From Candidatus Bathyarchaeota archaeon (GTDB lineage Archaea; Thermoproteota; Bathyarchaeia; Bathyarchaeales; Bathycorpusculaceae): DNA of 64,000 nucleotides. Positions 1 through 64,000 of the stretch are shown here, piece after piece. The notes beneath the pieces are model-generated. The model saw only the letters and a list, made by a program, of their open reading frames with translations, was not told the DNA's origin and did not search any database. The DNA is taken from assembly GCA_963739305.1 (NCBI GenBank), contig CAVTZU010000009.1:1-64000 (forward strand). The letters run 5' to 3'. Position 1 is the stretch's first letter. Every line of letters starts with the position of its first letter. A program made the position numbers and the translations under genes.

Positions 1-753
1 TTTAGGTTTTTCGAGTAAACTTTCCGTTTTTGCCTTCTTCAACAATTCAACGTGCCGGGCAAGCTCTTTCACCACCGCCTCGAAAACACGTTTGCCTTTT
101 GCAGCGGAAGCCGTCGACGTCTTGCCGAACGAGCCTGAAGCTGTCTCATCGATCGTGCTCAAAGCAAGAGTGACGCCCTCTGCAAACAAGGCATTCTTTT
201 CAACTTTCTCGTCCACGGCCTCTTTGATCTGAACTAGCTCTGGGTTGAGAACCATGTTCATCGAGGTTTCTTCAGCAGCCGCGTGTCTCCGTTCGTCGCC
301 CTTGAATATATTTGGCAAAAGCACGGCAGCAGCCGGCCACCACTGGAACACTGACACAAACACGCCTTCTTCTCTCAGTTCACGAGCCATCTCCGCAAGA
401 GCTGAAAGGTTCCCACCGTGTCCGTTGACAATAACGATCTTGTGCACGCCGTAGTACTTGAGCGATAAACAAACATCTTTCATGTATCTTTTCAAAGCTC
501 TTGGAGACACCGAAATCGTTCCCCAGAATTGTTTGTGGTGAGGACTCACGCCGAACGGGATTGTTGGCAGGCAGACGACGCCTGTCATTTTCGCAACTTC
601 TTCGGCTATGCCTCTGGCGATCAGATGGTCCGTTCCAAGCGGGTTTGGAGGACCATGCTGTTCATTTGACCCTACTGGCACGATCGCGATATCATACTTC
701 GTAAAATACTGTTTCGCCTCTCTCCACGTCATTTCATTCAGCAAGACTTTCAC
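1..753 (-). CDS. Creatininase/creatinine amidohydrolase family protein (3' end runs off window)
   Basis: Manual translation from GTG at 753: MKVLLNEMTWREAK..IVPVGSNEQHGPPNPLGTD..VNGHGGN..HAAAEETS; GGAGG SD upstream; absent from ORF track because no stop lies in the window. Confidence 0.88.
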   Translation of the reverse strand, partial: MKVLLNEMTWREAKQYFTKYDIAIVPVGSNEQHGPPNPLGTDHLIARGIAEEVAKMTGVVCLPTIPFGVSPHHKQFWGTISVSPRALKRYMKDVCLSLKYYGVHKIVIVNGHGGNLSALAEMARELREEGVFVSVFQWWPAAAVLLPNIFKGDERRHAAAEETSMNMVLNPELVQIKEAVDEKVEKNALFAEGVTLALSTIDETASGSFGKTSTASAAKGKRVFEAVVKELARHVELLKKAKTESLLEKPK

Positions 754-826
754 TGGTTTGTTCCTCCACGAAACGGTTTTATTGCATGTCGACCGAATAT
801 AAGCTTACAATTTGAAGCGGGTGGTT

Positions 827-1901
827 ATGCGTTTGAAAGCGGTGATCTTGGCAGGCGGCTTCGCTACGAGGCTTCGGCCGTTGAGTTGCACGCGACCGAA
901 GATTCTTTTTCCGATAGTCAACAAGCCACTGCTTCAGTGGACTTATGAAAGACTAGCCAAGAACAACGTCAAAGATGTAATTCTTGCAGTTTTCTATCAA
1001 ACGGAAGTTCACATAAAACAACACCGTATCCCAAGATGCGGATTACAGGTCAACTATTCACGTGACCCATTGCGAAAGCCGTTGGGGACAGGGGGCGCAA
1101 TAAAGAGAACGGAGAAACGCGTCGGACATGATTCTCCCTTCCTAGCGCTCAACGGTGACACTTTCGCGGACATAGACTACTCAGAAATGCTCAATCGACA
1201 TGAGAAAAACAAGTGTACGGCGACGATAGCGCTCCATGAAGTGCGAGACCCAAGCAGATACGGTGTGGCGACGTTGGCGAGAGACAATCGAATAAAGGGA
1301 TTTTTTGAAAAACCAGCGTCAGGAAAAGTTCCGAGCAATTTGATTAACGCAGGAACATATGTGCTCAGTCCAAGGATTTTCAAATACATTCCAGAAGGTC
1401 GAACAGTGTCAATCGAACGCGAAGTCTTCCCAAAGCTCGTTGAAGAACACGAGCTCTACGGCTACGTTCATCACGGTTTGTGGACAGACATCGGCAAACC
1501 CGAAGATTATAAGGAATTGAACAGAACCATGCTTGACAGAAACGGCGGTACGACTGGATTACAAAGGGGAAGGCGTGAAAATTAAGGGTCCAGTAGATTT
1601 TGACAAGGACGTCAGCATAGGAAGAGGATCAATAATAGGTCCATACACCGTCTTGGGACACAACGCCACCATTGGCACTTATGTTGACATAGAAAACTCG
1701 ATACTTCTCCCTGGAACTGAGGTATCCGACAATGCTCAAGTGCACAACGCAATAATTGGTGAAGGTGTTTACATCGGTAAGAAAGTAAACGTCAGAGAAG
1801 GCTGCATTGTCGGAGATCACGCAAGAGTAGAAGACAATGTGTCATTTCCAGCCGGAACCTCGATCTGTCCAGCTAAAGAAGTGTCGGAAGAAGGACTCTA
1901 G
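827..1901 (+). CDS. NDP-sugar synthase (mannose-1-P guanylyltransferase-like nucleotidyltransferase with C-terminal left-handed beta-helix); split by a frameshift near 1535
   Basis: ILAGGFATRLRPLS..PK, PLGTGG, EKP and W.DIG in ORF 812..1585; hexapeptide repeats in overlapping ORF 1533..1901. Confidence 0.88.
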
Positions 1902-1937
1902 CATTTAGAAAATTATCGAATCAGGGAGGAAAGCAAA

Positions 1938-3313
1938 ATGTCGAACCAAAAAAGGTTGTTTGGAACGAATGGAATACGTGGACTGGTCAACGTGGATCTG
2001 ACTTCCGAGATGGCAGTACAAGTTGGTTTCGCGATTGGCACGTTCTTCAAACGAGGCACGGTCATTCTTGGTTATGACGCAAGAACAAGTGGACCGATGC
2101 TCGCGAAAGCCATGGTTGCGGGACTTAACGCGACAGGATGCAGGGTTCTCATGGCCGGAATGGCTCCAACGCCAGCTCTGCAATTTCGGTGAGAAACAAA
2201 AGAGTTGATGGCGGAGTGATAATTACGGCGTCTCACAACCCTCCTGAGTACAATGGGATAAAGGTTCTTTGGAACGACGGTGTAGAAATCTCACACGAGC
2301 AAGAATTGGAAATTGAAGAAATCTACTTCAATGAAAATTTCAAGCTTGCCGCATGGGACAAAATCGGGGAAACCCACGAAATTCTTGGAGTCATCGACGA
2401 ATACATCTATGCCATCGAAACCCACGTGGACCTCAAGACGATAAGAAAGGAGCATTTTCACGTCGTCATAGATGCTGCGAACAGCGTGGGTGCGCTTGTA
2501 GCTCCTCGTTTGCTCCGCGAACTCGGGTGCAAGGTTACGACGGTAAACGCCAACATTGATGGAACTTTTCCGGGAAGGCCCCCTGAACCTCGACCGGAAA
2601 ACCTTAGAGACCTAGCGCTCACGGTGAAGGCCGTAAAAGCGGACTTGGGTGTGGCTTACGATGGAGACGCCGATCGTTCGGTGTTCGTTGACGAGAAAGG
2701 GCAGATTCATATGGGCGACAAGACTTTCGCTTTGGTTGAAAAGTATTTCCTGAAAGAGCATCCTGGCGAGAAGATAGTCACTCCGGTAAGCTCTTCAACT
2801 ATTGTCCAAGATGTAGCTGACACTTACAAGGGCGTGATAGTTTGGACTAAAGTGGGAAGCGTTACGGTTGCCCAAAAAATGAAAGAACTCGGAGCTAAAC
2901 TCGGTGGAGAAGAGAACGGCGGAATATTCTACGGACCGCATCAACCAGTCAGAGACGGTGCCATGTCAACCGCGCTGATTCTGCAGATAATTGCAAGAAC
3001 AAAACGGAAATTGTCAAGCCTCATCAAGGAACTGCCAGAATACTTTATTGAGAAAGGCAAGGTTGAATGCAGAGAAGAACAAAAGGCAAAGATACTGAAG
3101 AAACTGATTTCTGAAGTCAAGAATTTGAACATAAATACGATCGATGGTGTAAAAATCCGTTTCGACGACAAACGAGCGATACTTATCAGACCAAGCGGCA
3201 CAGAACCCATCTATCGGCTTTACGCGGAAGCAAAAACCGCGGAAAAAGCCCGAAGACTTGTGAGCGAATACACTCAGAAACTGAAGAGAATAATCACCGG
3301 ACTTAACGATTAG
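1938..3313 (+). CDS. glmM: Phosphoglucosamine mutase / phosphomannomutase; frameshift near 2187
   Basis: LFGTNGIRG, ITASHNP (phospho-Ser), DGDADR, GGEENG and RPSGTEP across ORFs 1938..2192 and 2138..3313. Confidence 0.88.
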
Positions 3314-3344
3314 AAGGCCCAAACACCACTTTGGAAGAAAGAAC

Positions 3345-4697
3345 ATGTCGACGCCGCTGATCCACGCACAACTTGAGGACTTGGACACCGCGGAGAAACG
3401 CGGAAAGTACACAGTCTGCATCGTTGGTTGCGGACAGGTTGGAGTTCTGCACGCCCTTCTGTTTGCAGATGCGGGCTTCAAGGTGATCTGTTTCGACGCG
3501 GATCAGACTGTTGTAAACGATTTGATGAAAGGAAAAACGCGCTACTTAGAAGATGAGACACAGGCTAAACTGAAGAATCACGTTAAGTCTAAACAGATAG
3601 CTGCTACGAGCGACATGAAGGAAGCAATCTCGAAGAGCAGCATTATTTTGTTGAATGTTTCTCCGAGGATAGATTCCAAGAAGAAGATCGATTACTCAAG
3701 CATTGAAAACACGTGCAAAAAGGTAGGTCAAAGTCTCGCGTGTGGTTCGCTTATCATCATCACAAAACCAATGGGAATCGACGTTTTCAAGAGCACGATT
3801 GAAGAAACCTTAGAAAACGCTTCTGGCTTCAAAATCGGAACCGACTATGCGCTGGCTTACAGCCCACTTGGGCATTCATTTTCTCCACGTATCGTTGCGG
3901 CACCTGACAAAAACAGTCTAGATATTTCATCAGCCGTGCTCGGATTAATCACCAAGGGTGAACTCAAGAAGACAGACAACGTAAAAGCGGCAGGGATGGC
4001 AGCACTCTTTGCAGTTCAGCGCCAAGACGTGAACGCTGCATTGTCAAACGAGCTGACTCAATTCTGCGAAAAAACAAAGGTCGATTATCTCGAAGTTAGT
4101 GAACTCCTGAAAGGCTCGGGTGATAGCTCTTCTTCGGTGCCGACGCTCTCCAGCACACTGTCAAAGGAGGAGCTTTATCTTCTTCTCACTGATGCCGAAA
4201 ACCTGAACCTGAAGCTACACATCGTGGAAGTCGCCAGGGACATAAACGAACAGGCAGCCAAACGCGTTGCCAACCTGGTCAAGGATGCACTCAGAAGCTG
4301 TGGGAAAACGCCTAGAAGAGCCAAAATAGCTCTGCTGGGATTATCAGAGACACCGAATATGAAAGGGCACCCGAAAAGAATCGTGAGGGAAATAGCTCAA
4401 GTGTTGTTGGCTAAAGGTTCCAGGATTAACCTTTACGACCCGTACTTTTCGGAAGACGATTTGCTCGACTCACAGTTTCACTTGAAAAAGAGTTTGACCG
4501 AAACTCTTGAAGGCTCGGATTGTATAGTAATAACGACAGGCCACGACCAGTTTAGACGCATGAACCTAGACAGACTGAAGATCATGATGAAAAGGCCAGG
4601 CGCTATCGTCGATCTTGAAGGGATCTTCGAACCTGACAAGGTAGAAAAGCGAGGCTTCATATATCGCGGGTTAGGAAGAGGAGTTTGGACAAAATGA
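3345..4697 (+). CDS. UDP-glucose/GDP-mannose dehydrogenase family (WecC/WbpA-like) protein with degenerate catalytic motifs
   Basis: Rossmann VGCGQVG, DVNAALSNEL helix and C-terminal YDPY..TGHDQF..IVD..YRGLGRG; GGHC and SPER motifs are missing. Confidence 0.8.
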   Translation: MSTPLIHAQLEDLDTAEKRGKYTVCIVGCGQVGVLHALLFADAGFKVICFDADQTVVNDLMKGKTRYLEDETQAKLKNHVKSKQIAATSDMKEAISKSSIILLNVSPRIDSKKKIDYSSIENTCKKVGQSLACGSLIIITKPMGIDVFKSTIEETLENASGFKIGTDYALAYSPLGHSFSPRIVAAPDKNSLDISSAVLGLITKGELKKTDNVKAAGMAALFAVQRQDVNAALSNELTQFCEKTKVDYLEVSELLKGSGDSSSSVPTLSSTLSKEELYLLLTDAENLNLKLHIVEVARDINEQAAKRVANLVKDALRSCGKTPRRAKIALLGLSETPNMKGHPKRIVREIAQVLLAKGSRINLYDPYFSEDDLLDSQFHLKKSLTETLEGSDCIVITTGHDQFRRMNLDRLKIMMKRPGAIVDLEGIFEPDKVEKRGFIYRGLGRGVWTK

Positions 4698-5641
4698 AAA
4701 AACTAGGCGTAGCCGTCGTTGGAACAGGTTTCTGGGGCAAAAACCACGCTAGGGTCTACCGAGAACTCGAGGAGACAGATCTACTGGCTGTTTGCGACAT
4801 AGACGCCGGAAGAGCCAGAGCTGTAGCAGACCAGTTCGGTGCGAAATCCTACACCAGCGTCAGGAGGATGCTCAAAAATGAAGAAATCAAGGCCGTTAGT
4901 GTATGCACGTGGTCGACAAGCCTCGCAAGGGTTGCCACGGAGGCCGCCAATGCAGGAAAACACGTTCTCGTTGAAAAACCCATGGCTGCAAGCGTCAGAC
5001 AAGCAGAGAAACTGCTTGAGGCTGTAAAGAAAAATCATGTGCATCTTACCGTAGGGTTTCTCATGCGCTTTATTCCAGGACTTCAACAGATGAAGAAGGC
5101 AGTTGAAGAGAATAGGATTGGTGAACTTGTGAGTGCCACGGCAAAACGAGTCTCTCAGTGGCCTGAGAGAATCGGGGATGTAGGAGTTGTGAAGGACACG
5201 GCCATCCACGACATAGACGTCATGCTGTATCTATTTGATAAAGACCCAATAGCCGTGTATGCTAAGACGGGGAGCATGAGGAACAAGAAATTCGAAGATT
5301 ACGCGCAAATCATGCTGACGTTCGAAGACCAAAGGACCGCGTTCATTGAGTCTAACTGGTTGACGCCGTACAAGACGAGGATTCTAATTGCCACGGGAAG
5401 CGAGGCCATAATTAGCTTGGATTACATCACACAGGAGCTGCGGATTGAAGACGCAAAACAAACGGTTCAACCAAGGTATCCAACAACGGAACCATTGAAG
5501 CTTGAGCTTCGGCATTTTGCAAACTGCGTGCTTGGCAAGGAAAAGCCGTTGATTACCGGGTTGGACGGGTTGAGAGCTCTGAGGATAGCTGAGTCAGCCT
5601 TGAAGTCGTCAGCTTCAGGAAAAATCGTGAAGCTGAAGTAG
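4694..5641 (+). CDS. Gfo/Idh/MocA oxidoreductase (UDP-GlcNAc(A) 3-dehydrogenase, WbpB-like)
   Basis: VGTGFWGKNH, HVLVEKP, VGF..RF, DTAIHDID; ATGA overlap with upstream stop. Confidence 0.88.
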   Translation: MKKLGVAVVGTGFWGKNHARVYRELEETDLLAVCDIDAGRARAVADQFGAKSYTSVRRMLKNEEIKAVSVCTWSTSLARVATEAANAGKHVLVEKPMAASVRQAEKLLEAVKKNHVHLTVGFLMRFIPGLQQMKKAVEENRIGELVSATAKRVSQWPERIGDVGVVKDTAIHDIDVMLYLFDKDPIAVYAKTGSMRNKKFEDYAQIMLTFEDQRTAFIESNWLTPYKTRILIATGSEAIISLDYITQELRIEDAKQTVQPRYPTTEPLKLELRHFANCVLGKEKPLITGLDGLRALRIAESALKSSASGKIVKLK

Positions 5642-5659
5642 AGTTGTTCCCCCGAAAAA

Positions 5660-5920
5660 TCAGGGTTTCTTCAAGTTGAAGGGTTTCCCTTCGGCGATTA
5701 TCTCCTTTGGTATTCTTGCCTTCCATTTTTTCAGGAAGGGCAGGTCCTCATTCTTCTTTCGCAGCTCGTCAGGCAACATCTCGGGAATCTCATCTCTGAT
5801 TGGATACCATCGAGAGCATTTCGGGCAGATTATTAGGCCTTCGATGACCTCGTCGTCCTCCTCAAAAACGTGAAGCTCAAGAGGATAATACTTGTCAATC
5901 GGACACGCAAGGATGTCCAT
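5660..5920 (-). CDS. trm112: Trm112 family methyltransferase activator
   Basis: MDILACPIDK..EGLIICPKCSRWYPIRDEIPEMLPDELR. Confidence 0.9.
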   Translation of the reverse strand: MDILACPIDKYYPLELHVFEEDDEVIEGLIICPKCSRWYPIRDEIPEMLPDELRKKNEDLPFLKKWKARIPKEIIAEGKPFNLKKP

Positions 5921-6035
5921 CAGCGACTTCCTGATATTATCACGCCCCAGCTTATGTTCAAGGCAAAAGTATAAAGCTTTTTCACGGTGGCAGACTTCAT
6001 TGGAGACAAGTCACAAACATAAGTTATTGGCAACG

Positions 6036-6926
6036 TTAGAGGGGATCAACATGAGGAGTCGAGGATCTGTCCCCTCTTGGGATTATTTGGATATCTAAGA
6101 CTACTTGATACCAGTTTGGACCGGTTTCTCTGACGACTCGACCATAGAAGGTGTCAAATGAAGCCCCCAAAGTCAGCAGTTTTTCTGTGACTTTGAGCCT
6201 GACCTTCTCCACTGGGTCTTCAGTTTTCTTGGCGTGCATGAAATCGTAATAGTGAAGGGATCCACCGCTCTCCTTGAGCGCAAGCAGAGCATAGGGAAGG
6301 TATTCGAGGGCTTTTTCAGGCAAAGGCATAAGAACCCTGTCTGCAACGTGGCGCAGTCTTTTCTGGACGATGTCTTTCGCGTCTCCAAGAATTGGAACCA
6401 CATTTACAAACACTCCGTTCATTCTTACGTTTTCTTTCATGTACTCGACGGCTACTGGGTTGATGTCGATTGAATAGACTTTTCGGGCGTTCGATTTCTT
6501 GGCGATGAGGATGGAATAGCAGCCGACGCCGGCAAACATGTTCACAACCACCTCGCCGTATTTGACTGTTTGAGCGATTCGCATTCTCTCGTGGAGGAGT
6601 CTTGGTGAAAAGTAACATTTTGCGACATCGACTCTGAAGACACATTTCGACTCTTTGTGAAGGGTTGAGGTCGTTTTCTCGCCCGCGCCGTGCTGGAGTT
6701 TTCGAAGCCTGAACTTGCCGCTGACAGCGCTCGTTTGGAACAATACTGTTTTGACGTTTGCGTGGTTAGACATGATCATTCGCACGATGTCCTTGCCATG
6801 CTTTCTGGATTCCCGTGTGAGCTGGACTATCGCGATGTTGCCTATCATGTCGTAAGAATTAACGATGGCAGAGTCTTCTCTTTCCCGACAAGTTTGCGAA
6901 AGCCGAGTCCGCGAGTGTTTAGTCAA
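6036..6926 (-). CDS. Trm5/Taw2 (Met-10+) family tRNA methyltransferase
   Basis: YDMIGNIA, YFSPRLLHER, NMFAGVG, IDINPVA, DRVLMPLP. Confidence 0.88.
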   Translation of the reverse strand: MTKHSRTRLSQTCREREDSAIVNSYDMIGNIAIVQLTRESRKHGKDIVRMIMSNHANVKTVLFQTSAVSGKFRLRKLQHGAGEKTTSTLHKESKCVFRVDVAKCYFSPRLLHERMRIAQTVKYGEVVVNMFAGVGCYSILIAKKSNARKVYSIDINPVAVEYMKENVRMNGVFVNVVPILGDAKDIVQKRLRHVADRVLMPLPEKALEYLPYALLALKESGGSLHYYDFMHAKKTEDPVEKVRLKVTEKLLTLGASFDTFYGRVVRETGPNWYQVVLDIQIIPRGDRSSTPHVDPL

Positions 6927-7011
6927 GCTCGGATCGTTCCTATGGTTCAGTGATTGGGCTGGAAACGTTTAAAAGCAAACTGGCTTTCTCCCTTTAGGAA
7001 GAGGGAAGCAT

Positions 7012-7182
7012 TTGGGCGATAAGTCATCTTCAGGCATCGCTTACGAGTGCGTCAAGTGTGGCGCTCGGGTTCCAGCCGAAGAACTGGATATGCGCGGCGG
7101 CGAGATTAAATGTATTATCTGTGGGTATCGGATTCTGAAGAAGGTCAAACCTCCGGTGGTTAAGCGGATCCCTGCTAAGTGA
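7012..7182 (+). CDS. rpo12: DNA-directed RNA polymerase subunit P (Rpo12), 56 aa
   Basis: Manual translation TTG..TGA: MGDKSSSGIAYECVKCGARVPAEELDMRGGEIKCIICGYRILKKVKPPVVKRIPAK; below the ORF-track length cutoff. Confidence 0.92.
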   Translation: MGDKSSSGIAYECVKCGARVPAEELDMRGGEIKCIICGYRILKKVKPPVVKRIPAK

Positions 7183-7237
7183 AGAAACGAAAAAGAGAGA
7201 ATGTTTTAGCGGACAGTTTTCTTTTTCGTAGCCGTTG

Positions 7238-7534
7238 CTAGAATATTTCTTTTTCTCCGATTTTGCGCAGTGTTTTGCCTCGAAGCCTCACTGTGGGTCC
7301 GATGACTTCGTCCGGTGCCTTTTCTATTGTTTTTCTCTTTATGGTTTCTCCGCATATTCCTCGTGGAAGCAGTCGTCTCTTGGTGCAGATTGCGTAGGTG
7401 CAGATTGCGACGTTACACATGTCTTCTGTCCATCTGCACCATACGCCATCTTTTTGGTTTACGGTAGCGTTCTTCGTGCATTTGAAGGCTTCACACGTTT
7501 GAGAACAACTTTTGACTTGTGCCAATACATGCAC
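7238..7534 (-). CDS. Small Cys-rich putative metal-binding protein
   Basis: CSQTCEAFKC..CRWTEDMC..CTYAIC..LLPRGIC (8 Cys). Confidence 0.7.
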   Translation of the reverse strand: MHVLAQVKSCSQTCEAFKCTKNATVNQKDGVWCRWTEDMCNVAICTYAICTKRRLLPRGICGETIKRKTIEKAPDEVIGPTVRLRGKTLRKIGEKEIF

Positions 7535-7629
7535 AACCTCTGGTTAAATTTTTTCTAACAAAACTCTATGGTTGCTTGTCTACTTCTTTCAAGAGTAGAA
7601 TTAACGCTTTTTGATATAAACTTTTTTCC

Positions 7630-9789
7630 TTAGGACTCCTTATTTGGACTATCGGTTTGTCTTTGTTGAGGATCAGCTTTTGAAGAGTCGGTTTCCTCGG
7701 TCTTGGTTTCTTGAGGTTTGGCTCTTTCGGGTTCGGTTTCCTCGGTTTCGGTCTTCATGGGTTTGGTTCGTTGTCGTCTGTAGATTTCTGCTATCAGAAG
7801 GACTACTACGACTATTACGATGATGGCAATGGTTGTGAGTTGGCCTGCGTCCATGAGTGTTCCTGCCACCACGACGTATTTGCTTATTGTGATTTTGAGC
7901 GTGGCGTTGTTTTGCAGGTCGATGCCTTGACCAACTAACGGTGTGGATGGATCGCTTGAGTAGACGCTTACTTGGAGGCTTCCTCCGACTAGATTATTGA
8001 AGGTGACTTTTCCGTCTGCCGCCGTTGTACCTGTGACCTGTGGCTGTGCGTTACCTTGCACTTGTACGTTCATTGCTGAGATTCCTTGGCCGAAGTAGTC
8101 GACGATCTGGACTGTCAGTGTTAGTCCGTAGAGGTCGCATGGGATTGTTGTCGCATTGTTCCCGAACAGGTCAATGGTTGTTTCGTTTAGGACTGTTTGG
8201 TTGCTTCCTAGGACTTGGATTCTGTATATGCCGAAGGGGGCAGTGAATGTGATCTGCCCGTTTGTGTCGGTGTTGCCCTGGAAGATTGGTGCGCCCTCGA
8301 GGTCTTGGGCTTTTACGAGCGCGTTATTGAAGGGTTGTCCGTTTGCTTTTGTGGCGTTGATTTGAAGGTTCAGGTTTGGACATAGAATCGTTATGTTGTA
8401 CCATGGCTGTGGGGTGTTGTTTATGAGAAGGCTCGAGAGGTTGGTTATGTTGAATGAGTTGCTGTAGCGAGTCAGGTTGAGGCTGTACGTTTGGTTTGGG
8501 AGTAAACTGTGAATTATGACGCTTCCGTTTAGGTCGCTTGTGTACGTATTATTGTACGGGCTGAGGAATACTCCGGCTTCTGGGATGTCGAGTTGGGCTC
8601 CGTTGACGTTTGCGATTACTTGGATTCCGAGGTTGGTGAGGTTGCACGTTATGTCAAAAGCGATCGTGTCGTTTACTTGGACGTCTTGTTCGCCGAGGAG
8701 CACGCCTTGGTAGTATGCCTGGCAGGCGAAGCTGCCTATTTCGAGGTAGAGGGTTACGGCTCCTGTGGTCGTAGTGTTTCCGCTGGTTGTTAACGTCTCG
8801 TTCTCGTAGGCTTGGATGGTGATGGATGCGACCGTTTCGTTGGCGAGGTTTCTGGCGGTGACGTTGACTGGGAATCCGGGGATCGTGAAGTTTTGGTTGT
8901 CAGGGATGGTTTTTCTGGCTGCTGTGTTGACAGCGACGATATTGACGTTGTAGGATCCGATGGCGGCGGTTGTGGGGACCGTCCAGTTGTAGTCGATTAA
9001 GCCTGTTGGATCGGTTGTGTTTGTTTGGATGCTGATGTCGTTTCCGGTTATTGTCAGGGTGACGAGTTCGCTTGGTCCGTAGAGTGCTTTGATGTTGACT
9101 GTTTGGTTTCGGTGGTATTGGGTGGCGTTGACTAGTTGGACGGGGAATGTGGTGTTGGCGACTGTTGAGTTGAAGAAGGCTGTGTACGTGCCATAGTAGC
9201 TGGTGTTCGCGGCTGCGGAGAAGTCGTTGGGGTAGGTGAGGGTCTTGGTTGCGTTTCCAAGGTTGGAAACGGGCAGGGTGATGTTTTGAGTGTACTGTGC
9301 GTTGGTTGGGGGCGCGATGGTTATTGTTCCGGTCTGATTTATGCTTGCGGCTCCGCCGGTGACGTTGACTCTCACAGGCACTGAGTCGCCTTCTTGGAAG
9401 GTTTTGTTGGTTGGAATGTCGATTGAGTAGGCTGTGGTTACCGTGAAGGTGTTGGTGGCGTTGTCACCTGTTGCTTGATCGACGATTTTTATTGTGTGGG
9501 TTCCTGAGCCTGCGTCGGGAATGGTGACGTTAGAATCTGCAGAATATTCGATGGCGGTTCCGTTGGTGAGGAATCGGTCGTCGAAGTAGAGGCTGTAGGT
9601 GCCGTTGCTGGTTGTTACGTTGGCTGAGACCAGCGCGACCGTGCCGACTGGGCCGGATGATGGGTTCACTTGGTAGACGATCATTACGGCAGATGCGTGG
9701 GGCAGTATTGAAACGGTCATTGTGACCGTTGTGAAGATGAGGAAGAGGAGTGTGAGTTGATGAAGTTTCTTGATAGAGGTTTTGGTCAA
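7630..9789 (-). CDS. Large membrane-anchored surface glycoprotein with tandem Ig/carboxypeptidase-regulatory-like beta domains
   Basis: Signal peptide, Thr/Asn-rich with very many N-x-S/T sequons, repeated TD.NG motifs, C-terminal TM helix and charged ETE tail; probable TTG start at 9789. Confidence 0.8.
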   Translation of the reverse strand: MTKTSIKKLHQLTLLFLIFTTVTMTVSILPHASAVMIVYQVNPSSGPVGTVALVSANVTTSNGTYSLYFDDRFLTNGTAIEYSADSNVTIPDAGSGTHTIKIVDQATGDNATNTFTVTTAYSIDIPTNKTFQEGDSVPVRVNVTGGAASINQTGTITIAPPTNAQYTQNITLPVSNLGNATKTLTYPNDFSAAANTSYYGTYTAFFNSTVANTTFPVQLVNATQYHRNQTVNIKALYGPSELVTLTITGNDISIQTNTTDPTGLIDYNWTVPTTAAIGSYNVNIVAVNTAARKTIPDNQNFTIPGFPVNVTARNLANETVASITIQAYENETLTTSGNTTTTGAVTLYLEIGSFACQAYYQGVLLGEQDVQVNDTIAFDITCNLTNLGIQVIANVNGAQLDIPEAGVFLSPYNNTYTSDLNGSVIIHSLLPNQTYSLNLTRYSNSFNITNLSSLLINNTPQPWYNITILCPNLNLQINATKANGQPFNNALVKAQDLEGAPIFQGNTDTNGQITFTAPFGIYRIQVLGSNQTVLNETTIDLFGNNATTIPCDLYGLTLTVQIVDYFGQGISAMNVQVQGNAQPQVTGTTAADGKVTFNNLVGGSLQVSVYSSDPSTPLVGQGIDLQNNATLKITISKYVVVAGTLMDAGQLTTIAIIVIVVVVLLIAEIYRRQRTKPMKTETEETEPERAKPQETKTEETDSSKADPQQRQTDSPNKES

Positions 9790-10246
9790 AGTTTTCCCTC
9801 GCGTTTTTGGATGAAATGTGTGAACATGTTCTAACGCTGAGTCCATTTTAAACTTTACCTTTTAAGTTGTATCACAATTGGGCGCTTTTTGGTGTAGGCC
9901 TTTGGTATGGCCTACTCAACATGGTTTTTGAGTGTTTTCAGCTCTAAAACACCCTACCCCCCGGCCTTTTTTTCTTGGGCGGTGTTGTTGGTGGCGGTTT
10001 GAGCGGGACTTGTTGGAGGGTTCTTAATGGAAAAGTGCTTGGAATGTATGTTGACTTGTGTTGCTGGTTTCGGTTTGGTAATAGTTTTTGTAAATGGTTT
10101 TTTTGTCTTGGAGTTGAGGCGTCAGGTTTGTTTGGCGCCTTTCGTGCGCGCAGCCATCAGTATCAGCCACCTGATCGAGTACGACTCAGAATGTCATGAA
10201 AAGCCTTTTCAGAGACTTAATTGTACCTAGATTGTAGTCTGATAAT

Positions 10247-13200
10247 ATGCAGAATACGTCTAATATTGACGAAGTGATCAGCCAAGCCAACAAAAGGGAA
10301 AAAGAATACGATTGGCTGGGCGCGGCCGAGACTTACAAGAAAGGACTTGACTCAATACCACCACAGGATTTCTTGAGGTTAGGTGAACTCCAAGAGCGCT
10401 TAGGCTACGCCTTTCGCAGGGCCGCAATGCAGGCTGACGAAGTAGACGAATTCAGAGATCGAATGAGAAAGGCTGCTGCTAGCTATGAGAAAGCTCGAGA
10501 AGCTTACAATAGCATCAGTCAAGATGCGCCGACAGCGCGAGCCAAAGTTCTTCGATCCGAAGCTGCCAAAGCATACGTTGACCATTGGTTAGCGATTGAC
10601 AGTTCTGAAAAGAAGAAGTTCCTGGATGAATGTTGGAAGCTTGCAACGGCAAGTATGCAAGCATCGGAAAGAGCAGAGGAACTTGGCGAATATGCAAAAA
10701 CTTACATTCAACTCTCAGACACGGCGGTTTTTCTGTTCACTCGTGAATCCGATTTCAAATCTCGCGAAAAAGTGATGGAAGAAGCGGTCGAGTCTGGTCG
10801 GAAAACGATAAGATTCCTTTCAGCCTCGGGAGACTCTTCAGAGCTCGCAAGGGCTTACGCAAGAACAGTTGTTTTCCTAGGAGTTTTTAGCTATTACTTT
10901 CGAGACATTGATGAAAGGGAAAAATATCGACAGGAGGGCCTTAGCTACTGGAGCAAGGCTAAGGAACTTTCCGAAGAAGTAGCGATGACCGAGTTTATTT
11001 ATCCTGTTTTTGGAGGCCAAGTTTTCTTCGGCTTAGAAGGCTCCGACGAAGCGTTTGAAAACTGTACGAAAGCATTAGATTATGGCAGAAAGAATAATGA
11101 CAAGTTCATTATCGGTTGCGCGTTAGATTGGCTCGTCTACCACACTGCCTGGAAGCTTGAAGGAACAGATGATCCGGCTGAGAAAGATCGCGCCAAGGAA
11201 AGAGTTCTAAAATATGCAGAGGAATCACTGCGTGAGTTCAGCAAAGTGCCCTTCGTAAGCCCCCGCGGCGATTTTGCTTGGGCTAAATCAATGGAAATTT
11301 TCCGTCTCCTTTACCAACGTGACGTTGAGACTGATCTAAAGAAAAAAAGAATCTTAGACGAAGAGGCTTTCCAGTCGGGGTCTGCGCGATCAAAAATTGT
11401 GGGAAGAATCAGGTTATCCGGAAATCATAATGGGTTGGTATGGTGGCGCAGCCTTGCTTCGCCAAAGGCTCGCCAAATTCGAAACAGACCCTGCGGATAG
11501 GAAAAGAGGTCTTGAAGAAGCCCTCGCTTACATCAATAGAAGCAAAGAAATTGCCGAGAGACTTGAACCTTTTCTTTACTGGAACATTGGTATTGGGCGA
11601 AGTTCGTTGGGAAACATAGAATATGCACTCGCTGAAGTGACCGAGGACTCGGAGAAAAAGAAGGCTTTGCTTGGAGCCGCAGTGGCCGACAAGCAGAAAG
11701 CAATAGAATTGTGCCTCAGAGAATTGACGTACATGACGAAGAGAGGCTCAGGGACCTCTCTTTTCGCAACTGTAGGAGCACTGCAATACGGATACGCAAA
11801 AGCACTTGTTCGTTTGTACGAGTTAACGGGCGACAGGGAGCATCTGAAAAAAGCAGGACAGAGTTATGACGCTTCAACCGAATCCTATCAAAGGCTCAGC
11901 TTGGTGAGTAGAATAGCGGAGAATTGTTGGAGAAGAGCACAGGTATTTGACAAGCTTGGAGAGCATTTGACTGCCTCTCAGGATTTTGAGTGTGCAGCAC
12001 GGAGCTATTCTTCGGCATTAGAGAAGTTCCCACAGCTCAAAGCCTTCTACAATGACCATGCCCTGTACATGCAAGCTTGGAGCGAGATTGAAAAAGCAAG
12101 ATTTCACCATCAGAAACAAGAATATAACATGGCAGAAGAGCATTTTGACAAAGCCGCAGGTCTTCACAAATCTTTGAAACGATGGAACTATCTCGCACCT
12201 AACTATTCCGCTTGGGCAAAGCTTGACGGAGCCGAAGAACTGAGCAGAAAAGAGAACAGTGAAGAAGCTCTACAAGCCTTCGAAGCAGCTTCTTCGCTTT
12301 TCGAGGAAACCAGAAAGTCTCTGGAGAACCAGCTGCCAACGATCGAGGAAGACGAGGAAAAAGAGATGGCAACAGAGATGCTGAAGGCTACAGGCCTGAG
12401 ACATCAATACTGCGCAGCACGAGTCGCAGTTGAAGAAGCCAAGATCTTTGACAAGAAGGGAGATCACTTTTCAAGCTCAGAGAAGTACAGTTCGGCAGCA
12501 GAAATCCTTGAAGGAATACAGGAGGCTGTAGAAACAGAGCGGGACAAAAAGGAGTTCAACCTCATCGCAACTCTTTCTCAGGCTTGGGCAAAGATGACCT
12601 TGGCTGAAGCTGAGGAATCGCCAGGTCTGTACGCAGAAGCATCTCAACTCTTTGAGAAGGCTAAAGAACTGAGCCCCAACGAGAAAACAAAGACATTGGC
12701 ACTGGGACACAGTAGGTTCTGCAGAGCCCTTGAGGCCGGCATGGGATTTTCCGATACGGGAGATGAAAAACTCCACGAAACCGCTGTCGCGCAGCTAGAA
12801 AGCGCTGCAAAATACTATGTGAAAGCTGGTTATCAGAGCGCCTCAGAATATGCAAAAGCAACCGAACTCCTTCTGGACGCTTACTCAACTATCAACAGTG
12901 CCAAGAAAGAAGTTGACCCTGAGAGGAAAACCAAGCTCTTCGCGATGGCTGAAAAAATCCTCCAGACCTCAGCGGGATCTTTTATGAAGGCGGAACATCC
13001 CGAGAAGAGAGAGCAGGTATTGAGGCTTCTGAACAAAGTGAAAGAAGAAAGAGAATTGGCTATGTCCCTCAGTGAGGTACTGCATACTCCTGCAGTTGTT
13101 TCTACAACGACCGCGTTTGGCACACCAAATCCAAATCGAGAAAACGCTGTCGGCCTAGAAAAGTTTGAGAACGCTAACATACAGGCAAACATCATAACCC

Positions 13201-13565
13201 GTCAAAGGCAACTTAAGATCGGCGAAAACCTGGAGCTGGAGATAGAACTTGTGAATGCCGGAAAAGGCGCCGCGCTCCTGATCAAAATCACTGAACTGAT
13301 TCCAAAAGGCTTCGAATTGGCAGAGAAGCCTGAAATTTACAGGGTAGAGGACAGCTACTTGAACATGAAGGGAAAACGGGTTGACCCATTGAAGACTGAA
13401 GAGGTGAAGCTTATACTCAAGCCGAAGGTTCAAGGTGAATTCTCATTTAAGCCCACGGTCCTGTACCTTGATGAAAACGGCCAGTACAAGTCGCATCAAC
13501 CTGAGCCGATATCTCTCACAGTCACAGAGCTTGGAATCAAGGGCTGGCTCAAAGGAGAAAGATAA
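10247..13565 (+). CDS. Large TPR-like alpha-helical protein with C-terminal Ig-like (BatD/DUF11-type) domain; frameshift near 11380
   Basis: ORFs 10247..11500 and 11397..13565 join if one G is removed from GGGG at 11377-11380; Ala/Glu/Lys-rich helical repeats; C-terminal LEIELVNAGK..IPKGFEL..LKPKVQGEF. Confidence 0.72.
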
Positions 13566-13618
13566 CCCTCAAGCAAGTCTTGCGGAAATCACACCGCCCA
13601 GCAAGTATTTTCGCGGCC

Positions 13619-13750
13619 ATGGTACCGACGGCGCCAACTCCGCCATCGGGCAATCCGCCGACTTCGACCTGCCCCACATGTGGCAACTTTCTTCGATTAC
13701 GCGCAGCAATATCAAGGTGGTATTGCGATAAAGAAAGAAAAACTCCTAAA
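13619..13750 (+). pseudogene. Decayed Pro-rich linker plus zinc-ribbon tail remnant
   Basis: PTAPTPPSGNPPTSTCPTCG, then in shifted frames YAQQYQ and WYCDKERK. Confidence 0.45.
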
Positions 13751-14017
13751 CTCTTTCCCTATGATCATGGGCGCGTTCTTGATTGCTACCGGTGACGTAT
13801 TCCGATAGAGTTTAGCATATGATTCCATTCTAGGATGATCTGCAATGAACAGTCTAGATTGCGCAGGCTTCATGAATAGTGTCCGTCGGCGCCGTTCACG
13901 CATCAGTTAATGCATGAAAACCCGCTTTGATTTGCAGTCCGAACAGAGTTCCATAAGGCATATTAGCCATGAATCACCATACATTAATTATCGTTCGTTA
14001 CACTGGGGGAGTAAGCA

Positions 14018-17000
14018 GTGGGAAAACGAGTATTCTGCATTTTGTTCACGGCACTTCTCGTGATAAGCATGTTAAGCGTGGTGTACCACGCCGAGTCACA
14101 ATCCGGACAACGAGAGTCTGGCAAGAACCTCAAATCAGACTTGTCGAACGTACTCCCCCAATCATCCACACCGAAGACAGGATCCTCCGATTACATCTCT
14201 GGCAGCGTGCAAAAAGGGTTGAGCCCAACGGGTCCAGCTCAGAACAGTAGCTACTTCAACCTCATCGGCAATACAACCAGGCTGGCAGTCGGGATCAATG
14301 CGGAAGATCAATCCAAAATCTTTAGCCTCGAGAAAATCGCTGCTCTGGACCAAGCAGCAATCGTTGACACGGTCAAGATGAAGGGAAAGATCCGGTACGT
14401 CATCTTCGAACTTCCCCTCACAACTTCAACACGCTTCATCGAAGACGTGCAGAACGCTAAACTCTCAAGTTACGTCGAACCCAGTGTGAAGTTCCAAGCC
14501 CAATTTGCCCCCGACGACCCATACTGGAACCAGCAATGGGGTCCACAAAAGATAGGCGCAGATTTCGCCTGGAACACCACAACTGGCGATCCTTCGATTA
14601 TCGTTGCAGTTGTTGATACCGGCATCTGCTACACTCACCCAGACATCGCGCCAAACTACGTTCCGTTGGGATACGATTGGGCTTACCAGGATCCAGACCC
14701 GATGGATGACTATGGACACGGAACTCACTGCGCAGGAATAATCGCGGCCGCCCTTAACAACAGCGTAGGAATAGCTGGACTAGCGCAGGTCAAAGTGATG
14801 GCTGAAAAAGTCCTCGACAGTAGCGGTTATGGCTATGATGACTGGATCGCTAATGGAATCATAAACGCCACAGACAGCGGAGCGAAAATAATCAGCATGA
14901 GTCTCGGGGGATACGGCGACAGCCAACTCATCCACGACGCAGTGAAGTATGCCTATGACGCAGGAGTCCTGCTAGTAGCAGCTGCCGGAAACAGCAACAC
15001 TGACATGAAATCAATCCCGGCAGCCTATGACGAGGTTATAGCCGTAGCCGCGACCGACCAGGGCGACAACAAAGCATACTTCTCAAACTATGGAGACTGG
15101 ATAGAACTTGCTGCCCCAGGGGTTGACATATACTCGACCGTGCCCTCCAATGGATACATGAGCGCCAGCGGCACGTCCATGGCTTGCCCCCATGTTGCGG
15201 GAGTAGCTGCGCTTGTTTGGAGCGAATACCCGAACAGAACGAGAGACTGGGTGCGCTCGTGGCTTCGGTACACCGCCGACGACTTAGGTACCAAGGGCTT
15301 CGACATCTACTATGGGTACGGAAGAATCAACGCTCAAAAAGCGGTCGAGACACTACCGCCAACTCATGAATTAATCGCCTACAGCCTGAACACACCGCCC
15401 TACGTTAAACCGGGCTATACAGCAAAAGTAAACGGGACAGTGCTCAACTTTGGAGAAAACGAAACAAACATTACGGTACAGCTGTTTGCGAATGCCACTT
15501 TGGTAGACTCCACCGTAATTGGCTCTCTGTCCGCTGGAAACTTGGCGACAGCAAACCTAGCCTGGACCCCGTCAATCGAAGGAACATACAATATCACATT
15601 CTATGTCGTACCAGTGACAGGCGAAACAATCGTTGAAAACAACGTGCTGCAGAAAGACGTGTTCGTGGGGGTCCCGATAAAAGCCGTAGTCCTGCACTCG
15701 GCAGGTAACATCATCGGTGAAATAGTCACAAACTGGCAAGCCATCATGAACGACTGGCAACTTTTCGGGGACAAGATGGTATACATCGACTATGTTTCCC
15801 TGAACAAAGAGGGAATCACGTACGAAGACATCGCCTCTACCGAAGCAGATGTTCTGGTCATTTCCTGTGCCTACGACCCGACCGTCGGATGGCAATTTAC
15901 AGATCCAGAGATCAACGCGATAACCCGCTACGTCCACGAAGGCCATGGGCTAGTGATCACTTCCGGAACGTTCTACCGTTCAGTTCCCAACAACAACAAG
16001 CTGGCTCCCCTCGTCGGCTTGAACCAGACAACGATGTGGACGACGACTGGCACAGACCTCATGCACTTGCTCAACACGAGTCAACCCATCTTCGCTGGCG
16101 TTCCCAATCCATTTGTTTTCCCTGTTTCAACAACTGCACTTCCTAGTGACGGGCGATGGGACCAAAACGAACTGGCGAACGGTGAATATGATGCCATTGG
16201 ACACTTCCAGGAAAGCGCAATCACGACGTACAAAGGTCTGGTATACATTTCTCCACTTCTCGAATACATACCGGCGTACTATCACCACCATCTGCAACTC
16301 CTCTACAACGCTATGAGATGGTCACGGTACCAAAAGCCTGCCCATGAACTCGCAGTTAGCCTACAGGTCCCGTTACACGTGCAACCCGGAGAAACAGCAT
16401 TAATCAACGCAACGGTCACCAACGTCGGAGTGAACAATGAAACCAACGTCAACCTCGAGTTACTTATCAGCGACACGTCAGTAGCGGCTGTGACAATTCC
16501 GAAGCTGCTAAATGGGACGTCTGAAACCATCGAATACGAGTGGTCTCCCACCGCCGAAGGAAAATATAACGTAACGGCCTATGCTCCACCCGTGCCCGGG
16601 GAAGACGACCCGAATGACAACACCGTCACAAAGATACTTCGCGTACGATCCGGCGGAGAGCTTGTTGTCTTCGATGAATCTCACATGCCAGTATACTCGA
16701 TAGGCAACAACCCAGCCGCTGATGTCAGTGGGGGCTACTTTGAATTCGCCAACTACCTCGGCCTTAACGGATACGTGGTCTCGACGATTGATCCAGGAAC
16801 CACAATAACTCCGAGCGTCCTTGAACCGATAAACGTCCTGATAATAGCCGCGCCCCAATACGCTTACGCCTCGTCTGAGTTGGACGCCATTGTCAGTTGG
16901 GTAAAAGCCGGAGGCAACCTGCTGCTCATAAGCGACTGGATGAACTGGGGGACCCAGACCCGCGCGATCGCATCGAGTTTTGGAATTGTAATGAAAGGAG

Positions 17001-19729
17001 ATGGCATCTGCAGCAGCGCTCACAACGTCGGTATGTCCCTGTGGCCCTACTATGAGCGTGCAAACATGCTTTCGCATCCAGTAACTGAAGGCGTAAACAG
17101 GATTGAGATGTACGCTAGCGACGGAATCACAAGTGTGTCAACGGATGAATCAAAGCTCGTCGTCACCAGCAAAGATTACACAGCCTACTGGTACGGGGAT
17201 GGAACACCTGCCCTTGGCATTTCAGTTGTCAGCGCGTTCGAAGGGCAGACAACGGGAAGCGGGAAGATCGTACTTGTGACTGACAGCAACATTTGGGATT
17301 CAGCGAATGACGTAGACGGTGATGGCCAGATTGACTTCTTCGACAGCGACAACTCTGTTCTAGCCTTGAACTGCGTCGACTGGCTTTCCATTCGATATCA
17401 ACATGAACTATCCGTTACGCTGGATGCTCCGGACTACGTTGAACCAGCGTCTACGGTTCAGCTAGACGCAATCGTTCATAACAGGGGACTGAATAATGAA
17501 ACAAACGTTTCATTGCAACTCTTCATCAACGACACACTAGTCTACTCTGTTTCCACGCCAGAACTGGACACATCCACAGAATATACTCTGAACTACCTCT
17601 GGACTCCAACAATTGAAGGAGTCTACAATATAACCGCCTACGCTCCGCAGGTTCAAGGCGAAGAATACTCTGGAAACAACGTCGAAACCAAGATCGTAAC
17701 GGTGAAGCAGGTCAAACGGGTTCTTTTCGACCAGACTCATGGAAACGACGGAATGTACAACTATAGAACATGGACCGCAAGCCTGCAAAGAAGAGGGTAT
17801 GTCATTGACACTTTGAACACGAGCCCTATTACGACCAGCCTGTTGGACGGCTATGACGTGTTCGTCTCCTCACAGGCATACCAGACGTATAGTTCCGCAG
17901 AACTCTCGGCTATACAGGATTTCGTCCTGGCAGGAGGAGGGCTTCTCGTAATAGGCGATGACAACCCGTACATCTACACGGACCTGACCGCGTTTGCAGG
18001 TATACAATGGGTTAGCGGCGGCACGAGCGGACTCACAACCGACATCACACCCCATCCCGTCACCGCAGGCGTATCCACCGTAAGCCTCGTTGCGCCGGTG
18101 GCATTCATGACAGTGAACGCAACAGCTCAAGGTTTAGTCAGAGACCCCTCCCATAACATAATGCTAGCCGTTTCAGAGCAACCACCAGGCAAAGTCGCAG
18201 GATTTTCTGACGAAGACACTTTGATGGATTACGGGATCATACAAGCCGACAACATGCGGTTGGCCAACAACCTAATAGACTGGCTATCAGTTCCAACACC
18301 AAGCGACCATGACCTCGTGGCATCGCTCGAAGTTCCGACTCTCATCAGAATCGGTGCATCAATCGCAGTCAAAGCATCCGTTTCCAACCGCGGGCTGAAC
18401 AACGAAACGAACGTAGAGGTCCAGCTGTTGATCAACGACACACAGGTCGACTCTGCCAATGTTCAAGAGCTTCTCGTAGGTCAATCATACATGCTGCATT
18501 ACGCCTGGACTCCTCAGGTCGAAGGAACGTACAACGTGACAGCCTATGCGCTGCCTTTGTCGTCCGAGGAGTTTATCCACAACAACGTTGCCACGAACAT
18601 TGTCAATGTCAGGCAGTTCAAAGGTTTTGTTCTATGGGATAGCACACACTTCGGCGACTACCAAGGTTACTACAGCTCTTGGATAACAGATCTCGTGGCC
18701 AGAGGATACGTCGTCGACACATTAAACGGCAGTTTTGTCACCCCTGACTCGCTAGATGGTTACGACGTGTTCATCATTCCACAAGCGACTGTGCAGTATG
18801 CTCCAGATGAACTCTTGGCAGTAGAGAATTTCGTGAAAGCCGGCGGAGGGCTTCTCGTAATAGGCGACGACTTCCCCAACATCTACGACAGTTTGACGAG
18901 ATTTGCCGGCATATCGTGGCAGAATGGAGCAGGAGGCGGAACCATGACCGACATCACACCACATCCTGTAACGAACGGAGTGACCACTGTTTACTTCGGG
19001 TCTCCAATGTCTGTCCTCAACGTCAGTTCCCAAGCTCTAAGCCTAATCCGAGATCCATACGGACAGACTATGCTCGCTGCTTCACGAGTCGGACCAGGAA
19101 AAATCATAGGAATAGCCGACGAGGACCCATTGATGGACTATGACATCGGAGTCTTCGACAACTTCATTCTTGCACACAACATGGTTGACTGGCTTGCATC
19201 TCAAAACGGCAGAGCAGGGGGAGCACACGACGTCGCAGTCACCAACGTCAGCGTATCTCCTAGCGTCATATACAACGGATGGATAATAGAAGCCAACGTA
19301 ACTGTGGCCAACCTTGGCAACTCCTCGGAAACGTTCGACTTAACGCTCTACTACAATAACAACGTGATAACCGTCCAAACCATCAACGACCTAGCGTCAA
19401 ACGCAACCCTAGACCTGAATCTCTTCTGGAATACAAACAATGTTGCAGCCGGTCACAACTACACGATTAGCGCCGTTGCAAGCACCGTTTGGAACGAAAC
19501 AGACACGCTTAACAATGAATTCACCGACGGTTCGATACAAGTCAGACTCTTCGGCGACATAAACAACGACGGAGTAGTGGACATCTTCGACGCTATCCAA
19601 GCGGCAATGGCATTTGGAACAAGACCGTCTGACCTCAAATGGAACCAGTGGGTCGACGTCAATCGAGACAGCATCATCGACATATACGACATGATTCTGA
19701 TCGCTAACCACTTCGAAGAACACATCTAG
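14018..19729 (+). CDS. Secreted S8 (subtilisin/thermitase-like) serine protease with alternating CARDB and GATase-like (DUF4350-type) modules and C-terminal dockerin
   Basis: Triad VAVVDTG / HGTHCAG / GTSMACP, oxyanion AAAGN; repeated HEL.V.L..P..N.G...ETNV..WTP..EG.YN.TAYA; C-terminal GDINNDGVVDIFD..DVNRDSIIDIYD. Confidence 0.93.
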   Translation: MGKRVFCILFTALLVISMLSVVYHAESQSGQRESGKNLKSDLSNVLPQSSTPKTGSSDYISGSVQKGLSPTGPAQNSSYFNLIGNTTRLAVGINAEDQSKIFSLEKIAALDQAAIVDTVKMKGKIRYVIFELPLTTSTRFIEDVQNAKLSSYVEPSVKFQAQFAPDDPYWNQQWGPQKIGADFAWNTTTGDPSIIVAVVDTGICYTHPDIAPNYVPLGYDWAYQDPDPMDDYGHGTHCAGIIAAALNNSVGIAGLAQVKVMAEKVLDSSGYGYDDWIANGIINATDSGAKIISMSLGGYGDSQLIHDAVKYAYDAGVLLVAAAGNSNTDMKSIPAAYDEVIAVAATDQGDNKAYFSNYGDWIELAAPGVDIYSTVPSNGYMSASGTSMACPHVAGVAALVWSEYPNRTRDWVRSWLRYTADDLGTKGFDIYYGYGRINAQKAVETLPPTHELIAYSLNTPPYVKPGYTAKVNGTVLNFGENETNITVQLFANATLVDSTVIGSLSAGNLATANLAWTPSIEGTYNITFYVVPVTGETIVENNVLQKDVFVGVPIKAVVLHSAGNIIGEIVTNWQAIMNDWQLFGDKMVYIDYVSLNKEGITYEDIASTEADVLVISCAYDPTVGWQFTDPEINAITRYVHEGHGLVITSGTFYRSVPNNNKLAPLVGLNQTTMWTTTGTDLMHLLNTSQPIFAGVPNPFVFPVSTTALPSDGRWDQNELANGEYDAIGHFQESAITTYKGLVYISPLLEYIPAYYHHHLQLLYNAMRWSRYQKPAHELAVSLQVPLHVQPGETALINATVTNVGVNNETNVNLELLISDTSVAAVTIPKLLNGTSETIEYEWSPTAEGKYNVTAYAPPVPGEDDPNDNTVTKILRVRSGGELVVFDESHMPVYSIGNNPAADVSGGYFEFANYLGLNGYVVSTIDPGTTITPSVLEPINVLIIAAPQYAYASSELDAIVSWVKAGGNLLLISDWMNWGTQTRAIASSFGIVMKGDGICSSAHNVGMSLWPYYERANMLSHPVTEGVNRIEMYASDGITSVSTDESKLVVTSKDYTAYWYGDGTPALGISVVSAFEGQTTGSGKIVLVTDSNIWDSANDVDGDGQIDFFDSDNSVLALNCVDWLSIRYQHELSVTLDAPDYVEPASTVQLDAIVHNRGLNNETNVSLQLFINDTLVYSVSTPELDTSTEYTLNYLWTPTIEGVYNITAYAPQVQGEEYSGNNVETKIVTVKQVKRVLFDQTHGNDGMYNYRTWTASLQRRGYVIDTLNTSPITTSLLDGYDVFVSSQAYQTYSSAELSAIQDFVLAGGGLLVIGDDNPYIYTDLTAFAGIQWVSGGTSGLTTDITPHPVTAGVSTVSLVAPVAFMTVNATAQGLVRDPSHNIMLAVSEQPPGKVAGFSDEDTLMDYGIIQADNMRLANNLIDWLSVPTPSDHDLVASLEVPTLIRIGASIAVKASVSNRGLNNETNVEVQLLINDTQVDSANVQELLVGQSYMLHYAWTPQVEGTYNVTAYALPLSSEEFIHNNVATNIVNVRQFKGFVLWDSTHFGDYQGYYSSWITDLVARGYVVDTLNGSFVTPDSLDGYDVFIIPQATVQYAPDELLAVENFVKAGGGLLVIGDDFPNIYDSLTRFAGISWQNGAGGGTMTDITPHPVTNGVTTVYFGSPMSVLNVSSQALSLIRDPYGQTMLAASRVGPGKIIGIADEDPLMDYDIGVFDNFILAHNMVDWLASQNGRAGGAHDVAVTNVSVSPSVIYNGWIIEANVTVANLGNSSETFDLTLYYNNNVITVQTINDLASNATLDLNLFWNTNNVAAGHNYTISAVASTVWNETDTLNNEFTDGSIQVRLFGDINNDGVVDIFDAIQAAMAFGTRPSDLKWNQWVDVNRDSIIDIYDMILIANHFEEHI

Positions 19730-20041
19730 CAAAAAACAAATCCTCTTCTTGGCGCGAGTCTCAAAGCGACAGAAGAAAAGAGCCAACTGACTCGTGCCTT
19801 CAGCCTTTTCAAACTATCTTGAGAGTACAGAGAATCGCGACGCGTCTGAATTTCAGCAATCGCGGTTCGCTCATCATCTTGTTAAGGAAGAGTATTCTAA
19901 CATTGTCCTTGCGTCGTCAAACAAGATCCATGACCCGTTTGAAGCAGGTGTAAACTCAACAGAACAGGGGGCAATTGAATTCTCCAAAAACGAATTAAGC
20001 CCCTCAACCGTAACAGTAGTCCGACGCCCGAGTGACTAGAA

Positions 20042-21220
20042 ATGATCAACGAAATCCTGAACTTGGTACGCAGCCACGAAAAATGGCGCACAAAACAGTG
20101 TCTAAACCTCATCCCATCCGAAAACGTCATGAGCCCGGCAGCCAGAGCGCTACTCTCATCTGACTTGGCTCACCGATACACGTCAGTAGACAGATTTTAT
20201 ATGGGAACCCGCTTCACCGATCAAATCGAACAGTACGGCGAGAAAGTCGCCAAAGACCTCTTCAAAGTCGAAACCGCTGACCTACGCCCCCTTTCAGGAC
20301 ACATCGCCGACCTCATCGTTCTAGCAAACTTGACAGAACCAGGCGACACACTACTTTGCGTCTCAGAACGAGATGGTGGTTATCCTGGAATGTGGAAAAA
20401 TGGATTAGCCGGTTTTCTCAAACTCAAAGCCGTCGCCTTCCCTTTTTCGAAGAAAGACTTTAACATACGAGCCGAAGAAGCACAAGAACTCATCACCAAA
20501 ACCAAGCCGAAAATCGTCCTTTTCGGCGCCAGCCTAATTCTTTTTCCTCACCCTGTCAAAGAACTGGCCAAAACTGCACGAGAAAACGGCGCAACCGTCG
20601 GGTTTGATGGTTCACATGTCCTCGGCCTCATCGCAGGCGGACAATTCCAAGATCCAATTCGAGAGGGAGCCCAGCTTCTCTTCGGGTCAACCCACAAGAG
20701 CCTCTTCGGACCCCAAGGAGGCATAATCCTCGCAAACAATCAACCAGGCAAACACCTCAAAAAGAAGATCTACCCAGGCTTCGTCGACAACGCCCACTGG
20801 AACCGCATCGCTGCACTGACCCTGGCCCTTGCAGAGTTGAAAAAGTTCGGCAAACCCTATGCAACGCAAATCATCCGCAACTCTAAGACACTGGCCAAGG
20901 CTCTCCATGACTACGGGTTCCCCGTGAAATGCGAACATCTAGGGTTCACTGAATCACACCAAACAATCTTGGACTACGGAAACCTCGATGAGGCTAGAAG
21001 CATCGCTGAAAGACTTCAAAAAGCAAACATAATTAGCGACTGCGTCATCAGAATTGGAACCTGCGAAGTCACAAGGCGCGGAATGAAACAACGAGACATG
21101 CATAAGATCGCGGAACTCCTCAAGAGAACCGTCATCGACCGAGAGAAACCGGACACCATCAAGAAAGAAGTAGCCAAACTCTCAGCCGAGTTCCGAGAAG
21201 CCCAGTACTGCTTCAAATAA
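20042..21220 (+). CDS. glyA: Serine hydroxymethyltransferase
   Basis: LNLIPSEN, FDGSHVLGLIAGG, GSTHKSLFGPQGG, IRIGT.EVTRRGM. Confidence 0.92.
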   Translation: MINEILNLVRSHEKWRTKQCLNLIPSENVMSPAARALLSSDLAHRYTSVDRFYMGTRFTDQIEQYGEKVAKDLFKVETADLRPLSGHIADLIVLANLTEPGDTLLCVSERDGGYPGMWKNGLAGFLKLKAVAFPFSKKDFNIRAEEAQELITKTKPKIVLFGASLILFPHPVKELAKTARENGATVGFDGSHVLGLIAGGQFQDPIREGAQLLFGSTHKSLFGPQGGIILANNQPGKHLKKKIYPGFVDNAHWNRIAALTLALAELKKFGKPYATQIIRNSKTLAKALHDYGFPVKCEHLGFTESHQTILDYGNLDEARSIAERLQKANIISDCVIRIGTCEVTRRGMKQRDMHKIAELLKRTVIDREKPDTIKKEVAKLSAEFREAQYCFK

Positions 21221-21339
21221 TGAAGAACCCGTTTGAATAGCATATGAAACCTCGGTCACCTTCATCAACGGGCTCTAGCGCGCGCCTAAAGGAAAAACCC
21301 AAATAACCCTACTCCCTAATTGTAAGCAGGAATTACACG

Positions 21340-22203
21340 ATGAATTTGAACCGTGCGTCATCCCCAGAGAATCCTCCTGCTGCAGACCAGACGCCTGTGC
21401 CTCCAGTACCCAGCAGAAGGTCAAGAAAAAAGATCTTTGCCATCGTAGGAACCATCTCTGTTGTCGCTGTTGCTTTGGCTCTAGTGTTGATGTTTTTGAT
21501 CCCTCCAAGCGTCGAGGAAACAATACCTTTGACCTACAACTACACCCCAGGAGAAGAAATGACTTACAACGTTACTGTGACTGGAACGAGTAGCACTGGA
21601 CAGAACATCTCCACGCCCGTTACAGAGAGTTTAAGCATTAACGTAATCAGTTTCGACGGAGAAAACTACACTATCAACGAGACCATGACGATTTCAATGC
21701 CTTCGGGCGCCCCGATATCGTATAGCTTCACCATGAAGATGAATAAGACTGGATACTCTACGAACCTTAACAGTACCGGTGGGCTCCAATCAGCTTTTTC
21801 CATGTTTGGCAGCTTTTGGCCGTTTGGTCAAGAGACCGAGGCAAAGGTCGGGGAAACAATACAAGTGCCATTGAACGAAACCTCTCCATACTACAGTCTA
21901 AATGGAACGGTAACGTTGAAGTTCGGTGAAATCCAGAACATCACGGTGCCAGCCGGCGAGTACCGAGTCTTCAAGATCGACATCTCAAGCGGCAACATAT
22001 CAATGGTCGTCAACTCACCGGTTTCTGGCAACGTTTCAATTTCGGAAATCTTCTCTTTCAATGGACAAACGTATCTTGAATATGGAACCTGCCGTCTGGT
22101 TGAATCTGAGCTTCAAGAGACGATGGCGATCCAAACGGCCACCATGAATTCTACTCAAAACATGTCTATGCAGATGATGCTCGTTCATCACATCAAAGGC
22201 TAA
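21340..22203 (+). CDS. Membrane-anchored secreted beta-rich hypothetical protein
   Basis: N-terminal TM helix, many sequons, ITVPAGEY motif. Confidence 0.75.
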   Translation: MNLNRASSPENPPAADQTPVPPVPSRRSRKKIFAIVGTISVVAVALALVLMFLIPPSVEETIPLTYNYTPGEEMTYNVTVTGTSSTGQNISTPVTESLSINVISFDGENYTINETMTISMPSGAPISYSFTMKMNKTGYSTNLNSTGGLQSAFSMFGSFWPFGQETEAKVGETIQVPLNETSPYYSLNGTVTLKFGEIQNITVPAGEYRVFKIDISSGNISMVVNSPVSGNVSISEIFSFNGQTYLEYGTCRLVESELQETMAIQTATMNSTQNMSMQMMLVHHIKG

Positions 22204-22282
22204 CGCGCTGCAAAAGAATAAGTAGAATTCACGAATCAGACTGCTTATAGGATCCGACAGTGAGTATTCCTTGTGACAGAAA

Positions 22283-22429
22283 ATGAGAAACACTAAACCA
22301 TTAAGATGCCAAAGATGCGGAAAACCTATTGGCTACGTCACTGTACTAGCGAAAGGCCTAACAGGTCTACAACAACCACTTCAAGACGTGAAGCTTATTG
22401 CCATTTGCCTTGAGTGTTCACAGAAATAG
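22283..22429 (+). CDS. 48-aa CxxC..CxxC zinc-finger microprotein
   Basis: Manual translation: MRNTKPLRCQRCGKPIGYVTVLAKGLTGLQQPLQDVKLIAICLECSQK. Confidence 0.6.
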   Translation: MRNTKPLRCQRCGKPIGYVTVLAKGLTGLQQPLQDVKLIAICLECSQK

Positions 22430-22469
22430 TACACGCTCAGTTTGGGCAGAGTTTCATTCCGAAATGGGC

Positions 22470-22965
22470 CTATGCTTTCGACTGAAGCTTCTTCGTTCTC
22501 CGTTTCATCTCATCAGATAGGTACTCCCAAAACCTGAACATGTTGGCGTTACCTGAATCTTTTCGCATTTCCCCGATAAGCGGTTCAACATCGTCCCAAG
22601 ACGACTCAATTATGTCGCCCCAGAAATCATACACGATGTCCGCTTCAACAAGTCTCCTGAAAACAAGTATACCCATCCCTTCAAAATAGTTCCCAAGTAT
22701 CTTCAACATTTTGTCCTCCTGCTTTCCAGAGTATTTCTCAACGATAATCCGCATAATTCTTGTACTCGATGGAGCAGACCTGAGCTATTGCTTCCTGCAC
22801 CTCTTCGGCGTTCATATTGAACCATGGAGATAGCCGAATGACGCTCTCCGTTTGTCTCAATCTACTCTGGTGCCGAATCTCCAAGACGTAGTACACGACT
22901 CCCGCCAGCACACCCGCAGACGCAATTACGATAGAAACGGTCTGTACGTCAAACATAGCTGACAC
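22470..22965 (-). CDS. DUF4760-like membrane-anchored protein; frameshift near 22742
   Basis: N-terminal TM, NYFEGMGILVFRRLV and FWEYL motifs across two overlapping ORFs. Confidence 0.65.
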
Positions 22966-23265
22966 CCTGACTAAAACGAGAGTGTTGATCTTGACAACTT
23001 AAACTTTTCAGCGAAATTGAAGCCAGTTAGTGAATCTTGAGTGTTCCGCCGACCTGTAGGCGTCAAGTTCAAGAAAGTTGAGGGGTGGCAGGCGAGATTC
23101 TGCGGTAACTCACATTACGGAACTCCATATGTTCACCGAGTACATCTGGGCACCAGCGCGCGCCAACCCATCCTTTACAAGACTATTCGCCGTATTCAGG
23201 TATAGCTTTCCCGGCGCAGTGTTTTTATATCATGCTCTGCCCCGTCTACCTTTGAGGAACGCGCT

Positions 23266-23574
23266 ATGGTCTTCGGTCTCACCCGAAAGTCCAAATACCG
23301 TGAATTGGAGAAGCAGAGAGACGAGTTAAAGGCGTACATGAATGTCTTGACCGCCGAGATGGGAACGCTTCGAAAAGAATTTGCAGAGTTGAAAAAGGAC
23401 ATGAGGGCCTCCAAAGAAAGGACCCGTCGACTTCAGGAAGAGACGAACACCCTTCGCGTCCAAAGACAGGGACTCACCGATTCCATCGAAATCCTCACCA
23501 AGGAAAGGGAGATCTTTCAAAAAACCATTCAAGAACTCTGCCAGGCCGTAAGGAAACAAAAGCGCATTCGTTGA
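23266..23574 (+). CDS. Small coiled-coil hypothetical protein
   Basis: 102-aa heptad-rich ORF. Confidence 0.6.
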   Translation: MVFGLTRKSKYRELEKQRDELKAYMNVLTAEMGTLRKEFAELKKDMRASKERTRRLQEETNTLRVQRQGLTDSIEILTKEREIFQKTIQELCQAVRKQKRIR

Positions 23575-23671
23575 CTTTTCCTATACTAAATTTTCTCAAC
23601 CATCAAAACTACTTTTATTCCACCATTCACTAACCTTCAAATGTATATCCTAAACAAAAAAGCGACCTATC

Positions 23672-24718
23672 ATGGAAACAGCCCCTCCGCCAACTCTCAT
23701 CGACGTCTTAAGAAGACAAAAGTACCATCTCATTGGGCGACATTCCGCAGTGAAAAGATGCAGATGGTTCTATGAAACACTAATCAATGACCGCCCGTGT
23801 TACAAACAAAAGTTCTACGGCATAAAAACACATCAGTGCATTCAAATGACCCCTGCCACATTCTATTGCACTCAAAAATGCATCTTCTGTTGGAGAGCCC
23901 AGACCGAAGACCTCCACCTAACGTGGAATGAAATGAACCTCCCAACATGGGACAACCCAGAGGAAATAATCGAGAAAAGCATCGAAGCCCAGGAACACAT
24001 CCTGACCGGCTACCCTGACAACCCGAAAACCAACATGAGAAAATATCGAGAAGCACTTAGACCAAGACACGTAGCCATAAGTCTAACCGGCGAACCCACA
24101 CTCTACGAACACCTCGGCGACCTCATCCAGGCCTTTCACAGAAAAGGCTTCACAACGTTTCTGGTATCAAACGGAACCATCCCGACTGCCCTGAAAGACT
24201 TGAAAGAAGAGCCCACGCAACTCTACATTTCCCTCTGTGCCCCCGACAAAGAAACATACAAACAGACGTGCAGACCGCAAATTTCAAGAGCCTGGCAGAA
24301 AATCAACGAAACCCTAGAACTTTTGCCCAGCTTCAAGTGTCCAACTGCACTGCGAATAACGGCGGTCCATGGGTTAAACCTGAAAAACCCGGCAGCTTAT
24401 TCCAGACTCATCGAAAAAGCGAACCCAACGTACATCGAGGCAAAATCCTACATGCACGTGGGCTTCTCGAGACTCCGACTGGGCTATGAGGGCATGGCAA
24501 CTCACGAAGAGATCCGTAATTTCTCCATCGAGCTAGCGAAAGAAACAGGTTACAACTTGATAGATGAATCAAAGGACAGCCGCGTCGTACTATTAAGCAG
24601 GCTTGAACGTCCGCTTGAAGTTCGGCGACGGTTGAACTGCATTGTAATCAATACAGAAACAAGGGATTGTTACAGATCAACATTAATTTTTGTTGAATTG
24701 AATGAGAACAAAACTTAA
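23672..24718 (+). CDS. taw1: 4-demethylwyosine synthase Taw1/TYW1 (radical SAM); true stop probably TGA at 24633-24635 after a +1 indel
   Basis: HSAVKRC, CYKQKFYGI, CTQKCIFCWR, SLTGEPTLY, YMHVGFSR.RL, SRVVLL; alternative frame gives PLKFGDG-stop. Confidence 0.92.
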   Translation: METAPPPTLIDVLRRQKYHLIGRHSAVKRCRWFYETLINDRPCYKQKFYGIKTHQCIQMTPATFYCTQKCIFCWRAQTEDLHLTWNEMNLPTWDNPEEIIEKSIEAQEHILTGYPDNPKTNMRKYREALRPRHVAISLTGEPTLYEHLGDLIQAFHRKGFTTFLVSNGTIPTALKDLKEEPTQLYISLCAPDKETYKQTCRPQISRAWQKINETLELLPSFKCPTALRITAVHGLNLKNPAAYSRLIEKANPTYIEAKSYMHVGFSRLRLGYEGMATHEEIRNFSIELAKETGYNLIDESKDSRVVLLSRLERPLEVRRRLNCIVINTETRDCYRSTLIFVELNENKT

Positions 24719-24777
24719 ATATTCGCAAGGTCGAAAGTGTGCTCTTTATACTACAGATTGAATCAAGGTGTCAGCGG

Positions 24778-24957
24778 TTGGTCAGTAACGGAAAAGGACG
24801 ATTATTCAAGAGAAAAGACGGAAAATATCTAGTCTACCTACCCAAAGACCTGGCCGAAGACAGCATATTCCCCTTCAAAGGCTCAGATTCTGTCTTCGTC
24901 AAAATAACCTTCAAACTCGGCGACAATAAACTGCTGGTAGAAAACTGGAAAGAGTAA
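24778..24957 (+). CDS. Small AbrB/MazE-like swapped-hairpin protein
   Basis: GKGRLFKRKDGKYLVYLPKDLAEDSIFPF..VKITF..KLLVE; TTG start. Confidence 0.6.
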   Translation: MVSNGKGRLFKRKDGKYLVYLPKDLAEDSIFPFKGSDSVFVKITFKLGDNKLLVENWKE

Positions 24958-25066
24958 TCAAAAGAGTAGAACACTTATCATTCTCCAGCAACTTCAAATT
25001 CTAATCCACAGTTAGTGCGCGCTAATACTCGATCGATCGTTTGGGCAAGAACTTAGCGCCTGTTGG

Positions 25067-26027
25067 TCAGGAGATTTGCAGACTGAAAAACATTAAGAAG
25101 AATATTACAATGCCAGTTGAGATGCCAAAGACCATCGCTGATGCACCGCGACGTAGATTTCCTAATCGAACGTTGATAGGAGCAGCATAAGCGAAAAACG
25201 CCATTGAAAGAGCGGTCACCACTCCCCATGTGACGGCCCAGTACATCGGCGCCAATGTTCCGTAGATATTCCTTCCTAGATTAAAGAAGAAGTCAAGCAG
25301 TGGATATGACAATAAATAGATGAGGAAAAGGGGTTTTGCTCTGTACCCTTCTATTTGCTTATCTAAGAAGTCAAAACATTCCCTTTCTTTGAATGGGACA
25401 AACCAATTGGTCATCGGGAACTTCCCTAGCCTCAGAATGTGTCCCTTGGGTCAATTCCCAACTCGTCCAGACCAAAGAACAAGTGAACAGACGCGTATCT
25501 AACCACTGCACTTTCAAGATCTATTTCAATCTTTGGAAAGGCGGCCATACCAAAAAGTACGAACCCTGCACAGACAGGTAAAGTCACAATCATCAAGGGA
25601 ATGATCGGATTACCGACGTAGAAACCTTGCATCGAAAAAGTATAGATACCATTGAAACAAAATCGTCACGAAAGCAATAACGAACATGAGCCAAATGAAA
25701 CCCTGCGTGAGATTGAAGGCTCGAGTCACAAAGGTTCTCGATATTGATGCGAAGAGATGATGGCTCGGTTTCCTTCCCCACGGACTTCTGAAGGAAGTTC
25801 ACGGCCAATTGACCTTTGTCGGACAAACTGTACTTTCTGCTTTCGTCCTTCTTGATCAGATCTCCCAGTATCTTGAGATGATAATTGAATTTCCCAGTAT
25901 TCGTAATTCCCACAAGGTTCATCAGATCAACGTACGAAACGCTTCCGTTCTTAGACAGGGTTAGGATAATCTTCCGCCTGATCTGATTCTTTAAGACGTC
26001 GCTCAACGATTCGAAATTTACGCTCAA
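25067..26027 (-). CDS. ArsR-like winged HTH fused to a membrane domain, broken into three ORFs (frameshifted or pseudogene)
   Basis: LKNQIRRKII..YVDLMNLVGITNTGKFNYHLKILGDLI; hydrophobic segments continue in 25432..25632 and 25067..25414. Confidence 0.6.
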
Positions 26028-26155
26028 CTATTCCAGCGCCCGCACTCAAATGAAGCATACCGCTAAGACTCGATTTAAAGCTGTTTGACTAAAAGACTTA
26101 TCAAGAACTAGTTATCGCGCCGTGCATTGTTTTTCCCAAGTACGTTTTAAGATCG

Positions 26156-26505
26156 ATGAATAGGTTACCTAGAGAGCGTGGTATGGTCTTTGGCACCTCA
26201 TGGCAGACTGCACACAACAGCTTCAACGGTCAAAGAAAGAATGGTGTAAATAAACTGGGCAATCCTCGAATTCTGCAAATACACTTCCACACGTTTCGTC
26301 ATTGGAAGGCGACGATGAAGTATCATCGGACGAAAGATATTCTTCATGTGATGAGATTATTGGGGCATAAGAACGTCGCTAATACGTTGATCTACACGCA
26401 ATTAGTTGAGTTTGGGAGCGATGAATACTGTTCCGCAGTGGCGGATAATGTCGGTGAGGCAAAAAAACTAATCGAAGCCGGATTTGAGTACGTCTGCAGC
26501 CATAA
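26156..26505 (+). pseudogene. C-terminal remnant of a tyrosine recombinase/integrase
   Basis: HFHTFRHWKAT (HxxR), LLGHKN, TLIYTQL (catalytic Tyr), AKKLIEAGFEYV; N-terminal half absent. Confidence 0.8.
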
Positions 26506-26624
26506 GGCGGTCGATTTCTCTCGGTGCCATCAAAGAATAAACTACAATCGTTCGTGCGTAGCCAAGGATGTGTTACTTTCTTATAGGTGCAAGCCAGTCT
26601 GTAGCCTGCTGAGGTGCTCGGAAG

Positions 26625-27596
26625 TTGACAAGTCTTCTCGATCCATTGGAAATAAAAGGATTGACTCTCAGAAATCGAATAGTCATGCCTCCTATGCAAA
26701 CGGGCCGAGCCACAATTAAGGGCGCGGTCACCGACAGACTGATTGGTTTCTACACAAGACGTTCAGGGACATTAGGCTTGTTGATTGTTGAACACTGCTA
26801 TGTCTCTGAACGTGGAAAACTGAGTTACAAGCAGCTGGGGATCTACGATGACGAGTTGATTGAAGGACTAGAGCGGCTCGCGAGCAAAATTCACGCGTTA
26901 GCAACCCCCGTCGTTGTCCAGATCTCACACGCAGGAGGCGTTGCGATCAGGGAAGTCATCGGCAGTGAACCCGCGGGTCCATCAGCAACCAAGCTCAGCC
27001 GTGAACTCTCCAGAAGCGAGATTGACGATTCAGCTGAAGAGTTCGCGACGGCTGCAGAACGCGCAATTAAAGCGGGTTTTGACGGAGTTGAGCTTCACGG
27101 AGCCCACGGCTTCCTGCTCAACCAATTCTTCTCCCCGCTGCTCAATAAGCGTGAGGACGAGTACGGCGGCTCTCTCGAGAACAGAATGCGTTTTCCTCTG
27201 ATGGTTGTGGAGAGAGTTCGAGAACGAATAAAAAACCGGCTTCTGCTCTACCGATTGGGCGCAGACGACCTTGACCCTAACGGGACGCACATCGAAGACG
27301 CTGTCGCCTTCGCAGTGAAGCTTGAGCAACACGGCGTTGACGTTATCGATGTGTCGGGCGGGTTGTGCGGAAGCGAACCCAAGCAGCTTCGAAACGTAAA
27401 AGGCTACTTCATCCCTCAAGCCTACGAAATAAAAAAGGCCGTAAGTGTTCCCGTTGTCGGCGTGGGAGGAATCACCCAAGCAGAATACGCGGACAAACTA
27501 GTTCGAGACAGAAAAGTTGACCTAGTTGCTGTCGGCAGAGCACTTTGGAAGGATCCGAAGTGGGCCGAGAAAGCTGTTGAGACCCTGAAAGCCTAA
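26625..27596 (+). CDS. NADH:flavin oxidoreductase (old yellow enzyme family)
   Basis: LRNRIVMPPM, QISHAG, AGFDGVELHGAHGFLLNQF.SP, YGGSLENR, VAVGR. Confidence 0.92.
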   Translation: MTSLLDPLEIKGLTLRNRIVMPPMQTGRATIKGAVTDRLIGFYTRRSGTLGLLIVEHCYVSERGKLSYKQLGIYDDELIEGLERLASKIHALATPVVVQISHAGGVAIREVIGSEPAGPSATKLSRELSRSEIDDSAEEFATAAERAIKAGFDGVELHGAHGFLLNQFFSPLLNKREDEYGGSLENRMRFPLMVVERVRERIKNRLLLYRLGADDLDPNGTHIEDAVAFAVKLEQHGVDVIDVSGGLCGSEPKQLRNVKGYFIPQAYEIKKAVSVPVVGVGGITQAEYADKLVRDRKVDLVAVGRALWKDPKWAEKAVETLKA

Positions 27597-27737
27597 TCAC
27601 CCCCCACGAGTATCGAAGATAGTTGAGGTTATGATGTGCCATCCAAATGCGTTTCTGGCAAATCTTTATATGAGCGGAAAAGATATGGCGTGAGGTTACA
27701 ATAAGGGCGAACGTAAAAAAAGCAGGAATCGACCATT

Positions 27738-28685
27738 TTGACAAATCCGTCAATTGAAGCATCAAATCTTTCCAAGCGTTACGGCTCGTTTCTCGCCGTA
27801 TCAAACCTAAATTTGAAAATCGAAGGGTCAAAGTGCGTTGGATTCTTGGGGCCAAACGGCGCAGGAAAGACAACCACCCTCAAAATGTTCACTGACCTAA
27901 TCAGGCCTTCAACTGGACAAGCTCTGATAAACGGAGTAAACGTTCACACCAACAAGAAAAAAGCGCTGGCTTCCGTCGGTTCACTCATCGAAACGCCCGA
28001 AATCTATTCATCGCTGACCGCCAGAGAAGGGCTTATGATGATAGCCGAAATCAGAGGCGTGCCCCGCGCAGAGCGAAACAAAAGAATCGAAGAAGCCGTT
28101 TCAGAAGTGCGAATGGAAGAATGGATTGACAAAAGAATCGGCAAGTTCTCGAAGGGAATGAAACAAAGAATATGCATAGCCTCGGCTCTGCTCAGCCAAC
28201 CAGACATTCTCCTCCTCGATGAGCCGAGCAACGGGCTTGACCCCAGGGGAATGAGCGAAGTCAGAGATATCGTAAGATCTCTCAAGAATAAGAAAAGACT
28301 AATTTTCATGAGCTCCCACATTCTCAGCGAGGTTTCCGAAGTCTGCGATGAAGTTGCGATGATCGACCATGGAAAACTGATCGTTTACGACACGATTTCC
28401 AACGTGACAGCCAAGTTTTCTGCAGGAGAAAACATCGTCGAAGTTGGACTGCAGCGTCCTATCGGCGCCGATTTCGTGTCCAAGTCTATCGCTAACCTCC
28501 CTGGCGTGGTTGCAGCTGAAAGGAAAGACGAGAGAAACCTCAGGATCAGGTTCAAAGGAGATTTAGAAAGTCAAGCACAGATCCTTTCTGAGCTGGTAAG
28601 CATGAATATCGGAGTGGTTAGCTACAAGCCAGCCACGTCGGAACTGGAAGATGCTTACCTCAAGCTGATCAAAGAGACGGTGTGA
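27738..28685 (+). CDS. ABC transporter ATP-binding protein
   Basis: GPNGAGKTT, FSKGMKQR, LLDEP, SSH. Confidence 0.93.
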   Translation: MTNPSIEASNLSKRYGSFLAVSNLNLKIEGSKCVGFLGPNGAGKTTTLKMFTDLIRPSTGQALINGVNVHTNKKKALASVGSLIETPEIYSSLTAREGLMMIAEIRGVPRAERNKRIEEAVSEVRMEEWIDKRIGKFSKGMKQRICIASALLSQPDILLLDEPSNGLDPRGMSEVRDIVRSLKNKKRLIFMSSHILSEVSEVCDEVAMIDHGKLIVYDTISNVTAKFSAGENIVEVGLQRPIGADFVSKSIANLPGVVAAERKDERNLRIRFKGDLESQAQILSELVSMNIGVVSYKPATSELEDAYLKLIKETV

Positions 28686-29546
28686 TTGAAATGAACGAGA
28701 CACAAACTGCACCTAGCAACGTAGTGCCGAGCAGCATTGCACAAGTCGGCATTACGATGAAGTACACGTTTCTCGACTACTTCAGATCCCGTAGATTTTT
28801 CATACTCCTTATCATAAGTCTCTTGGTATCCGCTCTTCTAACGATCTTGGTAGGCTACTACCGTCCCGAGAGTTTTCTTGCGTCGGATCTATCTTTCTAT
28901 GACTAGCTGGTGGGGAAACTCCGTAACCTTCGTGATCATACTCTCTGGAATCTTCTTCGGGGGAGACGCTATTTCAGGGGAATTTCAGAACAAGACAGGC
29001 TACTTCGGAATCCCCAACCCGATTAGAAGATCGTCAATATATATCGGGAAGTGGCTTGCAGCTTTCTTCGCCGCTACCATGATACTTCTTGTATTCACAG
29101 TAATCACGGTGGGAAACGGGATATACTATTTTGGGGCAAACGTGCCATATCAGTTCGCGGAATCTCTGCTATTCGCATGGTTCTATCTTGCCGCCGTCCT
29201 TGGATTCACGTTCTTCTTCAGCTCGTTGTTCAAGAGCAGCTCGATGTCCATCATCGTAACCGCCATACTTTTCCTCTTCGTATTCTCACTAATACAAACA
29301 CTCGTTGCAAACCTTGTCAAAATAGAGCCCTGGTTCATTCTGACCTACGGAGCCGGCATAATCGGAAACATACTGACTGTTCCCTACCCAGACCACATTC
29401 ACACCGAAACCTTTGGTGCAGCAGGAAGAATAACTATAACCACATACAATGCCACGATCCCAGAAGGACTTGCCATATTAGGACTTTACTTCATCATCAC
29501 CGCGATTCTAGGACTGTTGCTTTTCGAGAGAAAGGAGTTTACCTGA
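28682..29546 (+). CDS. ABC-2 type permease; frameshift near 28903
   Basis: DAISGEFQNKTG..PIRRSSIYIGK, multiple TM helices, FERKE end. Confidence 0.85.
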
Positions 29547-29656
29547 GCAAGACTCAAACAAGATAGGCAACAGCACAAAGTCTAGGCACACACGATCATG
29601 TCTCTAATGCTTCTATAACTATTTCTGGTTATTCACGCGTGCCCCTGCCTAAGCGT

Positions 29657-30004
29657 CTAAGACTTGAGCTGGAACCCACAATAGGGACAGAAAGCAAATT
29701 CACCTTCAGGGACAGCCTTTCCACACTGGGGACACGGCACCGCACTCTTGGTCGCCATCGAAGCCAATTGCCCCACGAACCTCAGATAGACACGCGAGTA
29801 ATAGAGATACACCACAAATCCAAGCGCAGCAATCACAATCCCCAAGATTCCCAAATTAAAGGAATTGCTTGCCAGCGACGTAGTCGAGAATCCAGCAACA
29901 GACACCACAATCCCTGCAATGCATACAACGAGACCGGCTCTCTCGTTTCGCTTCGCTTCCCTCATCACTTCTTGAAGAAGAGCGATCCTTGCCGCTTCAG
30001 ACAA
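29657..30004 (-). CDS. Two-TM protein with C-terminal zinc ribbon
   Basis: CPQCG..FCPYCG. Confidence 0.75.
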   Translation of the reverse strand: MSEAARIALLQEVMREAKRNERAGLVVCIAGIVVSVAGFSTTSLASNSFNLGILGIVIAALGFVVYLYYSRVYLRFVGQLASMATKSAVPCPQCGKAVPEGEFAFCPYCGFQLKS

Positions 30005-30220
30005 ATCAAGAACCTCTTCTGCAAAATATCTCAGGCAGGAAAATTAAACGTTTCGTAACACAAGGCCGAAAAAAGACAAATCATGACAGCTCCGAAGTGT
30101 TCTTGATCCTTGAGTCAGATAACCATGAATGTTATATTCAAATAAGAATATTTATACTCCAAACGTTCCTTTAACACATAGTACTCGCAATTAATATCCA
30201 AAACGTCAAAAACTCCATGG

Positions 30221-30481
30221 GTGTCAGGATTGATTGAAGCTTTCGTGCTCGTCAGCGTGAAGGAAGATGCATCAAGTCCAGATCTCGACTTCATGAACAA
30301 CGTCAAAAAAGAAATCGTCAAACTGAAAGGCGTCAAAGAAGTGAACGGCGTTTTTGGCCTTTACGACTTCGTCGTAAGAGTGGAAACTGAAACGCCGGAA
30401 GAGATGGGCATCTTAGTCACCCAAACCATGAGAATAATCAAGGGAGTAACAAAAACAGAAACGATGATCATAGGCTTCTAG
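30221..30481 (+). CDS. Stand-alone Lrp/AsnC ligand-binding (RAM) domain protein
   Basis: AFVLV..GVKEVNGVFGLYDFVVRVE..IKGVTKTETMI. Confidence 0.85.
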   Translation: MSGLIEAFVLVSVKEDASSPDLDFMNNVKKEIVKLKGVKEVNGVFGLYDFVVRVETETPEEMGILVTQTMRIIKGVTKTETMIIGF

Positions 30482-30581
30482 AAAGCTAATCGCGCAGTTC
30501 TGAGAACTCAGGTTGTTCATCAAAGAACGCGCTAGGCAGAGTGCAAATCTCGTTCTTAAGCCTGTTGTGCTTGTGGGAGTT

Positions 30582-31007
30582 TTATCTTGATGGTTTTCGA
30601 CTCATGAAAGCGAGTACAAAACTAGCTGCGGGAATAAGCCATCCGAAGGGCAGCAAGGGCAAACTGTAGACCCAGCCGCCGAAGACACTTGCCAACAGTA
30701 CATAGAGCAACGCGCCGTGTCCGAGGAATCCCCCGAACAACCCTCCCACGAGGACTAAGCTTGCGCCTACATCCGTAGTTCGCGATCGCGATCGATCGAT
30801 CCAAATTAGGACGCCGCCGATAAGCATGATTATTGCAGATATGAATACTAATGGCACTAGCAGGAAATAGACGAAGGGCAACGCGATCAAAGCCAACCCT
30901 GCGCTTACAAATCCTAGCATGGCTGAAGCCCTTCGATAGGCATTCTTCCTCGCGGCAACTCCTGAGGTTGGCTGCGTCATTCCCGAGGAATTGCTCGTTT
31001 CGGACAA
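30582..31007 (-). CDS. Small multi-TM membrane protein
   Basis: Hydrophobic 3' part of ORF 30582..31499; probable TTG start at 31007 (the upstream part overlaps a real + strand gene). Confidence 0.6.
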   Translation of the reverse strand: MSETSNSSGMTQPTSGVAARKNAYRRASAMLGFVSAGLALIALPFVYFLLVPLVFISAIIMLIGGVLIWIDRSRSRTTDVGASLVLVGGLFGGFLGHGALLYVLLASVFGGWVYSLPLLPFGWLIPAASFVLAFMSRKPSR

Positions 31008-31205
31008 CTCAAATTCTCCAAGTTGAAGCTGATTGCCTCGGCTTATATCTTTTCTATTGAGCGCACAAACAGGCAAAATAAAGACTAACCCGCATTCTGT
31101 CAAGAGCGCGTTGTAATAGGCAAAAAGGGGCAAAGAAAATCTAGGAATTTTGGACTCGAAAAGCTGATTAGACCGAAGATGGCTACGTAGAACTGGTGCG
31201 CAAAG

Positions 31206-31442
31206 TTGATCGTTGCATTTATTTTGGCGAAAGTCGAGGCGGGAAAGGATGCACAGGTGCTCGCTGAAACCACTAAGATACCAGGAGTCAAACAGGTAGT
31301 TCCAACCTACGGCGTTTATGATCTGCACGTGGAAGTTGCTTTCGACAAAATGGAAGAACTCGACAGGTTCATCTTCGAGGAAATCAGAAAGATTCCAGGC
31401 ATAAAAGAAACGGTGACCCTCGTAGCCTTCAAAGGGATATGA
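31206..31442 (+). CDS. Stand-alone Lrp/AsnC ligand-binding (RAM) domain protein
   Basis: AFILAKVEAG..PTYGVYDLHVEV..IRKIPGIKETVTL. Confidence 0.88.
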   Translation: MIVAFILAKVEAGKDAQVLAETTKIPGVKQVVPTYGVYDLHVEVAFDKMEELDRFIFEEIRKIPGIKETVTLVAFKGI

Positions 31443-31757
31443 ATGCCCAAAATAGGTGGCAGAGAAGTCTACTTTGTCAATGCGATGAACACGCAGCAAA
31501 TCGACTTTTTGATCGAGAAAGTGAGAGAAGTCGTAAAAGAGATGAAACTTCCTGTCGACTATGACGTTAGGATCTACAAGAACGTACTATCTTGTTGCGG
31601 AATCGGCGGTCTCAGCATAATAATTGAAATCGTCGGACCAGACGAAGACGGGATAAAGGCGATTGACATGAGAGCCATGTCTAGAATCCTTGAATTCTGC
31701 GAGAAAGAAGGCCTAGAAGTAGGACACCACTCAGTCGGACAATATGAATCCATGTAA
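31443..31757 (+). CDS. Hypothetical protein with SCCG motif
   Basis: 104-aa ORF abutting the RAM gene. Confidence 0.65.
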   Translation: MPKIGGREVYFVNAMNTQQIDFLIEKVREVVKEMKLPVDYDVRIYKNVLSCCGIGGLSIIIEIVGPDEDGIKAIDMRAMSRILEFCEKEGLEVGHHSVGQYESM

Positions 31758-31784
31758 ACAAGAAAAAGAACGCGTGATGACTTT

Positions 31785-32876
31785 ATGGGATCCAAGGTTG
31801 CTTTGATCAGATTTGAGGACCAAGTTCAAGCATCTTTTGACCAAGCACTCAAACTGATCGGAGGCATAGACGAACTCAACACTCCCCAACGAGCCATAAC
31901 AATCAAAGTGGGGGTTTTCAGTCCAAACGCGGACAATCACACTTCAGTCAGAGTAGTAGATGCCATTGCCAGAAGCTTTGGCAAAGCTCCGCGGATGCTG
32001 CTGGTTGAATCAGACAACTATAGGGGAAAAGCCTTGAGCAGACTTCAAGTCTGGAAGGAGCTCTTCTCAAACCGACTGGTTCCGTTCAGTCTATCAAATG
32101 ATCCAGAAACCAAAAAAGTCAAAGTTGCAGGTGAAGAACTGAGTTTGTCAAGGGTTCTTTTCAAACCAAACGTTTTCGTGAGCACCCACGTGCTTCGAAG
32201 CTATGAGAGAGGAAGTGTGCTGAAGAACCTGCTAGGTCTAGTTCCAGACACAGAAAAAGCAAGGTTTCACAAAAAGCTCGAAATACTCCTTCCCGACATT
32301 TTTGAGGCCATAGGCGGCATAGACTTGGCTGTCCTAGATGGGACTTACCTGCACCGCGGCGTAGGCGCCAACTCTCACGTGAGCTCAGAAAATGCAGAGA
32401 ACATGACCAAGATGAACATCTTACTGGTTGGAAGAGACGCGGTTGCTGTTGAAACAATCGGCGCAGTTATCGCAGGTTTGCACCCTGAAAAGATGCCGGT
32501 ATTGCAGGAATTCGTGAAGAGAGGCCTTGGAGAAGGAGATCCACAGAAAATAGAGGTGGTTGGAGACTCCTTCGAAGAAATCAAGAAAAAATCTACAAAC
32601 CTGTTGAGAACACAAAAGAAGCTTCGCCCTCGAGGATCAATGCCTCAGACTTGGGGTGGGCAAGCTCACCGCATCATGAAGAATCTCACACTTGAGGGCT
32701 TCTTTAAACTGCCAAATAAGAGAACAAAAACAGATGTTGCGAAAGCCTTCGAGGCCAGAGAGCTCTCAGTGAAAGGCAAGAACGCCAACCTGTCGCGCAT
32801 CCTATCGTTGCGAGTAGAGAAAGGAATCTTGAAAACAGAAAAGAACGAAGATAAATGGGTCTATTGGACAGAATGA
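31785..32876 (+). CDS. DUF362 domain protein with probable C-terminal winged helix
   Basis: ALKLIGGI, LVES, LKNLLGL, LAVLDG, DAVAVE..G. Confidence 0.75.
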   Translation: MGSKVALIRFEDQVQASFDQALKLIGGIDELNTPQRAITIKVGVFSPNADNHTSVRVVDAIARSFGKAPRMLLVESDNYRGKALSRLQVWKELFSNRLVPFSLSNDPETKKVKVAGEELSLSRVLFKPNVFVSTHVLRSYERGSVLKNLLGLVPDTEKARFHKKLEILLPDIFEAIGGIDLAVLDGTYLHRGVGANSHVSSENAENMTKMNILLVGRDAVAVETIGAVIAGLHPEKMPVLQEFVKRGLGEGDPQKIEVVGDSFEEIKKKSTNLLRTQKKLRPRGSMPQTWGGQAHRIMKNLTLEGFFKLPNKRTKTDVAKAFEARELSVKGKNANLSRILSLRVEKGILKTEKNEDKWVYWTE

Positions 32877-33022
32877 TGTTAGCCCAAAGACTCCCAATCC
32901 TCAAGCATAGGGCCTATTCAAAACTGCTACCCTTGCAAATTGAAATACACACGCTTCCTCTTTTTTAAGGAAACAATATATCCTCAGTTTCACACTCTAA
33001 ACGGCAGTCAGGTGCTGATTTT

Positions 33023-33673
33023 TTGACAACACTAAGAACCACTTTGAACGCAATAAGAAAAGAACTGCAAAGAAAATACGAGATACGCGAAAACGCTCAG
33101 AAAGACGCTAGGCAAGCCACAAGCCTCTCGAAACAAGCAATACTGCTCATCCACCAAAAACGATTAAAAGAGGCTGAAAACCTCGTCGCAAAAGCAGGCG
33201 AAATACTTGCAGGACTATGGAAAACTTCCGAAACTTTTCCCGAAATCATCTACACAGGCATGTTTAGTGCCGCACTCCAAGAATACTCTGAAGCAAACAT
33301 CTTTCTCAAACTGGTCCAAGAATCCCGCTTCTTGACCCCCGACGAAATCAAAGTGCCCTCAGCAGACTACGTACTCGGACTGGCAGACGTGATAGGAGAA
33401 TGTAGACGACTCGCCCTCGACGAACTCCGCGAGGGAAAGGTGGAAAAAGCCGAAAAGTCTTTGCAACTCATGGACGAAATCTACACTGAACTAATGGGAC
33501 TCGACGAATCATACATGCTCGTCCGCGACTTGAGAAGAAAGAACGATGTGGCAAGAAGAATCATCGAGGCAACTCGAGGTGACGTGACTCAAGAAATCAG
33601 AAGAAGCATGCTGGAGAAACAGTTGAGCCGACTCGAAAAACGAATCGCGCCCAAGAAAACAAAGAAAACCTGA
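33023..33673 (+). CDS. Translin family protein
   Basis: QEYSEA, DYVLGLADVIGECRR, LRRKNDVARRIIEATRGD. Confidence 0.88.
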   Translation: MTTLRTTLNAIRKELQRKYEIRENAQKDARQATSLSKQAILLIHQKRLKEAENLVAKAGEILAGLWKTSETFPEIIYTGMFSAALQEYSEANIFLKLVQESRFLTPDEIKVPSADYVLGLADVIGECRRLALDELREGKVEKAEKSLQLMDEIYTELMGLDESYMLVRDLRRKNDVARRIIEATRGDVTQEIRRSMLEKQLSRLEKRIAPKKTKKT

Positions 33674-33684
33674 GAAACCTCAGC

Positions 33685-34383
33685 GTGCATACTACGACTT
33701 TGAAAACAGAATTCTCCATCGAAAAAGCACGCAGAGCACAGATCGAACTCTCTAAGCGCATCATTCTAGAGGATAGACTTCCACTTGAAATCCGATATGT
33801 CGCAGGCGTCGATGTTGCTTACGTTAATGATATATCAGTTGCGACGGCAGTCTTACTAGACTATGAGACACTACAACCCAAAGAATCAAAAATAGACATC
33901 CGCAAGACTTCTTTCCCTTACATTCCCACGCTGCTTTCTTTCAGAGAAATTCCCGGAACAATGATGGCCATCAAAAAGTTTCACATCAAGCCAGATATCA
34001 TCCTAGCCGATGGACACGGCTACGCACACCCATACCGCTGCGGGTTCGCAAGCCACCTCGGACTCGCTCTGAAAGAACCTACGATAGGAGTAGCCAAAAC
34101 ACTGCTGTACGGCAGGCTTGAAAAACTAAACCGAACCGAAGATACCGTTTTCATACGGGACGGCTACCAAATCATCGGAGCCCAAGTCACGACGAAACCT
34201 GGGCAGAAACCTGTCTATGTCAGCGTCGGTCACATGATCTCGCTGGAAACAGCCATCCAAATCGTCAAACACTGCACCGTGCATTCGCGAATTCCGGAAC
34301 CAATCGCTCTGGCCCACCAAATTGCCACGGCTGAAAAGGGAAAAATCAATAACTCCACCCGAACACACACAACTGGCAAGTGA
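33685..34383 (+). CDS. nfi: Endonuclease V
   Basis: VAGVDVAY, FPYIPTLLSFRE, DGHGYAHP..G.ASH.G, PVYVSVGH, RIPEP. Confidence 0.93.
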   Translation: MHTTTLKTEFSIEKARRAQIELSKRIILEDRLPLEIRYVAGVDVAYVNDISVATAVLLDYETLQPKESKIDIRKTSFPYIPTLLSFREIPGTMMAIKKFHIKPDIILADGHGYAHPYRCGFASHLGLALKEPTIGVAKTLLYGRLEKLNRTEDTVFIRDGYQIIGAQVTTKPGQKPVYVSVGHMISLETAIQIVKHCTVHSRIPEPIALAHQIATAEKGKINNSTRTHTTGK

Positions 34384-34389
34384 GCTTGA

Positions 34390-35097
34390 TTGTTGAACAA
34401 GGAATTGAGACAGCTAGCCAACAAGATACATGACAAGAATCTTCGAAACAAAACCATCGACCTACTCGAAAACCCGACTTTCGAATTGGACGGCAGAACC
34501 TACGCAGGCCTTTCCCTCGAGATCGCGCCTGCAGGCAAGTCTCACCATCACAGCTACGCAGGGGGCTACATCGAACACGTTGTCTCAACAGCAAACATTG
34601 CACTTGCCATGTGCGACTCAGTGGAAAAATTCTATCACGGAGAAGTAAATCGGGACCACGTTGTAGCCGGCGTATTATTGCACGACATCTTCAAACCCGC
34701 AACGTATAGCAAACCTCAGAACGGCTACTATGGGTCGACACCGCTTGCAGACTATATGGATCACCTGTCAATCGCAACTGCAGAACTCGTTCGAAGGGGC
34801 TTCCCAATAGAGCTTGTGCACGTTGTCTCAGCTCACCACGGAGAGTTCGGACCAATCAGGCCCAAGACGGTTGAAGCTCTCATTTGTCATCTTGCCGACT
34901 TTGCAGATTCACGTCTGAACGGTGAAGTCATGAATGCTGCATCGTATCTTGTGCGAAGAGTTGCGGGCCAAGAATTGCGTGCGATGAATTCGAAGGAAGC
35001 GTTCGAACTGGTCCACTCGAAGGCCGTCGAAGGCTGGGAAGGCGTCGACAAGACTCTGAAAAAACTAAGCCGAAAGAGGAAACCGCAGAAACCTTAA
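34390..35097 (+). CDS. HD-domain phosphohydrolase
   Basis: HHHSYAGGYIEH, LLHDIFK, DH, AHHG, EALICHLAD. Confidence 0.88.
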   Translation: MLNKELRQLANKIHDKNLRNKTIDLLENPTFELDGRTYAGLSLEIAPAGKSHHHSYAGGYIEHVVSTANIALAMCDSVEKFYHGEVNRDHVVAGVLLHDIFKPATYSKPQNGYYGSTPLADYMDHLSIATAELVRRGFPIELVHVVSAHHGEFGPIRPKTVEALICHLADFADSRLNGEVMNAASYLVRRVAGQELRAMNSKEAFELVHSKAVEGWEGVDKTLKKLSRKRKPQKP

Positions 35098-35139
35098 TAG
35101 CCGATTGTAAGTGAAAAATGGAGAAGGTGAACTTTCAAA

Positions 35140-35466
35140 ATGGAGATCTCGTTTGACGAGTTTCAGAAGCTTGACCTTCGTATCGGGAAAATACTCGAAG
35201 CAAACCAAATTCCAGGCTCACGTAACCTCATCCGAATGATAGTTGATTTCGGAACAGAAAAAAGACAAGCCGTCGCTGGACTTCTTCAATGGTACAAGCC
35301 GGAACAACTCGTGAACAAGAAATGTGCTTTCATCCTTAACCTTCAAAGACGAAAGATGATGGGAGTAGAATCGCAGTGTATGGTCTTCGCGGCCGAAGAT
35401 GACAAAGGCAACGTTGTTGTTCTGCAACCCGAAAAGGATATTGTAGAAGGCAGCAAAATACACTAG
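35140..35466 (+). CDS. Stand-alone tRNA-binding OB-fold protein (Trbp111/CsaA, MetRS C-terminal-like)
   Basis: ISFDEFQKLDLRIGKI, NL..RKMMGVESQ. Confidence 0.9.
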   Translation: MEISFDEFQKLDLRIGKILEANQIPGSRNLIRMIVDFGTEKRQAVAGLLQWYKPEQLVNKKCAFILNLQRRKMMGVESQCMVFAAEDDKGNVVVLQPEKDIVEGSKIH

Positions 35467-35476
35467 ACGAAGATCC

Positions 35477-36745
35477 TTAACCCATTAGTTTGATTATTTC
35501 TTCCGCTTTTTCTTCGCTTCCCGCCACGTATTCGATCATTTCGGAATCCAGATCAAACCACTTGGAAATGCCAGCCGCCATCTCAACGTCGTTCTTGAAG
35601 ATGATCTTCATGTAAGGAAGGAATTCTTTCGAAGCCCTTTTCGCAGATATATGGCACCTCCGCTTGATCTTCTTCCCGATGCTCAGCTGACCTGCACGTT
35701 CGACCTTTGACCGTGACAGCATCATGATCCTCGTCGGAAACTTGAAAGGTATCCATCCACTGGCCTTCGTGTTCTCTCTCGCCATTGCGACGCCACCGGT
35801 CATGAAATCAACCACATACCGCAGTAGACTCCAATCCTGAGTCCGACGAATCCTGCCTCGGTAGAGGTCAGCCAAAGCTAAAGCGTCCATCGCCCGGGCC
35901 AAATCATGCGAATCAGTGAAATGCGCAGGAACGTTCTCGTAGATCCATTCGAACAACATGTCATTATCAACGTCAGACATGTTCATCGCCTGCTTCGCGC
36001 TGGAGACGGTTTTGCTGTAGAAGATCATCCGCAGCACGTTGAAGATGGTGTCCTGTCTGTCTCGATAACCAATCCAAGAAACGTCTTCGTATGCAAGCTT
36101 CTTTTTGCCTTGACCCAACGCTTGAAGATCGTTAATCGCCGACCGCACGTCACCCTCCGAGCGTTGAGCGAGAAACTTCAACGCGTCCTCATCTGCTTGT
36201 ATTCCTTCTTCCTCACATATGTGCTTCAGCCGCTTAGCTACTTCACTGGCGGCTGGTTTCTTGAACTCTATTAAAAGGCAGTAGTTTCGAAGGTACGCAA
36301 AGCGCGGATCATAGGCACTGTTAGCGATCAAAACCAGCGGACACTGCGCCTTCTTTGCGATGTCAGTAATAGCTTTGACGCCTCCTCGATCGGAGGTACC
36401 GGTTAAGCCGTCTAATTCGTCCAACAGAATGAGTCTCTTGCCACCGAACAACGATCCATACTGTGACGCTAGACCTGCAAACCGATTGATCGCATCTTCC
36501 GTCCGGTAGTCGCTTGCGTTCTTCTCCACAAACTCCATATTGAAATCATCTGCGGTGGCCTCAACAGTGACTGTTTTCCCGATACCTGGAGGTCCATAGA
36601 TGAATGCACACCTCTTCCTTGGGGTACCATTCTCCCAAGACTTGATCCAGTCAATGAACACTCTGATGGCTTCGGGGTTGCCGACGATCTCAGAAAGCGA
36701 CCGAGGTTTGTATTTAACTGTCCAAGCGCCGAACAAAGAGGGCAC
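35477..36745 (-). CDS. rfcL: Replication factor C large subunit
   Basis: WTVKYKP, GPPGIGKT, NASDYRT, DELDG, GDVRSAINDLQ. Confidence 0.93.
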   Translation of the reverse strand: MPSLFGAWTVKYKPRSLSEIVGNPEAIRVFIDWIKSWENGTPRKRCAFIYGPPGIGKTVTVEATADDFNMEFVEKNASDYRTEDAINRFAGLASQYGSLFGGKRLILLDELDGLTGTSDRGGVKAITDIAKKAQCPLVLIANSAYDPRFAYLRNYCLLIEFKKPAASEVAKRLKHICEEEGIQADEDALKFLAQRSEGDVRSAINDLQALGQGKKKLAYEDVSWIGYRDRQDTIFNVLRMIFYSKTVSSAKQAMNMSDVDNDMLFEWIYENVPAHFTDSHDLARAMDALALADLYRGRIRRTQDWSLLRYVVDFMTGGVAMARENTKASGWIPFKFPTRIMMLSRSKVERAGQLSIGKKIKRRCHISAKRASKEFLPYMKIIFKNDVEMAAGISKWFDLDSEMIEYVAGSEEKAEEIIKLMG

Positions 36746-37744
36746 CTATTGTTTTGAGTTCAGCATTTCCCCCGCTTCAACAAGCTTGGCTAACAACGCA
36801 CTCAGTTGGATTTCTTCATCTGCGCCTTCAATCAACCTGAAATCAACTTCACCAACGACATCTGCGAGCTTTATCTTCCACTTCTCAGGCACGTCCGCTC
36901 GAAAGATTTCCGTGTGAATCTGACGGATTAAGTCACTTCCAGCGACGCCGTACTTCTGAATCATTTCACGAAGTTGTTTTCTCGCTTCCATAAATTCGCC
37001 GCCGATTGCCACTTTGAGCATCTTTTGAACGTCTGCAGGATTAGCCTTGCCCGTGATCGAGTACACAACCTTGGCGTCAACAGGCTTGCCTATCGAAGCA
37101 GCCGACTGTAACGTGTTAATTGCTCTTCTCAAGTCGCCACCGCAAACCTCGAAAATCGCGTCCAAGCCGTCAACCGTGATTTTCACCTTCTCCTTAGAGG
37201 CAATTTCCTTCAACTGACAATCGTGCTCTTCTCTTGGCAAGTACGTAAATCGAAAAGGCGCACATCTCGATTGGATCGGCTCGATTATTTTGCCGCTGTA
37301 GTTGGCGCACATTATGAATCGACACGTTTCAGTGTACCGTTCCATCGTACGTCTCAAAGCTTGTTGCGCATCAGAGGTCATGTTGTCCGCCTCGTCAAGA
37401 ATCATTATCTTAAACGGAATCTCCCCGATGGACTTCACTCTTGCAAACGTTTTCACGGTTTCTCTTACCACGTCGATTCCACGTTCGTCGCTCGCGTTCA
37501 ACTCCATAATGTGCTCGCGATAGGCGTCTCCGTAAAAATCCCTCGCAAGGCAGAGCGCGGCTGTTGTTTTGCCCGTGCCTGGTGGACCTGCAAAGATGCA
37601 GTGAGGTACGTTTCTCGATTTTACGAAGCTCTTTAACCGTTCAACGATATCTTTCTGATCTACGATGTTGTCCAATTTCTTGGGACGGTACTTTTCTGCC
37701 CACATCTCAAAACTCAAAGTGTAGACCTCGGTTAATGATTTCAT
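36746..37744 (-). CDS. rfcS: Replication factor C small subunit
   Basis: WAEKYRP, GPPGTGKTT, ELNASDERG, DEAD, QSRC. Confidence 0.95.
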   Translation of the reverse strand: MKSLTEVYTLSFEMWAEKYRPKKLDNIVDQKDIVERLKSFVKSRNVPHCIFAGPPGTGKTTAALCLARDFYGDAYREHIMELNASDERGIDVVRETVKTFARVKSIGEIPFKIMILDEADNMTSDAQQALRRTMERYTETCRFIMCANYSGKIIEPIQSRCAPFRFTYLPREEHDCQLKEIASKEKVKITVDGLDAIFEVCGGDLRRAINTLQSAASIGKPVDAKVVYSITGKANPADVQKMLKVAIGGEFMEARKQLREMIQKYGVAGSDLIRQIHTEIFRADVPEKWKIKLADVVGEVDFRLIEGADEEIQLSALLAKLVEAGEMLNSKQ

Positions 37745-37824
37745 ATCGCAGAACTGTTAATAAACGCTTACAGTTTGCAGCGAACGGCGCGTTGTTAGCT
37801 GTCAACTAACGAGAGTACCCTATT

Positions 37825-38429
37825 TCACATCAGAGTGCCTTTGTAGTAGATTGAAGCGGGACAGCCCAGGCACCTATCGTCCGTGTAAAACGCGCAAACA
37901 CTGCAATCTGCGCCGCAAGGCGAGATCTTCTTTTTTTCCGCCTGTGGCTTAACCGGCACTATCATAGGTCGAGTCGGCGAAACTATCAAATCAAACTCCA
38001 TGTCCTTTGATCGGAAGGTTCTGCCTAAAACGAGAATCAACACAAGACATTATGGACCTTACGTTCTCCCCTAGCCATAAGGCATGTCATGTTGTGTTTT
38101 CCCGACGTCAAAAAACAGTTCAAATACAAAGGACAGTTTTCCAGAGTCTTCAGTAATTGCTCAACTTTATCCGTAGTGATATCCACTTTCGCCATGAAAA
38201 GCTGGGCTTTTTTTATGTCGGTTCCGACTAGATACGACAGTACCCCCTTATCCTCGAGCTTGTGTATCCTCGCACTCACAGCAGGCTGCGAAATCTTCAA
38301 ACGCCCCGAAATCTCAGCTTGTGACATTTGGGGCTGCTCCGCTAACATGCGCAATATTTTCTTGTCCGTTTCGTCAATATCTCTTGCCAAGGATTCTCCC
38401 TCATTGGAACTGACGCGCAGATTTATCAA
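37825..38429 (-). CDS. AsnC/Lrp-type HTH regulator with C-terminal Cys cluster; two indels near 38070 and 38008
   Basis: IDETDKKIL..ISQPAVSARIHKLE..G; C-terminal PCGADCSVC..RCLGCPAS. Confidence 0.78.
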
Positions 38430-38566
38430 TGCCTTTGATAGATATATCAGTTATTGTTATTAAGCATTTGTTCCATTTAGATTATTGTTCATAACAACAA
38501 GGTTTATTGATTTGAAGTTACTTTAGAATGCATATCCAAATAAGCATTCTTTAGAGGTAAGATCAA

Positions 38567-38938
38567 ATGGTAGAACAAGAGACATGGGAAAGCAAGTGTT
38601 GCCGTTGCGAAGGCGACGTCAAAGCGAACCTCTATCCTGGAAAAAGAGCTTGTCACGTTACATGTGGTTCATGTTTGTACCCAGAAGACTGGACGAAATG
38701 CGCCTCATGCGAAATAGTTGGACACTGCCAATACGCCTTGGAGTACCTCCGAAGCCTCAAACTCGAAGGCTTGAAAAGGGGATGCTACTTCCAACAGCAA
38801 CTGAAGGGTGACGAGAATCTGTATCAAACACTGAATTTCGTCAACGGGCAACAACAGTTTCTGCATGGCCGTGATGAAAAAGTCTATCTCGAAAACCTGA
38901 AAAAAGCAAACTCTAGCAGCCCTTGTCTTTACAAATAA
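38567..38938 (+). CDS. Cys-rich hypothetical protein
   Basis: KCCRC, CHVTCGSC, CASC..HC; GAGGT SD upstream. Confidence 0.7.
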   Translation: MVEQETWESKCCRCEGDVKANLYPGKRACHVTCGSCLYPEDWTKCASCEIVGHCQYALEYLRSLKLEGLKRGCYFQQQLKGDENLYQTLNFVNGQQQFLHGRDEKVYLENLKKANSSSPCLYK

Positions 38939-39029
38939 TTCAGAGTGGAGCAACGCATTTTCTTCGTCTTCGACTAGCCATTCGATGCGTCAACAGTTCC
39001 TTTAGTGAGTGTAAACATCACAGTCAAAC

Positions 39030-40973
39030 TTATTCTTCCAGAAAGCTGGTCAAGAAGACAGCGTACTCGCAGGGATGCTCATTTTTGGGCAGAGATTTGA
39101 TGATCTTGATTTTTCCTTTCTGACCATGAGAAACCCTCGAAAGCACATGATCTATCACTCTTTTTCGGAGGTTACAGAGCCAGGTTTTCTGGCCTGACTT
39201 GACCAAGGTGTAGTAAGGACATGTCTTGTATTTCAGCGTGAAACCTCCTTCGAAGTACTCAATCTCGACCTCAACGTCCAGTTCACGATACATGTCTGTA
39301 ATTCTCTCGCCGACTTCTCTGATTGTCCACGGATAGTCTTCCGGGAACATTTCATCCAGTGGTTCCCTGACTTTTTCAAAAGCTTCATCGCACGAGTTCG
39401 CTGACATCTCATTGATCAGGGCTTCCATTAACTTCTTGCGCGGAACAGGTTCCAGAACAGGCTTTTCGAGTGGCTTCAGCTTGAAACTGAGTAGATTCTG
39501 GAATGCAGTTGCCTGTATCTCGTAACCGAGTTCTCTGAACAAGGATTCGATTAACGAACGCTGACTACTCATCAGAATCGGGTCAATTTTCTTGAAGATC
39601 ACGGTGAAGTGTTCATCATCCACGAATCGCACTTCGGCGTCTGCTTGAATGGATTCCACATTTTTGAGGATGAAATTCTGAGCAAATCTCCTGCTCTTGT
39701 CTGGATCATTTCTCGACAACATTCGGATCGCATTTGAGACACGGACACCCATTGTATGATATGTCTCGTTGAACTTCTCCTTGTTAGAATCATAGACTCT
39801 TGACTCAAATGAGGTGAAAACCTCGCGGGGAACTGGGATGACGTCCAAGAACTGCTTGCCTATCGTCTGATAAAGACTGACCTCCACTATTTGATCCAGA
39901 AGACTTTGATCTTCAGGTCCTACATACTGGATAGTAGCATTCGCAGTCGTCTGCTCAACAGAAAACCTCAGCAGTTTCCAACCCCGCGTCGCCAAAACAA
40001 CAGATAGCATCACTATAGAAAGCTTCGACACGGCAGCCGTCGTCGACTGAAACGAAATATCCAGAGTCTTGTCGTCAACGTCTCTTAGTATCTTGGCTTG
40101 TTTGAACCAATTCATCTTTATGAAAGCAGAAAGCAGACTATTCACGAATTCCCTGGGCTCCGACGGGAGCTCGCCGCCGCCAAGAGCGATCCTAAGGTCT
40201 TCAAGAAACGATCCAAAATCGGTTATGGGCTCTTCAAGATGCTTCTCTGCCCAGCTCATGAAGGCTGGTCCAACCAGCATCAGAGTGTTCCTGAATAAGC
40301 CCGGAACAGAGCTTGAAAGCCGCTTTTCGATTTGTTCAGTCAGGAGTTCTCCTAGTTCTTTTCGTTTCAGAGGGTACATTTCTTGCCGCATCAACTTCAC
40401 TGCAATATCTTCTCCCATAAGCCTCATTTCGAAAGAGACTTGAAGCCCCTCGAGGATGGTCGCTGCCTGGAATGCAACAATTTCCGGCAGACGTGTGAAT
40501 GAATTAGGCCTAAGAATCACCGTGCTGTCAATCTCACTGTACGAGGCAATTTCAAAGATGCGAGTCAGGTCTCTTATTTCTCCTAGGATCAACATGAATT
40601 CCTTGAAATTCGAAGGCTTTTTCCACGTCACAGAACCTTTCAGTATTTCGATTGTGTTCTTGGCTTCTTCCTTCTGCTCCTTCAGAAAATCATTGATTGT
40701 CTTGTCTCCTACGGCCACTTCTAACAAGCCGTCTGCGGTTTTCTTTCCGACGGATACAAGGTCCAAAGCCTCTCTGAGGTTAACCTGTTCCTTCATTTTC
40801 GCCCTTACAGCACAATCCTCACATGACCCAACTTTTTCAACTCTCAACATCGTTTGAAGCGCTTGTTCAATCACGCGGTTCTTCGTGCCGTAAGTTTTCG
40901 CCAGCTCCGTGAGCATTTCGTTCGTTTTCTTCGACACGGTAGTATGAATGTGTATGGACAAAGTCTCAACCAT
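39030..40973 (-). CDS. Putative regulator: N-terminal ribbon-helix-helix, CxxC, tandem V4R/MetOD1-like sensor domains
   Basis: SIHIHTTVSKKTNEML.ELAKTYGTKNRVIEQAL; CEDC; C-terminal LKYKTCPY..WLC..PCEYAVF. Confidence 0.65.
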   Translation of the reverse strand: MVETLSIHIHTTVSKKTNEMLTELAKTYGTKNRVIEQALQTMLRVEKVGSCEDCAVRAKMKEQVNLREALDLVSVGKKTADGLLEVAVGDKTINDFLKEQKEEAKNTIEILKGSVTWKKPSNFKEFMLILGEIRDLTRIFEIASYSEIDSTVILRPNSFTRLPEIVAFQAATILEGLQVSFEMRLMGEDIAVKLMRQEMYPLKRKELGELLTEQIEKRLSSSVPGLFRNTLMLVGPAFMSWAEKHLEEPITDFGSFLEDLRIALGGGELPSEPREFVNSLLSAFIKMNWFKQAKILRDVDDKTLDISFQSTTAAVSKLSIVMLSVVLATRGWKLLRFSVEQTTANATIQYVGPEDQSLLDQIVEVSLYQTIGKQFLDVIPVPREVFTSFESRVYDSNKEKFNETYHTMGVRVSNAIRMLSRNDPDKSRRFAQNFILKNVESIQADAEVRFVDDEHFTVIFKKIDPILMSSQRSLIESLFRELGYEIQATAFQNLLSFKLKPLEKPVLEPVPRKKLMEALINEMSANSCDEAFEKVREPLDEMFPEDYPWTIREVGERITDMYRELDVEVEIEYFEGGFTLKYKTCPYYTLVKSGQKTWLCNLRKRVIDHVLSRVSHGQKGKIKIIKSLPKNEHPCEYAVFLTSFLEE

Positions 40974-41056
40974 ATGTTGGTTTGGGCTGGTTTCTATTAA
41001 GTGTGTTCACAGAAAACGACTGATGTACATGGACTACAAAGAAAAAGGAAGGGAAG

Positions 41057-42829
41057 TTAGGATTTTTCGCTTGGAACCTGGACGAAAGAATTGTTCTTCC
41101 GTGTGAACATCGCGTCAGAGACGCGTTTTATCGCGTTCATGTAGGCTGCGATTCGCATGTTCACTTTGTACGTCAACGAGACACTAAGAACGGACTTGAA
41201 GGCTGTGACGATGGCGGTCTGCAGTTTTGCCCTGACTTCGTCCTCTGGCCAGTAGTAGTTCATTTGGTTCTGTACTTGCTCGAAGTAGCTGACGATGACG
41301 CCTCCCGAGTTGGCTAATATGTCTGGAATCACGAAGACTCCGTTCTTGTAAAGGATTTCATCAGCCTCGGGTGTCGTCGGTCCATTAGCACCCTCCGCCA
41401 TAATCTTAGCTTTGATTCTTCCTGCGTTTCTCACAGTTATTTGGTTCTCCAAAGCCGACGGAACAAGAATGTCACACTCCAATTCCAGGAGCTGTTCATT
41501 CGTGATGTTCGTACTGCCTTTGTAGCCAACGACAGATCCAGTCTCGTTCTTGTGATCCATCACTCTTATTGGGTCAACGCCTTTTGCATTGTGTATTGCA
41601 CCTTTGGAATCCGAGACAGCGATTATTTTGCATCCGAGGTCGTTGAGCAGCCGAGCAGAATGGAACCCAACGTTTCCGTATCCTTGGACGGCAACGGTAG
41701 CTCCCTTTAATTCGAGGCCCACGTGCTTCGCGGCTTCTATCACCGTGTACATAACGCCGCGCGAGGTAGCCTCATTTCTGCCTAAAGAACCGCCAACGCT
41801 GATTGGTTTTCCCGTAACGACACCGAAGGCGTTGTATCCAACGATTTCACTATACTCGTCCATTATCCATGCCATGGTCTGTGAATCGGTATATACATCC
41901 GGGGCTGGAACGTCGTATCGTGGTCCAATGTTTCTTGCCATCGCTCGCGCGTAACCTCTTGTCAGTTTTTCAAGTTCTCCTTGGGACATTTCTTTGGGGT
42001 TGCATCTTATTCCGCCCTTGCCTCCGCCGAGAGGTAGTCCCGTGACAGCGGTCTTGAAGGTCATCCATGCTGACAACGCGACAACCTCGTCTAGCGTCAA
42101 GTCTGGATGATAACGAATGCCTCCTTTTGTTGGACCAAGCACGTCATTGTACTGAACTCGATATCCAGTGAAAACCTGTAGGCTTCCGTTATCCATGATA
42201 ACTGGAATGTTCACTATTATTGTTCTCATTGGTCGCTTGAGCATTTCGTGCAGTCCTGGATCAAGATTTAGTTTTTGGGAAGCTATGTCCAATAATCTCA
42301 GGACTGCTTCGTAAGGGTTTGGCGTGGCAACTATTGGGGCCAATGTTTCAAGCTTGATCGATACAGCAGTCTGCAGTTTCTCCGTTAGGTTCTGGAATTT
42401 CTCCCGCGCAACCTCACCGTTCCCATTCGTGCTTCCGAAGAACCAAACATAGGCTTCGATTATTGATTCAGCTCTGTTGGAAGTAGCCGAACCAGCAGGG
42501 GACATTTTTGGGTTGGCAGAGAAATAGTCAATGATGGTACGCAGCATGTTAATTTCTTCTTTTGACATCTGAAGCCACTTGTTTATCGGTCGTGGTGCCT
42601 CAATCTGAATGTACTCTGTTTCGTTGACTTTCCTTTGAAGTTCTTCAAGTGTTTTCCATGAGTCTGCTTCCGGAATTCCAAAATTCTCCGAATAAGTCGT
42701 GACAAGTGCGTAATGGGCAGTCGTGTAGCTTTCTATCTTCGCAACCATTTCTGGTTTTTCAACGAAGAAGTCAGTCATCAGTTTAATCATTCCAAGCTCT
42801 CGTCCTGAAAGTTCAATAGGGCTTAACAT
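41057..42829 (-). CDS. Glu/Leu/Phe/Val dehydrogenase with ~170-aa N-terminal extension
   Basis: GPTKGGIRYHP, MTFK, GGGKGG, DVPAPD, QGYGNVG, EGANGP; ATG at 42829 with AGGTGA SD. Confidence 0.9.
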   Translation of the reverse strand: MLSPIELSGRELGMIKLMTDFFVEKPEMVAKIESYTTAHYALVTTYSENFGIPEADSWKTLEELQRKVNETEYIQIEAPRPINKWLQMSKEEINMLRTIIDYFSANPKMSPAGSATSNRAESIIEAYVWFFGSTNGNGEVAREKFQNLTEKLQTAVSIKLETLAPIVATPNPYEAVLRLLDIASQKLNLDPGLHEMLKRPMRTIIVNIPVIMDNGSLQVFTGYRVQYNDVLGPTKGGIRYHPDLTLDEVVALSAWMTFKTAVTGLPLGGGKGGIRCNPKEMSQGELEKLTRGYARAMARNIGPRYDVPAPDVYTDSQTMAWIMDEYSEIVGYNAFGVVTGKPISVGGSLGRNEATSRGVMYTVIEAAKHVGLELKGATVAVQGYGNVGFHSARLLNDLGCKIIAVSDSKGAIHNAKGVDPIRVMDHKNETGSVVGYKGSTNITNEQLLELECDILVPSALENQITVRNAGRIKAKIMAEGANGPTTPEADEILYKNGVFVIPDILANSGGVIVSYFEQVQNQMNYYWPEDEVRAKLQTAIVTAFKSVLSVSLTYKVNMRIAAYMNAIKRVSDAMFTRKNNSFVQVPSEKS

Positions 42830-42866
42830 TTTTCTCACCTTGTTTTCGCGAGAAGATAACAATGCA

Positions 42867-42924
42867 ATGTTCATGTATAGAAATGTTATGTACATCGTGT
42901 ACATGGCTGAACAACCATGTTCCA
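42867..42924. promoter_or_regulatory. Cluster of RTGTWCAY-like boxes in the divergent gdh / KaiC-like promoter region
   Basis: ATGTTCAT 42867, ATGTACAT 42888, GTGTACAT 42897, ATGTTCCA 42917. Confidence 0.5.
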
Positions 42925-42972
42925 CCTAAACCTTTTTAACGCTGCCAACCAAACAAAAAACGGAGACGTGGA

Positions 42973-43713
42973 ATGAAAAAGAACGAAGAAAACATGCTTT
43001 CAACAGGCATAGCCCAGTTGGATCAACTATTGGAGGGCGGGCTTTTCCTAGGCGAAAACGTCGTGTGGGAAGTGGAATCCGCAACTTTTGCAAGAGAATT
43101 TCTCTACAATTTCATGAGACAGGGCATCAAGGAGGGAAATCAAGTTCTCTATCTGGATTTTATTTACCCTCCACAAGCGCTTATGCTGCAATTAAGAAAC
43201 TTGATCACGACTCTTCCCAAAGGATGGGAAAGCAAATTCCTCGTGCTAGACTGCTTCTCAGAATCCTCAGGCCAAGGTGAACTTGTATTTGTTGATTTCT
43301 ACGACAAGGCACCTTCTTGGATCAGAAAGGTTCCAAGCTCAAAAGACCCTGAACAATTTCACAGGTTCTTCGGCAGAATTGAAAGAGAATTCGTATCCCC
43401 CGGAACAAGACTGGTTTTCAACAGTCTATCACTAATGGAGCACGTTTGGGGAAACGAGGCAGTGAAGACTTTCTTCAGTCACGTATGCCCTGCGTTGTAT
43501 GCGTATCAAACCTTGGCCTACTGGACAATAGCCAAGAATGCGCATCCAAAAGAATTCTGCGCCCTTATCGAACACATAACGCAAGTCGTGATCGACCTAA
43601 ATAGAGAAGGCGAAAAAAGATTTCTGGAAGTCAAGAAAGCTGGCGGGAGATATTCCCAGCAAACCTATCAACGCCATGAATATTCAGTTGACGGGCTGAA
43701 AATCAGACTCTAG
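42973..43713 (+). CDS. RecA/KaiC (RAD55)-fold protein with degenerate Walker A
   Basis: LSTGIAQLDQLLEGGL..GENVVW, LVLDCFS, LVFNSLS, IEHITQVVIDL..LEVKK. Confidence 0.78.
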   Translation: MKKNEENMLSTGIAQLDQLLEGGLFLGENVVWEVESATFAREFLYNFMRQGIKEGNQVLYLDFIYPPQALMLQLRNLITTLPKGWESKFLVLDCFSESSGQGELVFVDFYDKAPSWIRKVPSSKDPEQFHRFFGRIEREFVSPGTRLVFNSLSLMEHVWGNEAVKTFFSHVCPALYAYQTLAYWTIAKNAHPKEFCALIEHITQVVIDLNREGEKRFLEVKKAGGRYSQQTYQRHEYSVDGLKIRL

Positions 43714-43734
43714 CAAAACCCTTTGAAATTCTCC

Positions 43735-43752
43735 ATGTTCATGAATGTTCAT
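43735..43752. promoter_or_regulatory. Tandem ATGTTCAT boxes (10-bp period) upstream of the glutamate-synthase-family gene
   Basis: ATGTTCAT at 43735 and 43745. Confidence 0.5.
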
Positions 43753-43839
43753 AGAACGTGATTCTGAGGTAAATACTTAAAAGTGCATTCAAAGTAATCA
43801 TCTACTTCCAAAAATTGGTAATGCTAAGGAGAGAAAAGA

Positions 43840-45447
43840 ATGACTGAACGTGTACAAAAGAACAGTTCGTACCTGAATGGAAAATCAACAACCGGGACCC
43901 AAACGCGAGTCAAAGACACGAGTCCAACAAGCGGAATGTGCCCAATATGCATTCGCGACTGCCCGTTTCTATGCGAAATAAGCCTTTCAGCCTTTAGAGG
44001 AAGAGAAGCTCTCTATCCTGAACCGGTTCAATTCGGCTACAGCACCGCAGGAGCCCTCAAAGACTTCGGACTTGACTGGTCAAACTTCAACATACAAGCG
44101 GGACTATTTGAAGCAGACGGCATCGAACCAAACTCAGACCTGACCATTTTCCCCAACGTCAACATCGAAACAAAAGTCGGAGGCATACCACTCAAAGTTC
44201 CAATTTTGAACGGTGCATTTGGTTCAACAGACGTAGCAAGGCTCAACTGGGAAGGGTTGGCAGTCGGCGCAGCAATCTCCGGCGCATCGGTAATTGTCGG
44301 GGAAAACGTCTGCGGCATGGACCCTGAAGCAACCATCACGAACGGAAAAGTCACGTCGTCAAAAGAACTCAAACGCAGAGTTGACCTGTACAGAAAATTC
44401 TGGGACGGAAAATACGGCGATATTGTCGTTCAGACCAACGTTGAAGATCAAAGACTAGGCGTCGACGTATATGCCATCTCGAAACTAGAAGTAAACGTCA
44501 TTGAAAGAAAATGGGGACAAGGAGCAAAAGCAATCGGCGGCGAAGTAAGAGTTAGGGACTTGGAAAAAGCCAAACTTCTCAAGAAAAGAGGCTACATTGT
44601 TATACCAGACCCAGAAGACCCATCAGTCCAAAATGCCTTCAAGGAAGGCGTCTTCAAATCCTTCGAGAGACACAGCAGAGTCGGAATTCCAAAGGAAAAG
44701 AGCTTCATCGAAGACATCGAGTGGCTCAGAAAACAAGGCGCGAAAAAAGTAACGTTGAAAACAGGAGCATACAGACCCTCAGCGGTCGCTTGGACAATGA
44801 AGATGGCCTCAGAAGCAAAAATTGACTACGTTTCATTCGACGGCGCAGCAGGCGGAACAGGTATGAGTCCTGTGCCTATGATGGATGAGATGAGTATTCC
44901 AACTGTCTACTTGGAAGCTATTGTCCTGAAGTGTGCACAACTACTGAAAAAGAAAGGACGCTACGTTCCAGACCTCATAATGGCAGGCGGGTTCATAGAG
45001 GAGACTTCGATATTCAAATCGATAGCCATGAGCAACTTTGGAGACGGACCATTCATAAAAGCCGTTTTGATGGGACGCTCGCCGATAACCGCAGCTTTCA
45101 AAGGAAGCTACTTCAAGCAGTTGTCAGATGAAGGCAAGTTGCCGAAAGCTTTTGCAGACAAATTCGGTTCAACACCGGACAAGTTCTTCATATCCGCACC
45201 TGAACTCAAGAAAAAGTATGGTGAACGCTTCAAAGAAATACCATGGGAAGCAGTCGGCGTCTACACGTACTTAACAGACAGAGTTGGCGTAGGACTCAGG
45301 CAGCTCTTGGCAGGCAACAGAAAATGGAAACTGAACCTTCTCAGCAGAAACGACCTGATGAGCCTCTCAGAGAGAGCTACAAAAGTCACAGGCATACCGA
45401 TGGCTGACGACTTCGAGAAAGACGCAGTCGAAAGGATCCTAGGTTAA
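43840..45447 (+). CDS. FMN-binding glutamate synthase family protein with N-terminal Cys cluster
   Basis: SGMCPICIRDCPFLCE, KWGQGAKAIGGE, LKTGAY, DGAAGGTGMSP, MAGG, MGR. Confidence 0.88.
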   Translation: MTERVQKNSSYLNGKSTTGTQTRVKDTSPTSGMCPICIRDCPFLCEISLSAFRGREALYPEPVQFGYSTAGALKDFGLDWSNFNIQAGLFEADGIEPNSDLTIFPNVNIETKVGGIPLKVPILNGAFGSTDVARLNWEGLAVGAAISGASVIVGENVCGMDPEATITNGKVTSSKELKRRVDLYRKFWDGKYGDIVVQTNVEDQRLGVDVYAISKLEVNVIERKWGQGAKAIGGEVRVRDLEKAKLLKKRGYIVIPDPEDPSVQNAFKEGVFKSFERHSRVGIPKEKSFIEDIEWLRKQGAKKVTLKTGAYRPSAVAWTMKMASEAKIDYVSFDGAAGGTGMSPVPMMDEMSIPTVYLEAIVLKCAQLLKKKGRYVPDLIMAGGFIEETSIFKSIAMSNFGDGPFIKAVLMGRSPITAAFKGSYFKQLSDEGKLPKAFADKFGSTPDKFFISAPELKKKYGERFKEIPWEAVGVYTYLTDRVGVGLRQLLAGNRKWKLNLLSRNDLMSLSERATKVTGIPMADDFEKDAVERILG

Positions 45448-45451
45448 CAAT

Positions 45452-45476
45452 CCTTTCTTTTTCTTTTCTTTTTTTG
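45452..45476 (+). terminator. Oligo-T archaeal terminator
   Basis: Pyrimidine/T tract immediately after the stop codon. Confidence 0.5.
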
Positions 45477-45540
45477 CAAAACACATAGTAAACTTTAAAT
45501 TTTCGATTCCAAGAGCGAAGCCTCTTTGGAGAAGATTAAC

Positions 45541-46791
45541 ATGGCAAAAGAACGAACACCATACGGTGTTGCACTTGAACAGCTGAGACTTGCTGCTGAG
45601 AAATTGCAACTTGACAAAGGAATACACGCGATGCTGCAGGTACCTAAGAGATCCCTCTTAGTCACCGTTTCAATAAAAATGGACAAGGGCAGAATTGGCG
45701 TTTTCCAAGGAATGAGAGTCCAACACATGGACGCAAGGGGACCGTTCAAGGGTGGCATAAGGTATCATCCAGGCGTGAACCTGGACGAGGTTACCGCGCT
45801 GTCAATGTGGATGACATGGAAATGCTCAGTAATGGATATTCCATACGGTGGAGCCAAGGGCGGCATCTGCTGCAACCCAAAAGAAATGTCCAGAAATGAA
45901 CTGGAGAACCTGACAAGACGTTACACTAGCATGATTTTCGACATCATCGGGCCATATCGCGACGTTCCAGCCCCGGATGTATATACGGATTCACAGACGA
46001 TGGCATGGATAATGGACACTTACAGTCAAAGACAGGGCTACAGTGTTCCAGAATGCGTCACGGGAAAACCTATCGCAATTGGCGGTTCAGAGGGCCGCAA
46101 CGAAGCGACCTCATTAGGAGCCGACATATGTGTCAGAGAAGCATGCAAACAACTGAACATGAAGTTCAAAGGATCAACAATCGCAGTTCAAGGCTTCGGC
46201 AACGTTGGATGGAACGCAGCAAAAATAGCCCACGATTGGGGCGCAAAGATCCTAGCAGTAAGCGACTCGATGGGCGGAATATACTCTAAGGAAGGACTGA
46301 ACCCATACAAGGTGTACGAACACAAACAGAAAACAGGATCAGTTGTGAACTTCAAAGGAACCGAGAACATAACAAATGAAGAAGTGCTTGGAACGAAATG
46401 CGACGTACTCATACCAGCAGCCCTGGAAAATTCAATTACAAAGAAAAACGTTGACCAAGTAAAGGCAAAAATAGTTTCCGAAGGCGCAAACGGACCGACC
46501 ACTCCGGAAGCAGACGCAATTCTCTACGAAAAGAAAGTAATGCTCATCCCCGACATCCTAGCAAACGCCGGCGGAGTCACAGTCAGCTACTATGAATGGG
46601 TTCAAAACTTGGAACGGGAACACTGGCCGCTAGAAGAAGTCAACAGCAAACTCGAAGTCAAAATGGTCAAAGCATTCAAAGACGTGTACACGTCGTCGAG
46701 GAAAGAAGAGTGCAACATGCGAATCGCAGCTCTAATGCTGGGCGTCGGCAGAGTTGCCGATGCAATCAAGACTTTAGGTCTCTGGCCATAG
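45541..46791 (+). CDS. gdhA: Glutamate dehydrogenase
   Basis: GPFKGGIRYHP, MTWK, YGGAKGG, DVPAPD, QGFGNVG, EGANGP, PDILANAGGVTVSY.EW. Confidence 0.94.
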   Translation: MAKERTPYGVALEQLRLAAEKLQLDKGIHAMLQVPKRSLLVTVSIKMDKGRIGVFQGMRVQHMDARGPFKGGIRYHPGVNLDEVTALSMWMTWKCSVMDIPYGGAKGGICCNPKEMSRNELENLTRRYTSMIFDIIGPYRDVPAPDVYTDSQTMAWIMDTYSQRQGYSVPECVTGKPIAIGGSEGRNEATSLGADICVREACKQLNMKFKGSTIAVQGFGNVGWNAAKIAHDWGAKILAVSDSMGGIYSKEGLNPYKVYEHKQKTGSVVNFKGTENITNEEVLGTKCDVLIPAALENSITKKNVDQVKAKIVSEGANGPTTPEADAILYEKKVMLIPDILANAGGVTVSYYEWVQNLEREHWPLEEVNSKLEVKMVKAFKDVYTSSRKEECNMRIAALMLGVGRVADAIKTLGLWP

Positions 46792-46944
46792 CCAGAAAAC
46801 CTCACTTCTTTTTTTGTTTTGAACAACCTGAACTAGATTGAAGCCCACAACTTTGTTTTCTTCTCTTGATCTAAACTTTTAAACTACTGTCCTTATATTT
46901 GCCTAGAGAATCGTTTCATCGTCCAGAGATAGAAGGGAGCAAGG

Positions 46945-47520
46945 ATGACCAGAACCGTCACTGCAAGAATTGAGAGTCTAGATTTCATTTTCGAAAACTC
47001 ACCTGCCAGAATCGTTGCAAACAGGAATAGCCCAGAGATCAAACTCGCTGGACTCTCTGTTGGCCCGTTCGAAGAAGGCAACGATTACGAAGTCTCTTAT
47101 TGGGTTGCCTTGGAACTGGCCAAATCGGGACTTGCTCATTTTCACGCAGAAGATCTGCTGGATGCTTCCAAGCTGAGCAAGATTCAATGGACCGAACGCG
47201 TTCAAACAGCAGGACAGATATCAAAATTGCCTGAAGGTTTCTACCCGAAACTCCGTCGGTATATTACCACACTTCGGGAAGGAATAGGCAACAACCCGGA
47301 AAAAATGAGGGAATATGAACGGGTCGATCAACTCACCAAAGACATCGTCAACTCAAGGTTGAAAAAGATCGTCTCAATCGCATCATCGCCAGCCCAGACA
47401 GAGAATACCTTGCGCAACCTCACAGGAGAGGAGAGGCTCCTGTATGAACAGCTTTTCAAGGTCATCAATAACTGGAAGACGCAGATATTGAACCATAAGG
47501 AGAGCCACTCAGATGGTTGA
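46945..47520 (+). CDS. GINS complex subunit (Gins23-type)
   Basis: W.A.EL...G, KLPEGFY, RLKKI, NLTGEER; overlaps the mcm start. Confidence 0.82.
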   Translation: MTRTVTARIESLDFIFENSPARIVANRNSPEIKLAGLSVGPFEEGNDYEVSYWVALELAKSGLAHFHAEDLLDASKLSKIQWTERVQTAGQISKLPEGFYPKLRRYITTLREGIGNNPEKMREYERVDQLTKDIVNSRLKKIVSIASSPAQTENTLRNLTGEERLLYEQLFKVINNWKTQILNHKESHSDG

Positions 47521-49550
47521 AGAAGTAGAAATCGCGGACCCACAAGAACGTTTTCAGAATTTCCTGAAGACCGAAGAGTACAGACGAAGACTTTCGCAGA
47601 TGGCGATGACCGGGAAAACATCTTTGACCGTTGAGTTCGAAGATCTTCTGGCCTTTGATCAAGCGCTCGCAGAGGAACTTCTAACTAAGCCTGACGAGTA
47701 CCTCAAACACGCAAACAGCGCAGCTTACGCGCAGCTTCAAATAGAAGATCCTGAGTACGCCGAGAAAACAGCGGCAGTGGACGTCAGAATTGTCAAACTT
47801 CTTGAACCCGCACCCTTGCGCAAGCTTGGTTCAGAGCACATCGGCAAGTTCGTCATGGTCGAAGGCATCGTCGTCCGTTCATCTCCTGTTCGCCCGATGG
47901 TCATGCAAGCCGCTTTCAAGTGCAAACGGTGTGGAACAATAACACCTGTTAACCAGACTGGCACCTTCATGAGAGCACCTTTCGTCTGCAGCGACCCTAA
48001 CTGCAGAAGCAAAGGACCTTACGAGTTTGTGCAGGAAGACTCAACATTCATAGACTCACAAGATCTACGCATTCAAGAAAGACCTGAAGATCTGCCTCCT
48101 GGACAACTGCCTAGAACCCTGAACATCAAGCTCATCGGCAGAGAGATCGTTGACATCGCCCGACCGGGCGACCACATTGCTTGCGTAGGTCCCATTCGCG
48201 CGTTGCCGCCCACGCTTCCCGGTGTAGGGAAGCTTCGGACTTTCATTCTCCACCTGGACGCCAACTCTATTGAAGTGTTGGGCAAAGAACCTGAGTCAGC
48301 CATGCCTTCACCTGAAGAGGAAGAAAGTATACTCGAGTTGGCGAAGGACCCTTGGGTTCACCGGAAAATCATAGCCTCGATTGCGCCGTCGATCTACGGC
48401 TATGACCACGTGAAGGAAGCAATAATGTACCTTCTCTTCGGCGGAGTGCCCAAAGCATTACCGGACATCGCGATCCGTGGCGAGATGAACGCCCTATTAG
48501 TGGGTGATCCTGGAACGGCGAAATCTCAACTGTTGCAGTATGTCGCCAGAATTGCCCCCCGTGGGTTGTACACGTCTGGGCGCGGTACCACGGCGGCTGG
48601 ATTGACTGCTGCAGTCATCAGGGAAAAAGGCGGTGGGATGAGCCTCGAAGCCGGTGCATTGGTCCTTGCTGACAAAGGAATCGCATGTATTGACGAAATG
48701 GATAAAATGCGTCCTGAGGACAGGGTGGCCATTCACGAAGCTATGGAGCAGCACACGGTTTCAGTTGCTAAAGGCGGCATCGTTGCAACCCTAAACGCCA
48801 GGACAGCAATACTCGCCGCGGCAAATCCTACGCTGGGAAGATATGAACCGCACCGAACAGTGGCAGAAAACATCTCATTGCCCGTAACGATACTTTCTAG
48901 GTTCGACTTGATTTTCGTTCTGAGGGACGTCCCAAACAAAGAGTCGGACTTGAAGATGTCAATGCACATCCTTGAGCTGCACAGAAAGGGGTCCAGTCCG
49001 GTCGAGCCGCCAATTGCTGTGGACTTGCTGCGGAAGTACATCAGCTACGCGAAAAGCGTGAAGCCCGTTTTGACTCAGGACGCACTGAAGAGGTTGAACG
49101 ACTTCTACTTGGCCATGCGCTCAGCGAGCGAAGTAGAAGGTTCACCTGTTGCAATTACAGCAAGACAACTTGAATCGCTTGTTCGCATATCCGAAGCCAG
49201 AGCACGATGTGCTCTGAGGAAGGAAGTTCTAGCTGAAGATGCTGAAGCCGCGATTGCGATAATGAAGCGATCACTGGAGGAAGTCGGCATTGACCTGTCC
49301 TCATACAAGTTCGACATCGACATAATCATGACGGGAAAGAGCAAGAGCACGCGCGATCGCTTGCAAGTAATTCTGGGTACTCTGATCGAAATGTCAAGGG
49401 ATACGGGCATGGTGGAGAAAGGTGTGCTTGAGGCTGAGCTTGAGGAAAAATCACAAGATTCCGACGTCAGAATCGAGTCGTCTGCTGGGACAGTTACTTC
49501 GTGAAGGAACCATCTATGAACCCAGGGAAGGTTACTTGAAAAAGACATGA
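47513..49550 (+). CDS. mcm: MCM replicative helicase; C-terminal winged helix shifted by an indel near 49450
   Basis: Zn finger CKRC..C, GDPGTAKSQ, IDEMDKM, SRFD, ITARQLE; shifted frame gives LLREGTIYEPREGYLKKT-stop at 49550. Confidence 0.95.
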
Positions 49551-49598
49551 GCTAACTAGCGGAAGCATTTCAGTCTTTTTAAGAGGAGAAATCTCAGT

Positions 49599-50663
49599 CT
49601 AGAGGAATAATCCAGCGAGCACCGCGAGTCCCAAAGCAAGCAATCCAGCTAGCAGAGCCATCAGCGCACCGAAGGCAAACGGCTTAGCCCCGAGTTTAGC
49701 TATGTCTCTGAATTTCACTTTCATCCCAACTCCTGCGAAGCACGTTGCAAGCAGAAAAGGAATTATCGTATCCTTGAGCGTGCCCTTGACTGTGACCCAG
49801 TCGAAACCGATCTTAAGTAATTGAGGAGCATAGATGTCGAGAAGCGCGCAGAAAACCGAGTTAACTATGAACAGGATGCCATAAACAGGAAGGACTGTTT
49901 TTGTCCGAACTTCACCGACGGCTGACTTATCTTTTCTCGAGAAGAGATACGTAGCAACCAGTATCATCGGGCCGATCATGAAAATTCGAACGGACTTGAC
50001 GAGCACTGCAGGTCCAATAGCGTCAGAGTTCAAAGCGCCAGCAGCTGCAATAACTTGGGATGCCTCATGAATTCCGGACCCGCACCAAATGCTGAATAAG
50101 TTTGCGTTGTGCTTCAGCCATGTTCCAACGATAGTGTTGATGAAAAGGTAGGGATAAGCAAACATCGCGACGAGACCAAAGAGCGTTATGCAGGCTAATG
50201 CAAGGCCTACTTCTTCCTCTCTGGCCTTTATTGCGGGCGCAGTTGCAGCTATTGCAGACGCTCCGCAGATCGCGGTTCCGACACCCACAAGAGTAGTCAG
50301 CGTCCTTTCAAGACCCATCTTCTTTCCCAACCAGGTGCCGAAGAAAAATGAAAACAAGACTACGACAAGCGCGTTCAGAATTCCAACTCCGACCTGCAGC
50401 CAGATTAGGGCGCTTGTGACGATGCCCAAGACGGCGATGACGGCTCTCAGAAGATCCTTTGAACAGAAATTTACTCCGATGCTGATGCTTTTCGGAAGGT
50501 TCGTCACGTTAGCTATAACGATGCTTATGATGAACGCCCACATCAGACTGCTTATCGGCTTGTAAAAAACGAAAAAGATGTAGGAAACAACTGCAACGGC
50601 GACGCAGAGAAGGATTCCGCGATAGAGAGTCTCTGACTGCGAATACGACTTATCGTCGCTCAT
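49599..50663 (-). CDS. YeiH/UPF0324 (putative sulfate exporter) family membrane protein
   Basis: GTAICGASAIAATAP, GSGIHEASQVIAA, VKSVR. Confidence 0.88.
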   Translation of the reverse strand: MSDDKSYSQSETLYRGILLCVAVAVVSYIFFVFYKPISSLMWAFIISIVIANVTNLPKSISIGVNFCSKDLLRAVIAVLGIVTSALIWLQVGVGILNALVVVLFSFFFGTWLGKKMGLERTLTTLVGVGTAICGASAIAATAPAIKAREEEVGLALACITLFGLVAMFAYPYLFINTIVGTWLKHNANLFSIWCGSGIHEASQVIAAAGALNSDAIGPAVLVKSVRIFMIGPMILVATYLFSRKDKSAVGEVRTKTVLPVYGILFIVNSVFCALLDIYAPQLLKIGFDWVTVKGTLKDTIIPFLLATCFAGVGMKVKFRDIAKLGAKPFAFGALMALLAGLLALGLAVLAGLFL

Positions 50664-50762
50664 TATGAATCACTTCTCCTCTGTCTCCTTTCAATATAAG
50701 CTGAACGCACTCAAGCAGAGAGCTACGAAAACGGTTATTACGGTTTTCAAGGACATGTTCCT

Positions 50763-51989
50763 TTGGTTGAGACATTGTTCACGCTTGACGTGGAATGCAG
50801 CAAATGCGGAGAAACCTTTCCCGCTGATAAACTCCTGACCGTGTGCACAAAATGCGGCGGCGCCCTCCTTTTTCGGTACGACCTGAAACGCGTGGCCAGC
50901 AAATTATCAAAGGATATTCTGGAAAGAAGGGACGACACCTTCTGGAAATTCATCGAGCTGCTTCCACTCGCATCCGTTCAAAGCGTCATTTCCTTAGGTG
51001 AGCCGTACACGCCGGTGCTTCACTTTCCCGAAGATGGCGTCACAACTCTGAAGAACGTGTACGTCAAGGATGACGGTCGCCTTCCGACTGCAAGCTTCAA
51101 GGCACGAGGAATGGCTGTTGCAGTCTCAAAACTCAAAGAGTTAGGGGTTAAACGAATTGCCGTTCCGTCCGCAGGAAACGCTGCATCAGCCCTAGCTGCC
51201 TACGGAGCACTAGCCCGAGTGGAAGTGTACGCCTTCATGCCTCAAGATGTTCCCGAATTAATACTCAAGGAATGTCTCTATTTAGGAGCTAAGACGTACC
51301 TCGTTAATGGATTGATCAATGATTGCGGCGAAATCGTCAAGAGGCTTCAGCCGAAATACGGGTGGTTCAACATTTCCACGAACAAGCAACCCTACAGAGT
51401 CGAAGGATACAAGGCAATCGCGTTTGAAATCGCAGAACAGTTCGATTGGAAACCGCCGGACACCATTATCTTCCCCACTGGAGGAGGCGAAGGAGTGATA
51501 GGCATATGGAAAGGCTTCAAAGAACTGATTCAGCTTGGTTGGGTGGAGAAAGCGCCTCGTTTGATAATCGTTCAAGCTGCTGGATGCGCTCCCCTCGTCA
51601 AGGCATTTGACAGCAACGAGCCTGAAGTGAAAGTGCCTTGGGAAAACGCGGAAACGATAGCAGCCGGTCTCAAAGTCCCTTATCCCTTCGCGAGTTATCT
51701 GATTTTCCGAGCCTTGAAAGAAACGAAGGGCACTGCGGTGGCGGTCGAAGATGATGAAATACTCGATTCCATGAAGACATTTTTGAAAATGGGAATTTAC
51801 GCGTGTCCAGAGGCAGCAGCGACTCTTTCAGGACTCAGGAAACTCGAAGACAGGGAAGAGTTTGATCGTGAAGAAACCGTACTGCTTTATCTGACTGGTA
51901 ACGCGATGAAGTACTTCGACGAAATGAAGATAGAAAGAGAGCGGGTGCCCGTGCTTGAACGAAGCGCGGATTCACTTGGCAATATGTGA
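50763..51989 (+). CDS. thrC: Threonine synthase family PLP enzyme
   Basis: CSKCG..CTKCG, LGE..TP, PTASFKARG, SAGNA, PYRVEG.K, PTGGG, CPE. Confidence 0.82.
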   Translation: MVETLFTLDVECSKCGETFPADKLLTVCTKCGGALLFRYDLKRVASKLSKDILERRDDTFWKFIELLPLASVQSVISLGEPYTPVLHFPEDGVTTLKNVYVKDDGRLPTASFKARGMAVAVSKLKELGVKRIAVPSAGNAASALAAYGALARVEVYAFMPQDVPELILKECLYLGAKTYLVNGLINDCGEIVKRLQPKYGWFNISTNKQPYRVEGYKAIAFEIAEQFDWKPPDTIIFPTGGGEGVIGIWKGFKELIQLGWVEKAPRLIIVQAAGCAPLVKAFDSNEPEVKVPWENAETIAAGLKVPYPFASYLIFRALKETKGTAVAVEDDEILDSMKTFLKMGIYACPEAAATLSGLRKLEDREEFDREETVLLYLTGNAMKYFDEMKIERERVPVLERSADSLGNM

Positions 51990-52047
51990 ACAAAGCCGTG
52001 AAGACTTTTCCTCGCAGTAAAGAGTTAGGGACAATGCCCTGTTGGGT

Positions 52048-53440
52048 TTAGGCGTAAAGGTATTTTTGTCTCTCCCAGGCTGTCACTTCGTTTTTGTCTT
52101 TTGTCTCATGCGGTTCGTATTCGAGCCATTCTTGTTTCTTGAGCTGCACGTATTTTTCGGCAGTGTCCTTGCCCAGCGTCTTGATGCAGATGTCGTCCCT
52201 TTGCCATTCCTCTAGAGCTTCTAGGAGTGTCGTGGGCAGGGTCTTGATGTTGGACTCTTTTCGTTGTTCATCGGTCATGTGGTAGATGTTGGATTCCACG
52301 GGGTCGCCTGGGTCGATCTTGTTTTTGAGGCCTTCCATTCCGGCTTCGAGCACCGCTGCATACGTGAGGTAAGGGTTGCAGAGCGGATCAGGGCAGCGAA
52401 ACTCTATACGAGCTTCCATCGGGCTTTCAGGTGAGAAGGCCGGTATGCGAACTAGGGCTGAACGGTTTCTTTTGCTCCACGCGATATAAACGGGGGCCTC
52501 GTAGCCGGGAACAAGTCGCTTGTAACTGTTAACTGTCGGAGCTATTACTGCACAGAGAGCCCGCGCGTGCTCAAGTATGCCACCTATGAAGTACCTGCAT
52601 TCCTGACTGACGTATGCGTAGCCTTCCGAGTCAAAAAACGGATTTTTGCCTTTCTTGGTGTCAGTCAGTCCGAGGTGTATGTGCATCCCGCTGCCAGCCT
52701 TACCGTGCCAGGGCTTGGGCATGAACGTTGCCGTCCACCCGTACTTCTTGTCGGCGACGCCCTTCGTGGCGAACTTGTACCGCATTATCTTGTCAGCCGT
52801 GGTCAGTGGATCAGAGTACTTGAATGTGATCTCGTTCTGGGCTGAGCCTACTTCGTGATGTTCGCGCTCCACCTGAATTCCCATTGTGTTAAGCGTGTTT
52901 GACAATTCCATGCGGTAGGACTCGGTCAAGTCTCTTCCAGGCGCAATGTCGAAGTAGCGCTGCTTGTCGATGAGATGGTTCTCGACGGGGACGACTTCGC
53001 CGTTCTGATCCTTCTGGACCAGGTAGAATTCGAGTTCGGCCGCCGCGGTTGACTCATACCTCCAGTGATCGGATTTTGTCCATTTCTCTTCGGAGGATGT
53101 ATCTGGGGTCGCCTTCAAACTGCGTTTTGTCTGGTCGTTTTATGTCACAGATGAAGCCGGCGACGCTTTTGTCGTAGAAATAGTAGGGGCAAACGATGAA
53201 GGTGGAGGCGTCGGGTTTCATTATCATGTCGCTTTGCTCTATGTTTACGCCACCGAGCATCGAGGATCCGTCGAACGTTACGCCGTCATATAGGGCATTC
53301 TTGGCTTCTTCGGCGGGTATTGTTCTTCCCTTCAGGTAGCCGAGAACGTCAGTAAAGTGTAGAAGGATGTAGTCAGCGTTTTTCGTAAGTCTGAGAGACG
53401 CATCGATGTCTTGTATAGGTTGAGGCTTGACGTATACCAT
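52048..53440 (-). CDS. glnA: Type I glutamine synthetase; frameshift near 53060
   Basis: FDGSS, ELEFY, HHEV..QNEI, TFMPKP, GSGMH, NSYKRLVPGYEAP, NRSALVRIP, RIEFR.PDP. Confidence 0.9.
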
Positions 53441-53576
53441 GATGATTTCACCAGGTCAAATATATAACCAATTCAGAACGCATTGAACATATATAAGGCT
53501 TGTTCCAATTTTGAGAGGCAAACGTTAAATAATTGATTGATTTATTGGATGAATGTTTAGCGGTGGCGAGGTGATT

Positions 53577-54020
53577 ATGAACTTGGATGATACAAATGTC
53601 AAAATACTGAAAGCGTTGTCCGAAGATGCGAGGCTTTCGTCCAGACAAGTTGCCAAACAATGTGACATCTCGATTGGCACAGCATTGGCAAGAACCAAGA
53701 AGATGGAAGAAGAAGGCATAATCAAAGGATACACAGTTCTGCTTGATCAAGAAAAACTGGGCTACGAACTGACCGTTGTGACTGAAATAACGGTCTCGAA
53801 GGGCAGACTTCTGGAAATGGAAAATGAGATAGCGCGAATGCCTAACGTGTGCTGCGTTTACGACTTAACCGGCATGTCAGATGCGGCAATTATTGCGAAG
53901 TTCAAGACTCGTGACGAACTGAGCAGGTTTACGAAGCATCTGCTCTCTCTGCCATACGTGGAAAGGACGAATACGCATGTCGTGTTGACGACGATCAAGG
54001 AGGATTTTCGAATACTCTAG
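53577..54020 (+). CDS. Lrp/AsnC family transcriptional regulator, divergent from glnA
   Basis: LDDTNVKIL..DAR.S..EEEGIIKGY..KLGY, TG.SD, TNTHVVL. Confidence 0.92.
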   Translation: MNLDDTNVKILKALSEDARLSSRQVAKQCDISIGTALARTKKMEEEGIIKGYTVLLDQEKLGYELTVVTEITVSKGRLLEMENEIARMPNVCCVYDLTGMSDAAIIAKFKTRDELSRFTKHLLSLPYVERTNTHVVLTTIKEDFRIL

Positions 54021-54121
54021 GAGCTTCGATAAACACTTACTTTTTTCTCCAATTGTATCAAAATTAATGGGCAAGACTTAATTTAGTCAAAAAGCTACGA
54101 GATAGAGCGACCAGCAAGAAA

Positions 54122-54209
54122 GCGGGGGTTGCCAAGCATGGTCAAAGGCGTAGGCCTGAGGCGCCTATCCTGTAGAGGTTCGTGGGTTCAAATCCCACCC
54201 CCCGCACCA
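54122..54209 (+). tRNA. tRNA-Leu(GAG), CCA encoded
   Basis: Acceptor GCGGGGG/CCCCCGC, anticodon arm TAGGC-CTGAGGC-GCCTA, long variable arm, T-arm GTGGG-TTCAAAT-CCCAC. Confidence 0.93.
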
Positions 54210-54260
54210 TCATTGAAGCGCGCGCGACCATATATTGAGCTTATTTAATCAATTGATTAA

Positions 54261-54554
54261 TTATTTGGGGCTTTGTGGGTAAGATTTGCTTTCAGCTTCT
54301 ATGCCCAGAAAATGCTTTGCCACAACGAGATGCATAGATGGAACTATAGCATGTATAGCGGCAAAGATTGCCAGCAGAAACCAAGATAATGATGTCAAGC
54401 CAAGAGTAGTGTTCAAAGCATCACCAATGATTCCTATAACAGCGAATAGAAAGCTAAGTAACGAACTAACGCCACTAGCCATCGCACATCTTCTAATCTC
54501 AGCTATTACGTGCTCACGGTTCTTGTAAGGTTGGTCTTGTAACATGTTTGCCAT
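54261..54554 (-). CDS. Small two-TM membrane protein
   Basis: Hydrophobic ORF with GGGGTGA SD. Confidence 0.6.
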   Translation of the reverse strand: MANMLQDQPYKNREHVIAEIRRCAMASGVSSLLSFLFAVIGIIGDALNTTLGLTSLSWFLLAIFAAIHAIVPSMHLVVAKHFLGIEAESKSYPQSPK

Positions 54555-54751
54555 ACTGCACATCACCCCCTCTTTTCTTTAATGTCGAGTGAAGTAATGT
54601 CTTTTCGGTTTAGCTATAACTTTTCCGCAAAACCAAAAACTGGCTTTCTCCAAGAAATATGCCTAAAGCGTAGTCCACTAGCTTAGTCTTTAATATTGTC
54701 CTAAGTGATTTTGTCCTTAGGTGTCGAGCACAGGAAACAGGGAGATACACT

Positions 54752-55096
54752 ATGGAGAACGTTGGAAGGCTTGAACAGTTTTGGCACGATTTCGTGAAAG
54801 TTTTCCCCGAGACGGTGGAACTCGAAGGAGCGATTGTCGCTCATTGGCTCCAAATCCCTGTGACTATCTTCAACCATGTCACAAACATCAACGTCACTGG
54901 AGACAGGGCTGAGGTTCTCGTGAAAACGGTCATCAGTCATTTTGCGTCGAAGGGACTACCCTTTGCTTGTTTTCGAGTTTCTCCGTTGACTCTCCCTTCG
55001 TTCATTTCACTCCTTGAGCGTCTCGGCTTTGAGAAGGAGTCAGAGCAATCAAACTCTGTGGAGACTCCTATCTTCGTGTACCTCTACCACCAATGA
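54752..55096 (+). pseudogene. Truncated N-terminal half of a GNAT-like protein
   Basis: FNHV..HF...G.PF..VSP....LLERLGF followed by an abrupt unrelated tail. Confidence 0.5.
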
Positions 55097-55153
55097 GGAA
55101 CCTTTAAACTACTCTAGAAAAAAATGGGATTGTGCGGGAGACATCTCTATTTA

Positions 55154-55180
55154 TCCTGGGTTCAAATCCCAGCGACCGTA
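55154..55180 (+). other. Orphan tRNA 3'-half fragment (tRNA-Gly-like), att remnant
   Basis: CTGGG-TTCAAAT-CCCAG-CGACCG T-arm plus acceptor 3' strand, with no 5' half. Confidence 0.6.
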
Positions 55181-55295
55181 ACGCTGACGTAGGCGCCGTC
55201 GGCGTTTACATTCTCTTTCTGAACAGTTTTCAGTTTTTTGGTTTTGCGGAAAAGTTATAGCCGAACCAAGTAAATAATCAAATTGTGACGCAACG

Positions 55296-55661
55296 GTGAC
55301 TACGCCCGAAAAACCTAGAATCACGTGCAATATCTTGCTTGTTGTCGCGTTTGTAATTGTTTGCTTCATGGTTAATCTAATGTTGTTCTCTCTTGGATAT
55401 TTTAGAGATGCAACTTCGCTTTTTCTCATCGTGTTTGGGTTCGTTGCGGCTATGGTTCTTCTTGTTGTTGCCTATAAGAATCCAATGCGTCCGACTTCAT
55501 TCAGAAGCATGATGAGAAGATATGAACTTGCCTTCATAATCTGCGGAGCATGCTTTGCTCCAGCCATAGCGTTCTTTGGGGGCGGTCTAATTCTCCTTGC
55601 AATATTACCCTACTTAAATATTCCATCTCGTCCTCCAAAAATATTTTTCCGCAGGCGCTAA
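55296..55661 (+). CDS. Small four-TM membrane protein
   Basis: Hydrophobic 121-aa ORF. Confidence 0.6.
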   Translation: MTTPEKPRITCNILLVVAFVIVCFMVNLMLFSLGYFRDATSLFLIVFGFVAAMVLLVVAYKNPMRPTSFRSMMRRYELAFIICGACFAPAIAFFGGGLILLAILPYLNIPSRPPKIFFRRR

Positions 55662-56043
55662 TCTTGTTTGGGTTTAGATGAAGAACTCGAACCTATTCAT
55701 GAATTGGGCGACACCGTTCGCAATCTGTATGAAAGCCTCAATCCCATAGCCCATCTGCGAGAATACGAGACTAATCTGCAAGCCTTGACAGAAAGCCTTA
55801 TTGATCAATGCCAAATCTACTTGCTCAAACTCTTGGAATTCCGAACCAAATACTTCAGAAGTTAGCCGGCGCGCGCGCAATGGTAGCCCGGGAGTTACCG
55901 TTCCCAGATTGTAATTTATACCAAAATCCCTTTTTTATTTCGCTCACGTGTCTGCCTCTTCCGAGCGCGCGCTACTTCTTGCTATATCGTTGGGTTACCG
56001 GCTGAAGGTAATGTTTCTTCTTTGATTTTTTCAACGCAGAGCT

Positions 56044-57339
56044 CTATGTTCCGGCGGGGTTGAGCATTTCTCCCATGAACAGGATTGAGCCTGAGCGGTC
56101 GTCCCTGATTTCATAGTAGAACGGTCTATTGACCACAAAACTGGGCGGGGTTCCTGGTCCAATTGCTGTTATGCCTACGCCTACGCTAGTAACTGCAGCT
56201 GCTTCGGTCCCTTCTTCATTTACTTCAACAACAGCTTTGTGGTCCACGTACGAAACGTACAGATTTCCTGAGGCTGTTGATGCGATGCCCGTGAAGTTGG
56301 CTTGGTCAGGGTCAAATGCTATTCCCATGCCCAAGTTATTTAGAACGCCGTTGAGACGTTTCGTACCGTACTCCACTTGAAATTTCGGCATCTTGACTAT
56401 AAGGTCTTCTAGGGGCTGAAGTCTGCTGACGTATCCGTCGTGAACAGTCTGGTTCAGGCCGGTGACAAACGAGTCGAGAGAAACACCTTCCTTCGGCAAG
56501 AAAATGTACATTGCGACTTTGTCTCTTCCGTAGGGCAGTCTTGCTATTTCACAGTTCTCGCCTGAGTAGTAACTGAAGTTGCTCGAAGTGGTCATCATGT
56601 CAACCTTTACGTGGCTTCCGTCACCCAAGAAGAAGTCCTGCTGCTGCGTCTTGACCTTGTCGAATTCTGTTGTCCATGTCCCCTTGAAGTATATCGCGTT
56701 GATCAGAAGCATCACCAGCTCAGGGCTCAGGTTGTTCATTATCTGTTTTATCTTGCCCGCGGTTTGCTTGTTTACCCAATCGTTGATTTCGTTAACAGTC
56801 TGGAGACTACTAAAATCGCGCGTAAACATCTCGCTGTCATACGAGGTTCCCACACTATGCAGGAAACTTGGTTTGACAAAGGGCTCAAACTCCTGCTTCA
56901 TCCAAACCGAGTTACTGATCAGCAGCTTCACTGCTTGGTCAACGTTCTCCAGGCTCTGTATCAAAGCCGAGTATTCTTGGTTTATCTCTTCCAAAGTCAT
57001 GTTTCCAAAATTGAGAGTCTTCGCCATCGCGTCTCTGGTCGTACCTTCTGCGCCGTTGTAGAGCATTGCCAAAGCTATCGAGACGCTAAGAGGAGAAATG
57101 AAAACGTTTGTGTTCGTATCCTCAGTGAGAAGCATCTTGAACAGGTCAAAGGCAAACTTTGTGTTTGCTGAGACTAACTTCGGGTCGACAGAATAGGCTT
57201 TTTCGTCAGATGTGGCATACGCTGAATTCGAGACGCTTCTCAGATAATAGACCAGCGTTACGTAACTGACCAGAATAATAGATACTAACGCTAATGATAT
57301 TACGATCAGCTTTCGATTTCCAACGGCACGCTTCCGCAC
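56044..57339 (-). CDS. Serpin with N-terminal membrane anchor
   Basis: NVFISPLS, INDWV..T.GKI, NAIYFKG.W, PKF, hinge EEGTEAAAVT, F.VNRPF. Confidence 0.94.
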   Translation of the reverse strand: MRKRAVGNRKLIVISLALVSIILVSYVTLVYYLRSVSNSAYATSDEKAYSVDPKLVSANTKFAFDLFKMLLTEDTNTNVFISPLSVSIALAMLYNGAEGTTRDAMAKTLNFGNMTLEEINQEYSALIQSLENVDQAVKLLISNSVWMKQEFEPFVKPSFLHSVGTSYDSEMFTRDFSSLQTVNEINDWVNKQTAGKIKQIMNNLSPELVMLLINAIYFKGTWTTEFDKVKTQQQDFFLGDGSHVKVDMMTTSSNFSYYSGENCEIARLPYGRDKVAMYIFLPKEGVSLDSFVTGLNQTVHDGYVSRLQPLEDLIVKMPKFQVEYGTKRLNGVLNNLGMGIAFDPDQANFTGIASTASGNLYVSYVDHKAVVEVNEEGTEAAAVTSVGVGITAIGPGTPPSFVVNRPFYYEIRDDRSGSILFMGEMLNPAGT

Positions 57340-57464
57340 AGACTATCCCCGAATAGGACACTTGAGGTTCGCTGTATTTAGTTCTAAGCGTCAGAACATA
57401 CAGTTCCAAGAGTTAGAACAGGGTCTTACCACGCGCGCGCGAAGTGGGAAACTAACGCGCTCTC

Positions 57465-58124
57465 TTATTTTGAGCTCGGTCTGGGCAGGAGGTATGTCTC
57501 TGCAGGCACTGACCCGTATATCTTCTTGATAAGTCGCAACCCCGACTTCTGATTCAGGGTTGGCTTCCAATAACTTGCTAACAGCTCTCGCGCTTTCACG
57601 TTTCCGCTGCCAATCGCCCAGGCGTCACACTCGGTCTGAGACCCCAACACGTCTATGTCAGCAATCTTCTGGACTCCGCCATCAAACCCTCCGAGGAGAA
57701 CGAAGAGAGCAAGCGGTCGCTTGACCGTGCTCACCGCGTGCTCGTGGAGGATGTCCCGAATCCTGCGAGCGGCATCCCTGAATGTCTGGGTGTCCTGACT
57801 CGTAAGCATATCATGAACATGGAACATGTCTCCTATATTGCCAGTGGCCACGAACGCCAACGATTGGGCCACATGCCAGATCGAAGGAATTCCTCTCCCC
57901 AATTCTGTCTTGACAGAACCTTTCCCTTTGGCCAAAATCAGTCCATCCAACGTCTTCATCGCGACAGCGAGGTTTCCGCCTGATGGGCACTTCCGAGCCC
58001 ACTCCACCTGGAGTAGTCTCCCTTCTGGCGTGAACATACCGGGCTTGGCAAAATCCATCGAGTCTTCGGGAAGCGGCGGGTTCTTGCTCGGTGTTCCGAT
58101 GCGCGATTTTGTCCTACCCATCAA
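57465..58124 (-). CDS. Divergent proteasome alpha-subunit-like (Ntn-fold) protein
   Basis: MFTPEGRLLQVEWA, G..AVAMKT.DG.ILA, G..GD, RPL....LLGG.D, D..GS, AIGSG. Confidence 0.75.
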   Translation of the reverse strand: MMGRTKSRIGTPSKNPPLPEDSMDFAKPGMFTPEGRLLQVEWARKCPSGGNLAVAMKTLDGLILAKGKGSVKTELGRGIPSIWHVAQSLAFVATGNIGDMFHVHDMLTSQDTQTFRDAARRIRDILHEHAVSTVKRPLALFVLLGGFDGGVQKIADIDVLGSQTECDAWAIGSGNVKARELLASYWKPTLNQKSGLRLIKKIYGSVPAETYLLPRPSSK

Positions 58125-58189
58125 ATTTACCAGTTGAATGAATGCGTAGCCGCGCTATTTCAGCTTTTTCTGGCGCGCGCTTTTGCCTG

Positions 58190-58633
58190 CTATTTTTCGC
58201 AGAACCGTTTTGGAACTCTGAAATTCGTTGCAATGTCAGATGGACGGCCATACGGCTTGATGTCCAGAACCGGAGTCCTATCAAGAGCGTCAAGACCTCT
58301 TACCCAAAGAACATTTTCTTCACGTTTAACAAGCTCTACCAAAGTCAAACCGATAGGATTCGGACGAATTGGGCCCCTGCATGCAAGAACCCCTACAGAT
58401 GGTGTTTCTGCTCTACCTTCACTATGAACTGACCTTCTTTGAGCATTCGATATCTTGTGCATCCAATATATAATGAAAACGTGGGAAAACTCTTCAACGC
58501 CGTCCAGAGCTTTGACAAGATTTTTCTTGAGCATTATCTTTGAAACAAGGCTTTTGTCTCTGACATTCTCATCAGATGATGTACGTCTAACAAAACCTAT
58601 AGGCTTGATTTCAATCTTCTTTAAAGCCGACAA
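58190..58633 (-). CDS. tsaA: TrmO/TsaA family tRNA m6t6A methyltransferase (slightly degenerate)
   Basis: IKPIGFV, LDGVEEFSH, RPNPIGL, GLDALD.TPVLDIKPY; probable TTG start at 58633. Confidence 0.82.
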   Translation of the reverse strand: MSALKKIEIKPIGFVRRTSSDENVRDKSLVSKIMLKKNLVKALDGVEEFSHVFIIYWMHKISNAQRRSVHSEGRAETPSVGVLACRGPIRPNPIGLTLVELVKREENVLWVRGLDALDRTPVLDIKPYGRPSDIATNFRVPKRFCEK

Positions 58634-58703
58634 CGCTACCACGACAACAATAAGGTATCCTGAAGTAAGATAACTGTTTTTTTCGCGCATCTGTCGCGCG
58701 CGC

Positions 58704-58837
58704 CTGCCTATTCCTTGTCCCTGATGCTTTTTTGCGACATCGAGTTCTTCTATCGCAAAATTGTCTTTTTTCTGTGCGAAATATACAAATCCAATGGGCT
58801 TCTGACTCATTTCTGCAACGAAAACATTTTGTCCTGA
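58704..58837 (-). pseudogene. Internal fragment of a GNAT acetyltransferase
   Basis: NVFVAE..KPIGF..IEELDVAKKHQGQGIGR (motif A), bounded by CG runs on both sides. Confidence 0.75.
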
Positions 58838-59061
58838 GCGCGCGCGAAAGCTGTTGTCTTAGTTGCATCAGAAACTTTGCGGTTTCACTTGTCGATGGAA
58901 CAAAACCCTTCAGTTCTTCTCCGTGTATAGAGTTGCGCGCGCTACTTCTTCAAAGTCTCTTTGAACAGTTCAATGGGACAGTAGTTCTTGTAGTGCGCGC
59001 GCTGAAATCTTATAGGACTTTCGTACATTAACAGGAGTTTGCGGTCAGGAGGTGATAAGTC

Positions 59062-59397
59062 GTGATTGAGAAGGTATGTCATATTACCTTTCCTGTTTCG
59101 GATCTGAAAAAGGCCGTGTTTTTCTATGAAAATATCCTTGAGCTTAAAAAGACTGGCGAATGGTCCAATTATGCAACCTTTGATGTTGGAGGAGTGCAGT
59201 TTGGTCTTGAACCATCAAAGAGGTTTGAGATTTTTCTGCTTGTGGACGATGTTGACAGGGCCTATCGGGATCTCAAGGCGAAAGGGGTTGAATTCACGAC
59301 GGAGCCAAAAGATCAGCATTGGGGTGCTCGAGCAGCAACATTCATGGACCCTGACGGAAACAAGTTCACCATAGAAACTTTCAAGAAAGACAAATAG
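59062..59397 (+). CDS. VOC/glyoxalase family protein
   Basis: HITFPVSDLKKA..FY..L, VDDVD..Y..LK..GV, WG.R..F.DPDGN. Confidence 0.9.
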   Translation: MIEKVCHITFPVSDLKKAVFFYENILELKKTGEWSNYATFDVGGVQFGLEPSKRFEIFLLVDDVDRAYRDLKAKGVEFTTEPKDQHWGARAATFMDPDGNKFTIETFKKDK

Positions 59398-59652
59398 CAT
59401 CCACCTGAAAACTGGAAAGGAAAGTAGCAAGAGACTCCCATGCTCCGCACCTTTTTTAGGCCAAGAGCTTGAACGTCGTCCTCACTCGGATTTCATGATA
59501 GCCCGGGAAAGTTTCGAACTTTCGCCAAACATAATCTGAGCATATTTTTACTGGTAAAGTCGGGTGGGGGGTCCCACCCACGCACTTCAAAACAGACCCA
59601 CAATTGTTTTGAAGCGCGCCTTGTCAGTTCGTGTAATGAACTTCTTTGTTTC

Positions 59653-60828
59653 TTATCTTGTCATCATTCTTCTGAAAACGGGCACTGCGATTGCGATCAT
59701 GATTGCTCCGAACACTATCATCACTGCAAGCTCAGTTGTTATGTCAGGTATTCCTGCGCCTAAAACCATGACTTTTCTCAGGGCTTGCGATGCATAGGTC
59801 AGAGGAAGCACTTTTGAGATGTCTTGCATGTACCACGGCATCTGTTGTACCGGGAAGAACACTCCGCTGAGAAACATCATTGGAAACATAAGCGTCATCA
59901 TCATCATCTGCGCCGTCTCCTGGTCTTTGGCAAAGGACGTTATTACGATGCCCAAGCCGACGAAGCTAAACACGCCTAAGAGCAACAACGCGAAGACGAG
60001 CACTATGCTTCCTTGAATTGCAACGTGGAACAAGACAGTTGCCAGCACCAAGATGACGACTCCTTGCAGCAAGCCTCTTGCAGTCTGACCCAGAGTTTTC
60101 CCAAGTATAATCGAAAGCCTGTTGATCGGCGCAACCATCATTCCGTCCAAAGTTCCAACTTCCTTCTCCTGCGATATTGCCACAGGAAGCCCTGTCATGA
60201 CGCTCATCATCACAGTCATCGCCATTATCCCCGGAGCGATAAAGTCAAAGTAACTGGGGGTCCCGGATACAACTCCCACAGTCTGAACACTGTAAGGCTT
60301 CACGGCCGCTAGGCCTGTTTGATTTAGCCTCTGAAGAGCTAAAGCTGTTCCCATTTGATCAAATACAGCTGACAAAGCTGCCTGAATGGTTGCCGACACC
60401 TGCGGGTTAGACTGGTCAATTACGATGATCAGGGTACCTTGTTGACCGGCCACGATACTTGCAGTGAAATTGCTAGGGATGATTATGCCGCCTTCAATAT
60501 CGCCTTTCTGAACCAGGCTCCTGATGTCGTCAGCACTCGTTGCATTGGAAAGAACGAAAGTGTCTGTCATGTTGTTGATATGTTGAAATGCCATCGTGAA
60601 ATTCTGTCCAAAGAAAATAGAATTGCCATAACCAGCATCTTCGTTTGCGAGTGCAACAGGCAAGTTCGTCGGTAAGCTGTTGCCAGATGGATAAATGAAG
60701 CCGACCATGACCATCATGAACAAAGGCATCAGAACAAGCAGGACTAACCCGAGCCGATTCCGATACAGCTCCGTCAAATCTTTCCAAGCAATCCTGAAAG
60801 TGTGCGAAACTAGAGTCTTTGCACCCAT
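59653..60828 (-). CDS. ABC-2 type permease
   Basis: EKEVGTL...AP, FLSGVFFP..MP, PLTY. Confidence 0.9.
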   Translation of the reverse strand: MGAKTLVSHTFRIAWKDLTELYRNRLGLVLLVLMPLFMMVMVGFIYPSGNSLPTNLPVALANEDAGYGNSIFFGQNFTMAFQHINNMTDTFVLSNATSADDIRSLVQKGDIEGGIIIPSNFTASIVAGQQGTLIIVIDQSNPQVSATIQAALSAVFDQMGTALALQRLNQTGLAAVKPYSVQTVGVVSGTPSYFDFIAPGIMAMTVMMSVMTGLPVAISQEKEVGTLDGMMVAPINRLSIILGKTLGQTARGLLQGVVILVLATVLFHVAIQGSIVLVFALLLLGVFSFVGLGIVITSFAKDQETAQMMMMTLMFPMMFLSGVFFPVQQMPWYMQDISKVLPLTYASQALRKVMVLGAGIPDITTELAVMIVFGAIMIAIAVPVFRRMMTR

Positions 60829-60834
60829 AATGGG

Positions 60835-61860
60835 TCACCTTCCCCTCCCTTGCTGAGGCGCTCCAAAGTGACGACGACCCATCGCCATCGGTATCTTTTG
60901 GTCTGCGCTATCTCTTACCTCGTGACCAGTTATGTGCAAGAACACATCCTCAAGAGTAGGCTGAGGATTTTCCATAGAATTTATCTTTCCGCCTTTCTCC
61001 CTCACAGCGTCAATTACTGAGTCGAACGCCTCATCGCCGTGGGCAATGATTCTCAAATGGGTAGAATTCTCTTGAGAAACTGCATCCGTGCACTTGCACG
61101 CCCGGATTGCCTCAATAATACCGGGTGATAAGTTTCCAATCTCTAGGTTCAGTATTGTCGTGTCCTTTCCAGAAATGAGCCTCTTTAAATTCGTAGACGT
61201 GTCAAGCGCAACAATTTTGGCATGGTCCATAATGCCTATGCGATCACACAGCAAATCGGCATCGACCATCATATGCGTCGTTATAAGAATTGTGGTCTTA
61301 TTTTCTCTATTGAGTTTCTTTATGAACTCTCTAATCTCAACAGACGATTGAGGATCCAAACCCAGAGTTGGCTCATCCAAGAATAGCACCTGAGGCATGT
61401 TGAGCAGAGCCCGTATCACGTTCATCCTCTGTCGCATGCCAGTGGAAAACGTTCCCACCTGAGCATTCTTCCATTTGGTAAGTTGAACCAGCTCCAGCAG
61501 GTCATCAATTCTCTTCATCAAGACGCTTTTAGGAATGTTGAAGAGATTTCCGAAGAAGATCAAGTTCTCTTTAGCCGTCAGTCGATTGTACATAATCATC
61601 TTTTCGGAAACGATTCCTATCAGTTTCCTCACTTCATTATCGTTCTTCACTATGTCGTAACCGCCAATCGTGGCAGTTCCCTTTGTTGGCCTGGCTAATG
61701 TGGAGAGCACTCTTAACGTCGTACTCTTACCAGCTCCGTTGGGACCGAGCAGACCGAAAATCTCGCCTTTCTTCACGTCGAAGGAGATGCTGTCGACCGC
61801 CACGAAATCGCCGAAAGCCTTCGTCAAGTTTTTAATCTCAATTATTGGATCATTTTCCAA
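60835..61860 (-). CDS. ABC transporter ATP-binding protein (DrrA-like)
   Basis: GPNGAGKST, FSTGMRQR, FLDEPT, TTH, PTLEDVFL..TG; probable TTG start at 61860. Confidence 0.92.
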   Translation of the reverse strand: MENDPIIEIKNLTKAFGDFVAVDSISFDVKKGEIFGLLGPNGAGKSTTLRVLSTLARPTKGTATIGGYDIVKNDNEVRKLIGIVSEKMIMYNRLTAKENLIFFGNLFNIPKSVLMKRIDDLLELVQLTKWKNAQVGTFSTGMRQRMNVIRALLNMPQVLFLDEPTLGLDPQSSVEIREFIKKLNRENKTTILITTHMMVDADLLCDRIGIMDHAKIVALDTSTNLKRLISGKDTTILNLEIGNLSPGIIEAIRACKCTDAVSQENSTHLRIIAHGDEAFDSVIDAVREKGGKINSMENPQPTLEDVFLHITGHEVRDSADQKIPMAMGRRHFGAPQQGRGR

Positions 61861-61932
61861 GAGACCATCACCGAGAGATATTGTTCGGTGCAATATATCG
61901 TAGTAAAATATAAATATTCCGATTATATTCAG

Positions 61933-62595
61933 ATGCGAAAGATGAACCCAAAACGCAGTGAAGACGAAATAACTGCTGGGCACTGGCTCAAGGAAACGCA
62001 GAAGGGCTACATACGTATTGCGGCGCTGATTCTTCTAAGCAAAAGGCCGTATCACGGCTATGAAATAATGAGAGAGATCAAAGAAAGAACCATGGGTTTT
62101 TGGAGACCCACCGCTGGCGGCATCTATCCCATACTTCGAAACCTAGAAGATTCCAGATACATCGAGGGAAAATGGGAGGTTCAGAAGAAAAGAAAAAGAA
62201 AGATATTTCGAATCACCGAGGCGGGCAAGCAGGTTTTACAGCGGTCTCTGGCCAAAGAGAATCAAATTGCCAATAGCATGACCGGCCTATTCACAGAATT
62301 CATGAAAAGCGTGTTGGACGTAGAGAAGACCGTTTCAATCCCAAGAATACCGAACCTTTTCTCAGTCTTCCTTGAAGAGAGAAAAGAAAAACCAGAAGAC
62401 ACGAAGAACGTCTTAGAAAGCAAGCGCAAACAGATTGAGAAAATGATAAAAGAGTTACAGAAAGAGCTAGCGGCAATCAACAGAAGAGTAGCCCAACTAG
62501 AACGTCTTGAACAGAAAACAATACATTTAGCAAGAGTTCAAGGTTCACACGATAACACGAGAATCACTGTTTTTGGAGCAACCGGTCGCGCATAA
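61933..62595 (+). CDS. PadR family regulator with a foreign C-terminal tail
   Basis: PYHGYEIM..I, PTAGGIYPIL..LE, RKIFRITEAG. Confidence 0.88.
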   Translation: MRKMNPKRSEDEITAGHWLKETQKGYIRIAALILLSKRPYHGYEIMREIKERTMGFWRPTAGGIYPILRNLEDSRYIEGKWEVQKKRKRKIFRITEAGKQVLQRSLAKENQIANSMTGLFTEFMKSVLDVEKTVSIPRIPNLFSVFLEERKEKPEDTKNVLESKRKQIEKMIKELQKELAAINRRVAQLERLEQKTIHLARVQGSHDNTRITVFGATGRA

Positions 62596-62624
62596 CTTAC
62601 ATACACCGGTTCTGCTAAGTTGAA

Positions 62625-63125
62625 TTATCTACTTTCCTGCAGGCGCGCACGCGCTTCAGCGATCTCGAGCGAGTGCAGGATTAGAATTAAAGCAAGAAAA
62701 GCCGTGAACCCCAGAATTATGGCTATTACAAGCATGAAACGTCCTGCTAGGCATATGTTGTTATACGCAGCAGGATACGATATCTCAAAGCCTACTAAGC
62801 CCACGCCTAAAAAACTAAACAGGAAAAATATTCCGGAAGCACAAATCAATCCGGCAAAGAGCAAAACTCCTCTTTTCCAATTATTTGCCGCATACGTCAG
62901 CCAGAAACCAATGCAAACGCACACGAGGACTGTCACCAAAAGCCCTACATCAATTGCCACACTGGGTCCTGGAGGAGCCTGATCAGACTGATATAGAATT
63001 GCATAGACGAGGAAAGAAGCGAGGATCACAAGCGCAATTAGCAGTGGTACGAGAATTGTTCTACGTTTTCTGTTCCCTGGTTCTGCCAACATGCTGAAAA
63101 CCTCCAGGGGGTCGCAACTATTCAT
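62625..63125 (-). CDS. Multi-TM hypothetical membrane protein
   Basis: Four hydrophobic segments. Confidence 0.65.
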   Translation of the reverse strand: MNSCDPLEVFSMLAEPGNRKRRTILVPLLIALVILASFLVYAILYQSDQAPPGPSVAIDVGLLVTVLVCVCIGFWLTYAANNWKRGVLLFAGLICASGIFFLFSFLGVGLVGFEISYPAAYNNICLAGRFMLVIAIILGFTAFLALILILHSLEIAEARARLQESR

Positions 63126-63391
63126 TTGAGGCTATGTTGTACAAGTGGCTGTCGGTGTGGAGCGCACGCGAAAATACTTTCTGAGAACGTCGAGGTTGTC
63201 ACCATAATACGTTAGCCAATAACTCAGCAAGACGCCTACACGCAAATACGTTTAAGAGTAAATTCGGATTATTTCAGACTAGAGGAGACAGATCATCTGG
63301 AGGACACAAACTCGGGATCATGCCTTTGTCTCTTCCTGATTTCACCCCGACAAAGAGAATGACCTGAACGATTCTGAGGAGAAATTGAAAT

Positions 63392-64000
63392 TTGCAGCTT
63401 ACAACCTTAGCAAAGGCAGCTTCTCGCTTCGTGAAAAACTCTGGAGAGGTGAAGTTTGCCCTCATCCAAGTTACAACGAGATGCAACGCGCGGTGCGTTG
63501 ACCGATGCGATATTTGGGCGCTGCCACCAATTGATATGAAACTGGACGATTTGACCTATGCAATAGATGTTTTGGCAAAGAACGGTTTTTCAATCATATA
63601 CTTCACAGGCGGCGAAACTGGATTATACCCGCACTTGGCTGAAGCAGTGGAGTACGCCAAGAGAAAGGGCATGATCACATCAATAACGACAAACGGCACC
63701 ATTTCTCAAGCTACTCTGAACAGACTGAGAAACAATCTGGATGTCCTGTCTGTCTCAGTAGACCATTACAAAGAAGGCTTGTGGGACAACGCAAAATGCA
63801 TCAGGGGAATATCAAAGAAAGCCAAGGAAACCATCCGAACGGCAAAAGCCTACGGAATAAAACTCTATGCCATTACTTTTCTTAATCCCGCTTGGACCGT
63901 CAAAGACGTGGAGCAAGTCGTTCGCTACGTAAATGAGGAACTGGGCGTCTCCTTCGCGTTGTCCTACCCTTATACCTCTTCAAACAAAGGGACATTCGTG
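63392..64000 (+). CDS. Radical SAM protein (runs off window)
   Basis: Manual translation: VTTRCNARCVDRCDIW, FTGGE, ITTNG, SVSVD; GAGGAG SD upstream. Confidence 0.85.
   Translation, partial: MQLTTLAKAASRFVKNSGEVKFALIQVTTRCNARCVDRCDIWALPPIDMKLDDLTYAIDVLAKNGFSIIYFTGGETGLYPHLAEAVEYAKRKGMITSITTNGTISQATLNRLRNNLDVLSVSVDHYKEGLWDNAKCIRGISKKAKETIRTAKAYGIKLYAITFLNPAWTVKDVEQVVRYVNEELGVSFALSYPYTSSNKGTFV

What the first reader, a model, noticed from the sequence alone, without database searches (positions are those of the whole stretch)
54218..59619. Candidate new gene-cassette system: modules delimited by alternating CG runs downstream of tRNA-Leu
Seen: nine (CG)4-5 runs in 4.8 kb (54218, 55869, 55965, 57432, 58173, 58695, 58838, 58935, 58995) plus GCGCGC at 59614. 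A rough expectation at 45-50% GC is ~0.1, and I saw no run of 8 nt or more inside conserved genes. The runs partition the DNA into one-gene modules (serpin | proteasome-alpha-like | TrmO | GNAT fragment | 88-bp open fragment | 52-bp gene 3' end | VOC). The first run is 9 nt after the tRNA CCA. GCGCGCGCTACTTCTT occurs identically at 55965 and 58935. No integrase, transposase or attC is present. Inference: an integron-like or microhomology-driven capture/deletion system using CG runs (palindromic, Z-DNA-prone) as crossover sites.
Basis: partly seen in the sequence, partly recalled or inferred. Interest (0 to 1): 0.85.

Follow-up and report, generated by a model that had tools for sequence, protein, structure and literature searches.

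The report
Palindrome GCGCGCGC marks archaeal gene-module junctions
The CG runs are real and belong to a genus-wide pattern in a group of Bathyarchaeia, where the 8-base palindrome GCGCGCGC sits at the joints of gene-sized DNA modules that are gained, lost and swapped between strains and species.

Summary
In detail: nine alternating CG runs of 8-10 nt lie between 54218 and 59002, against about 0.1 expected. They are not a local oddity. The genome (a Bathyarchaeia MAG) holds 351 such runs. The core is the phase-specific palindrome GCGCGCGC, often flanked by A/T. It is 14-16 times over-represented genome-wide and 25-60 times in intergenic DNA, and 81% of runs lie outside genes. All 10 other genomes of the genus are rich in it. 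The other genera searched hold almost none, apart from one genome of another family (G024) with 53.

The runs mark flexible DNA. In strain-variant contigs of this MAG, a 4.2-kb insert is flanked by two runs where the empty site has one, and a segment between two runs is replaced. In relative G001 the whole island is absent and a single run stands between tRNA-Leu and the ABC gene. Homology of the island's modules to relatives ends exactly at the runs. In 120 kb compared across three species, 0 of 38 runs lie inside conserved blocks, 11 sit on block edges and 27 lie in lineage-specific DNA.

Best reading: recombination at the palindrome shuffles gene modules. This is cassette-like but not an integron, and the enzyme is unknown. 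Passive microhomology remains a serious rival.

The parts
54122..54209 (+). tRNA-Leu(GAG). It is the conserved left anchor of the island. GlnA, Lrp/AsnC and tRNA-Leu are syntenic in the relative L001.
54218..54226 (.). Run 1, GCGCGCGCG, the left border of the island. G001 has one run at this place, directly followed by the ABC gene. G002 and G008 have no run after their tRNA-Leu.
54227..55868 (.). Module 1, a composite. It holds a small membrane-protein ORF at 54261-54566(-), ORF 54752-55096(+), a tRNA-like 3' half at 55115-55181, a membrane ORF at 55296-55661(+) and ORF 55668-55865(+). A 33-nt promoter-like inverted repeat lies at 54607-54639 and 55235-55267. Pieces match scattered places in G009, G005 and G002 at 81-88% identity.
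55869..55878 (.). Run 2, GCGCGCGCGC, 3 nt after the stop of ORF 55668-55865.
55879..55964 (.). 86-nt spacer fragment. Positions 55877-55940 are multi-copy in G004 and G002.
55965..55972 (.). Run 3, GCGCGCGC, followed by TACTTCTT as at run 8.
55973..57431 (-). Serpin module (gene 56044-57339). 73% DNA identity to G005:C12, in a different context.
57432..57441 (.). Run 4, CGCGCGCGCG. G004 has a run at the matching place downstream of its proteasome-like gene.
57442..58172 (-). Proteasome-alpha-like module (gene 57465-58124). Homology to G004:C22 and G002:C36 (85-86%) spans 57468-58172 and stops at run 5.
58173..58180 (.). Run 5, GCGCGCGC, exactly where homology switches from one relative's block to another's.
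58181..58694 (-). TrmO module (TrmO_N domain; its ATG at 58688-58690 lies 4 nt from run 6). 93% identity to G009:C20 over 58173-58696, that is, from run to run.
58695..58703 (.). Run 6, CGCGCGCGC, the joint between the TrmO 5' end and the GNAT fragment.
58704..58837 (-). Internal fragment of a GNAT acetyltransferase gene. It is open in one frame and ends just after the GQGIG motif.
58838..58846 (.). Run 7, GCGCGCGCG.
58847..58934 (.). 88-nt fragment, open in two frames. No other copy was found in G000, and a genus-wide DNA search gave only one weak 29-nt match (G006, E 3.5e-4).
58935..58942 (.). Run 8, GCGCGCGC. Its first G completes a TAG stop on the minus strand.
58943..58994 (-). 52-nt 3' end of a gene (...ELFKETLKK-stop). 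83% identity to G005:C7, where GCGCGC stands near the same end.
58995..59002 (.). Run 9, GCGCGCGC.
59003..59613 (+). VOC/glyoxalase module (gene 59062-59397; 84% identity to G009:C12), plus a multi-copy element at 59489-59586 and a hairpin at 59581-59618.
59614..59619 (.). GCGCGC, the right border of the island. Homology to the G001, G002, G005 and G008 ABC block starts at 59633-59649.
59640..62595 (-). ABC-2 permease, ABC ATPase and a small regulator-like ORF. The block is 85-93% identical to four relatives, against 70-77% for other window genes, so it is probably itself a recently exchanged block.
21278..23163 (.). The window's two other runs (21278-21285 and 23156-23163). They lie inside a 2.45-kb insert (21221-23671) between two genes that are adjacent in G001, G002, G005 and G008.

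Best explanation
The runs are copies of a genus-specific iterated palindrome with core GCGCGCGC and consensus (t)A-GCGCGCGC-T(a). It acts as the joint at which gene-sized modules are inserted, deleted and exchanged. Each module is a gene or a few genes with their own promoters, or the remnant of one, and a run stands at each junction. Breakage and rejoining, or crossover, between two runs removes what lies between them and leaves one run. The reverse reaction, or exchange with incoming DNA that carries runs, adds or replaces a module. Repeated rounds leave short gene fragments between closely spaced runs. The 5.4-kb stretch after tRNA-Leu is one such mosaic of about ten pieces.

Shown: the motif, its distribution, its restriction to non-conserved DNA, and that indel, replacement and homology-block borders fall on it. 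Inferred: that the reaction is directed by a sequence-specific protein (nuclease or recombinase) encoded elsewhere in these genomes or their mobile elements. The grounds are the fixed 8-nt word, the symmetric A/T flanks, the on/off distribution among genera and the 25-60-fold intergenic excess. No such protein was identified.
For: 1. Motif. There are 351 runs of 8 nt or more in 2.317 Mb. The run-length histogram has a bump at 8-10 nt: 202, 96 and 48 runs, against 150 at 7 nt and only 5 above 10 nt. GCGCGCGC occurs 359 times against 22-26 expected genome-wide, and 283 times against 4.6-11.4 expected in intergenic DNA under order-1 and order-2 models. The order-3 intergenic figure is 42, but that model absorbs part of the motif. 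Among runs of exactly 8 nt, 178 are GCGCGCGC and 24 are CGCGCGCG. The flanks are A (63%) at -1 and T (73%) at +1.

2. Location. 65 of 351 runs lie in called genes although 82% of the genome is coding. 32 inter-run gaps are under 150 nt against 7 expected.

3. Lineage. All 10 other genomes of the genus hold 29-464 copies. Among the 20 genomes of other genera, 19 hold 0-14 and one holds 53.

4. Strain level, inside this MAG. The empty site in C3 has one run; C2 has a 4.2-kb two-gene insert flanked by a run on each side. C13 and C17 carry different genes between the same two run sites. A third indel lies between two GCGCGC.

5. This island. G001 has tRNA-Leu, then one run, then the ABC gene. Homology of the TrmO block (58173-58696) and the proteasome-like block (57468-58172) to relatives ends at the runs.

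6. Species level. In 120 kb of G001 compared with G002 and G008 (about 80-99% identity), 38 runs were examined. None lies inside aligned block cores, which hold 53% of bases and 43% of intergenic bases (P = 2.5e-8). Eleven lie on block edges, a zone of 1.2% of bases where 0.45 are expected (p = 6e-13). Twenty-seven lie in unaligned DNA. Shared modules carry a run at their end in both genomes, with unrelated DNA beyond it.

7. Within G000. 34 of 1202 paralogue HSP ends lie within 2 nt of a run, against 4.9 +/- 2.7 for matched random sites (largest 16 in 500 trials). 7 of 72 contig ends have a run within 150 nt, against about 1.6 expected.
Against: No enzyme was found. No integrase or transposase lies in the island. 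PF01797 (Y1 transposase, the RAYT family) was found in 0 of 31 genomes. PF00145 was found in only 3 of 31 genomes, and PF01555 is present almost everywhere, so neither tracks the motif.

Three of nine strain-level indels are bounded by a roughly 17-25-nt promoter-like repeat rather than by runs, and three by neither. Generic short-repeat recombination therefore operates in these genomes.

Some junctions have a run on one side only, or only a 6-nt or mismatched version. The 13-kb mosaic in G001 (L155) sits in a site that has no run in G002 or G008, and its nearest runs are 9 and 33 nt from the junctions.

In the coarser G001-versus-G000 comparison, the excess of runs at broken adjacencies over conserved ones is only 2-3-fold per kb (3 runs in 8.2 kb against 63 in 63.7 kb).

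Three of the six G001 chunks in the 120-kb test were chosen because they were run-rich. Gene calls are my own crude ORF caller. Direction (insertion or deletion) cannot be read from pairs of states.
Confidence: 0.55

Rival explanations
1. Passive microhomology. The runs have no dedicated machinery. Any short repeat between genes can mediate slippage, single-strand annealing or end-joining. Deletions that happen to run from one intergenic repeat to the next survive because they remove whole genes cleanly. The run is simply the commonest such repeat in this gene pool and is spread by the transfer of modules that carry it.
For: Three of nine strain-level indels are bounded by a promoter-like repeat and not by runs. 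One G001/G008 indel has an 8-nt ATGATCAG microhomology. Junction runs vary (6, 8, 9 or 10 nt, or mismatched). One G001 run looks like the fusion of a CGCGCG and a CGC that flank a 129-nt segment in G008. An empty site with one run opposite an occupied site with two is what deletion between direct repeats gives. No enzyme was found.
Against: It does not explain why one phase-specific 8-mer with symmetric A/T flanks is 25-60 times over-represented in intergenic DNA and confined to one genus. It does not explain why runs longer than 10 nt are almost absent, although out-of-register pairing should make them. It does not explain runs at junctions where neither partner sequence in relatives has one. 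Replacement of one gene set by another between the same two sites needs gain as well as loss, or two independent deletions.
Confidence: 0.25
2. Terminal signature of a mobile-element family. The runs come in with the DNA. Modules are cargo units with palindromic ends, like transposase-less mobile insertion cassettes moved in trans, or they are pieces of a plasmid or virus pool in which the motif is abundant for its own reasons. The runs then mark what was imported rather than where the host genome recombines.
For: In the 120 kb compared, 0 of 38 runs lie in DNA shared between species. Run-rich 20-kb chunks are mosaics or have no counterpart at all in G002 and G008. Runs appear at junctions whose counterparts in relatives lack any run. 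Small multi-copy elements are flanked by runs or by GCGCGC. Nested insertion of run-ended units would explain gene fragments lying between runs. The densest cluster (C26:12624-15284) adjoins an integrase-like ORF and a tRNA-like end.
Against: There are no conserved terminal sequences beyond about 2 nt from the run and no consistent target duplication. The empty site in C3 already holds a run. No transposase family was tied to the motif, and PF01797 was found in 0 of 31 genomes. I did not search virus or plasmid collections for the motif.
Confidence: 0.13
3. A regulatory or structural gene-boundary signal, such as a terminator, an insulator or a binding site for a chromatin protein. On this reading the motif lies between genes for functional reasons and only coincides with breakpoints because breakpoints are intergenic.
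For: The distance from a stop codon to a run peaks at 0-30 nt. Runs avoid the first 40 nt upstream of start codons. Density is highest between convergent genes (1.06 against about 0.6 per kb). 10 runs overlap a TAG stop codon.
Against: None of 38 runs lies in conserved aligned DNA between species, although 43% of the intergenic bases examined are in such DNA. Only 2 of 112 spacers between gene pairs that are also adjacent in G000 hold a run. Runs flank promoters as often as gene ends and bound gene fragments and non-coding repeats. No T-run follows them. Breakpoints fall within 2 nt of runs far more often than at matched intergenic positions.
Confidence: 0.05
4. Artefact: chimeric library or assembly joins at GCGC-type sites.
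For: Contig ends are enriched near runs: 7 of 72 ends against about 1.6 expected. The MAG mixes strains, with 7.8% contamination.
Against: The motif is abundant in all 10 other assemblies of the genus, including a single-contig genome, and in the named MAG L001. Logan contigs span every junction of the island. An 8-10-nt repeat is far below assembler k-mer sizes (my own knowledge).
Confidence: 0.02

Closest known systems
HIP1, the highly iterated palindrome GCGATCGC of cyanobacteria
   Same: It is an 8-bp GC-rich palindrome, many-fold over-represented in a lineage-specific way, with rapid gain and loss among lineages. It has been linked to site-specific and illegitimate recombination and serves as the insertion site of a small repeat (passages of PMC4390886; passages of PMC5861425). 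Its function is still debated; the abstract of PMC13756078 proposes a DNA-uptake role.
   Different: HIP1 is abundant in coding as well as non-coding DNA and is conserved between related genomes (PMC5861425). Here, 81% of runs lie outside genes and 0 of 38 lie in DNA conserved between species. HIP1 goes with the methyltransferases DmtA and DmtC. Here PF00145 was found in only 3 of 31 genomes and not in G000 or G001. The host here is an archaeon and the word is different.
Integron gene cassettes (IntI, attI, attC)
   Same: Arrays of one-gene modules separated by short recombination sites. Cassettes are gained, lost and reordered at those sites, and the modules carry no recombinase of their own.
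   Different: There is no adjacent integrase. There is no attC-like imperfect hairpin, since complementarity stops 2 nt from the run. The modules have their own promoter-like sequences and lie in both orientations. The sites are dispersed over the whole genome rather than forming one array. The defining features of integrons are taken from my own knowledge and from abstracts listed.
dif/pdif modules of Acinetobacter plasmids (recalled from memory, not checked in any call)
   Same: Cargo-only gene modules bounded by short host-recombinase sites and found in many contexts.
   Different: Those sites are 28-bp XerC/XerD sites with two arms and a spacer. Here only an 8-12-bp palindrome is conserved. 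No link to XerA was tested.
REP/REPIN elements moved by RAYT transposases
   Same: Short, GC-rich, palindromic, intergenic and highly iterated in a lineage-specific way (abstracts of PMC3116915 and PMC3337134, listed).
   Different: No Y1/RAYT gene was found in any of 31 genomes. The motif is 8-12 bp with no stem-loop, and the units between copies are genes rather than REP doublets.
DNA uptake sequences and Chi sites
   Same: Over-represented short words tied to DNA exchange or recombination (PMC4390886).
   Different: As far as I recall, those words are spread over core genes and Chi is oriented. This motif is a palindrome restricted to flexible DNA and lies at the junctions themselves.

Membership tests
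Integron | Tyrosine integrase (IntI) gene next to the array | tested here: not met
   Pfam on 10 ORFs of 53553-60828 shows no recombinase. PF00589 matches in G000 lie elsewhere, the nearest at 26210-26404.
Integron | attC sites: imperfect inverted repeats of about 60-140 nt that fold as hairpins at each cassette end | tested here: not met
   Around 172 exact 8-nt sites, left-right complementarity is at chance level from the third flanking base outward. No conserved flank was found.
Integron | Mostly promoterless cassettes in one orientation behind a common promoter | tested here: not met
   The modules lie on both strands. Promoter-like BRE/TATA repeats stand in front of two ORFs. The 4.2-kb insert holds two convergent genes.
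Highly iterated palindrome (HIP1-like) | An octamer palindrome many-fold over-represented genome-wide in a lineage | tested here: met
   359 observed against 22-26 expected. It is the top CG-only 8-mer against a median of 13. Genus-wide distribution.
Highly iterated palindrome (HIP1-like) | Motif copies conserved at orthologous positions between related genomes, in coding and non-coding DNA | tested here: not met
   0 of 38 runs lie inside blocks aligned between G001 and G002/G008. Only 65 of 351 lie in genes. At the strain level (93% identity or more), 41 of 44 are unchanged.
Highly iterated palindrome (HIP1-like) | Co-occurrence with a methyltransferase that recognises the inner bases | tested here: inconclusive
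   PF00145 was found in 3 of 31 genomes and not in G000 or G001. PF01555 is present in 28 of 31 regardless of motif count. Specificities cannot be read from sequence, and no methylation data were available.
REP/REPIN-RAYT | A RAYT (Y1 transposase) gene in genomes that carry the repeat | tested here: not met
   PF01797 was found in 0 of 31 genomes, while the control genomes gave hits.
tRNA-targeted integrative island | Integrase at one end and a direct repeat of the tRNA 3' end at the far border | tested here: not met
   No integrase is present. The only tRNA-like repeat (55154-55178, 84% to the T-arm) has a different acceptor strand and lies 974 nt away, not at the far border.
MITE / mobile insertion cassette | Conserved terminal inverted repeats of 10 nt or more, and a target-site duplication | tested here: inconclusive
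   The palindrome could serve as both ends, but nothing beyond about 10-12 bp is conserved and no regular duplication was seen.
Intrinsic terminator | A stem-loop followed by a T-run, or an archaeal oligo-T tract, at gene 3' ends | tested here: not met
   There is no T-run after the runs and no stem beyond the run. Runs also lie upstream of genes. No transcript data were examined.

The most novel reading that the evidence does not exclude
A whole archaeal genus runs a distributed cassette-exchange system. A sequence-specific nuclease or recombinase, not yet identified, recognises the 10-12-bp palindrome (t)AGCGCGCGCT(a) and cuts and rejoins DNA there. Promoter-to-terminator gene modules, and their debris, are thereby excised, inserted and swapped at hundreds of sites per genome and between species. 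Functionally this would be an integron spread over the chromosome, without attC hairpins or a linked integrase. It would also be the first iterated palindrome for which the role as a recombination joint can be read directly from genome comparisons.
Probability: 0.35. Interest if true: 0.9.

Novelty: new variant of a known kind. Interest (0 to 1): 0.78.

Why it matters
Iterated palindromes such as HIP1 have been known for three decades without an agreed function. In this case the comparisons show directly what happens at the sites: gene-sized DNA comes and goes there.

If a dedicated enzyme exists, it would be a new way for archaea to organise their flexible genome and to trade genes within a genus. 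It would also be a possible 8-12-bp-specific tool enzyme.

If no enzyme exists, this is still a clean natural example of how one short intergenic word can channel gene gain and loss so that neighbouring genes stay intact.

For Bathyarchaeia, which are abundant in sediments and peat and are known largely from metagenome-assembled genomes (my own knowledge), the motif gives a simple sequence marker for flexible DNA. It also explains why assemblies break where they do.

Tried and rejected
- attC-like or longer palindromic structure around the runs: none.
- A longer conserved element around the runs, such as a MITE: none in 694 flanks.
- TAG stop codons as the reason for the TA flanks: only 10 runs overlap a called TAG stop.
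- Methyltransferase link, as for HIP1: PF00145 was found in 3 of 31 genomes and PF01555 is present nearly everywhere. No correlation.
- RAYT/IS200-type transposase: PF01797 in 0 of 31 genomes.
- ncRNAs: Rfam at E up to 0.1 on 53500-60000 found only the tRNA.
- Paralogues of the small fragments (GNAT piece, 88-nt piece, 52-nt piece and spacers) within G000: none by tblastx or blastn. Within the genus there were only a 47-nt match in G005 and a 29-nt match in G006.
- The roughly 30-nt repeat at 54607 and 55235, which I first suspected to be a recombination site: it reads as a shared BRE/TATA-type promoter in front of two small membrane-protein ORFs. The promoter reading is my own, from the sequence.
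- The G001-versus-G000 adjacency test: these two genomes are too diverged (239 of 411 genes have a homologue) to separate broken from conserved spacers sharply. I therefore turned to G001 versus G002 and G008.
- Read laying: all four runs are Logan contigs, so they say nothing about rare variants. Single-contig joints at 58850->59009 (run to run, side 28) and 58150->58190 are too weak to count. Runs X5 and X7 from other studies hold only pieces at 90-97% identity.
- Literature: no paper in the held library contains GCGCGCGC together with 'intergenic' and 'archaea', and none of the papers listed treats the motif in archaea. Supplementary files were not opened. The octamer tables of PMC5861425 and PMC13756078 could list other palindromes, but both studies cover cyanobacteria only, as far as their abstracts and the passages I read show.
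- Not attempted: a scan of virus or plasmid collections for the motif; phyletic profiling of all proteins; structure or complex prediction.

Full report
WHAT IS THERE. Reading 53800-60200 and scanning for alternating C/G runs confirms nine runs of 8-10 nt at the stated coordinates and GCGCGC at 59614. The window has only two more runs of that length, at 21278 and 23156. CGCGCGCG alone occurs 6 times in the window against 0.87 expected from shuffles. tRNA-Leu(GAG) ends at 54209. The island is flanked by Lrp/AsnC and GlnA on the left and by an ABC-2 transporter on the right. The organism is a Bathyarchaeia archaeon; the nearest named record, L001, is a 'Candidatus Bathyarchaeia' MAG with 80% GlnA identity.

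THE RUNS ARE A GENOME-WIDE, GENUS-WIDE WORD.
- The window is G000:C9:1-64000 in a 2.317-Mb, 36-contig MAG.
- The genome has 351 runs of 8 nt or more.
- The run-length histogram falls geometrically from 4 to 6 nt (7678, 1752, 398). It then shows 150, 202, 96 and 48 runs at 7, 8, 9 and 10 nt, and only 5 above 10 nt.
- Among runs of exactly 8 nt, 178 read GCGCGCGC and 24 read CGCGCGCG. The 8:9:10 proportions fit an 8-nt core extended by chance. That fit is my own arithmetic on the counts.
- GCGCGCGC occurs 359 times against 22-26 expected from Markov models of order 1-3. In intergenic DNA it occurs 283 times against 4.6 (order 1) or 11.4 (order 2). In genes it occurs 65 times against 10-21.
- The base next to the core is A on the left in 109 of 172 sites and T on the right in 126 of 172. 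The second base out leans to T and A. From the third base outward there is neither conservation nor left-right complementarity.
- With a crude ORF-based gene call (2354 genes, 82% coding), only 65 of 351 runs lie in genes.
- Runs are commonest 0-30 nt after stop codons, rare in the 40 nt before start codons, and densest between convergent genes.
- They are clustered: 32 gaps under 150 nt against 7 expected. Several other clusters match the island, for example C26:12624-15284 with 8 runs.
- All 10 other genomes of the genus hold 29-464 copies, including a single-contig genome (G001) with 464. Of the 20 genomes of other genera in the order, 19 hold 0-14 and one (G024) holds 53.
- The motif also stands near the tRNA-Leu of L001.
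- These points, together with Logan contigs of runs X1 and X4 that cross every junction of the island (one study, possibly the source sample), rule out an artefact.

THE ISLAND COMPARED WITH RELATIVES.
- In L001, only GlnA, Lrp and tRNA-Leu are shared; nothing beyond the tRNA matches.
- A DNA search of the genus with 50000-64000, followed by my own blastn on the fetched loci, shows the island's pieces scattered over different contigs of different relatives.
- The alignments end at the runs. The TrmO block matches G009 at 93% from 58173 to 58696, that is, from run 5 to run 6. The proteasome-like block matches G004 and G002 at 85-86% from 57468 to 58172 and stops at run 5. G004 has its own run at the place of run 4.
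- In G001, the 3' half of tRNA-Leu is followed after 5 nt by one 9-nt run, and one base later by the 3' end of the ABC permease gene. The whole 54227-59613 stretch is missing there, and a single run stands at the empty site.
- In G002 and G008 the tRNA-Leu has no run after it. It is followed by sequence homologous to the start of module 1. The ABC block there continues into another ABC ATPase gene, again without a run. So the G001 junction carries a run that neither alternative neighbourhood has.
- The window's other two runs lie in a 2.45-kb insert between two genes that are adjacent, with run-less spacers, in the three relatives whose spacers were read (G001, G005 and G008). G002 shows the same adjacency in the hit table.
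- Of the window's 11 runs, none lies inside a block shared with a relative. This is my reading.

STRAIN-LEVEL EVENTS INSIDE THE MAG. The MAG holds overlapping contigs at 95-99% identity, that is, co-assembled strains (contamination 7.8%). I read nine indels or replacements from these overlaps.
- C3 has ...GTA[GCGCGCGC]TGGGCAG.... C2 has the same flanks with a 4.2-kb insert between two runs. The insert holds two convergent genes for secreted, dockerin-type proteins (my reading of the sequences).
- C13 and C17 hold different genes between the same two run sites: two PEF-CTERM beta-helix proteins against one 938-aa ATPase/TPR protein (again my reading).
- C6 and C9 differ by 774 against 19 nt between two GCGCGC.
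- Three further events are bounded by a promoter-like repeat (GGGGTAAAGTTTTATCC and variants), and three by neither.
- So 3 of 9 events are run-bounded. This is a very large excess for a motif that covers about 0.3% of the genome, but runs are not the only crossover sites.
- Runs that lie inside strain-level alignments are stable: 41 of 44 are identical in the partner, counted in both directions, and the three differences are single-base changes (two substitutions and one 1-nt indel).
- Genome-wide, 34 of 1202 ends of paralogous HSPs fall within 2 nt of a run, against 4.9 +/- 2.7 for random sites matched for genic or intergenic status (largest 16 in 500 trials).
- 7 of 72 contig ends have a run within 150 nt, against about 1.6 expected.

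SPECIES-LEVEL TEST. G001, G002 and G008 are 89-95% identical over syntenic blocks. I fetched the first 400 kb of G001 and compared six 20-kb chunks with G002 and G008. The chunks were L142-L144 around the tRNA-Leu site, and L136, L137 and L155, chosen because they hold many runs (my own blastn).
- Of 38 runs in these 120 kb, none lies inside an aligned block core, although the cores hold 53% of all bases and 43% of intergenic bases (P = 2.5e-8 for the 31 intergenic runs).
- Eleven lie within 12 nt of a block end, a zone of 1.2% of the bases where 0.45 are expected (p = 6e-13).
- Twenty-seven lie in DNA with no counterpart. The two runs in the matching G008 segments are also at block edges.
- Among 11 indel or rearrangement loci in the 60 kb around tRNA-Leu, 5 have a CG run of 6 nt or more at or in the junction in at least one genome. 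Of the other six, one is a 9.8-kb element with a 9-nt direct repeat, one shows an 8-nt microhomology, and the rest show no repeat at the junction. This is my reading.
- The run-rich chunks are mosaics of 0.3-2.5-kb pieces that match scattered places in the other two genomes, or they have no match at all.
- Shared pieces often carry a run at their end in both genomes, with unrelated DNA beyond it. Decayed versions such as GCGAGCGC also occur.
- The coarser G001-versus-G000 test points the same way but weakly. Runs occur in 2 of 112 spacers between gene pairs adjacent in both genomes, in 10 of 71 where both genes have homologues that are not adjacent, and in 43 of 227 where at least one gene has no homologue. 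Per kb the figures are 0.37, 0.67 and 1.12.

HOW IT MOST LIKELY WORKS.
- What is shown: the runs mark DNA that has turned over since these species split, and the borders of gained, lost or replaced segments fall on them to the nucleotide.
- The simplest mechanism is breakage and rejoining, or crossover, between two copies of the palindrome. Between direct neighbours it deletes a module and leaves one copy. With incoming or excised DNA that carries a copy, it inserts or replaces a module. Because the site is a palindrome, orientation is free.
- Repeated rounds, and insertions into earlier modules, would leave the short fragments seen at 58704-58994 and in other clusters.
- I infer that a sequence-specific protein directs the reaction. 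The grounds are the fixed, phase-specific 8-nt word, the symmetric A/T flanks, the near absence of longer runs, the 25-60-fold intergenic excess and the on/off pattern among genera.
- Against this inference: no enzyme was found, other short repeats are also used, and many junctions are imperfect. Passive microhomology therefore remains a strong rival.
- A third possibility is that the runs are the end-signature of an imported element pool.
- A plain regulatory signal is unlikely, because the runs are missing from conserved intergenic DNA.

COMPARISON WITH WHAT IS KNOWN.
- The nearest known thing is HIP1 of cyanobacteria. It is an over-represented octamer palindrome with reported links to site-specific and illegitimate recombination and to small-repeat insertion (passages of PMC4390886). 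But HIP1 is conserved between genomes, frequent in genes and tied to methyltransferases (passages of PMC5861425; abstract of PMC13756078). None of these holds here.
- In effect the motif works like integron cassettes or dif modules, but it fails the integron definition on the integrase, the attC structure and cassette orientation.
- REP/RAYT is excluded by the absence of Y1 transposases.
- A survey of prokaryotic genomes reports that Z-DNA-prone patterns are generally suppressed (abstract of PMC4060949), so the excess here is unusual.
- I found no paper on this motif in archaea. Supplements were not seen.

VERDICT. The phenomenon is genus-wide, not a tRNA-Leu-linked system and not an integron. 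The mechanism (dedicated enzyme or microhomology) is open. I rate it a new variant of a known kind, an iterated palindrome that acts as a cassette junction, and of high interest.

Noticed in passing
window 52048-53440 (-): The glutamine synthetase gene is split into two overlapping ORFs in different frames (52048-53118, 356 aa, and 53054-53440, 128 aa). Relatives have one open frame of about 455-515 aa. This is a frameshift, a pseudogene or an assembly error. A second GlnA-like gene lies on C28.
   Followed up: partly
window 54607-54639 and 55235-55267: A 33-nt inverted repeat (94% complementary) that reads like a BRE/TATA promoter facing outward to two small membrane-protein ORFs. It gives 16 blastn matches of 20-36 nt in G000 and many in the genus. 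In G001 the copies form arrays spaced about 600 nt apart (near 2031208 and 2237311).
   Followed up: partly
window 55115-55181; also G000:C13:153195-153242 and C26 near 10870: A tRNA-like 3' half (T-arm plus acceptor strand) that is not part of any predicted tRNA. The C13 copy starts directly after a run. A similar tRNA-like 3' end abuts an integrase-like ORF at C26:10877-11962, next to the densest run cluster. These may be att remnants of integrase-borne elements.
   Followed up: partly
G000 contigs C2/C3/C6, C7/C31/C8, C12/C21/C1, C13/C17, C16/C22, C23/C35/C29 and others: The MAG contains overlapping contig ends at 95-99% identity, so two or more strains were co-assembled. This fits its 7.8% contamination estimate. 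Contigs tend to break at variable junctions.
   Followed up: yes
window 59640-62595: The ABC-2 permease, ATPase and small-regulator block is 85-93% identical to G005, G002, G001 and G008, while other genes of the window are 70-77% identical to the same genomes. This suggests recent exchange of the block within the genus.
   Followed up: partly
G000 C8:6376-9042 vs C30; C2:12159-12751 and C2:10483-11678 vs C3: Strain-level indels of 0.6-2.7 kb are flanked by a promoter-like direct repeat (GGGGTAAAGTTTTATCC and variants). This is a second class of short intergenic repeat at indel borders.
   Followed up: partly
G001:C1:156489-166260 (positions 36489-46260 of the joined L142-L144): A 9.8-kb segment present in G001 but absent from G002 and G008, flanked by a 9-nt direct repeat (ATGCTTATA). 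It is probably an integrated element with a target duplication. One run lies 169 nt inside its left end.
   Followed up: no
L142:3068-3280 (G001) and G000:C18:31163-31396: Small multi-copy non-coding elements of about 200-230 nt. The G001 element has about 20 copies listed in G002 and about 9 in G008, and its copy in L142 is flanked by GCGCGC on both sides. The G000 element on C18 has at least four further copies and is flanked by GCGCGCGC on both sides, while its copies elsewhere have decayed or missing runs. Rfam was not run on them.
   Followed up: partly
window 59581-59618: A 14-nt inverted repeat with a 10-nt loop, whose 3' arm overlaps the GCGCGC at 59614. It is a possible terminator hairpin at the island's right border.
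   Followed up: no
window 55880-55893 and 59495-59508: A short direct repeat (ATGGTAGCCCGGGA and ATGATAGCCCGGGA). Each copy starts a stretch (55877-55940 and 59489-59586) that is multi-copy in G004, G002 and G008. The first follows run 2 directly.
   Followed up: no
window 26210-26404 (+): A partial tyrosine-recombinase (PF00589) match in an open frame of 208 aa, 28 kb upstream of the island.
   Followed up: no
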